This document shows, piece after piece, positions 1 to 35,364 of a DNA stretch of 35,364 nucleotides. This DNA is from a virus. Its lineage: Duplodnaviria > Caudoviricetes. Made by a program: the position numbers and the translations under genes. The notes beneath the pieces were generated by a model. It was not told the origin of the DNA, made no database searches, and saw only the letters and a list, made by a program, of their open reading frames with translations. Each line of letters begins with the position of its first letter. The first letter of the stretch is position 1. The stretch covers positions 1 to 35,364 of IMG/VR virus record IMGVR_UViG_3300044983_000134; one strand, 5' to 3'.

Positions 1-235
1 CACGGGCGCGGTCCTCAGGGGCGCGGACCTCACGGGCGCGAACCTCACGGGCGCGAACCTCAGGGGCGCGAACCTCACGGGCGCGGTCCTCACGAACGCG
101 AACCTCACGGGCGCGGACCTCACGGGCGCGGTCCTCAGGGGCGCGGACCTCACGGGCGCGGTCCTCAGGGGCGCGGTCCTCACGAACGCGAACCTCACGG
201 GCGCGGTCCTCAGGGGCGCGGACCTCACGGGCGCG
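1..235 (+). repeat. 15-bp tandem coding repeat (GCG-RWC-CTC-ASG-RRC) encoding A(D/N/V)L(T/R)(G/N)
   Basis: Directly visible degenerate 15-nt period with no spacers. Confidence 0.95.
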
Positions 236-499
236 AAGAATCTCCGCCTTCCAACCGGCGAAACGTGGGAAGAATATCTCACGGAAACCGTGCCAGCGCT
301 GCTGACGGCCGGCGGGAAATCGCTGGAGAGCTTCGCGGAGCACTGGGACTGCCACACGTGGGACAACTGCCCGATGGCGCACGCCTTCGATGTGCAGCGA
401 CTCAACCAGGTGCCGCTCCTGCTGCGGCCACGCGCGGACCAGTTCATTCAGTTCTTCGACGCGAAGCAGATTCCGTGGCCGCTGCCGGTGAAGGCATGA
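2..499 (+). CDS. Pentapeptide-repeat protein, 3' part (5' part at 35074-35364), with a C-terminal non-repeat domain
   Basis: Frame starting at nt 2 reads [23 protein letters not shown]... and continues without a stop into ORF 290..499 ([16 protein letters not shown]...[16 protein letters not shown]...); ATGA overlap with the next gene. Confidence 0.9.
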
Positions 500-693
500 G
501 CGCGCAGTCCGATAAAGCGAAGATTGCCTACGATGTCGCGCATCAAGTGAAGAAATGGGAGCCGATGACAGCTCATTTCGTTCGCAAAGTTGATGAAGGC
601 GTTATCGTGTTCTGTGGAAAAATCGCACCAGCTGACGCAGTGAAGGCCGAGCGATATTTACAACGTCTCATTAAGAAAGTTAGCTCATTCTAA
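496..693 (+). CDS. Hypothetical protein (65 aa, MSAQSDKAK...)
   Basis: ATG at 496 overlaps the upstream TGA (ATGA); TAATG coupling to the next gene. Confidence 0.7.
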
Positions 694-1082
694 TGGCCGA
701 AACCGAAAAGGCTGAAGCCATGCGTCTCCTGCGCGAGTGCCACGCGATGCTGCGGGCGATGAGCGCCCCGCACCCGACCAGCGCGCCAGCGGCGGATCTG
801 GATGGTCCGCACGGCGACCCGACGATTCGCGCCAAATCCCCGCGCGATTGGACGGGCGATGAGATGCTCGGCCGGCGCTTCTCCGAGTGCCCGCCAGATT
901 ACCTCGACCTGCTCGCGGCGCGGTTTGAGTTCTTCAACACGAAGGAGACCGACGAGAAGAAGCGGTCGTATAACACGCGCGACGCGGCGCGGGCCCGCGG
1001 ATGGGCGGCGCGGCTTCGGGCGGGATGGACGGCACCGAAGGCGGCGGGCGACTGGGCTCCGGAGGAACTTCCAAAGTGGTGA
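693..1082 (+). CDS. Hypothetical phage protein (129 aa)
   Basis: Coupled ORF in the plus-strand operon, normal composition. Confidence 0.75.
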   Translation: MAETEKAEAMRLLRECHAMLRAMSAPHPTSAPAADLDGPHGDPTIRAKSPRDWTGDEMLGRRFSECPPDYLDLLAARFEFFNTKETDEKKRSYNTRDAARARGWAARLRAGWTAPKAAGDWAPEELPKW

Positions 1083-1085
1083 GCC

Positions 1086-1304
1086 GTGGCTGACGCCCCA
1101 CGTGTCTCCTCCGCCATGACGCGCCCGTATCGCATTTGGGTGACGCCCATGCTGTTCAAGAAGAACGGCTTTCCGAGTATCGGCACATTCGGCGCAAGCG
1201 AGAACAACGTTGTGATCATGACGACCGAGACATGGAAGCGGCTCTGCGCGGATGTGCCGCAATTGCAGACGACGGAGTTTGAAGTTGGAGCGCAGCATGA
1301 CTGA
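1086..1304 (+). CDS. Hypothetical protein (72 aa)
   Basis: Fills the operon gap; GTG start; overlaps the next start. Confidence 0.65.
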   Translation: MADAPRVSSAMTRPYRIWVTPMLFKKNGFPSIGTFGASENNVVIMTTETWKRLCADVPQLQTTEFEVGAQHD

Positions 1305-1923
1305 GCCACACGATCATCAGTTTCCCGGCGAGGAAACACCAGAAGGCGTTGAGATCCTGCTGCCGTGTTTGATCTGTGGATTCAAACCCGCTGACGCGAT
1401 TGTGCAACTGTCGGCGCGGGTGGCGCAGTTAGAAGCCGACCTCGCGGCCATGACGTCGCTTGCGGAACATCGCCTGACGACGATCGATGAGTTCGACACC
1501 ACAGTCAGCAATCTCAAGAGCGACTTAGAGGCTGAGCGGGCCGACCTCGCCCGCGTGACCGCCGAGCGGGATGAAGCGGCACCGTGCAGGAACGGTCATG
1601 TCTGGTCCAACGACCGTGGCGACGACTGGACGCCAGAGAACGGCACGCCGTGCGACTGCCGGAAGAAGCATTGGGGTCAGCGCGGACGCGAAGTGCGTGA
1701 ACACGCGCCTGAGTTCGACAACCATCACAACGCGTTTACCTGTCCGTATTGTCGGGCCTCGCGCCCCTCGCAGGGAGAGCCGCCGCCGACAGAACGACAA
1801 CAGGTTCGGAACGGTTCACGGGAACATCTGGCGTTGATGGTGGAGGGCTGGACCACTGTGGAAACAGAAGGCAACACCGCAATTCTCTCGCGCCCCTCCT
1901 CGACAGAACGTAGAGAGCAGTGA
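1297..1923 (+). CDS. Mosaic accessory protein with coiled coil and Cys/His clusters (208 aa)
   Basis: GGAG upstream of ATG 1297; CxxC motifs (CLIC, CPYC) and heptad-like segment LSARVAQLEADL...ERDEA. Confidence 0.7.
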   Translation: MTEPHDHQFPGEETPEGVEILLPCLICGFKPADAIVQLSARVAQLEADLAAMTSLAEHRLTTIDEFDTTVSNLKSDLEAERADLARVTAERDEAAPCRNGHVWSNDRGDDWTPENGTPCDCRKKHWGQRGREVREHAPEFDNHHNAFTCPYCRASRPSQGEPPPTERQQVRNGSREHLALMVEGWTTVETEGNTAILSRPSSTERREQ

Positions 1924-1951
1924 AAAAGACTTTTGCGCGCGTGGACGGGGA

Positions 1952-2335
1952 GTGACGATGCCGAGGACAGGATCTACCGCGTCCGACCACGAGTTGAACT
2001 TCCGCTACTACGTTGAAGCATTTAAGGCAATAGACGCCGCCAATAAATCGCGGTTATGGTGGCGGCGCTACTTCTTGTTGCTTCGCTTCGCTGGCGCGTG
2101 CCTATTGATTGGCGGTCTGATTGACGCCATTCGCCTCGTCTACGCCAATGGGTCAACGCAGACATTTCTTTCCGATGTTGTCGCCTTTGTCATCGGTAAA
2201 TTCTTGTTCGAGCAGAACGACGCGAAAGTAAAGGGCGCCGACGCGGTAGATCCAGTCGCAGCGCATAGCGTAGAGCCGTCCACGCGCGACAAAACTTCGT
2301 CGTCTTCGGCGACAGACAAGGAGCCGACACCATGA
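1952..2335 (+). CDS. Small membrane protein (1-2 TM)
   Basis: Hydrophobic segments YFLLLRFAGACLLIGGLIDAI and FLSDVVAFVIGKFLF; ATGA overlap with the next gene; start may be ATG 1958. Confidence 0.65.
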   Translation: MTMPRTGSTASDHELNFRYYVEAFKAIDAANKSRLWWRRYFLLLRFAGACLLIGGLIDAIRLVYANGSTQTFLSDVVAFVIGKFLFEQNDAKVKGADAVDPVAAHSVEPSTRDKTSSSSATDKEPTP

Positions 2336-3120
2336 AGCAGCAGCAATTAACCGATGAGGCGCGACGAGCGGTTGACAGACTCCGCGACTTCGCCAGAGAG
2401 CACGGCATGTCGCATCATCAGCGAGATCCACTCGTGATGGACATTCACCGTGCGCTCGATGCGTTCGACTCGGCAGCGCGTGCGGCCTCTCTCCCCCAGG
2501 CCGAGCCGCGGACCCCCGAGATTGAGATACTGCTGCGAAAGGAATGGTGGTTCAACCACGCCTGCGAAAAGCCGAACCTCTACGGCGACGACGGGGAGAT
2601 GCAGTGCAACGTCTACCACGGCGTCGAAGGCTGCATGTCCTTCATCGACTTCAAGCGGATGCCGTTTGACGACCTTCACCGCGTCGTCGGCACACTCCGC
2701 ATGATCAGGACCGCGAAAGCTGTTGAGCAGCACCTTCGGGCCGAGCCGCCGACCGACCTGCGGACGCTGATTGAGACGCTGAAACGATATTCAGCCGCAG
2801 AGATCGCGCATGGTTCTCGGCTGACTGGCTTGTCCGTCGAGCCGTTCTGGATTCGTGCGGACGAACTTGAGGCGGCGGTGCGCGGAGCCGCGAGGCCGCA
2901 GACGGATGTTGTGAAGGCTCTAGCCGATAGCGCCAGCGTTGGGTATCTCGTTGATGGCGAGGTGGATCGCGTCGGCGTGCTACACATGACGCTCAACGTG
3001 ATCTTTCGCCGCGCCGGAGTCATCATGCCCGCGTGCGATGGCCCTGACTGCAAAGTCTGCCCGCAACTTGTGGGGGTGGCCGCGCTCCCGTCCTCCCCGA
3101 CGACAAAAGGTGAGAAGTGA
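2332..3120 (+). CDS. Mosaic hypothetical accessory protein (262 aa)
   Basis: AAGGAG SD, ATGA and GTGA couplings on both sides. Confidence 0.75.
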   Translation: MKQQQLTDEARRAVDRLRDFAREHGMSHHQRDPLVMDIHRALDAFDSAARAASLPQAEPRTPEIEILLRKEWWFNHACEKPNLYGDDGEMQCNVYHGVEGCMSFIDFKRMPFDDLHRVVGTLRMIRTAKAVEQHLRAEPPTDLRTLIETLKRYSAAEIAHGSRLTGLSVEPFWIRADELEAAVRGAARPQTDVVKALADSASVGYLVDGEVDRVGVLHMTLNVIFRRAGVIMPACDGPDCKVCPQLVGVAALPSSPTTKGEK

Positions 3121-3974
3121 CTACAAACGAAGACATCAAGGCGAATATCGACCGATGGACCATCCTGCGCGTGCCTGCCGGATCGAACCTGCACGGGCTG
3201 CATCTTCCCGGCAAGGATGACCGCGACGAAACAGGCGTGTGTATCGAGCCTATGGATGCTGCGGTTGGCTTCTCGGAGTTCGAGCAATACATCTATCGCA
3301 CGGCAACAGAGCGCACGGGCAAGAACGACGCGCCATCGCAACCCGGCGATCTGGACCTGACGATCTACGGACTGCGGAAGTTTCTCCGGCTGGCGATGCA
3401 GGGCAACCCGCAACTGATTCAGATGTTGTTCGTGCCGCCGGAGTTGAGCGTGTCGCGCACGTCGCTCGGCAGCGATCTGCAACGGCTCGCCCCGCTGATC
3501 ATCAGTCGGCAGGCAGGGAAGCGATACCTTGGCTATCTCGAAGCGCAGCGTCAGCGTCTTCTCGGTGAACGCGGTCAGAAGAAAGTCAATCGTCCCGAGC
3601 TCGAAGAACGGCACGGCTTCGACACGAAGTATGCGATGCACATCCTGCGGCTCGGCTTTCAGGGTGTCGAGTTAATGAGCACGGGCAAGTTGACGCTGCC
3701 GATGCCCGAGAAGGATCGCGCCTTCGTCTACGCCACCCGATTGGGCGAAGTGCCGATTCAAGATGCGCTCACGAAAGCTGGAGAATTGGAACGGCAGATC
3801 AAGGACATGCTGCACGACGCGCCTATTCCAGAAGAACCGGCCCGCGAAGAAATCGAAGCATGGATGATCGATCGCTACTTCGAGATGTGGAAGTCGCAGC
3901 GCGTGCAACTTGAGCTTCACGATCCATCGCGGTCTATCGTTCTTGCCGGGGACACGGGGAAGGCGCAGCCGTAG
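3117..3974 (+). CDS. Pol-beta superfamily nucleotidyltransferase, RlaP/YcgL-like
   Basis: GSNLHGL...DDRDETGV (GS...DxD catalytic motif), LRKFLRLAMQGNP and FDTKYAMHILRL motifs typical of this family. Confidence 0.85.
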   Translation: MTTNEDIKANIDRWTILRVPAGSNLHGLHLPGKDDRDETGVCIEPMDAAVGFSEFEQYIYRTATERTGKNDAPSQPGDLDLTIYGLRKFLRLAMQGNPQLIQMLFVPPELSVSRTSLGSDLQRLAPLIISRQAGKRYLGYLEAQRQRLLGERGQKKVNRPELEERHGFDTKYAMHILRLGFQGVELMSTGKLTLPMPEKDRAFVYATRLGEVPIQDALTKAGELERQIKDMLHDAPIPEEPAREEIEAWMIDRYFEMWKSQRVQLELHDPSRSIVLAGDTGKAQP

Positions 3975-3978
3975 AGGG

Positions 3979-4572
3979 CTACTTCACTGCCAGTGCCGCA
4001 CTGATACTCTGCGCCTGCTCCGGCTTCAACAGCCCGAGCTGCGCCGCCTGCGCGATGACCTGCGCGATGGCGTCAGAATCCAGGTCCACCGAAGTATCCG
4101 CCTTGAATAACTCGCGCCCGTAGACCAGTACGGGATCGTCGGACTTAAACCACGCCGCCACGAGTTCAGGCCCGAGCAACGTCAGGAGCGCCGTCTTGCT
4201 CACGCGCTTCACTGGCACGGCTTCCACCGTGAACGTATCCTTCACTTCGTCGTAGCGCAGGCGCGTTTTCCCCGTCGTGTCCAGCCGCGCGTCCTTCCGA
4301 GCCGTGACATTCACGAACACCTGCCGGCGCAGCGGCAGCGCGCAATCCGCATGGGCGGCGGTGAATACCGCCGTGGCTTCCTCGCGGATCGTCGGCCCTT
4401 CAACCGTCACCGTGCGCCCGTCCTGGTAAACGTGATGGCAGATCACGCCCACGCCGTCACAGTCGCAGAACAGCACCGCGACCGGCGGCACGTCCGCGCC
4501 CGTCGAGAACGGATGATCCGGCGCGGGCTGGTGGAACGCAATCCCGTCGTGGCCGATTTCCAGAAACCGCAT
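3979..4572 (-). CDS. Putative tail-fibre-associated/chaperone protein
   Basis: Last gene of the structural operon; C-terminal ...VDLDSDAIAQVIAQAAQLGLLKPEQAQSI resembles small proteins that follow tail fibres. Confidence 0.5.
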   Translation of the reverse strand: MRFLEIGHDGIAFHQPAPDHPFSTGADVPPVAVLFCDCDGVGVICHHVYQDGRTVTVEGPTIREEATAVFTAAHADCALPLRRQVFVNVTARKDARLDTTGKTRLRYDEVKDTFTVEAVPVKRVSKTALLTLLGPELVAAWFKSDDPVLVYGRELFKADTSVDLDSDAIAQVIAQAAQLGLLKPEQAQSISAALAVK

Positions 4573-5141
4573 CAGGTCAACTCCATCGCTTGATAGCCGC
4601 TCGTTGAGTTTGCGCCGCCGTTCGACGTGCCCGTAATCGTCGTCGCATTGGTCTGGACGATCCGCGCCACGTCCGTGATGTTCGTATTTGCGCCCACGGT
4701 GGTATTTCCGAGGAAATCCAACTCCGTGAACGTGAGGTTCACGCTCGTGATGGTCGCCGTGCCCGCGCCCGTCACGGTGCCGCGCTGCACTGACCGCAGC
4801 ACGCCGGGATAATAGGCCGTGACCTCATACGACGACGTGCTGTCAACCCCCGCGGCGCCGCTCAGCGTGGCCGTCACGGTTGTCGCGTTCGTGAACGAGA
4901 CCCGTGTCATCATCGCGGACTCGAGCACGCCGCCGCCGCTCAGGGAATAGCCGAGCGAGCGCAGACGGCTGTTGGCCGTATCCACGCTGGCGATCGTCGC
5001 GGTATTCGAGGTCGCGCCCGTGGCGACGAGAATCGTGCCGCGCTGCACGGCTCGCACTGTCCGCAGCGCGAACTGTTGCGAGAGGAGCGCGGTCTGGAGG
5101 CGCCCCGAGAGCGGTCGCGCGTAGTGCGGGCGCAGACTCAC
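4572..5141 (-). CDS. Thr-rich beta-strand tail-tip protein with an internally duplicated 'VQRGT' domain (189 aa)
   Basis: GTG 5141 overlaps the upstream TGA; two copies VRAVQRGTI..TATIASVD / LRSVQRGTV..TATITSVN. Confidence 0.65.
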   Translation of the reverse strand: MSLRPHYARPLSGRLQTALLSQQFALRTVRAVQRGTILVATGATSNTATIASVDTANSRLRSLGYSLSGGGVLESAMMTRVSFTNATTVTATLSGAAGVDSTSSYEVTAYYPGVLRSVQRGTVTGAGTATITSVNLTFTELDFLGNTTVGANTNITDVARIVQTNATTITGTSNGGANSTSGYQAMELT

Positions 5142-5512
5142 ACGGTGACCCGCATCGCGTAGCCGCCGACCGTGATCACGTTCGCCGTCGCGCAAAACGC
5201 CCGCACGTTGACACCAGACGCGCCATCTCCCGCGAGGAGATCGCCGTCGACCACGATCATCAGGCCCGACTTCGGCGGCACCGTCACCGTGATGAGGTCG
5301 TCCGGCGACGTCGTGCCGCCGAACTCGATGACGAGATCGCGGTTCACGGTATCGCTGTTCATCGCCGTGAGAAAGATCCGGTCGTATTGCACCGTGACCG
5401 GACCGACGCCCGTCGTGTGGAGCAGCGTGCCAGGCGTCGCCGTCGCGGCGACCTTGATGCGGCGCCCCTGCGTTGACCCGGAGAGCTTGACTTGTGTCGT
5501 GGCGTTGGCCAT
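5138..5512 (-). CDS. Small beta-rich virion (tail-tip) protein
   Basis: AGGAG SD; KLSGSTQGRRIKVAATATPGT-type N-terminus as seen in phage tail modules. Confidence 0.65.
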   Translation of the reverse strand: MANATTQVKLSGSTQGRRIKVAATATPGTLLHTTGVGPVTVQYDRIFLTAMNSDTVNRDLVIEFGGTTSPDDLITVTVPPKSGLMIVVDGDLLAGDGASGVNVRAFCATANVITVGGYAMRVTV

Positions 5513-5524
5513 ATCGCTCCTGCC

Positions 5525-5878
5525 CTACCCGACGAGGGCCTCAATCTGAATCAAATCGAACCCGCCGCCACCGCCTGAACCTCCGCCACCGCCGACCGTG
5601 ACATTATCGACGGGGTAGTCCGGCAGCGCCGCGCCGGAGGAGTCGCGGAACGTGATCTTGTAGGTCAACGATACGTCGAGAAACATCGCGGGGAACCGGC
5701 CCGTGCTGTCGGCCGTGACGACACCCGCCGTGCTGATGACCGCCCCGCTGCTGTCGTAGATCGTCGAGGCCGTCGAAGTGCCCGCCAGTTGCACGAGCAC
5801 GCTGCCGGAGGGCACGAGCTCGCCGGAGGCGTCCAGCGGCGTCTGAATCGGCTGATAGAGCAGGCCCAGCGTCGGCAT
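5525..5878 (-). CDS. Tailspike head-binding/adaptor-like domain with Gly linker and short C-terminal peptide
   Basis: LDASGELVPSGSVLVQLAGTST..TIY..VVTADSTGRFPAMFL..TYKITFRDSSG..VDNV matches the particle-binding N-domain pattern of podophage spikes. Confidence 0.65.
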   Translation of the reverse strand: MPTLGLLYQPIQTPLDASGELVPSGSVLVQLAGTSTASTIYDSSGAVISTAGVVTADSTGRFPAMFLDVSLTYKITFRDSSGAALPDYPVDNVTVGGGGGSGGGGGFDLIQIEALVG

Positions 5879-6721
5879 CTAGTTCCCCCACCGTCCGGTC
5901 GCGTTCCGAGCGGCGACGCGGGCGGAGACCGTGGCATCCGACGGTGTGCCGAGTTTCGCGGCGAGCGCCGTGGCGGCCTTCGGGTCGAGCCCAGGCCGCT
6001 GCTCGAGCACGCGCAGGACGGCTTCTTCGGCGGTCTTGCCGAATTTCATCATGGACGCCGCGTTGTTGACTTCGGCAGGACCTGGCGTGACCTTGAGCTG
6101 CTTGAACAGCCCGCGCACGTCGTTCATCGCCTGTCCGTGGTTGAACGCGGCGGACGGTGCCGCCGCAGCCGTGGCGGCTGGCGGCGCGACCGGCACAGGA
6201 CCGCTGCTGGCGGCTGGTACGGCAACCTCTGCGGCGGCAGGGCTGGCGGCTCCGGCGGTCGTCGCGGCCTCACCAGCGGCCGCAGGGGCGGCGTTGCCGG
6301 TCTTGTAGCCAGATACCGCGATCGCCGTGGCCATCGCCAACGACGGCGGGATACCGAGGTGCTCCAGCGCGGAACGCGTGATCTCGTATTTCACGAGCGG
6401 ATGCGCCTGCCCGAGCGCGGATTTCATCGTCGCGCCGATACGCTTGCCGACCGTGAGCCCCGCCTGCGTGGCGGTCTTCATGACCGGCAGCGCCATCGCG
6501 GCGACCATCTCCGGCGGCATGCCGAGCACTTGGTTGTCCACGCGGCCGTGCTCGCCCTGCGGATGCTGCGTTTTCTGGTAGTCGAAGAACGCCTGATGTT
6601 CCTGCGGCGTCATCTTGACGGCGAGCGTGTGCGCCTGCGCCTGTGAGGCCGGATCGTCCGACATCTGAAGCGCGTGCAGCGCGGCGTAGTCCTCGGTCGT
6701 GAGCGGCGGATGATCGGCCAT
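5879..6721 (-). CDS. Ala-rich protein, probable ejection (internal virion) protein
   Basis: Position after the ejection genes; TGATG coupling. Confidence 0.5.
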   Translation of the reverse strand: MADHPPLTTEDYAALHALQMSDDPASQAQAHTLAVKMTPQEHQAFFDYQKTQHPQGEHGRVDNQVLGMPPEMVAAMALPVMKTATQAGLTVGKRIGATMKSALGQAHPLVKYEITRSALEHLGIPPSLAMATAIAVSGYKTGNAAPAAAGEAATTAGAASPAAAEVAVPAASSGPVPVAPPAATAAAAPSAAFNHGQAMNDVRGLFKQLKVTPGPAEVNNAASMMKFGKTAEEAVLRVLEQRPGLDPKAATALAAKLGTPSDATVSARVAARNATGRWGN

Positions 6722-8349
6722 CAGCGTGCCGCCAATCCTTGCAGGCCTGGGGTGAGCTTGGGTTGGGGCGGAGGTTCGGCGGGCTTCACCGCGCTCGTCC
6801 CTTCCATGTAGGTGCCGCGCGTCAGCGCCTTCCGGCGATAGCCGATGAGCGCGTCGATCTCGCCCAGCGCGGCCGCGAGGGCCGGCACGCTGTCGGAGGC
6901 GCTAATCAATTCGATCGCCTGCTTCAGCTTCGCATCGGACGTAGCACTCCCTGACCCGCCGCCGCTGAGAATCTTCGCCACCTCGTCACCGACGAGCAAC
7001 GCATCCGTCTTCAGCTTCTTCAGGTCCACGCTATTGAACTGGTTCGCCGCCGCGTTCTGGAGCGCGTTCCACGACCGGAAACTGCCGCGCCCGAGTTTGT
7101 TCGCGGCATCCAAGAGCCGCGGCATCGACTCCTGCACGCTGTCCATGTAGCGCACGGTGTTCTGGAAGCCGGGGGACTTCACGAGGTTGTAGTTGGACGA
7201 GGCTTCCTCGAAATTGAAATCCGGCTGCAGCTTCTTCGCCTCGGACGTCACAGCCAGCTTAAACGCGAGGCCTTCCTTCCCGCGCGTCGAGAACAGCGAC
7301 GCGAGTTGCTCCGGTGCGATGCGATGCGCGACGAGATCCTCAGCCACGGAGGCCGCCTGCGCGGGCGTGGGCATCGCGTCCAGTTGCGCCTTCGCCATCA
7401 GTTCCGCGAGATTCTTCTGAGCGAGGGCGGCCGCGCGGAGCGCGGGATCAGCTTTCGACTCCGCGTATTTCCCGAGCGCGCCGACCTGCTGCTCCGGCGT
7501 GAGCGAGACCCAGTCGGTTTTTCCGAGCGTCTTCGGATACGACTGCTTGAACGTCTGGAACTCGTCGAGCGCCTTCTGGCCGCCCGTGAACAACACGGCG
7601 TGCGACACCGGATCGATGACCGTGGACCCTTCCGGCACGACGAGCGGCTTGACGCCGCCCTCGGCGATGACTTCGTGCGTGGCCGGGATGATGACCTTCT
7701 CGTTTTCACCGACCTTGACGGGCTTGCGCAATTCTTCCTGCTGTTTCAGCCACGCGGGCGAGTGCTGGAGAAACGTCTCGCGCACGGATTTCCAGCCATC
7801 CGGCCCTGCCTGCTGCGCCTGGTCGAGCACGCCGTTGGCGGTCGTCTCGTCCAGTTGCCCATGCGCGGCGAGATAGCCGACGGACGCGAGGAATTTCTCC
7901 GGCGTGTCGGCGTGAAACGCGGCGTCGCCTACCGTGGCGAGCGTATGCGCCTGCAAGTCCTGCACGGCTTTCGCCGCATCGCGCTTCATCTTGTCGAGCG
8001 TGGACAGGCTCTCCGCGTTCTTGACCGCCGTCGAGGTGTAGGCTTCGGCGTAGTCGGGAAATCCCGCCTGTCCGAGTCGCTTCGCAATCGTCGCGTGATC
8101 GGGCGCGCCATCCGATCCGACCGGAGTCGTCTTAAGAATCCCCGTCAACGCCTCACGCGCCTGCGCTTGCCGACGCAACTCCAGCCGCTTCGGGTCGGTG
8201 GCGACCGCAATCGTCTGCTGCGCCGTCTGCCCGATGTCACGCAGCGCCCCGCCGTAGACCGCGCCGAGCGCTTCGGTGGAGCGCGCACGATCTGCGCCCT
8301 GCTGCTGAATCAGCCCCGCGATGGTGCGTGCGATTTCGCCCGTGCTCAT
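6721..8349 (-). CDS. Probable DNA ejection protein (P22 gp20/gp16 position)
   Basis: 542 aa helical Ala/Gln-rich protein following the gp7-like genes. Confidence 0.6.
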   Translation of the reverse strand: MSTGEIARTIAGLIQQQGADRARSTEALGAVYGGALRDIGQTAQQTIAVATDPKRLELRRQAQAREALTGILKTTPVGSDGAPDHATIAKRLGQAGFPDYAEAYTSTAVKNAESLSTLDKMKRDAAKAVQDLQAHTLATVGDAAFHADTPEKFLASVGYLAAHGQLDETTANGVLDQAQQAGPDGWKSVRETFLQHSPAWLKQQEELRKPVKVGENEKVIIPATHEVIAEGGVKPLVVPEGSTVIDPVSHAVLFTGGQKALDEFQTFKQSYPKTLGKTDWVSLTPEQQVGALGKYAESKADPALRAAALAQKNLAELMAKAQLDAMPTPAQAASVAEDLVAHRIAPEQLASLFSTRGKEGLAFKLAVTSEAKKLQPDFNFEEASSNYNLVKSPGFQNTVRYMDSVQESMPRLLDAANKLGRGSFRSWNALQNAAANQFNSVDLKKLKTDALLVGDEVAKILSGGGSGSATSDAKLKQAIELISASDSVPALAAALGEIDALIGYRRKALTRGTYMEGTSAVKPAEPPPQPKLTPGLQGLAAR

Positions 8350-9125
8350 GCGGCGGCCGACGCCGCGCCCGTGCGCGACAGGTCCATGAGGCGGTTCCAG
8401 TAATCGGTCTGCGCCGTCTGGTTCGCGTTGAAGTTCGTCGTGTAGGCGTCCTTCGTGTTGCCGATGGTCGTCTGCGCGGCGGTCTTGTTCTTCGTGTCGG
8501 CGGCGTCGGCCGCCGCGGCGTTGCCGGTGAACACGTTGTATTTCGCGCCGTAGGTCGCGAGCGCGTTCTGAAACGTCTGATTCGCGCGACCGAAGACGTT
8601 GTTCGTCTGCGATCCCGCGTAGTCCTGCACGTCGCGCCCGAGCGCGGCGGTCGTCTGCGCGTTGAGGACGGTGCCCTTCGCGGCGGCGGAGTTCTGCTGC
8701 GCGCGGATGGCGCGCTGCTCACCGTATTGCACGAAGGGATCGTTCGCGACGTCTGACACCGTGATGCCCTTAAACTCCGGCGCGGCCTCGGTGAACTGCG
8801 GCGCGACATACTGCTGGCGGAGAATCGAGGATGCGGCGGCATCCGGCGCATACGTCGCAGGCGCGGCGCCGAACGCCGTGCCGCTGGCGGGCGTGCCGTT
8901 CACGTTCCCGAACTGCACGAGGTTGCCGTAGCCGTTCGGCGCGGCGACGTTCGCGTCGATTTCCTGCTGGAAGTTCGGCGTGCCGTTCACGTAGGCGGCG
9001 AGTTCCGCGTCGGTTGGCGGGCGGCCAACTTTCTGCGTGAAATAGGCCGTGACCGCCGCCGGATCGTTGCCCCCCTGTGGGAGACTCTGTTGGCCGCCGG
9101 TCAGTTCGCCCCAGAAGTCGCCCAT
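8346..9125 (-). CDS. DNA transfer protein, gp7-like C-terminal half
   Basis: DPFVQYGEQRAIRAQQNSAAAKGTVLNAQTTAALGRDVQDYA resembles the 'DPGYQF..SAAARGGL.SG..L..YGQ.YA' motif of gp7-like ejection proteins. Confidence 0.7.
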   Translation of the reverse strand: MGDFWGELTGGQQSLPQGGNDPAAVTAYFTQKVGRPPTDAELAAYVNGTPNFQQEIDANVAAPNGYGNLVQFGNVNGTPASGTAFGAAPATYAPDAAASSILRQQYVAPQFTEAAPEFKGITVSDVANDPFVQYGEQRAIRAQQNSAAAKGTVLNAQTTAALGRDVQDYAGSQTNNVFGRANQTFQNALATYGAKYNVFTGNAAAADAADTKNKTAAQTTIGNTKDAYTTNFNANQTAQTDYWNRLMDLSRTGAASAAA

Positions 9126-9589
9126 CAGACCATCGCTCCCGCGTAAGTGCGCGACGGCGGCACATCCGCGACGGGTTGTGGAGCGGCCCCGACGATCTGC
9201 GCGCCCTTCGCCTGCGCCTGCGCGATGATCGGGTCGCCTTCCGCGAACTGTTTCGTCGTGCCATCCGGCGCGCGCAGCGTGATGAGTTTGCCCGTGCTCG
9301 GGCCGGTCGGCGTCTGGAATTGCGCGGGCGGCCGCAGCGCGGCGAGATACGGCGACGCGCCGAGGAGTTTCGAGGCCGCCTGCGTCGCCGTGCTGCCGGC
9401 GTCCACGTAGGGCTTGAGGCGACCGCTCACGTCGGCATACTGCTGCTTCGTGAAGTCCAGCGCCTGCTGCGTCGACTGCGCCTGCTGCGCCGAGGCTTCC
9501 TTGATGGCGTCGGCTTGCTTCTTCGCGCCGAGGTAGTTGAAGACGCCCCCGATGCCGCCGCCGATCAGATCTATGGGGCTAACGGGCAC
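9125..9589 (-). CDS. DNA transfer protein, gp7-like N-terminal half
   Basis: GGAGG SD + GTG; Gly-rich hydrophobic start, then KKQADA...QQY...LKPYVDAG..A typical of gp7-like N-termini. Confidence 0.7.
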   Translation of the reverse strand: MPVSPIDLIGGGIGGVFNYLGAKKQADAIKEASAQQAQSTQQALDFTKQQYADVSGRLKPYVDAGSTATQAASKLLGASPYLAALRPPAQFQTPTGPSTGKLITLRAPDGTTKQFAEGDPIIAQAQAKGAQIVGAAPQPVADVPPSRTYAGAMV

Positions 9590-9974
9590 AAGCTACCTCC
9601 GTCGTAAACAAGCCCTTCACGCGCAGCCGCGGCGCGCGGATCGCCCACGCGTGCAAGCGCGGTGTCGTCGGATACACCGACGCGCGCCGCGCGCCGAGCG
9701 TGCCGAGGACGCGACGAATCCGCCGCCAGAGCCGCAGCGCGACGCGTCCCGTGCGGAACGCCGGATGCACCCAGACGCCATCGATATGCGCGTGGCGGTC
9801 AGGCGTCTGAAACACGACGGCGACCCCGACGATCTGCGAGCCGAGTTCTTCCACGAGCACCGATCCGCGTTCTGCATCGGTGGCCCGCACGGCGCACGCA
9901 CCCGTCTCACGTAAGCGCGGCCATTCCTCCGGCGGCAACACGCGCGAGACTAGGCCGACGCCGTGATCAACCAT
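9579..9974 (-). CDS. GNAT-fold acetyltransferase-like virion assembly protein (P22 gp14 position)
   Basis: IVGVAVV...HIDGVWVHPAFRTGRVALRL acetyl-CoA-binding motif A; exact start uncertain. Confidence 0.7.
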   Translation of the reverse strand: MVDHGVGLVSRVLPPEEWPRLRETGACAVRATDAERGSVLVEELGSQIVGVAVVFQTPDRHAHIDGVWVHPAFRTGRVALRLWRRIRRVLGTLGARRASVYPTTPRLHAWAIRAPRLRVKGLFTTEVACAR

Positions 9975-10387
9975 GTGGCCCCAGTATAAACCATGAGTTT
10001 GCTGTTCCAGCGCGCCGCGAGCCCTTGCGTCGCTGCGCCGTCGATGGTCGCGCCGTTGCCGTCGATGGTCACGGCGTTGCCGGAGGCGTCGGTTTTCTTC
10101 ACAATCACGCTGCTGCCAGACGTGGGCGACGCGGGCAGCTTCACGGTCGTCGCGCCGAGCGTGGCGTCCACGGCCACGAGCTCGCCCGCCTCCGCGATAT
10201 AGCCAGAGTCCGCAAACGTGAGCGCCACGGGCATCCAGACGACGTGATGCTGCGGGAAGGCGGTCAGGAAGTTCTTGAGCTGCACGAAGAACCGCTGCCA
10301 CACGTCCGCGAAGAACCCCGGCCGATGGTCATCGAGGAACGTATACGCGAGCGGAGGGTCCGGCGTGAGCGGGTTTGGGGCGGCCAT
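9950..10387 (-). CDS. Tail needle-like protein with C-terminal knob (gp26 position)
   Basis: N-terminal P..WQRFFVQL motif; knob-like VDATLGATTVKLPA..GSSVIVKKTD.SGNAVTIDG..IDG; GGAGG SD. Confidence 0.65.
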   Translation of the reverse strand: MAAPNPLTPDPPLAYTFLDDHRPGFFADVWQRFFVQLKNFLTAFPQHHVVWMPVALTFADSGYIAEAGELVAVDATLGATTVKLPASPTSGSSVIVKKTDASGNAVTIDGNGATIDGAATQGLAARWNSKLMVYTGATWLITASA

Positions 10388-10388
10388 G

Positions 10389-10514
10389 CTAAGATGCCTC
10401 CGCTGTCACGGCTGCGGCTCGTTGCGGGAGGCATACCCGCGCAAAGGCGAGCGACGCATCATGCCGGTTCGGCTGTGTGGTCCCGAGCAGGGCAGCAATC
10501 GGGATGCTCCGCAT
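10389..10514 (-). CDS. Possible 41-aa coupled mini-ORF
   Basis: TGATG coupling to the tail hub stop; exactly fills the gap to the needle gene. Confidence 0.35.
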   Translation of the reverse strand: MRSIPIAALLGTTQPNRHDASLAFARVCLPQRAAAVTAEAS

Positions 10515-11989
10515 CAATACTGCCCCGTCCCCGCCTGCGCCCGCAGATACAGCCCCGGCCCGAACGCGCGCTTCACGGGGTCGCTGCCGCTGATCCGCGC
10601 GACGAGCTTGTTCGCCATCGCCTGCCCGCACCGCGTCCACACGGCGCGGTCGTTGTAATCCGACTGGGCGCCGTAGGTCGTGTCGATCGGCGGTCCGAAG
10701 GTGCGCGCGCCGTCATCGGAGAGCGTCAGCCACATCGTCGGGTCGCTGCCCTGACCGGACGGCAATCCGACGCCTGCTTCGACGCCGAGTTCGATCTGGT
10801 CCATGACGAGGATCTGGTTCTCCGCGCTGAGATACGGCGCGGTGCGCTCCCATGGCAGCGGCTCGTCGTTCTCCGTGTAGGTGTCGAGGTCGAGCGCGTA
10901 GAGGTTCCCCGTCTGGTAGTCGCCGCAGAGCAGCACGCCGTCGGCGTTACAGAGGCCGCGCGCGCGCCAGCGCGTCTTCGTCGCCGAGGCGCCGATCCAC
11001 GAGAAGCGCCGATGCCATGCGCTCTCTGTGTCGTCGTAACACCACGTCCAACCGTGCGCCGTGAGGTTCGGCACGGTCAGCGCGCACATCGTGTGCCCCT
11101 GCTGCTCGTAGGCCAGCATCTCGGCCGTGAGGAGCGTGTCCGCTTGGGCGAGCGAGTAATCGATCGCGGGCGTCGAGACTTTCTGCGGATTCGGCGTCGT
11201 CGCCTTCACGACGCGCGCATGGCCTTGATTGTCCTGCGACAGCCACATCACCGTCTCGCCCACGACCGTAATCGCCCACGGCGAGGTCGCGCCTTCCTGC
11301 ATGACAGTCGAGGGATACGGCTGGAAGGGGTTATCCGTGTCGCCCGTGTCGTAGTAGACGACGCTCGTTTGCGTCTGGAACACCCAGAGCCGATCCGCGA
11401 GGACTTCAATGCCGACGACGTTCGTCGACTGCAGCGACACGGCGAAGAAATCGAGCGCGTTCCACGACGTGCCGTCCTCGAGCGCCGAAAACCAGACGCG
11501 CAACGTGTTCTTCTCCGTGAGGAGAAAATAGCCGTCCATGTAGCGCACGACTTGCGGCACGTTCGTCAGCGGCAGCGCGATCGTCGCGCTCAGGACCATC
11601 GTGAGGAGATTCAGAATCTTCAGTTCGCCTCCGGTCACGATCGCGAGCTGCTGGCCGCCCTGCCCGTTGCTCGCCATTGAGACGGGCGAGAGGTCGTTGG
11701 CGACCGTCCCGACGCGATACAGCGCCGGCACGCTCAGATCGACGCGATAGACGCCCGCGCCGATGACGGCAATCGTTAGGCCGTCCTGCGAGAACGTGCC
11801 GCGGCAGACGATTTCGCCGTCGGGCGTGCTGATGATCTTGCGCAACCCAGGCGTGCCGAGCAGCATCTGCCGCTTCGCGTTCTTGGTTTCCTCGATGGTT
11901 TCGAGAAACAGGTTCTCGCACGTCTCCGCCGCCATGACAGGCGAGTGCGCGAGATACGCGGGGCCGATGAAGTTGGGCCAGAGGGCCAT
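10514..11989 (-). CDS. Tail hub / packaged-DNA stabilization protein (P22 gp10-like)
   Basis: Motifs ENLFLE..LLGTPGL, VSMASNG, YMDGYF, YEQQGH, TWCYD..WH, GDYQTGNLY, LSDDGARTFG..GAQSDY..RAVW. Confidence 0.9.
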   Translation of the reverse strand: MALWPNFIGPAYLAHSPVMAAETCENLFLETIEETKNAKRQMLLGTPGLRKIISTPDGEIVCRGTFSQDGLTIAVIGAGVYRVDLSVPALYRVGTVANDLSPVSMASNGQGGQQLAIVTGGELKILNLLTMVLSATIALPLTNVPQVVRYMDGYFLLTEKNTLRVWFSALEDGTSWNALDFFAVSLQSTNVVGIEVLADRLWVFQTQTSVVYYDTGDTDNPFQPYPSTVMQEGATSPWAITVVGETVMWLSQDNQGHARVVKATTPNPQKVSTPAIDYSLAQADTLLTAEMLAYEQQGHTMCALTVPNLTAHGWTWCYDDTESAWHRRFSWIGASATKTRWRARGLCNADGVLLCGDYQTGNLYALDLDTYTENDEPLPWERTAPYLSAENQILVMDQIELGVEAGVGLPSGQGSDPTMWLTLSDDGARTFGPPIDTTYGAQSDYNDRAVWTRCGQAMANKLVARISGSDPVKRAFGPGLYLRAQAGTGQY

Positions 11990-13141
11990 TTAGTTCGTGA
12001 TGTAGCTGCCGGTGATGCGAATCTGATCCGTGCCGCTAAAATTCGTATTGTCGAGCGCGGCCACGGAACCAGTCGCCACCATAAAGAGCTGCAACGTGGT
12101 CGCATTCGGGAGGACGAGTCCGATAGGAAGCTGCGTGACCGTCACGGCCATCCCATTCGGATAGACCGCAAACGTCGGCGCGACGTTTGCCACATTTGCC
12201 GCAGCGACAGGCAAGCCGGTAATCGTGGCCGCGCCAGTCGAAGAGCCCTTCGAGGAGAGCACGATGTTGATGGTGAACGTCACGACGTTACCGTTGACCA
12301 CATACCGCCCGACTTGCAGTGTGTAGGTGATGCCGGTCGTGCCGCCCCCGAACGCGACGGCGGGGGTAAACGACGTGCCGTTGCCAAGGGCCGAGGCCGC
12401 ACAGGTCGGATCAACGCTCGCGCTGCTCCATGTCAGGACGCAGTTGGTGCCGCCGGGAATCGCTGTCGGCGCGCTCGTGCCGTTCCCGACGTAGACGTTA
12501 TGGGCCGCGAGGGTCGCCAGCCCCCAGCCTCCTTGCGTGACCGGCAACGCCGAGGCCAGATGCGTTGCCGTGACCTGGTAGGAGGTATTGATATCGACGC
12601 CAGTTGACGCGATGGACGTGTCCTTATAGGCGCTTGTGACCGTCGTGCACGTGGGGACGCCACTCGTCGAGACGGCCGTGACGACTTGATTCGTGCAGGT
12701 GCCACCTGTGACGCCGCCCCCGTTGCCAGCTCCGCCGCCGCGCGCCGACCAGCCGCGCGTCACCGTGACCGTGGCCGTGCCGCTCGAGCGCGTCGTGAAA
12801 TCCACGCAGACCGACAGGAACCCCGGATTGCTCAGGCCGAAGTTGCCGTTCGCCGTCGTGGTCGTGACGGGCGTGGTGCCGGAGGCGAGGTTCGTGACCT
12901 GCACGGCCACCCACGTCGATCCGTCCGTCGTGCCGTAGAACGTCAGCGTGCCGGACCATGTGCCGGTGATGCCGAAACTGACACTCGCCGCGTTGCCGAC
13001 GTTCACCGCGATGAACGCGTTCGTCGTGCTGCACGCCGATGAGGATTGCGCACTGAGGGTGGTCGGTTGGCCGATGACCTGCGCGCGCGCCGTCGCCGTG
13101 AGGCTAAGCGCGAGGAGCAGAGCGTAGAGCACACGTCGCAT
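11990..13141 (-). CDS. Tail fibre/spike-like protein with N-terminal signal peptide (383 aa)
   Basis: AGGAG SD + ATG 13141; MRRVLYALLLALSLTATARA|Q; LPVTQGGWG fibre motif; C-terminal GRYVVNGNVVT..ITGLPVAA..IRITGSY tail-fibre-type domain. Confidence 0.8.
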   Translation of the reverse strand: MRRVLYALLLALSLTATARAQVIGQPTTLSAQSSSACSTTNAFIAVNVGNAASVSFGITGTWSGTLTFYGTTDGSTWVAVQVTNLASGTTPVTTTTANGNFGLSNPGFLSVCVDFTTRSSGTATVTVTRGWSARGGGAGNGGGVTGGTCTNQVVTAVSTSGVPTCTTVTSAYKDTSIASTGVDINTSYQVTATHLASALPVTQGGWGLATLAAHNVYVGNGTSAPTAIPGGTNCVLTWSSASVDPTCAASALGNGTSFTPAVAFGGGTTGITYTLQVGRYVVNGNVVTFTINIVLSSKGSSTGAATITGLPVAAANVANVAPTFAVYPNGMAVTVTQLPIGLVLPNATTLQLFMVATGSVAALDNTNFSGTDQIRITGSYITN

Positions 13142-13149
13142 GAAAACTC

Positions 13150-13905
13150 CTATTTGATTTGTCCCGTAGGCCAGAAGAAATCCGGCCGGTGATGCTGCCC
13201 GCCCGGCATCCCGCCATCGCGCGTGACGAGCGTCGGGACCATGATGTTGTTGCCGAAGAACTGCGCCCGCGCTTCGCGCGCGAGCTTCTCGACCTGGGGC
13301 GGCACCGCGCGCCCGAAGCTGCTGCACAGCGCCTCGACGAGCGTCAGCCGGAACGCGCGCTGGCCGCCTGGCGGCAGGTCGATCGTGTCGTTCTCCGTGA
13401 CCTGCGCGTAAAGCGTGCGCGAGACGAGGACGATGTCATACGCCGTCGTCGGCGCCGGGAACATGAACAGCTTCCCGTTGGGCCAGTCCGGCTGGTAGTA
13501 GATGTCGGTGACGATGCTGCTCGTGATCGTATTCGCGTAGTTCTGATTCGCCGTCGAGTTCGCCAGCCACCACTGGTAGTCGCGGATGTTAATAGGATTC
13601 TTGACGGCCGGCGTGACGTTGGTGATGAGGAGCGATGCGCCATCGAGCGACACGGGCCGCACGGCGAGCGTGAAATTCGCCCCCGTCGGCCCGATGGTGT
13701 GCGGCTGGGTGCCGGGGATCAGCGTGAACGTGCTGAAGACCTGCGCCCAGACCGTCTCCCGCTTCGCGTTCCAGAAATCGCGGAGCTCGTTGAGAATCGA
13801 GAGACACCACACGCCGTCGCGCGCCGTGGGGCTCCGCCCCGGCAGGAGCACGTTGAGCTCGTTCAACGCCCCAGAGATGTAATCCGCGACGGAAATGGCG
13901 GCCAT
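13150..13905 (-). CDS. Head-to-tail adaptor (P22 gp4-like position)
   Basis: DYISGALNELNVL..G.SPT..D...L..LN...D.W; IYYQPDWPNGKLFMFPAP; IDLPPG motifs. Confidence 0.8.
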   Translation of the reverse strand: MAAISVADYISGALNELNVLLPGRSPTARDGVWCLSILNELRDFWNAKRETVWAQVFSTFTLIPGTQPHTIGPTGANFTLAVRPVSLDGASLLITNVTPAVKNPINIRDYQWWLANSTANQNYANTITSSIVTDIYYQPDWPNGKLFMFPAPTTAYDIVLVSRTLYAQVTENDTIDLPPGGQRAFRLTLVEALCSSFGRAVPPQVEKLAREARAQFFGNNIMVPTLVTRDGGMPGGQHHRPDFFWPTGQIK

Positions 13906-13908
13906 CGG

Positions 13909-14247
13909 CTACCGGCGCTTCCCCTTCGGCGCACCGCTGTCATCGGTCGCGTCGGCGTCGGCCTCCGGCAGCGCCTCGTCTTCCGGCAGCGTCTCGTTCT
14001 GCGTGCGGTGCGGCTTGCCGTGCGTCGCGGCGCTCTCGGCCTCGAGCGGCGTCTTGAACCAGCCCGCCTTCAGCCACTGCGCCTGCTCCTTCTCGTTCTC
14101 CACGCGCTTGTGCGCGAACGTGCCCTGCGCGCCGTCCACGCCCGGCGTGAACTTGTGCACCATCGCGGGCCACGCCACGTAGACGCGGTTCGCCTGCACG
14201 ACCTTGTTGATATCCGTGTCCGGCTCTTTCGGGGTCACTGTCGCCAT
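13909..14247 (-). CDS. Small head-operon protein (112 aa)
   Basis: GAGGAG SD; WPAMVHK...VENEKEQAQWLKAGW followed by an acidic/basic tail. Confidence 0.7.
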   Translation of the reverse strand: MATVTPKEPDTDINKVVQANRVYVAWPAMVHKFTPGVDGAQGTFAHKRVENEKEQAQWLKAGWFKTPLEAESAATHGKPHRTQNETLPEDEALPEADADATDDSGAPKGKRR

Positions 14248-14277
14248 TGGTCAGTCTCCTCAGATAGCTAATTTAAA

Positions 14278-14293
14278 TGGTATACTTAAGCTA
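14278..14293 (+). promoter_or_regulatory. Extended -10 promoter (TGgTATACT), probable leaderless HNH transcript
   Basis: TG 14278-79, TATACT 14281-86, ATG 14293 six nt later, no SD. Confidence 0.65.
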
Positions 14294-14811
14294 TGGCAGC
14301 CCCGCCGAACAAGCTGAACTGCATCGGTATGCGCTTTGGACGTCTCGTTGTATTGAGCGATGCGCCAAGGCACACAAGTAATCATAACCGCAGAGTTAAT
14401 TGTCGATGCGATTGCGGCGCTGAGAAATCTGTATATCTCGGGGCTCTTCGATCTGGCCAGACCGTTTCGTGTGGGTGTTTTCACATGGAACGATTGATCG
14501 CTGATAACACCACGCACGGACATGCAAGAAGCAGCGAATACAGAAGTTATAACGCAGCTAAGACTCGCTGTTCTAATCCTCGGCAGCCCGGATGGAAAAA
14601 CTACGGAGGCCGCGGTATTTCGATGTGCCAGCGTTGGCAAGATTCTTTCCAGAATTTCTTGGACGACATGGGACCGAAGCCCAATCCATCGTATTCCATT
14701 GACCGCATCGACAATGACGGACCTTACGATCCGTCGAATTGCCGATGGGCGTCGAGAAGTCAGCAGGCTAAAAATCAACGCCGCCGTCCTCGGAAAAAGT
14801 CACCCACTTAG
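14293..14811 (+). CDS. Free-standing HNH homing endonuclease
   Basis: [46 protein letters not shown]; lower GC; antisense to the operon. Confidence 0.92.
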
Positions 14812-15751
14812 CTACGCCAAGACTCAAAAAAACAGTGGGCAACATCAAGTGGTGGAAATGCGGGGCTTCGCTGAGCGGCACGAGCAGCCGCGGCAGCCAC
14901 GCGAGCAGCACGCCGCCGACGACCAGCGCCGTCCAACGCGGCGCGCGCGCCAGTCCGATCCCGACGAGCGACGACAGGAGCACGAGCGGTCCCCACGACG
15001 TTGTCTCCGGGTCGATGCTCAGCCGCCACGGCGGTGTCAGCAGCAGCCCCGCGAGGTCGCGCAGGCCCGTCAGGACCGGCGGTGCGGTCAACGTCCCGAC
15101 GTGCGCGGCGAGGCCCACGAGGACACCGCCGAGCGCCGTCAGGCACCAGACGAGCAGCCAGCCGAGCGGCCACGGTTCGTCGATCCACCACGCCCACGCG
15201 GGCAGGAGGAGCCATGCGGCGACGCCGGATTCCTTCGCGGCGACCGCGGCCACGGCCGCGAGCCACGCCCAGCCGAACCGGCCGCGCTCGATTGCCAGCG
15301 CGCCCCAGAGCACGGCGAGCGTCATGAGAACATCCGCCCGCGCCGCGGCGTAGGCGACCGCCTCGACCTGCCACGGGGCGAGGAGAAACAGCGCCGCCGC
15401 GAGCACCGCGCCCCGCGGCGCGATCACGGTCAGCCCGAGCGCGTAGACCAGCGCGCCGGCGGCGAGGTGCAGCGCCAGCGACGCGGCATGCTGCCGGACT
15501 GGCGAGAAGCCCACGCTCCGGTCCACGAGGCGCGTCAGCGCGCGCGCGGGACGGACGGCGGCGTCATGGAGCTCGATGCGCCAGCCCTGCCACGCGCGAT
15601 AGGTCGTGTTGAGGTCGTTCAGGTCTTCGTAGACGAACGCCGCGGAGCGCACATGCGGCGCGTAGAGGCACGCCGTCACAGCGAGGCACACCACGAGGCC
15701 CACGGCGGGACCGTGCAGAGATCGGAAGAGGGGGACGTGGCGAGTATCCAT
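14768..15751 (-). CDS. Multi-pass GT-C glycosyltransferase, TMTC-like (membrane part)
   Basis: Ordered TMTC-like motifs: Y....[60 protein letters not shown]; many TM helices; start uncertain (ATG 15751 or a downstream GTG). Confidence 0.78.
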
Positions 15752-16020
15752 CGGAGATGCTGTCGGACCAACGACGTAACGATCGCCGCGTCGGCCGGAT
15801 GCCGCAGCGCCCGCGAGAGCGCCTCGATATCCCACGCGATCGCGGTGTCCACGTCGCCCTCCACGAGCGCGACGCGGGCACGGTTAACGGCGGCGCGCGG
15901 CGTGTCGGTCACGCGCACGGCCGCCTTCCAGAGAGTGCGGTCGGACGACCACATCGGCAGCGTCTGCGTGGTCGCCCACACACACGCACCGACGAGGATC
16001 AGCCCGACCGCCGATCGCAT
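15676..16020 (-). CDS. TM + TPR-like protein corresponding to the C-terminal part of TMTC-like enzymes (114 aa)
   Basis: TGATG coupling; TM helix, then TTQTLPMWSSDRTLWKAAVRVTDTPRAAVNRARVALVEGDVDTAI..EAL, matching 'T..RN..W.d..tLW..a....P..RA..NlG' plus TPR. Confidence 0.72.
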   Translation of the reverse strand: MRSAVGLILVGACVWATTQTLPMWSSDRTLWKAAVRVTDTPRAAVNRARVALVEGDVDTAIAWDIEALSRALRHPADAAIVTSLVRQHLRWILATSPSSDLCTVPPWASWCASL

Positions 16021-16547
16021 CAGTTCAGGTTCTTCAACAGCGAGTTGTAAGTCCCGAGCTGGTTGTTCGTCCACGTCCACTGCGCCGACGTGTTCGGCGC
16101 CGCGGTGCCGAACGCGCGACAGAGATACACGTTGCCGGTCAGGATGTCGATGAGCGGCAGATACGCGTAGTCCGTCACCGTGCAGCGCCCGAACAGCTTC
16201 CGGCCAAGGCCATCGGTGGCCCCGACCTGGAACATCGTCACCGGCCCCCAAAAAATCACCGAGGACGCGGCGTGCAGTTCCGGCGGCGTGGACGCGACGC
16301 AGCGCGAGGCGACGACGGTCGTGGACGACGGCACGCTGTTCACGTTGAACAGCTCCGAGTCCATGTAGAACTGCATACCCGCCGCCCAGCCGGACGTAGA
16401 TCCGACCGTCAGCGTGCGGTTGGTGCAGTTCCGATCAGTGATCGCGGTCGTCAGCGTCGTGGTCGTGTTGTAGGTCTGCGCTGAGGCAGACCCCGTGAGG
16501 GCCATCAGGACGGCGATGGCGATGAGCGAGCGCATCAGTGTGTTCAT
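16020..16547 (-). CDS. Signal-peptide-bearing Thr-rich beta protein, candidate capsid decoration protein (175 aa)
   Basis: AAGGAG SD favours ATG 16547; MNTLMRSLIAIAVLMALTGSASA|Q; TTLTTAI..LTVGSTSG..DSELFNV..SR...H beta-domain pattern; immediately after the coat gene. Confidence 0.7.
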   Translation of the reverse strand: MNTLMRSLIAIAVLMALTGSASAQTYNTTTTLTTAITDRNCTNRTLTVGSTSGWAAGMQFYMDSELFNVNSVPSSTTVVASRCVASTPPELHAASSVIFWGPVTMFQVGATDGLGRKLFGRCTVTDYAYLPLIDILTGNVYLCRAFGTAAPNTSAQWTWTNNQLGTYNSLLKNLN

Positions 16548-16560
16548 GGTCATCTCCTTC

Positions 16561-17967
16561 CTACGCGCACAGGACGCGCACGCTGGAGTTCTCGGCGTAG
16601 CCGACGCCGAACCCCATGAGCACGTCGAAGCGGTTGGTCATGCGTGAGAGGTTCTGGTCCCACGCGCGGACGAAGCGGACGGCGATGCCGGTTTCCGGAT
16701 CGCGCGTCTGCGAGCTGAGTTCGACGGCCTTCGGCATCTCGAGCTTGACGCCGACCATCATGAACGCGTCGCGCTGCAGGGCGAGTCCCTGAATGCCCGA
16801 CTTCGGCCCCGTGGAGGGCGTGGTCGTGCCCGCGAAGAGCGTCACGAGCGAGGTCGTCACTGGCAGGGCATCGACGTTCTGATACTGGCTGCCCGGTCCG
16901 AAGATCGCCGGGTAGATCGGCACCGTGACCGTCGAGGCGGTCGCCGTCACGTTGTCCGTGATCGTGAACTGCTTCGTGGTCGCCGTGGTCGTGCGTCGGC
17001 GCGTGACCGGGTTGACCGCGTAGACCGACGCGATGCTGATCACGTCGCCCTTATTGAACGTGTCGCCAGAGGTGCAGTTCAGGAGCAGCGTAGATCCGGA
17101 CTGGCCGGAGCCGCTGATCGTGACCGAGCTCGGCGTCTGCCACACGCCCGCCGTGTGCGAGTAGAGCGACATCGACTCATACCAATCGAAGCCGCTGTTC
17201 GTGCCGATGGACCCCTCGCGATACTGCCGCGAAATGTCCGACGCCGGGTTGAAATACTGAATCGCGGCGTTGACGAGCGACGTGTTCACCGAGGGCGGGA
17301 TGATCATGCCCTTCGGACCGCCGCGCATCCAGCCGGCGAGCTCCACCATCCGCTGCCGCGCCTGGTTGATGGTCTGGAACGACGTCGGGTCCGTGCCGAG
17401 CACGCCGACGATGTTCGGGGTGTTCTGGTAGGCGAACAGCGCGAAGCGGGAGTCGATCTCCTGCGCGAGCTGCACCATCGCCGGTTCCAGATACTGCGCC
17501 CGCACGCGCTCGCGGCCGCGTTCCATTTTCAGCGCGGCCTCGGCGGAATCCCAGCCGAAGTCGATGCCGAAAATCTGATCGCAGCTGATCGTCGTGTAGA
17601 TGCGGTTGATCGGCTGTTCCTGATACTGGAGGCCGTCGCGCACGGTCCAGCGCTGCGGCAGCGGCACGCGGATGGTCTGCCCGACCGCGAACTCCTGCTC
17701 GTAGTCCTCGTTGTGGTCCATGTTGGCGAACTGACCGCAGACGAGTTTGTTCTTCAGGATGCGGAGGCCTTCCATCGTCAGCCAGTCGACGTATTGGAAG
17801 GAGTTGGTCGCCAGCGCGACGCCAGAGGCGTGCGCTGTGTGCCACACCGCCAGCGCGACGAGCGCGAAGACGGCGAGCGAGACGGCTTTGGTCCAGAGCG
17901 GGCGAGCCGGGTCGAGAATGGACCCCTTCAGGCCACGCTGCAGACGCTGCAGAGCGGGTGTCGTCAT
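16561..17967 (-). CDS. Major capsid protein, P22 coat (gp5) family, with hydrophobic N-terminal extension
   Basis: EGLRILKNKL, VGQTIRVPLP, YLEPAMVQLAQEID, QYREGSIG..GFDWYES, GDVISIASVYAVNPVT, IYPAI..QYQNV, RFDVLMG motifs. Confidence 0.92.
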   Translation of the reverse strand: MTTPALQRLQRGLKGSILDPARPLWTKAVSLAVFALVALAVWHTAHASGVALATNSFQYVDWLTMEGLRILKNKLVCGQFANMDHNEDYEQEFAVGQTIRVPLPQRWTVRDGLQYQEQPINRIYTTISCDQIFGIDFGWDSAEAALKMERGRERVRAQYLEPAMVQLAQEIDSRFALFAYQNTPNIVGVLGTDPTSFQTINQARQRMVELAGWMRGGPKGMIIPPSVNTSLVNAAIQYFNPASDISRQYREGSIGTNSGFDWYESMSLYSHTAGVWQTPSSVTISGSGQSGSTLLLNCTSGDTFNKGDVISIASVYAVNPVTRRRTTTATTKQFTITDNVTATASTVTVPIYPAIFGPGSQYQNVDALPVTTSLVTLFAGTTTPSTGPKSGIQGLALQRDAFMMVGVKLEMPKAVELSSQTRDPETGIAVRFVRAWDQNLSRMTNRFDVLMGFGVGYAENSSVRVLCA

Positions 17968-17969
17968 GG

Positions 17970-18953
17970 TTACTTTCGGAGGCTGGCGGTCTCGCGGGCG
18001 TTCATAATCCGCGTGTAGCCAGCAAAGTCGCCGCGTGCGAGGGCCGCGTCGGCATCATCCGCACCGGCCGAGGTGCGCGTGTCGAGTCGCGGCGCCGGAG
18101 GCGGCGCATCGGTTGTGGTTTTGACAGGCGGCACGGCATCCTTTAGGGACACGCCGAGCAGCACCATCGCTTCGATCTGCTGGAGCGGCGAGAGCGCCGT
18201 AATGCGGGCGACCTCGTCGGGATGGTCGTAGAGGTGATACAGCGTCTTCGGCCCCATCTCCGACTCGAGAATCCAGAGGTCGGCCGCGCTGCCTGCGGGA
18301 ATCGCGATCGGCTGGCTGAACTTCTCGACGGCATCGGGATGATCGGCTTTGACGGCCTCGACCTTGCGCGTCCACTCGGTTTGGATGCGCTGGGTTTCCG
18401 ACTGCGCGTGCGCCTTCGCTGACTGCTCGGCCGACTGCTTATCGCGGTCGGCCAGCAACGCGCTGGCTTTCCACCCGGCGAGGTCTTCGACGTATTGCGG
18501 GTCGGAGGTGCCGAGCGGATATTTCGTGTAGTCGGTGCCGTCAGGCTTGGGGCCGATCTCCACGGCTGCAGGTGGCGGGGCTGCTTGGGTCGCCGGGGGC
18601 CGTGGGGCGGTTTCGGCGCGGAGTTCGGCGCGCTTTTTCAGGAGCCCGTCGATTTCCGCTTGGAGTTCCGCTTTGCGCGTCTCTGCGCCTTTCCCTTTGG
18701 CCGGTTCCGAGGCGGCCGGTGGTGTCGCGTCCGTTGACGCGGCCTGCGCGGCAGGCTCGGCGGGGGACGAGTCCGCAGCGAACGTCGGCTTGATCGCGTC
18801 GGGCATCTCGCCGGTCGCCTCATACGAGGCGCGGTCAGCGGCGCTCATCGAACGCAAGATATCGGTCGGGGACGTGAGGACCGGCGCAGCGGCCACAGGG
18901 GGCGCGGCAACGGCTGGAGGAGTCGCAACGGGCGGAGCAGCGGCGTCGGCCAT
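17970..18953 (-). CDS. Capsid scaffolding protein
   Basis: Between portal and coat; Pro/Ala-rich N-terminus, YVEDLAGWK, ESEMGPKTLYHL..HPDEVARI..LSP, APPP and C-terminal DFAGY helix. Confidence 0.85.
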   Translation of the reverse strand: MADAAAPPVATPPAVAAPPVAAAPVLTSPTDILRSMSAADRASYEATGEMPDAIKPTFAADSSPAEPAAQAASTDATPPAASEPAKGKGAETRKAELQAEIDGLLKKRAELRAETAPRPPATQAAPPPAAVEIGPKPDGTDYTKYPLGTSDPQYVEDLAGWKASALLADRDKQSAEQSAKAHAQSETQRIQTEWTRKVEAVKADHPDAVEKFSQPIAIPAGSAADLWILESEMGPKTLYHLYDHPDEVARITALSPLQQIEAMVLLGVSLKDAVPPVKTTTDAPPPAPRLDTRTSAGADDADAALARGDFAGYTRIMNARETASLRK

Positions 18954-19144
18954 CGAGGTCTCGCAGCGCGTCCGTCCACGCGTCGTCGGTTTGATGCAAC
19001 GGCCAACGAAAAACGCCCGGCAGGTGTTCAGGGCTGAGACTGAACAAATGCGCGGGCGTCTTCCGCGGCCGTCTTTGTCCTACACACAGGCGGTGACGAG
19101 CCGCCGTTCGGTAATGAGCCTAGTGTGTTGGAAAAATGTGTCTA
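18954..19144 (-). promoter_or_regulatory. Structured leader of the scaffold gene with possible promoter
   Basis: Long interrupted hairpin 18999-19072 (ACGGCC/GGCCGT, GACGCCCG/CGGGCGTT, TGTTCAG/CTGAACA); TAGACA-N16-TAGGCT upstream. Confidence 0.5.
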
Positions 19145-19369
19145 CTACATCTGGTGGTCGGTAGTGTCGCGCATCGGCGCGGCGGTGTCAACTGGCGCGA
19201 CCTCCAAGCGCGGAAGTTGCGCCAGGAAGGTCTCCGCCAGCGTTCGAATCAGCGTCTCGGCTTGCGCTGGCGTGAGATGGCGATACAGCGCAGGATCGCA
19301 CGTCAGCCGATGCCGGTCGTCGGCCTCGTCGCGGAGCGCGATATGGAACTGCAGCGAATAGCGCGTCAC
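19145..19369 (-). CDS. Hypothetical protein (74 aa)
   Basis: GGAGG in the portal 3' end precedes the GTG. Confidence 0.6.
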   Translation of the reverse strand: MTRYSLQFHIALRDEADDRHRLTCDPALYRHLTPAQAETLIRTLAETFLAQLPRLEVAPVDTAAPMRDTTDHQM

Positions 19370-19371
19370 GC

Positions 19372-21696
19372 CTACACCTCCGGCTCTGGCGCTGGCTGCA
19401 ACTCCGCCTGCCGCTCGGTCTGCGCCGCCTCGTGCGCGTGTCCCATCGCCTGCAACGCCGCCTCGTGCGCGTGCGACAGCCGCGTCATCTCCGCCTCGTG
19501 CGCGAGCGCGATGATCTCCAGCGCGTGCTCGTTCATCTGGTCGCCGCGTTCCTTCGCGGCCGTGATGAACGCGACGCGGATCGAGGTCGCATCCTTCATC
19601 GCCTGTAGTGTGATGGCCTTCTGCGCGTCCATCGCGGCGAGCCGCTGATCCGATTGCGCCTTAGCCTGCGTCTGCGCGGTCTTCGCTTCGATTTCCTGCG
19701 ACGCGTGCTGGAGCAGCCCGTGTGCCTCGTCGAGTTGCTTCTTGAGCTGCGCGTTCTCCGCCTGCATCTGCTGCGGGTCGGGGCCTTTGCCCTCCTGCTC
19801 CGCCTTCGCCGCGCGCAGTTCCGGTGGCCACAGCGTCTCGAGGTCTTTCGCGAGGTCGTCGGCAATCGGCCCCGCGTCGAGCAGTTTTATGGCGGTCGGC
19901 GCGGCAATGCGCGCGATGGCTTGGTCGCCGGACTTCAGGAGCGTCATCGCGAGGTCGTTCGCCTGCTCGCGCTCGCTGTCGAAGTTCGGGCCGGTGCCGA
20001 TCGTGACCGCGTGCTGGTGCTGCGGGTCGAGTGCAATGGACTCCGGGTCGGTCGGGTCGTTCACGCGCACGGCCTTGACCATCCCGCGTGCGTCGCGCGT
20101 CGTGATGTCCTTCGCGGTGTCGTCGTAGTAGGGCAGGAGGTCGTCAAGGATGCAGCCGACGTGCCGGATCATGTCGTCGTAGTGGTCGATGAAGTGATAG
20201 CTGCCGGCGTCCGACTGCGCATCGAGTTGTTTCAGCGCCACGCCGGACTTCACGTTCGTATCGGCGCGTCCGACGCTGGCCGAGTAGCGCCCGAGCGCGT
20301 TCTGGATGTCGCGCTTGTAGCCTTCGGCCACGATCTCGTAGCCGCCCATGCTCGACATGTCGGGCAACTCACGCCGCGGCAGCGGCAGCACGGTCGTCGA
20401 GCCTGACTCCTCCGCGAAGGGCTTCGCGAGCACGACCGCGACGGGCGTATGGAGCGACTGCTGAATCAACGCGAGTTGCGCGGCGTCGAGTTGGCCCTCA
20501 TACGCCATATACGGCGTGCGCGGCTGCATCGCGGCGACTTCCATCTGCGTCGACTTCGTCCAGTTGTAGGCTTTCTGCCCGTCGCGCGCGAGGCGGATGT
20601 AGGACAGGATGACTTTCTTCCCGCCCACGCCCGCGTCGTTCATGTAGAGGATCTTGCCGTAGGCCGCTGCAAACGGGATGAACTTGCCCTTCCAGACGTG
20701 CTTCTTCGGCGCGTCCGTCTTCGCGAGCAGTTCGACGCCGTTCGTGAGATACATGCAGACTTCGGGCACGTCGCGCGTCCACGTGTCGAGCACCTTGCCG
20801 GATGGACGCGGAGCCTTATCGACACCCTCGATCCAGACCACGGCCGGTTTCGGCGGCAGCGCCTGTCCCGTGAGGCGCGCTTTCGTCTGCTCGATGAGCG
20901 AGTAGCTTGGCTGAATCTGATAGCACTGGCGCGCGACGGGGCGGCAGGTCCAGTATTCCGCGATCTGGAGCCGGTCCTGCTGAATCCACCGCGGCGACAT
21001 CGCCTGCAAATCGAGGCCGAAATCCTGCACCACGGCATCGGGGTAGTCGCGCTTGAATTCGGCTTTCGTGATGGACTTCGTGTAGAACAGAAACTTCCAG
21101 TCCGCACCGGCCGTCGACTCGGCGTCCGGGTCCGGCAGCACCTGGTCAGGATTCGGAATCGGGCGAATGCGCAGCGCCTGGTTGCGCGAGCGCGGCGACT
21201 CGTAGTCGGCGGTGACGCGGACGTAGCCGAACGAACGCTGGGCTTCGTTCTCGAACGCCGTCGTGTAGGCTTCCTGCGCGTGCGAGAGGTATTCGATCTG
21301 GCGGATGCGGTTGCCGCGCAGTTCCGCCGTCTGGTCGTTCGCGCCGTTGCCTTCCGGCGTGACCTTGATCGCGCGCTTGTTCTGGCGCACGGTATTGACG
21401 AGCTGGTTGATGTATTGCTGGAGCTGGTCGAGCGAGAGGATGGGACGCCCGACGCGCGCCTGCCGATCTTCCGCGCTCCACGCATCGCCCGCGACGTAGC
21501 GCATGTCCTCGTCGGCGTCTTGGCGGATCGTCTGCCACTGCTCGTAGGCGTAGTCGAAATCGCGATGCAGTTGCGCGAGGATGGCGCGGTCGGTGGCGGG
21601 CACGCCGGCTCGTGTCGCGACGCCATCGCTGTCGTAATCGGTGCGCTTGGCGAGTTGGCGCACGGGCGTCGGCGCGTTGTTCTTGGTGTCGGCCAT
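19372..21696 (-). CDS. Portal protein, P22-like
   Basis: 774 aa; EDMRYVAGDAW..R..RPILS, QNKRAIKV.P, SFGYVRV, IAEYW, KFIPF, ARDGQKAYN, SGVAL, GPNFDSERE and a coiled-coil C-terminus. Confidence 0.93.
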   Translation of the reverse strand: MADTKNNAPTPVRQLAKRTDYDSDGVATRAGVPATDRAILAQLHRDFDYAYEQWQTIRQDADEDMRYVAGDAWSAEDRQARVGRPILSLDQLQQYINQLVNTVRQNKRAIKVTPEGNGANDQTAELRGNRIRQIEYLSHAQEAYTTAFENEAQRSFGYVRVTADYESPRSRNQALRIRPIPNPDQVLPDPDAESTAGADWKFLFYTKSITKAEFKRDYPDAVVQDFGLDLQAMSPRWIQQDRLQIAEYWTCRPVARQCYQIQPSYSLIEQTKARLTGQALPPKPAVVWIEGVDKAPRPSGKVLDTWTRDVPEVCMYLTNGVELLAKTDAPKKHVWKGKFIPFAAAYGKILYMNDAGVGGKKVILSYIRLARDGQKAYNWTKSTQMEVAAMQPRTPYMAYEGQLDAAQLALIQQSLHTPVAVVLAKPFAEESGSTTVLPLPRRELPDMSSMGGYEIVAEGYKRDIQNALGRYSASVGRADTNVKSGVALKQLDAQSDAGSYHFIDHYDDMIRHVGCILDDLLPYYDDTAKDITTRDARGMVKAVRVNDPTDPESIALDPQHQHAVTIGTGPNFDSEREQANDLAMTLLKSGDQAIARIAAPTAIKLLDAGPIADDLAKDLETLWPPELRAAKAEQEGKGPDPQQMQAENAQLKKQLDEAHGLLQHASQEIEAKTAQTQAKAQSDQRLAAMDAQKAITLQAMKDATSIRVAFITAAKERGDQMNEHALEIIALAHEAEMTRLSHAHEAALQAMGHAHEAAQTERQAELQPAPEPEV

Positions 21697-21699
21697 GCG

Positions 21700-22065
21700 C
21701 TACGACTTCACCAGCCGAAATCCCTTATCGCGTCCCGTCGCCTGCCGCGTAACCGGATCGATTTCGCCGGCGCGCATGACGAGGTCCGGCGCATCCGTCA
21801 GCTCCACGCGCGGAACGACGACGACATGCCGCACGAGTCGCACGCTCTCCCCGCGCTCGGGAATCGGCGGTAGGATGGAGCCGAGGTCGCGCAGGCTGTT
21901 CATGGAGTCGCGGCGATACCACGGCTCGACTTCGATGGTGCCGTCCAGTTTCAGCACGGCGAGGCCGTTATGGAGCGTGGTGCCCGCGAGGCCGTGCGTG
22001 CGGCAGAGGCAGAGCGGTTGCTCGATGGTGAAGAGAGGCGCGGCACAGACCGAGCACGGCATCAC
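21700..22065 (-). CDS. Hypothetical protein with N-terminal Zn-finger-like CxxC..CxxH
   Basis: GTGA coupling; CSVC...CRTH. Confidence 0.6.
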   Translation of the reverse strand: MMPCSVCAAPLFTIEQPLCLCRTHGLAGTTLHNGLAVLKLDGTIEVEPWYRRDSMNSLRDLGSILPPIPERGESVRLVRHVVVVPRVELTDAPDLVMRAGEIDPVTRQATGRDKGFRLVKS

Positions 22066-22265
22066 CGTCGCCCCGACTTCCGCACATGCGGCACCACGCG
22101 TCGCCGCTGCTGGGTCAGCGCGCGCACATCCGCCTCATTGAGCGCTTCGATGTCTCGATGCGTCGCCGCGCGCCCGTGCGCCGACGTCGCGCCGCAGTCG
22201 CCACAGACCGACACCGCCCCGCGGACACACGCCGGCGCACAGCCGCAGCGATGGCACGCGCTCAT
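22062..22265 (-). CDS. Small Cys-rich hypothetical protein
   Basis: ATGA coupling at 22265; CHRC...CGDC. Confidence 0.55.
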   Translation of the reverse strand: MSACHRCGCAPACVRGAVSVCGDCGATSAHGRAATHRDIEALNEADVRALTQQRRRVVPHVRKSGRR

Positions 22266-22366
22266 GCCGTGTCCTGCCACGCGCCGGCCATCGCCCACGC
22301 ACGCCGGCGCGAGTAGAAACAGGCGCGGAACGAGAGATACAGTTCCACGCGCCGCCAGCCCGTCAT
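22262..22366 (-). CDS. 34-aa mini-ORF (MTGWRRVELYLSF...)
   Basis: ATGA overlaps at both ends. Confidence 0.5.
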   Translation of the reverse strand: MTGWRRVELYLSFRACFYSRRRAWAMAGAWQDTA

Positions 22367-22485
22367 TCGCGGTCCTCGGAATCCACCATCTCGCGCGACG
22401 CCCAGCCCGCCCAAACCATGAGCACCATCACGAGGCCCGCGAACGCGACGCAGCCGTAGGCGAACGCCGTCAGTTGCGGGCTCAT
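22363..22485 (-). CDS. 40-aa single-TM mini-protein (MSPQLTAFAYGCVAFAGLVMVLMVWAGW...)
   Basis: ATGA overlaps at both ends; one hydrophobic helix; below the ORF-track cutoff. Confidence 0.55.
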   Translation of the reverse strand: MSPQLTAFAYGCVAFAGLVMVLMVWAGWASREMVDSEDRE

Positions 22486-22712
22486 CGGCGCCGCCGATCA
22501 CGGTTGGAGTAGGCGTGGCTCTCGGTCGTTGCGCGGAGGGACTCGCGCTGCTTGCGGGCGGCGGCGGTTTTGTGCTCCGGCACGTGCCGCTGCTCGCTGA
22601 TCGCGATGGCGACGGCTTGCTTGCGGTTCTTCACCACGGGGCCATGCGTCGAGCCGCTGTGCAGCTGGCCAGCGCCGTATTCTTGCATCACGCCACGAAC
22701 GGATTTAGGCAT
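22482..22712 (-). CDS. DUF6496-like small basic protein
   Basis: VMQEYGAGQLHSGS..GPVVKNRKQAVAIAISE motif; GGAG SD. Confidence 0.75.
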   Translation of the reverse strand: MPKSVRGVMQEYGAGQLHSGSTHGPVVKNRKQAVAIAISEQRHVPEHKTAAARKQRESLRATTESHAYSNRDRRRR

Positions 22713-22884
22713 CGGTGCTCCGCAGCGCGTTCCACCGCGCGGCATCCTGTTCGCTCTGAATCAGCGCCTTGTCCGTCCGCGCCGACAGCGGCGTGCGCTT
22801 CCCGCCGACGCTCACCATGACGCGCAGCGGCGGGGTCGCGGTCGGCAGGCACGAGCGCAGCGTGGTCACGGTGTAGGCGTCCAT
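22705..22884 (-). CDS. Hypothetical protein (59 aa)
   Basis: ATG 22884 downstream of a TGgTAGACT extended -10-like element. Confidence 0.45.
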   Translation of the reverse strand: MDAYTVTTLRSCLPTATPPLRVMVSVGGKRTPLSARTDKALIQSEQDAARWNALRSTDA

Positions 22885-22913
22885 GCGGGGTGTCGGCGGT
22901 AGTCTACCACGAC

Positions 22914-23042
22914 TCAACAACGCAACCACGGTAGCGCCGAGACAGGGTCACACGCGCGCCTCGGCGGCCCGCTGTGCCATGTCAGCAGCGTCACGAGCGA
23001 GAGCGCCAGAGCGGCCAACGCCAACCGCTCCAGACGCGTCAT
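22914..23042 (-). CDS. 42-aa hydrophobic mini-protein (MTRLERLALAALALSLVTLLTWH...)
   Basis: ATGA overlap with the TerL stop; one hydrophobic helix. Confidence 0.5.
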   Translation of the reverse strand: MTRLERLALAALALSLVTLLTWHSGPPRRACDPVSALPWLRC

Positions 23043-24535
23043 GCGAACGCCGTCGTGGGCCGAAACGGCGGCGGCGCGGCCTTCGCCATCGCCACCTTGC
23101 GCGCAAACGTCAACGCGAGGGCATCGGCGTCATCCGGCGACGCGATATCCCGACGTTTCATGTCCTTTTTCGACTCCAGCCATACGCGCTGCTTCGGGTC
23201 TTCGCGCAGGCCTGGCGCGCACAGGTCCGTCTCAAGCCGCGGCGTCGCGTCGATCGCGCCCGTGAGAAGCCATGCTTTGAGTTCTTGCCACATAAAGTCG
23301 CGGTAGTAGCGCGTCTTCGTCGGCTCCGGCGAGTCCGCGCCAAAGTTCACCTCGGCGACGTTCTTGTGCCCGAGCTCGCGCAACCGCGCGGCAATCGGCC
23401 CCGCAATGCCGGCGCTGTCGAGGAACAGCATCGCCACCTTGCGCGCGACGCCATCGCTGCACAGATACGGCGTCGTCAGCACGTCCGCGAGTCGGTTCGT
23501 GAGGACGGCGGGGTCGCGGGTGAGTTCGCCGGGGATGCGGATGGCCGGCAGACTACGTGCGTCCCGTCCACGGCGGAAGCGGATGACATTGCTGTCACTG
23601 CCACCCCACGCCAAGTCGCAACCCGCCACGAGAGGCTCGTCGGGAAGGACCACGACCTGTCGCTTCTGTGCGTCGCGCACACGCTGACTGTCGATGAACT
23701 GAGCATCGCTCGCATTGGGCGGCAGACCACGCACACGGACTCTAAACCTGTCTGAATCTTCGCCGCCCCAGTCCTCAAGTTGCTCACGGATTAACTCCTG
23801 ATTCGGAAACTTGCACGTCCGCGCGTCGATGATCCACGTCTTCCAGCGCTTTCCCTTGTCGCCGAACACGATGTCGTAGAACGCGCCGCTGCGCCGCGTG
23901 GGGTTGCCGAACAGAAACTGCATCGGCTCGCCATCGGTCAGGCCGCCTTCTTCGACCTCGTGAATGATCTCAGGCACGTTGCTGTCTTCGTCGTTGATAT
24001 AGAAACTCGTGGACGCCGCGTTGTGCTGGCCAGCGAACGACTCGCTGTTGTCGGGGTCGCACGTCTGCGGCGACACCTTCCACGACTCGCGATGGCCCTT
24101 CGCGAACATGATGCTCGTGTTGATCTCAAACCACGACGCGGTCAGTGCCTGCTTGGCCCAGTAGGCGATCGCGGGCCAGGTTTTGTCTTGGAGCTGTGGG
24201 CCGGTGTTCGCGGTCACGACGCCTTTCGCGTGGCTGCGCGTCGACATGATGACGGTCGTGAGCATCCCAACGAGCGCGCCCTTGCCGATGCCGTGTCCGC
24301 TCGAGACGGCGCCGCGAATCGGCAACACTGGCGTCAGCCCATCGAACGCGCGCGTGCGCACCTCGTCGCTGAGCCACTCGAAGAACTCGCATTGCCAATA
24401 GTCGGGCTCATGGATGCCGGCGAGGAATGTGCCCGGCTTTCCCCAGGGCCAGAGGAACATGACCGCGCCGAGGAAGTCGTCGTAATACTCGCGGACAGCC
24501 GCGGCGAGCTCCTGCTGTTGGTTACTCGGAGGCAT
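23039..24535 (-). CDS. terL: Terminase large subunit
   Basis: AVSSGHGIGK Walker A, INDE Walker B, FGNPTR, RFRVRVRG, nuclease GCDLAWGGSD and SPDDADAL. Confidence 0.95.
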   Translation of the reverse strand: MPPSNQQQELAAAVREYYDDFLGAVMFLWPWGKPGTFLAGIHEPDYWQCEFFEWLSDEVRTRAFDGLTPVLPIRGAVSSGHGIGKGALVGMLTTVIMSTRSHAKGVVTANTGPQLQDKTWPAIAYWAKQALTASWFEINTSIMFAKGHRESWKVSPQTCDPDNSESFAGQHNAASTSFYINDEDSNVPEIIHEVEEGGLTDGEPMQFLFGNPTRRSGAFYDIVFGDKGKRWKTWIIDARTCKFPNQELIREQLEDWGGEDSDRFRVRVRGLPPNASDAQFIDSQRVRDAQKRQVVVLPDEPLVAGCDLAWGGSDSNVIRFRRGRDARSLPAIRIPGELTRDPAVLTNRLADVLTTPYLCSDGVARKVAMLFLDSAGIAGPIAARLRELGHKNVAEVNFGADSPEPTKTRYYRDFMWQELKAWLLTGAIDATPRLETDLCAPGLREDPKQRVWLESKKDMKRRDIASPDDADALALTFARKVAMAKAAPPPFRPTTAFA

Positions 24536-24848
24536 CGGCCATCACGTGCGCGAGGACGAAGGCGAGTTGGCGCTCCAACAGCGTAGGCGGGGCGTCGGTG
24601 GCCCGCGTCGCGCGCGCGATGCTCTGCGGGTCGGTGACGCGGCGGCGGTCCGTATTGCCGTTGTGCCAGCAGCCGCAGGTGCGGCACTTATATGCGACGA
24701 GCACGCGCCGCTCGCGGGCGCCACCCTCGCGCAAGATGCGCCGCCCCACAGCGAGCGCGTGCGCCTTCGACGGATGGCGTTCTTTACTGCGGCACGACGC
24801 GCCGTTGAGTTCCGCGAGCAGCCGCTCGTCGCCGTGATGCTTCCTCAC
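24522..24848 (-). CDS. Small Zn-binding phage protein
   Basis: GTGA coupling; C.SK.RH.S...A and YKCRTCGCWH. Confidence 0.65.
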   Translation of the reverse strand: MRKHHGDERLLAELNGASCRSKERHPSKAHALAVGRRILREGGARERRVLVAYKCRTCGCWHNGNTDRRRVTDPQSIARATRATDAPPTLLERQLAFVLAHVMADASE

Positions 24849-25114
24849 GCCGCGTCCGCAGCCCCGCGTCGCGCGTGGAGCCCAACCGCCCCGTCCTGCA
24901 TCGCGCGCTGGAGTTCCGCGAGGCCAAGCGGAGAGACCGCGTAGCGTCCGCGCACGGTGGTGGAGACATAGGGCGATCCTCCCGCGACCATGATGCGCCA
25001 TTCGCCCTTTTTGAGCGTGTCGCGCGGCACGGTGTAGCCCGTCGGACGGTGCCAGCGGCGGAGGAGATAGCCGGCGGCGAGGGACACGAGCGCGATGAAG
25101 ATACCAGTCAGCAT
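24845..25114 (-). CDS. N-terminally membrane-anchored hypothetical protein
   Basis: MLTGIFIALVSLAAGYLLRR. Confidence 0.6.
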   Translation of the reverse strand: MLTGIFIALVSLAAGYLLRRWHRPTGYTVPRDTLKKGEWRIMVAGGSPYVSTTVRGRYAVSPLGLAELQRAMQDGAVGLHARRGAADAA

Positions 25115-25119
25115 CAGTC

Positions 25120-25560
25120 TCAGCCTTTCCTATTCCGCGCCGCCGCGCGCTGCCGCCCTTCGGCAATCGCCGCCGCGAGCTCGCCGGTCACGTGTAAATT
25201 CACATCCGCCGCCTGTTCCTTCGGCTTGTCGAGCGCGCGGTTCATCAGGTCGGTGAACGCTTGGGTCGACGGGTCTTTCGTCGCCAGATAATACCGCTCC
25301 TGCGGCCCGTTGAGCACCGCGAGCATCTCATCAGCCGTCATCTCCGCCGGCGCTTTCGACCAGGTGCCGTCCTCGTTCCGGAGCATGAGATGCGTCAGTC
25401 CGATCGCATGCCGCGTCTGGGCCTCTATCAGTTCCGGCATGCGCTTCGTGACTTCCAGCCGCACCAGCTCCCGCGCCGCTTCTTTGGCGAGCGTAGAGGG
25501 CCATTTAACCCCCTTCGGCTTACCTCCACCGCGCCGTGCCCCACCATGACCGTTAGCCAT
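25120..25560 (-). CDS. terS: Terminase small subunit (putative)
   Basis: HGGARRGGGKPKG N-terminus, LMNRALDKPKE..VNLHVTGELAAAIAEGRQR C-terminus; first gene of the packaging operon. Confidence 0.75.
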   Translation of the reverse strand: MANGHGGARRGGGKPKGVKWPSTLAKEAARELVRLEVTKRMPELIEAQTRHAIGLTHLMLRNEDGTWSKAPAEMTADEMLAVLNGPQERYYLATKDPSTQAFTDLMNRALDKPKEQAADVNLHVTGELAAAIAEGRQRAAARNRKG

Positions 25561-25619
25561 AAACGCCCGTTTCCAAGATTCCAAGAGGGTAGCACGCTCA
25601 TACTGTGGTCAGAGAACCA

Positions 25620-25800
25620 CAGGTGTAACCACCGTAACTACCAAAACACCCCAAGAAGGGTCTGCGCGCGCATATACGAGATACACACATAGTAACGTAG
25701 TAACGTAGCAACATCGGTTACAATGCTTAAGGAAAACGACGTTTCTACGTGATGGAGGATATGTATGAAGGTAGCAACGACAGAAGAAACTCGTAAGTGT
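25620..25800. other. Putative replication origin with GTAAC/TAGYAAC iterated motifs
   Basis: Non-coding, lower GC, directly downstream of the VapE-type gene; TAGTAACG-TAGTAACG-TAGCAAC tandem plus further GTAAC, GTTAC and GTAGCAAC copies. Confidence 0.5.
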
Positions 25801-25891
25801 GAACGATGCGAGGTGCCGCTGAAGAAGACGCAGCAGACATATTGCTCGAGACGCTGCATGCGCGAAGGATATCGAAAGCGCGGCGGATATC

Positions 25892-27100
25892 TCAAACCGC
25901 AGCCTCGTCCACGGGCGGATACCACGCCTTGAGGATGGTGCGCCCGTCTCTAATCGTGCGCTTGGTCCAGTGGTTGAGCGTGAGAATGCGGGCGACGCGC
26001 ATCTGCGTGCTGCGATCCGCCTTCTCCGCGCTGATTTTGAGGGCGGTGCCGAGAATCTCCGCGATCGACACATAGGGGGCGCCTTTGACGCGCTGAACTT
26101 CCACCCACGGCATCACGAGACTCGTCCATTCATCGTAGTTCTGTCGCTGCGCTTGCACGTCGCGCGTCGACTCCGGCACCTTCCACCACGCGTCGCCCTC
26201 CTTGTAGAGTTGCACGGCCTCAGCGAAGAGTTGCGCCCGGGCCTCCGTGAGCGTCTGGATGTTGATTTCACCGACCGCCACAGGCCAGAAACGGCGTAGG
26301 CCAGTTTCGTCCTCGCCCCAGTCGTCTCGGTTCGTCGTGCCGGCGAACACGCAGCGTCGCGGGTGGTCGCTCGACCGATGGTCGTAACTACCGCGGAAGC
26401 GATCGACGCGGGTGGAGACGACGGTTTTGATCCGCTCGACTTGGGCACGCGAGAAGGACGACATCTCCGCGATCTCGATGATGAGCTTGCCCTGAATATC
26501 TTGAAAGAAGTCTTTCTCGGTGACGCGCTCGTGCGCGACCGCGAACCAGTCGCCCGCGAGCACGTTGAGCGCCGTGCTTTTGCGCGTCCCCTGCTTCGAC
26601 TCAAAGACGACCATTTCATCGCGCTGGCAGCCAGGATTCATCGCGCGCGCCACAATACCGATGAAGAAGTTGTGGCTGATAGCCCTGACGTAGTCGCAGG
26701 GTTGGTCCTTCCCACAGTTAACACCCCAGTGATCTTCAAACGCGCAATCGATCCGAGGTTCACCATCCCAATGAAGCGCGTTCATCCAATCCTGAACGGA
26801 GTTGCGGCGTCGACGGAAAGCGTATTGATGGACGGCGTCGCGGATGATAGAGGTGGGGATCGCGGCGATGCCGATACGGTCTTGAAATTCCACTGTGAGA
26901 TTGAGGTCATCGGAGTCGATCCACTCGCGCGCTGGTGCGCCAGTGAGGATGCGATCGAGAAACTCGTCATACCAGATGGTGCCAGCGAGCGTCTTATCAT
27001 GCTCGAGCACCTTCACGGCGTTGCTGAGCGTCGGCCGTGGCGTCGCGCCAGGGCCACCGCAGTCAAGCCCGTAGGTCATCCAAAGCTGGGCCTGACTCAC
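25892..27100 (-). CDS. VapE-family P-loop NTPase (replicative helicase-like), no primase domain
   Basis: IWYDEF, WDGEPRID, VARAMNPGC, ESKQGTRKST (Walker A variant), EIAEM, FAGTTN, DETGLRRFWPV, QLFAEA. Confidence 0.88.
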   Translation of the reverse strand: MSQAQLWMTYGLDCGGPGATPRPTLSNAVKVLEHDKTLAGTIWYDEFLDRILTGAPAREWIDSDDLNLTVEFQDRIGIAAIPTSIIRDAVHQYAFRRRRNSVQDWMNALHWDGEPRIDCAFEDHWGVNCGKDQPCDYVRAISHNFFIGIVARAMNPGCQRDEMVVFESKQGTRKSTALNVLAGDWFAVAHERVTEKDFFQDIQGKLIIEIAEMSSFSRAQVERIKTVVSTRVDRFRGSYDHRSSDHPRRCVFAGTTNRDDWGEDETGLRRFWPVAVGEINIQTLTEARAQLFAEAVQLYKEGDAWWKVPESTRDVQAQRQNYDEWTSLVMPWVEVQRVKGAPYVSIAEILGTALKISAEKADRSTQMRVARILTLNHWTKRTIRDGRTILKAWYPPVDEAAV

Positions 27101-27348
27101 CGCGACACCACGTCATTGCGCACATGCCGATAGAATCTCCACGCGAGCGCCGCGCCAAGCAGCGCGTTGCGGCCAGCCCCCGAGTTGAGCATGTAGTTTT
27201 TGAGATGAGCGTAGCTCGTCGCCTTCCACGGGAAGTTCGGATCAAGGGGCAGTTCCACTGAATCGTAGGCAAAGTCGCGCACGAAGGGATGAGGATGGGC
27301 GATGAGCGCGGCCTGAAGGAATTGACGAAAGGTGACGCGGCGAACCAT
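27097..27348 (-). CDS. YozE SAM-like domain protein
   Basis: TFRQFL...DFAYD...DPNFP....YAHLKNYM...AWRFY pattern; AGGGAGG SD. Confidence 0.65.
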   Translation of the reverse strand: MVRRVTFRQFLQAALIAHPHPFVRDFAYDSVELPLDPNFPWKATSYAHLKNYMLNSGAGRNALLGAALAWRFYRHVRNDVVSR

Positions 27349-27467
27349 GTAGCCTCCCTAAAAGGCAAAACGACGAGACGCGCCGGGCGTCCGCTGTTTA
27401 GGGCAGCGGCGCTTACTGGGGTGCCCCCCGCCCGGCGCATTCGTGCTTGGAAGGCTTGAGTATATCA
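27349..27467 (-). promoter_or_regulatory. Extended -10 promoter (TGaTATACT) followed by a three-way-junction leader RNA that can sequester the SD
   Basis: TATACT 27464-27459; stem 27378-89/27429-40; hairpin loop CCCUAAA complementary to UUUAGGG at the SD. Confidence 0.65.
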
Positions 27468-27827
27468 TCGGCGCAGCTTCAACATCACCGCGAGGTCGTC
27501 CACGTGATACGCCACGCACGTCAGCCCGCCCGCCGCGTCCACCGCCTCGAGAAACCGCATCTGGTCCACCGTCGGCCGCCGCGGCAGTCGTTTGCCTTCG
27601 ACCGACGTGAACACCGCCAGCGTGCGCCCCACGTCGGTCGCCGTGACAACGTGCGGCGTCCAGCCGATGAGATCACTGCCACCGGGACTGCCCACGCCGT
27701 AGCGCAGCACCGCACCGTCCGGCTTCCGGAACGCGCCACAGTTGTTTCGGAACAGCCGCAGCCCGCGTTGCGTCGCGTCGAGTTGCAGCGCGCGGAGGAG
27801 GTCGGTTTCGCTCGGTGGCGTGCTCAT
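27465..27827 (-). CDS. VRR-NUC domain nuclease
   Basis: SETDL, LFRNNCG, GGSDLIG, SVEGK, DQMRFLEAVDAAGG. Confidence 0.88.
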   Translation of the reverse strand: MSTPPSETDLLRALQLDATQRGLRLFRNNCGAFRKPDGAVLRYGVGSPGGSDLIGWTPHVVTATDVGRTLAVFTSVEGKRLPRRPTVDQMRFLEAVDAAGGLTCVAYHVDDLAVMLKLRR

Positions 27828-27828
27828 G

Positions 27829-29139
27829 CTAATCCTTATAAGGGTCAAACTCATGACCGCCAGCCATTACAACGATGCGCGGCTTCAGCGTGTGCATAAT
27901 CTCGATCGTGCCGACGTGCGCATCAAGCACCGATTGCAGCGGCCGATAGACTGGTGGCGCTTCATCCGCACCAGCGCCACGGAGCACGACGCCGAGGTCA
28001 ACGAGTTTTAATTTCTCCGCGTCGAAGTCCACGAGGCCGTTCGCCATCCGCTCCATCTTCTTGCCCTTGCGAATCAGACGCGCTCCGCACTTCGGACACT
28101 TCTCGCCGTGGCCGTTGTGAGCCTGAATCGGCGCGGTATAGTCGCAAGTTCGATAGTTGCCGCAACCCCACGATGCCTTCGTCCACTTCTGCTTTCCGGC
28201 TGCTTGCGTCCGCGACATGACGCGGCCAGCACCGTGGACCGTCGAGTACAGCATCTCGCGTGAGGCGTCAGACTCTACACCGCGCAGAATCACGCTGATG
28301 TCGCCCATAGATCCGCCGACGAAACCGAATTGACCAGGGGCTGCAGGCGTCGCACCCTTGCGGACAACCCAGTAGTCCGTGCCGTCGTGCGTTTCCTTCC
28401 ACGCGAAGTTGTGATGATTGTGGACCGACCATTCCGCTTCAGCGCCGAGGATTTCGAGCATCTTCGCGACGACAACCTCACGACCGGCGTAGGCGAACTC
28501 TCCAGCGATCTGCATCGCTTCGATGTAGTCCTGACCTGAGGGTGTGTGGATGTCGAGCAAGAGCGGAGGCGCGTCCATCTCACCTTCGGCGCGGCCTTCG
28601 TCGAACGTGCCGCCTTGCGCGATCTTCATGAAGCCGGTCGCTGTCTTATGGCCGATGCCGCGGGAGCCGAAATGCACGCCGATCCACAGCGTCCCAGCTT
28701 CGTCTTCCAGCACGTCCACGTAGTGATTCCCGCTGCCGACCGTACCGAGCTGCTGCCGTGCCTGATCGACCATTGCGGCCTGCTGCGGAACCGGAGATTT
28801 AGCGATCCGGTCAAACACGGGCGAGTTAATCGGCTCTTTGTTCTTCCGACCGATGCCGAAGCTGATGCGCTTCTGGATTTCGTTGGCGATTCGCTCCATC
28901 TCCGTGAACGGAACGTCACGGGCCATCACGTTCGTCTGGACGGCCATGTTTCCGCAGGCGATGTCGTAGCCCACGCCTGAGGGCGAGACGAAGCCCCTAT
29001 AGGCCACCACGCCGCCGATCGGCATGGAATACCCGACGTGTCCATCCGCGCAGAGAACGCCTACCGCGCCATCTTCAGCCGCTACGCATCGTTCGAGTTG
29101 TTGAATAGTCCGTTCGTCATGCTGTCCTAAAATATTCAT
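27829..29139 (-). CDS. rtcB: RtcB RNA 3'-phosphate/5'-OH ligase with inserted Zn ribbon
   Basis: DGHVGY.MPIGGV, GVGYDIACG, GTVGSGNHY, HFGSRG, HHN, RKGATPA, GSMG, HGAGRVMSR, DEAP..Y; ATG 29139 overlaps the helicase TGA. Confidence 0.95.
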   Translation of the reverse strand: MNILGQHDERTIQQLERCVAAEDGAVGVLCADGHVGYSMPIGGVVAYRGFVSPSGVGYDIACGNMAVQTNVMARDVPFTEMERIANEIQKRISFGIGRKNKEPINSPVFDRIAKSPVPQQAAMVDQARQQLGTVGSGNHYVDVLEDEAGTLWIGVHFGSRGIGHKTATGFMKIAQGGTFDEGRAEGEMDAPPLLLDIHTPSGQDYIEAMQIAGEFAYAGREVVVAKMLEILGAEAEWSVHNHHNFAWKETHDGTDYWVVRKGATPAAPGQFGFVGGSMGDISVILRGVESDASREMLYSTVHGAGRVMSRTQAAGKQKWTKASWGCGNYRTCDYTAPIQAHNGHGEKCPKCGARLIRKGKKMERMANGLVDFDAEKLKLVDLGVVLRGAGADEAPPVYRPLQSVLDAHVGTIEIMHTLKPRIVVMAGGHEFDPYKD

Positions 29140-30527
29140 GCTCTCAGCCTCTCTCTCTGTCTTTTCCGTCCGCGAATCGCTTCCCAGCGCAGCCGCGCCC
29201 ATCCCGCCTTGTAGCCGCGCGCTACGCCGAGCGCGACCAATTGATCCAACGTCGTGCAGCGATGTTCCTCAAACGCCCGCGCGCGCCTCAGCGCCGACAC
29301 GTCGACTTCCGCCAGCTCACCCTCCACCTGCTCCACCTCACGCGGCTTCGCCACGGCGATGAACGCTGCCCCGCACTGCGAGCACTTCGCTGCCCACACG
29401 CGCTCCACCGCGTAGCACCGCGCGCACGTCTTGACCTTCAGCGTGCTCTCCGGCTGCTTCGCCGCGCCGTCCAACGACCACACGCGCGGATCATCCGGCA
29501 GCCCGTGACGCGTATAGTTGCCGACGTGGTCGATGATGAGCGCCGTCTTGCCCGGTGCGGGCCGCAGCGCTCGGCCGACTTGCTGGAGATAGAGGCCGAG
29601 CGAGGCGGTCGGTCTGAGCAAGAACACCGCGTCCAAGTCCGGCACGTCGAAGCCTTCCGAGACGAGGTCCACGTTGCTGACGACGCGCACGGTGCCCGCA
29701 CGCAGGCCCGTCATGACGCCGTCGCGCTCGCGCTCCGGCGTCGTGCCGTCGACATGCGCCGCAGGAATGCCAGCGCGCTGGAACTTGAGCGCCAACTCTT
29801 TCGACGCCTCGATGCTCCACGCGAACAGCAGCGCGCGTTTGCCCGCGCATCGCCGCTGATACTCCGTCAACGCGTCCCCGACGACGGTCGACGCCTGCAT
29901 TGCGTCGGCGGCTTCGTGCTTGTTGTAGTCGCCCGCGACGGTGTGGACGCCGGACAGGTCCACGCGCGAGGGCGGGGCGATGAGCCGATACGGCGCGAGC
30001 CAGCCCTGCGCGATGAGATCCGCCGTGGATGGGCCTTCCAGCAGCACATCGAACCATGCGCCGAGGCCGCGGCCGTCAAGTCTTTGCGCGGTAGCGGTGA
30101 CACCGATGAAAAACGCACGCGGAAATTTCTCCGCTAGGTCAGCGTAGGACTTACTCGCCTGATGGTGCGCTTCGTCAACGATCACGACATCTGGTTGCGG
30201 AAGATGTTCAAAGCGGCGGCGCAATGACTGGACGGAGCAAATCTGCACCGGTTCACGTGCATCCATTCGCACGCCCGCACTGACGATTCCGACAGACAAG
30301 TCAGCGCCATCGGAGAACGTATTTACTGTCTGCTTAAGCAATTCCCTGCGATGCACCCACAGATGGACGCGCTTATTCCGCGCGACAGCTCCGCGCGTCA
30401 TGTGCGCCATCAGAATCGTCTTGCCTGAACCCGTGGGGCTCGTGAGCAATATCCGCCGAACGCCGCGCCGCATTTCCGCGCGGATGTTGTCAAGGAGTTC
30501 CACTTGATATGGACGAAGTGACTTCAT
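29136..30527 (-). CDS. SF2 DEAH-box helicase with C-terminal Zn finger
   Basis: LRPYQ, SPTGSGKT, DEAHH, TAT, SEGFDVP, QQVGRALR, IDHVGN..RHG, CARC..CSQC. Confidence 0.93.
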   Translation of the reverse strand: MKSLRPYQVELLDNIRAEMRRGVRRILLTSPTGSGKTILMAHMTRGAVARNKRVHLWVHRRELLKQTVNTFSDGADLSVGIVSAGVRMDAREPVQICSVQSLRRRFEHLPQPDVVIVDEAHHQASKSYADLAEKFPRAFFIGVTATAQRLDGRGLGAWFDVLLEGPSTADLIAQGWLAPYRLIAPPSRVDLSGVHTVAGDYNKHEAADAMQASTVVGDALTEYQRRCAGKRALLFAWSIEASKELALKFQRAGIPAAHVDGTTPERERDGVMTGLRAGTVRVVSNVDLVSEGFDVPDLDAVFLLRPTASLGLYLQQVGRALRPAPGKTALIIDHVGNYTRHGLPDDPRVWSLDGAAKQPESTLKVKTCARCYAVERVWAAKCSQCGAAFIAVAKPREVEQVEGELAEVDVSALRRARAFEEHRCTTLDQLVALGVARGYKAGWARLRWEAIRGRKRQRERLRA

Positions 30528-30688
30528 CGCCCAGTCGCCGTAAAGAGACGATCAATAGGAACACCACGCGAGAGTCGATATCGCAGCGTCGTCACGCCGA
30601 TGCCAGTTCTTTCAGACCATTCAGCGAGCAGCCCTTCCGTCCAGCCTCCGAGGCCGCAGAACAAATCGATCGCCAACGGCTTATCCAC
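30524..30688 (-). pseudogene. Chimeric remnant: C5-cytosine methyltransferase N-terminus fused to an HNH-endonuclease-type C-terminal HTH
   Basis: KPLAIDLFCGLGGWTEGLLAE (MTase motif I) runs directly into LAEWSERTGIGVTTLRYRLSRG. Confidence 0.7.
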
Positions 30689-30905
30689 GCCGCGCCTTGA
30701 GTCGCGCCCGCATGTCGGCCTGCACACGCAGGCACGCGCCGCACTGCTCGCCGCGAATCTCCACCCGCGACGGCGGTGCGCTGATGCACTTATCGCCCGA
30801 GGCACACGGCGCGGAGGTGTCGCGGAGCGCGGACGGCAGCACGTAGGACGGGCCGTTGGTGTCGAGGATGTCGTCGGCCTGTTTGAGCGCGTGGTGGTGC
30901 TTCAT
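30681..30905 (-). CDS. Small Cys-containing hypothetical protein
   Basis: ATGA coupling; GGAG SD. Confidence 0.6.
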   Translation of the reverse strand: MKHHHALKQADDILDTNGPSYVLPSALRDTSAPCASGDKCISAPPSRVEIRGEQCGACLRVQADMRARLKARRG

Positions 30906-31099
30906 CGCGGATACACTCCCGTAATCGCCGCTTCCGCTTCCCGCGAGCGGCGGAGTCGTGCGTTTTCCTTCTGCAACTCGGCGTTGACAGCAACGGCGGC
31001 CAGCGCCAGTTCCCGATAGCGGACGTAGCCCTCTTCCATCTCGAGGAGTTCCAGCGCGAGGTGTTCGACGACGGCGCGGAGGACGGCGGGCTCAGCCAT
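30902..31099 (-). CDS. Small coiled-coil hypothetical protein, first gene of the replication operon
   Basis: ATG just downstream of TTGACA-N18-GACACT. Confidence 0.65.
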   Translation of the reverse strand: MAEPAVLRAVVEHLALELLEMEEGYVRYRELALAAVAVNAELQKENARLRRSREAEAAITGVYPR

Positions 31100-31110
31100 G
31101 TGAGGCGCGT

Positions 31111-31178
31111 AGTGTCATCGCGTCCGCTCCGGCCTGTCAAGCCACAAGATGTTGTGGTAGGCGACTTCATGGTATTCT
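31111..31178. promoter_or_regulatory. Divergent promoters flanking a 16-bp palindrome (NrdR-box-like)
   Basis: Leftward TTGACA(31140-35)-N18-GACACT(31116-11); CCACAAGATGTTGTGG 31142-31157; rightward TGgTATTCT 31170-31178. Confidence 0.6.
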
Positions 31179-31190
31179 GCTTGCCATCCT

Positions 31191-31442
31191 GTGACTGTCA
31201 CCCCGAGCCTGACCCTCGGAGAGATTCTCCAGATGCTGACGATGGTCGTCAGCGTCACCGCCATCATTGTCGGCGTGCGGGTGGAACTGAAGTCCGTGAA
31301 GTCCACCGTCAGTGCCCTCGCTGGGAAGCTCGAGAAGCACGACCAGACGATCTTCTCCATCGCGGGGCAACTCCAGCGCGTCATCGGGATGGTGGACGCG
31401 GAGCAGCACGCGGGGCGCCGCAGCTACGACCCGCCGATTTAG
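31191..31442 (+). CDS. Single-TM + coiled-coil protein, holin/antiholin-like
   Basis: TM ILQMLTMVVSVTAIIVGV then coiled coil; directly upstream of the cell-wall enzyme. Confidence 0.55.
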   Translation: MTVTPSLTLGEILQMLTMVVSVTAIIVGVRVELKSVKSTVSALAGKLEKHDQTIFSIAGQLQRVIGMVDAEQHAGRRSYDPPI

Positions 31443-31445
31443 GCC

Positions 31446-31814
31446 ATGTGGACCTATCGCCAGTCGGACGGCGTGCTCCTGCATAACGGCGCGGTCATTG
31501 CCACTGGCTATTCCGGCTACGGCGCGCGCGCGAATCAGCCTGCGGACGAGACCATCAAAGACCTCGGCCCGATTCCACGCGGCACCTACGCCATCGCGCC
31601 GCCCGAAGATGTCGACGGCGGTCCGCACGGGCCGTTTGTCCTGCCGCTCGTGCCGCACGAGGAAAACGAAATGTATGGCCGCAGCGGGTTTCTGATGCAC
31701 GGCGACAACGCGGAAGGCAACCACACGGCATCGATGGGTTGTATCATCATGCCGCGCGCGACGCGCGTGCTTGTGGCGCAGAGCGGCGATGGTGCGCTGG
31801 AGGTGGTCGCGTGA
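31446..31814 (+). CDS. Tlde1/DUF2778 L,D-transpeptidase-fold peptidoglycan enzyme, candidate endolysin
   Basis: WTYRQS.G, GYSG.G, GPIPRGTY.I, GRSGFLMHGD....ASMGCII (His...Cys catalytic motif). Confidence 0.85.
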   Translation: MWTYRQSDGVLLHNGAVIATGYSGYGARANQPADETIKDLGPIPRGTYAIAPPEDVDGGPHGPFVLPLVPHEENEMYGRSGFLMHGDNAEGNHTASMGCIIMPRATRVLVAQSGDGALEVVA

Positions 31815-32629
31815 GGCGGCTCCTCCTCGCGCTCGCGTTCACCGCTGGCTGCGCGTCCATCCCGCCCGCAATCGCACCGGGTCCACTCTCGTCGCCGCTC
31901 AAGGGACTCAACGATGCTTTCCACGGCCCGATCACGCCGGAGGTCGTCGCGCACTACGCTGGTTACGGCGGCATCGATTTCACGATCCGCACGCCGCAGC
32001 TCTCCGCTGAGGCGCTGCGGGCGTATTACGCCTCTGTCGCGGACTTGTCGTTGTATTACCGGAGCTTCATCGGCGGCAGACTGCGCACGATCGCGCTGGT
32101 GGAAGGGCAGGACGTCTCGCTCGGCGCGGATCTCGCCCGTCAGCACCCGGACGCGATCGAGAACGGGAACGAGCTCGAGCTACCTCCGCACGAACTCACG
32201 CCACAGCAATACGCCTTTCTGCAAGGCACGATGCACGATGCGGAACGAGCGACGGGATTTACTGGGGACATCATCATGGGTGGCGTGTATGCGCTCACGC
32301 CAGAGACGCGCTTGGCGATCAAGGAAGGACTGAGCCGCTGCCACGATTGCCTCGTCGGGGTGCATCTCTACACGATCTCCGCTGAGGACATCGCGTGGCT
32401 GAACGCGCAGAACGCGGACGTCGCGATTACCGAAACCGGCTCGCACACCAACTGCCGCCCGTCAGGTCCCGATGAGCAAGCCGCGTATCAGGCGGCGCTC
32501 TACGCTGCGGCGCGGCAGATTTGGCGGCTGAAATATTTCATCGTGTATCAGGGACCGGACGGGCCGACGTGTTCGGACGCGGATACGTTCGGTGTGCGCG
32601 GGAAGCCCGCGGAGGAGTTGTTTCGGTGA
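31811..32629 (+). CDS. Lipoprotein with clan GH-A-like glycoside hydrolase TIM barrel
   Basis: GTGA coupling; MRRLLLALAFTAG|C lipobox; IENGNE (acid/base), GVHLY, ITETG (nucleophile), EQAAY, FGV. Confidence 0.7.
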   Translation: MRRLLLALAFTAGCASIPPAIAPGPLSSPLKGLNDAFHGPITPEVVAHYAGYGGIDFTIRTPQLSAEALRAYYASVADLSLYYRSFIGGRLRTIALVEGQDVSLGADLARQHPDAIENGNELELPPHELTPQQYAFLQGTMHDAERATGFTGDIIMGGVYALTPETRLAIKEGLSRCHDCLVGVHLYTISAEDIAWLNAQNADVAITETGSHTNCRPSGPDEQAAYQAALYAAARQIWRLKYFIVYQGPDGPTCSDADTFGVRGKPAEELFR

Positions 32630-32958
32630 TGGAAACGCGACGACACGGCTCCCGCGTCGATGCGCTGCTGTATCTCTGGCGCGGGTTCCTCGACTCGCTC
32701 GCCACCGACGGCGGCTACATCTTCGTGCTGTTCACGCTCGTGCTCATCGGCATCCGCGTGTATGCGGGTCTGGACGCGACGGCGGGCGGCCAGATCATCA
32801 CGCTGTCATTCGGTGCGCTCATCGCGCTACTCAAGCCGAAAGGCAGCAACCGCGAGCAGATGGGGAGCACGACGACCGTCGCCGCGACGACGACCACGAC
32901 AGAGCCGCCGCCCGCGTTCCCCCCGCCGCCGGTTGCGCCCGATCCGCCGCTGACATAG
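32629..32958 (+). CDS. Two-TM holin-like protein with Thr/Pro tail
   Basis: GGAGG SD, TGATG coupling; GGYIFVLFTLVLIGI and IITLSFGALIALL helices. Confidence 0.6.
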   Translation: METRRHGSRVDALLYLWRGFLDSLATDGGYIFVLFTLVLIGIRVYAGLDATAGGQIITLSFGALIALLKPKGSNREQMGSTTTVAATTTTTEPPPAFPPPPVAPDPPLT

Positions 32959-32968
32959 ACTACCCGAC

Positions 32969-33063
32969 GCGCGCCGCGCTCGCCGACTGCGCCGTCTCCA
33001 GCGGTGCACGGGATTCAGCCTCCCGCTTCTCCGGCGAGTGCCGCGCGCCCTTACACTGGAGAC
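32969..33063 (+). promoter_or_regulatory. Three-way-junction leader RNA with loop-SD pseudoknot
   Basis: Stem 32969-85/33032-48; hairpins 32988-33008 and 33009-33025; loop UCUCCAG complementary to CUGGAGA 33056-62. Confidence 0.7.
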
Positions 33064-33066
33064 ACA

Positions 33067-33465
33067 ATGGGATTCCTGAAAAAGCTCGGCCAGATCCTCG
33101 CCGTCGGCATCGAACTCGTGACGGGCATCGGCCCGATCCTGTCGCGGCAGGCTCCGGAGGCGTCGTCCACCGTCGCCACCGTGACGAATGACCTGAACCT
33201 GATCGCCGGCATCATTGCGCAAGCCGAAGCGATGGGCGCGTCGCTCGGGCTGCCGGGACCGGACAAGCTGAAGGCCGCCGCGCCGATGGTCGCGCAGATC
33301 ATCCTCTCGTCCTCGCTGCTCGCTGGGAAGAAGATTCAGGACACGGCGAAGTTCCAGCAGGGCGTCAACAGCATCGCGGGCGGGATGGCCGACGTGCTGT
33401 CGTCGCTCGACGCGGCGTCCATCGTCACCACGCCGCTCGTCGTCACGCCGCCGCCAACGGCGTAG
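33067..33465 (+). CDS. Amphipathic helical protein of the lysis region (132 aa)
   Basis: GGAGA SD, ATG 33067; MGFLKKLGQILAVG amphipathic start; AEA..GPDKLKAA faintly resembles LL-H-type holins. Confidence 0.65.
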   Translation: MGFLKKLGQILAVGIELVTGIGPILSRQAPEASSTVATVTNDLNLIAGIIAQAEAMGASLGLPGPDKLKAAAPMVAQIILSSSLLAGKKIQDTAKFQQGVNSIAGGMADVLSSLDAASIVTTPLVVTPPPTA

Positions 33466-33527
33466 ACTCTCGACGGCGCGGGCCGGACGCGGGTCGTGAC
33501 CCGCTGGGAGCTGGTCCGCGCCATTTA

Positions 33528-33600
33528 GTTACCTTCGGTAACGCGCTACTTTCCGTAACATTTCGCCGCAGTTGACAGCCGTCCGCCGTTGTGGGACACT
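33528..33600 (+). promoter_or_regulatory. Early promoter TTGACA-N17-GACACT preceded by two 15-bp operator-like sites
   Basis: TTGACA 33572-77, GACACT 33595-600; GTTACCTTCGGTAAC 33528-42 and GCTACTTTCCGTAAC 33545-59. Confidence 0.65.
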
Positions 33601-33622
33601 CTCCGTATTGGAGGCTGAGTCC

Positions 33623-33859
33623 ATGAGCAAGAAGTTCACGGCGAAGAGCGACGCGATTTACCTTACCGACAACGGCGCGGCGTATTGCGGCGACCACCTC
33701 GGCATGACGGCCAAGATGACCGGACGCGACATTTCGGGACAGAAGGTCTACGCGCTCACGGCCGCTGATGCGGCGTTCTGGAAACAGCACAATCAGGCGG
33801 GCAATCCGCCGATGTGTGAGACGTGCCGCAAGCCATTCGCTGAGGTGGCGCATGTCTAG
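33623..33859 (+). CDS. Small Zn-binding early protein (78 aa)
   Basis: GGAGG SD; CGDH...CETC. Confidence 0.75.
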   Translation: MSKKFTAKSDAIYLTDNGAAYCGDHLGMTAKMTGRDISGQKVYALTAADAAFWKQHNQAGNPPMCETCRKPFAEVAHV

Positions 33860-34127
33860 CCCGTTCACGCACGACCGCGAACCGGATTCCACCCCCAACG
33901 GCCGCAAGGCCCTCACGCGATGCGGCGTCTACGTGCGCCGCGAAGCGATTGACCCGCGCGGCGTGACCTGCCCCGTCTGCCGCGACGTGCGCGACCTCGA
34001 AGCGGCGCAGGATGCCGAGCATGCGCGACGCGCGACGGCGCTGGGCATCACGGTCGAAGAACTGCTGTTCGGACGCGCGGAGGACGACCCGAGCGTCGTG
34101 GCGCAGTGGCCGCAGGTGCCGCGATGA
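33852..34127 (+). CDS. Hypothetical early protein (91 aa)
   Basis: GAGGTG SD; CG...TCPVC. Confidence 0.65.
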   Translation: MSSPFTHDREPDSTPNGRKALTRCGVYVRREAIDPRGVTCPVCRDVRDLEAAQDAEHARRATALGITVEELLFGRAEDDPSVVAQWPQVPR

Positions 34128-34366
34128 ACGCATGGCAGATCGCCCTTGACGTGCGCCACGCGCAAGCCGTGGACAGCGATGCCCGCGCCGCGCTCCAGAC
34201 GCTCATCGGCCATTTGGACGCGCTCATGGGCGAGCGACAGCAGATCGCGCAGACGCTGGAGGCGTTCTACCGTGCGCCGCTGAGCATGAGCAGCGTCCAG
34301 CCGGTGCTGGATCTGGCGACGCAGATGGTGCCAACGCTGACGCGGCGGGACAAGGTGCTGTCGTGA
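34124..34366 (+). CDS. Hypothetical early protein (80 aa)
   Basis: ATGA and GTGA couplings. Confidence 0.65.
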   Translation: MNAWQIALDVRHAQAVDSDARAALQTLIGHLDALMGERQQIAQTLEAFYRAPLSMSSVQPVLDLATQMVPTLTRRDKVLS

Positions 34367-34629
34367 GCCTTGATGGCCCGCTCTCCCGCGACGCCTCCAA
34401 CGGCGAGATCGAAATGCTGCACGACGAGGGCGGCACGGTGCGCCTCGACGACGGGCAGTTGCTCCCGTTCTCCGCGCGAGACTGCTACCGCGACGGCACG
34501 TCGTTCTCGCTGATGCGCGTCGGCGACCGCTGCCTACTGGACCGCGAGGAAACGCGCAGCGCCGGCACGCCATATCGCGGTATCTCGTCACCGAACGGCC
34601 GCCGACTCCGCACGGGTGGCGCATGCTGA
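34363..34629 (+). CDS. Hypothetical protein, possibly cold-shock/OB-fold-like
   Basis: GEIEML..EGGTVRLDDGQLLPF......GTSFSLMRVGDR loosely follows the cold-shock strand pattern. Confidence 0.5.
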   Translation: MSLDGPLSRDASNGEIEMLHDEGGTVRLDDGQLLPFSARDCYRDGTSFSLMRVGDRCLLDREETRSAGTPYRGISSPNGRRLRTGGAC

Positions 34630-34892
34630 CCCGCTGCCTCGGCTGGCCCGCGCCGCACGTCCCGCCCGTCATCCTGCACGGCACCGACGACGGCCGCATC
34701 AGCGACGGCATCTGCGCGCCGTGCGCGGCGGTGTTCGCTATCACGCAGGCCCCGCCCAGCACCACGCGCTTGGCGCGCTTCGTCGCGCGGCTTGAGGCCG
34801 ACAGGTTCACGCCGCGCGTGCGACACGCAACAATCACGCTGCTCTATCCGAGTGGTGCGACAGAGACCATCAATATGGAGAGACTCCGATGA
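34623..34892 (+). CDS. Hypothetical early protein (89 aa)
   Basis: Coupled ORF; C..W...H and SDGICAPC. Confidence 0.6.
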   Translation: MLTRCLGWPAPHVPPVILHGTDDGRISDGICAPCAAVFAITQAPPSTTRLARFVARLEADRFTPRVRHATITLLYPSGATETINMERLR

Positions 34893-35077
34893 AACTGACG
34901 ACCGCCGACACGAAGACCACGCGCACGAAGACGGGCACGATCACCGTCGCGGACATCAGGAAGAAATTTCGGATTCCGGACGATGCGACACTCGCGATCC
35001 CTGAGGACTACGACGGCCCGATCGCGGAGACATCCCCTGTGCTCATCGTCACGCACGTCGTGGAGGCGTCGAAATGA
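34889..35077 (+). CDS. Hypothetical early protein (62 aa)
   Basis: GGAG SD; ATGA overlaps at both ends. Confidence 0.7.
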
Positions 35078-35364
35078 AAATCCTGCATCGCTGGAACAAC
35101 ATGGTGATCTGGGAAGGCGAGGCGGCCACCGTCGGGGAAGCCGTCATCGCCGCATTGAAGGCGCACGCGGTCCTCAGGGACGCAAACCTCACGGACGCAA
35201 ACCTCACGAACGCGAACCTCACGGGCGCGAACCTCAGGGGCGCGGTCCTCACGAACGCGAACCTCACGGGCGCGGACCTCACGGGCGCGGTCCTCAGGGG
35301 CGCGGACCTCACGCGCGCGAACCTCACGGGCGCGGTCCTCACGGGCGCGGACCTCACGGGCGCG
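35074..35364 (+). CDS. Pentapeptide-repeat protein, 5' part (runs off the window end)
   Basis: GGAGG SD, ATG 35074: [52 protein letters not shown]..., open to 35364. Confidence 0.9.

Follow-up and report, generated by a model that had tools for sequence, protein, structure and literature searches.

A predicted exported decoration-like protein and a split TMTC-like GT-C gene pair behind the coat gene of an uncultured P22-like podophage

The gtrABC cassettes of P22, SfV and their relatives, which adjoin the attachment site, encode a GT-C-type membrane enzyme that works with a lipid-linked sugar at the periplasmic face. The glycosyltransferases of mycobacteriophages are soluble and cytoplasmic, and to our knowledge tailed-phage particles are taken to consist wholly of cytoplasmic proteins, either unglycosylated or glycosylated in the cytoplasm. 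Virion glycosylation by phage-encoded glycosyltransferases, proposed to coat the particle with glycan, is reported for mycobacteriophage Che8 and its relatives (Freeman et al., 2023, as cited in PMC11256854).

TMTC1-4 O-mannosylate cadherin-type beta-strands. Each is a single chain in which a TPR array comes after 11 helices, and Table 4 of PMC7801869 gives the motifs M1-M7 as DD, SHKSYRP, RxD, KE, DW, PxxP and ERxxY. Sec signals with Gln at +1 are found on gp085-087 of Cellulophaga phage phi18:3 (GenBank KC821620), which are annotated as structural by MS/MS; our literature search found no paper discussing these leaders, and in the examined stretch of KC821620 we noted no GT-C gene.

The window analysed here comprises positions 1 to 35,364 (35,364 nucleotides) of IMGVR_UViG_3300044983_000134, an uncultured P22-like podophage. 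Downstream of the coat gene lie genes for a signal-peptide beta-barrel protein (the decoration-like protein), a one-helix TPR protein (TM-TPR) and then a 10-helix membrane protein (GT-C). Gene order and coordinates within 11990..17967 are those that an earlier note on this DNA had given, on the minus strand with the HNH gene on the plus strand:

10514..11989, minus: tail hub or head closure protein (context), no leader (phrog_578, E 6.6e-88)
11990..13141, minus: fibre-like protein, 383 aa, 6 Cys, 27% S/T (sequence, heuristic)
13082..13141, minus: predicted Sec signal of the fibre, residues 1-20, cleavage site ARA↓Q (sequence, heuristic)
13150..13905, minus: head-tail adaptor, no leader (phrog_637, E 2.3e-4; phrog_12985, E 1.1e-19)
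13909..14247, minus: small cytoplasmic protein of the post-coat slot (homologue in L002)
14293..14811, plus: HNH endonuclease, low-GC insertion (phrog_374, E 4.9e-61)
14768..15751, minus: GT-C membrane protein, 327 aa, 10 predicted helices (fold, motifs)
15676..16020, minus: TM-TPR protein, 114 aa, last membrane helix and first TPR of a TMTC-like protein (hhalign, TPR_16)
16020..16547, minus: decoration-like protein, 175 aa, with signal peptide, virion-type beta-barrel and second small domain
16479..16547, minus: 23-residue Sec signal peptide predicted for the decoration-like protein, cleavage site ASA↓Q (sequence, heuristic)
16561..17967, minus: P22-like coat protein of 468 aa, extended at the N-terminus by 52 residues (PF11651, phrog_283)
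17812..17967, minus: coat leader; no ATG, GTG or TTG at the mature start
17970..18953, minus: scaffolding protein (context), no leader (phrog_8865, E 8.4e-22)
19372..21696, minus: P22-like portal (context), no leader (PF16510, E 7.1e-96)

Signal peptides were called by a heuristic of hydrophobicity, charge and cleavage site, not by SignalP. It flags 5 of the 35 window genes: those for the fibre, the decoration-like protein, TM-TPR, GT-C (first helix) and the coat, the last only when the search window is 45 residues. In related phages it flags 114 of 120 decoration homologues and none of 68 adaptor and hub genes, which exceeds chance. The gene of this protein starts at the second ATG, downstream of GGAG, and is coupled to the TM-TPR gene by TGATG at 16018-16022, as had been pointed out; the TM-TPR gene has 76 nt in common with the GT-C gene. 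The HNH gene, which overlaps the 3' end of the GT-C gene by 44 nt, has 51% GC against 72% in the GT-C gene, and L002 has no HNH gene between its GT-C gene and its small gene; the endonuclease lies outside the conserved cassette. No sigma-70 promoter was found in 11500-22500, and the small protein (13909..14247) has no family match in Pfam or PHROGs.

The earlier note took the 10-helix protein for a GT-C enzyme, and structural comparison bears out the fold. The protein itself has no match in Pfam, PHROGs or NCBIfam, PMT_2 is matched by 17 of 150 family members, a PDB sequence search with the family profiles gave nothing relevant, and Foldseek against pdb gave nothing at E<=0.001 for this model or that of the decoration-like protein. 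A BFVD search gave one match (E 5.9e-4), a Nitrosopumilus spindle-shaped virus protein. When the GT-C model (pLDDT 93.7) was compared by VIA-align with 48,161 chains, the top 20 were all of GT-C fold (Z 18.3-8.8), with Pmt4 the best match (Z 18.3, rmsd 4.3, 284 aligned) and the first unrelated row below the GT-C fold proteins at Z 6.2. As modelled, 14768..15751 has the GT-C fold.

The family profile of the GT-C protein aligns to residues 6-324 of the full-length bacterial homologue P0016, and that of the TM-TPR protein to residues 339-377 of the same protein (hhalign, 96.2%); TM-TPR also matches TPR_16 with E 0.02. Judged by these alignments, the two genes together make up one bacterial TMTC-like protein that has been cut in two, its C-terminal half now being encoded first. 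TMTC, by contrast, is one chain, and in the best 12 cellular homologues a single frame covers both parts. The phage GT-C proteins are 284-412 aa long and the TPR part 90-170 aa. In a tree, the phage copies and 14 cellular copies lie on opposite sides of a branch with 99% SH-aLRT. TMTC-like cellular homologues occur in 254 of 401 sampled genomes from the phylum of an Acidobacteriota-titled genome.

With TMTC1-4 and their full-length bacterial homologues the phage pair shares a GT-C module and a TPR part, and the motifs M1-M7 can be followed in order, with the changes given below. The motif residues of the window protein are E42-D43, R70, R138-x-D140, K173-E174 and P287-R288. Across 150 diverse GT-C sequences the acidic pair, R-x-D/E, KE and PR are almost invariant (E42 141, D43 148, R138 137, D/E140 149, K173 149, E174 140, R288 149). 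The first acidic residue is Asp in TMTC and in the best 12 cellular homologues (DD 12/12), whereas 141 of the 150 phage proteins have ED and at most 7 have DD. Of M2 the Arg alone is kept (142/150), the M6 region has PR where TMTC has PxxP, and M7 has become EHHxY. The window protein departs further from its family, with IDPET for the consensus IDHDW in the M5 region and FHHxM in the M7 region, where F299 and M303 replace the family Glu and Tyr; its dN/dS with L002 is 0.52. Five close pairs have dN/dS of 0.07-0.08.

Net charge is positive in the loops placed in the cytoplasm and negative or neutral in the motif loops, which fits an N-in topology; the motif loops are thus predicted to face the periplasm, as those of TMTC1-4 are extracytoplasmic. 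An inward-flipped GT-C was rejected because of this loop charge and the intact first helix. The likeness to TMTC that had been claimed extends to the RxD/E and KE motifs and the periplasm-facing topology, but not to DD, which is ED here, or to the single chain, which is divided into two genes. K173-E174 and R288 are conserved; transfer of a sugar from a lipid phosphate is predicted, and the protein is very probably an active enzyme.

As the earlier note maintained, this differs both from capsid glycosylation by soluble enzymes and from O-antigen conversion by gtrABC. Mycobacteriophage enzymes act on major capsid or tail proteins, whereas the 10-helix membrane enzyme of the window would act in the periplasm and its acceptor would be an exported accessory protein. 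With gtrABC the cassette shares a phage-encoded GT-C-type membrane enzyme, the lipid-linked donor being here a prediction, but it stands in the head operon, includes a TPR half and is linked to the gene of an exported protein. GtrB (GT2, PF00535) was found in 0 of 11 cassette-bearing records, 6 of which are fragments, and GtrA (PF04138) in 0 of 5; because donor-making genes are missing, the cassette is not gtrABC.

The decoration-like protein contains 4 Cys and 24% S/T. Mature residues 1-80 form the barrel, and the second small domain (81-152) carries Cys122/Cys143, which are family-wide; Cys41/Cys83 are additional in the window's clade. Leaderless, cysteine-free homologues occupy the same slot behind the coat, and the cysteine pair is present in 72 of 74 leader-bearing decorations and in 0 of 5 leaderless ones in that slot, which argues for the disulfides that had been proposed. 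Nature thus offers a control: one capsid-adjacent protein in a leaderless, cysteine-free form and in a leader-bearing, presumably exported, cysteine-paired form.

The six best fold matches of this protein are phage virion domains. The barrel aligns with Z 7.5-11.8 and rmsd 1.5-3.0 to the JBD30 and Chi tail tips, VP1, the capsid insertion domains of crAss001 and P22 and the GP4 portal-tail chain; we know of no solved barrel domain among these tailed-phage matches that is exported. There are sequence matches to 8vjh and 8rk3, and 54 of 78 family members match PHROG tail or structural families, the window member matching phrog_9851 only (E 4e-4) and nothing in Pfam or NCBIfam. A coat-adjacent gene and a virion-type barrel are traits of capsid decorations, from which we infer that the protein is likely to attach to the head; a coat-decoration complex prediction scored 0.00, gave no answer and counts neither way.

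These matches bear on the question whether the cassette is instead a host-envelope module, whose glycosylated exported protein would remain with the cell, in its periplasm or at its surface, as a decoy, for exclusion or for lysis timing, and never reach the particle. Signal peptides normally keep proteins apart from cytoplasmic assembly, the same barrel is found in a secreted cellular protein, an integrase is encoded by at least one phage that bears the cassette, and Matrishin et al. interpret the Q-rule proteins of phages as modifying the outer membrane of the host (PMC10367356). Such a module is nevertheless unlikely in view of the leaderless homologues in the post-coat slot, the virion proteins at the top of the fold matches, a fibre N-terminal domain that occurs with and without a leader among related phages, and the lack of GT2 and GtrA partners in the records searched. 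The phi18:3 proteins, which share the Sec-type leader and Gln at +1 and were annotated from particle proteomics, also speak against it, although they are large Bacteroidota-phage proteins with 0-3 Cys and are not capsid-adjacent barrels.

The cassette is present in 29 further viral records. The TPR gene is immediately upstream of the GT-C gene in 29/29, and the coat and signal-peptide decoration genes precede the cassette in all 27 that extend that far. Counted by lineage, GT-C goes with a signal-peptide decoration in 17 of 17 and occurs in 0 of 15 informative lineages lacking one, in agreement with the co-occurrence that had been anticipated; 24 whole records without the cassette have no GT-C elsewhere in the genome. 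Conversely, 46 of 63 informative lineages have the signal-peptide decoration without any GT-C (17 with), and in the coat-sampled set (n=47) 29 exported decorations are without and 4 with GT-C. Export is far commoner than GT-C, and the GT-C pair is an optional add-on. Because 46 of the 63 lack it and fibre signals vary independently of it, export and glycosylation do not form the single system of the earlier note; export of peripheral virion parts would be a wider trait of this phage family.

What does go with GT-C is a short decoration without the outer C-terminal domain (<200 aa in 15 of 17 GT-C lineages and 0 of 46 others). On the coat tree this link has 6 independent pairs, 5.2 the same way and 0 opposite (median p 0.06), and that between GT-C and leader 7 independent pairs (median p 0.125). 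Beyond what the coat accounts for, distances between GT-C proteins do not follow those between decorations (Mantel 0.19, p 0.07; partial 0.03). The Thr richness noted earlier does not set the GT-C-positive decorations apart: the S/T fraction is equal with and without GT-C (0.234 vs 0.236), and counts of N-x-S/T sequons do not separate the two groups either. By column enrichment, T47 and S169 are candidate positions for O-mannosylation.

Could the decoration join the virion while GT-C serves something else? It might modify a host envelope target, for receptor masking or superinfection exclusion, or be a weak or dead membrane chaperone that keeps the decoration in the periplasm until lysis. Export mostly without GT-C, the lack of co-divergence, the change from DD to ED in the whole phage family with M7 eroded in the window's clade, and the lack of S/T enrichment all suit this. 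Yet GT-C was never seen without a signal-peptide decoration directly upstream (TGATG-coupled in the window), goes with decorations that have lost the C-terminal domain and keeps its acidic pair, R-x-D/E, KE and PR nearly invariant; a late-operon position would also be odd for receptor masking. We consider a separate function of GT-C improbable and the decoration its probable acceptor.

With a signal peptide and GT-C genes behind the coat gene, the decoration is likely to be exported and glycosylated beyond the cytoplasm, and would be joined to the particle at lysis. It would pass through Sec to the periplasm and gain disulfides there; the split TMTC-like GT-C would glycosylate it with a lipid-linked sugar of the host as donor, and binding to the capsid would follow at cell lysis. 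Export is very likely indeed; for all steps together we judge the chances to be even. Since the GT-C pair goes with the short decoration, the glycan may take the place of the lost C-terminal domain on the outside of the head. With this replacement included, a secretory step of a large tailed-phage family, comparable to that of enveloped animal viruses and applied to peripheral virion proteins (Sec, oxidation in the periplasm, glycosylation there by a captured and split TMTC-like enzyme, addition to finished particles at lysis), remains tentative, somewhat short of an even chance.

We found a route of export, extracytoplasmic glycosylation and joining at lysis described for no tailed phage. If true, virions would be matured and glycosylated in a new way, in which some lineages appear to add a membrane glycosyltransferase gene beside an exported decoration. 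The phage pair would be a TMTC-like enzyme in minimal form, two genes next to that of the likely substrate, and a direct way into a widespread bacterial TMTC-like function and the cooperation of GT-C and TPR halves; the short decoration would be the first natural substrate for this uncharacterised bacterial family. A listing-level literature search found neither the cassette nor exported decoration proteins described; Data 4 of PMC10367356 may list comparable proteins.

The coat protein matches PF11651 (E 7.5e-17, residues 53-454) and phrog_283 (E 1e-49). Its signal-like leader, remarked on earlier, is indeed present, running from basic residues through some 15 hydrophobic ones to His and Gly-Val, after which comes the mature A-x-N start, and similar ones occur in L181, L192, L196, L221, L272, L029 and L020/L022, but it is atypical and has no association with GT-C. 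Export of the coat as a family trait was rejected because in 88 of 96 coats the mature N-terminus coincides with a start codon and the leaders of the others lack AxA↓Q; the leader is a minority feature and probably not an export signal. The GT-C fold, the TMTC-like motifs, topology, linkage and the cysteine pair survive from the earlier interpretation, and the single system, the coat leader and S/T richness do not.

Hydrophobic leaders on some coats, though capsids must assemble in the cytoplasm, recall the proposal in PMC10367356 that prohead proteases cut capsid leaders. Leaders might then anchor virion components at the membrane's inner face until a phage or cytoplasmic protease cuts them, with GT-C acting on the cytoplasmic side or irrelevant. 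This is very improbable: the decoration and fibre leaders have textbook basic, hydrophobic and AxA↓Q regions, unlike coat leaders, the cysteine pair tracks the leader, charge places the GT-C motif loops outside, and Pfam and PHROGs reveal no protease gene in the window. The signal peptide earlier noted on the Thr/Ser-rich fibre was recovered; the fibre has no match in Pfam, PHROGs or NCBIfam.

Lysis enzymes were found in 9 of 29 records, two of these GT-C-positive, and make non-lytic release less likely; Amidase_2 is present in 0 of 28. No cultured member was found among 50,697 phage records, and no prophage with the decoration in the 401 sampled genomes, 6 candidates being scored in each. An Atlas search with the homologue P0179 gave viral clusters only, all under 0.9. 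When GTDB contigs were scanned for the motif, 98 loci matched; of the 80 examined, 1 was a true match, a phage-like contig of 6.6 kb whose bin is titled Mycobacterium and which is probably misbinned. One decoration homologue is named Terriglobia.

The minus strand of the window carries a P22-like morphogenesis operon of terminase, portal (PF16510), scaffold, coat (PF11651), adaptor, hub and ejection-type genes. All genes, leaders (predicted Sec signal peptides, except on the coat) and the TGATG junction listed in the earlier note were found as stated, the relevant genes being:

16561-17967 (-): coat, with a 52-residue N-terminal extension
16020-16547 (-): leader-bearing beta-barrel protein behind the coat, here called decoration
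15676-16020 (-): TM-TPR protein
14768-15751 (-): 10-helix membrane protein, here called GT-C, with the TM-TPR gene forming the cassette
11990-13141 (-): fibre

Signal peptides were called by our own heuristic (charge, hydrophobicity, cleavage site), not SignalP. Five of the 35 genes in the window were positive: fibre, decoration, TM-TPR, GT-C (first helix) and, only with a longer search window, the coat. Among relatives it flagged 114 of the 120 listed decoration homologues and none of 68 adaptor and hub genes. We see about an even chance that the decoration is exported via Sec, disulfide-bonded, glycosylated by the split GT-C with a host lipid-linked sugar, and bound to the head at lysis.

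The membrane protein of the window itself had no family match in Pfam, PHROGs or NCBIfam. Its AlphaFold model (pLDDT 93.7), compared with 48,161 chains, found GT-C folds in all top 20 rows, led by Pmt4 (Z 18.3, rmsd 4.3, 284 aligned) and followed by Pmt1-2, OST and ArnT; the first unrelated row had Z 6.2. The GT-C fold claimed in the earlier note is thus upheld by structure comparison, although Foldseek alone returned nothing at E ≤ 0.001 from the PDB; judged by its model, the protein is a GT-C. The family is large (93 clusters at E ≤ 1e-30), and 150 aligned members are 284-412 aa long, 17 of them matching PMT_2. Two unnamed proteins of Nitrosopumilus spindle-shaped viruses (BFVD A0A514K300 and A0A514K2W1) resemble the model with TM 0.60 and 0.56, which suggests that GT-C-fold proteins also occur in archaeal viruses.

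Compared with the motifs of the TMTC1-4 O-mannosyltransferases in PMC7801869, the phage family retains R-x-D/E and KE, a loop reading D(H)DW and motif M7 in the form E-H-H-x-Y, but has ED where TMTC has DD; the copy in the window has lost both Glu and Tyr of M7. Under the TMTC topology, the GT-C loops that fall in the cytoplasm carry a net positive charge and those with the motifs a negative or neutral one, which predicts a periplasm-facing active site. The dN/dS of GT-C was 0.07-0.08 in five close pairs, all of one clade; between the copies of the window and L002 it was 0.52, against 0.20 for the coat.

One bacterial protein is matched by the GT-C profile over residues 6-324 and by the TM-TPR profile over residues 339-377; judged by sequence, the GT-C gene is one half of a gene that has been split and permuted. 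Of 401 genomes sampled from the phylum of an Acidobacteriota-titled genome (a tally including the unpublished genome G062), 254 encode full-length homologues; in each of the best 12 cellular homologues DD is present and the TPR half shares the reading frame. Since a branch with 99% SH-aLRT separates 20 phage copies from 14 cellular ones (a quick tree, with long branches flagged), a single capture and split of the cellular gene is likely.

The TPR gene lies immediately upstream of GT-C in 29 other records, and all 27 that extend that far have a leader-bearing decoration gene and a P22-like coat upstream, the coats of cassette-bearing records being 28-88% identical to that of the window. Collapsing coats of at least 300 aa at 90% identity reduced 167 coats to 97 lineages (three short-coat GT-C loci omitted; L029, L186 and L191 scored as leader-bearing by eye). 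In this sample, biased by the GT-C and decoration queries, 17 lineages had GT-C, 57 only a leader-bearing decoration, 18 no such decoration and five a leaderless one; for the 78 judgeable downstream the numbers were 17, 46, 13 and 2, and for the coat-sampled subset of 47 they were 4, 29, 13 and 1. GT-C was not found elsewhere in 24 whole records without the cassette. Decoration export is therefore a common trait and GT-C an add-on never seen without export; the co-occurrence expected in the earlier note holds in one direction, GT-C occurring only alongside a leader-bearing decoration, but export mostly without GT-C. On the coat tree (81 rows) GT-C requires at least 10 changes. Its association with exported decoration gave Fisher p 0.03 with kinship ignored and a median p of 0.125 from seven independent pairs on the tree.

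The six best structural rows for the decoration model (pLDDT 89.1) are phage virion beta-barrels, matching residues 1-80 only: JBD30 tip (Z 11.8), VP1 capsid (10.6), Chi tip (8.9), GP4 (8.8), Mystique (8.8) and crAss001 capsid (8.2). Similar barrels occur in cellular enzymes (Z 6-7.6) and in one secreted cellular protein. That the glycosylated exported protein belongs to a host-envelope module, staying periplasmic or on the cell surface and never entering the particle, would suit the barrel of that secreted cellular protein; next to the virion barrels and the slot behind the coat we consider it unlikely. Leaderless homologues occupy the same slot and start at the mature N-terminus. The Cys122/Cys143 pair is present in 72 of 74 leader-bearing decorations versus none of five leaderless ones, of which L195 keeps another pair common to its leader-bearing sister.

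Decorations are 159-186 aa long in 15 of 17 GT-C lineages and at least 232 aa in all 46 others; on the coat tree, GT-C and a short decoration went together in 5.2 of 6 independent pairs and never the other way (median p 0.06). Overall S/T content did not differ with GT-C. Three residues, uncorrected for kinship, were enriched in GT-C lineages and are candidate acceptor sites: S169 (12/17 versus 1/57), T47 (16 versus 23) and T25 (16 versus 25). Once the coat was accounted for, GT-C distances showed no link with decoration distances, which argues against tight co-evolution. A virion protein that is exported while GT-C acts elsewhere, on a host envelope target, or serves as a membrane-bound chaperone would sit well with the S/T and distance results, less so with the short decorations; we hold it to be rather unlikely. 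In L035 (1899-3149) a frame that we take from its motif to be GIY-YIG-like reads through into the decoration gene without a change of frame; the decoration still has a start and leader of its own.

The fibre N-terminal domain has a leader in about 10 loci and none in nine, GT-C-positive phages among them (by eye); fibre export is therefore independent of GT-C. Between coat and hub, 4/11 GT-C, 5/35 decoration-only and 2/8 no-decoration loci carried other genes with a leader. Further signal-peptide, cysteine-bearing genes occupy structural slots in L018 (10333-15063), L208 (4573-7300), L025 (11784-13326), L221 (12281-14191) and L073 (3792-6283); such genes also occur where GT-C and exported decoration are both absent.

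A start codon lies at the mature N-terminus in 88 of 96 coats, and a hydrophobic leader was found on six coats without that codon and three with it. These leaders frequently end in His...Gly-hydrophobic before A-x-N, and an AxA|Q site is absent. We tentatively read the coat leader as a membrane-tethering propeptide. For Porphyromonas phages, protease-cut capsid leaders are proposed in PMC10367356. That leaders generally tether virion parts to the inner membrane face until cut by a protease, with GT-C cytoplasm-sided or irrelevant, would fit the coat; set against the predicted periplasmic active site it seems very improbable. The optional leader recurs in the window (17812-17967, -), L020, L022, L029, L181, L192, L196, L221 and L272, and also on another post-coat protein (L241, 5623-6174), often with the pattern helix-His...Gly-hydrophobic-hydrophobic preceding the mature start. 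The slot behind the coat has a modular make-up: the C-terminal domain of the L174, L175 and L195 decorations resembles by eye a stand-alone leaderless gene of barrel-less phages (L003, L006, L008, L015, L017, L018), which is phrog_673 in four of six tested. Of these three decorations L175 has a leader, and its sisters L174 and L195 have none.

For glycosylation of an exported decoration the sugar donor would be supplied by the host, as no GT2 was found in 11 cassette-bearing records (six of them fragments) and no GtrA in five. A soluble GT2 is encoded in G002 (15303-15782; the record of L013), a phage with exported decoration and without GT-C. Of 29 records, 9 encode lysis enzymes, the GT-C-positive G007 and G009 (the latter also with an integrase) among them, so at release the cytoplasm and the periplasm mix. 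Decoration proteins and tailspikes of lambda, T4 and P22 join finished heads late. One decoration homologue is named Terriglobia; no prophage with decoration was found in the 401 sampled genomes (best six candidates per genome), and no cultured phage with these genes among 50,697 phage records.

Phage-encoded GT-C enzymes are known from gtrABC, and gp085-087 of Cellulophaga phage phi18:3, annotated as structural by MS/MS, bear leaders. Virion glycosylation is known in mycobacteriophages (as cited in PMC11256854). Each known system compared has a defining feature that the cassette lacks, and literature searches found no description of the cassette. Of the export and glycosylation of virion proteins put forward in the earlier note, the GT-C fold and the linkage to a leader-bearing decoration stand, but the fibre signals proved GT-C-independent and the coat leader lacks the expected cleavage site.

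The IMG/VR virus record (35,364 bases) has an estimated completeness of 85%. Both its ends lie inside one pentapeptide-repeat gene (35074-35364, +, and 2-499, +; PF00805, E 5e-30), where the assembly probably broke; the record may therefore be near a full circle and the genome nearly complete. The plus strand, which does not carry the structural operon, holds at 31446-33465 a probable lysis module: a Tlde1-domain gene (PF10908, E 5e-15; presumably a peptidoglycan hydrolase), a lipoprotein-like gene with an LAFTAGC box and a gene for a small membrane protein (these three at 31446-32958), followed by one more small gene. An RtcB RNA ligase (27829-29202, -; PF01139) and an RlaP-like nucleotidyltransferase (3117-3974, +; PF10127) are a possible RNA-repair counter-defence. 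A GNAT acetyltransferase (9579-9950, -; PF00583, E 1e-8) lies between tail and ejection genes, as it does in L015, L042 and L045.
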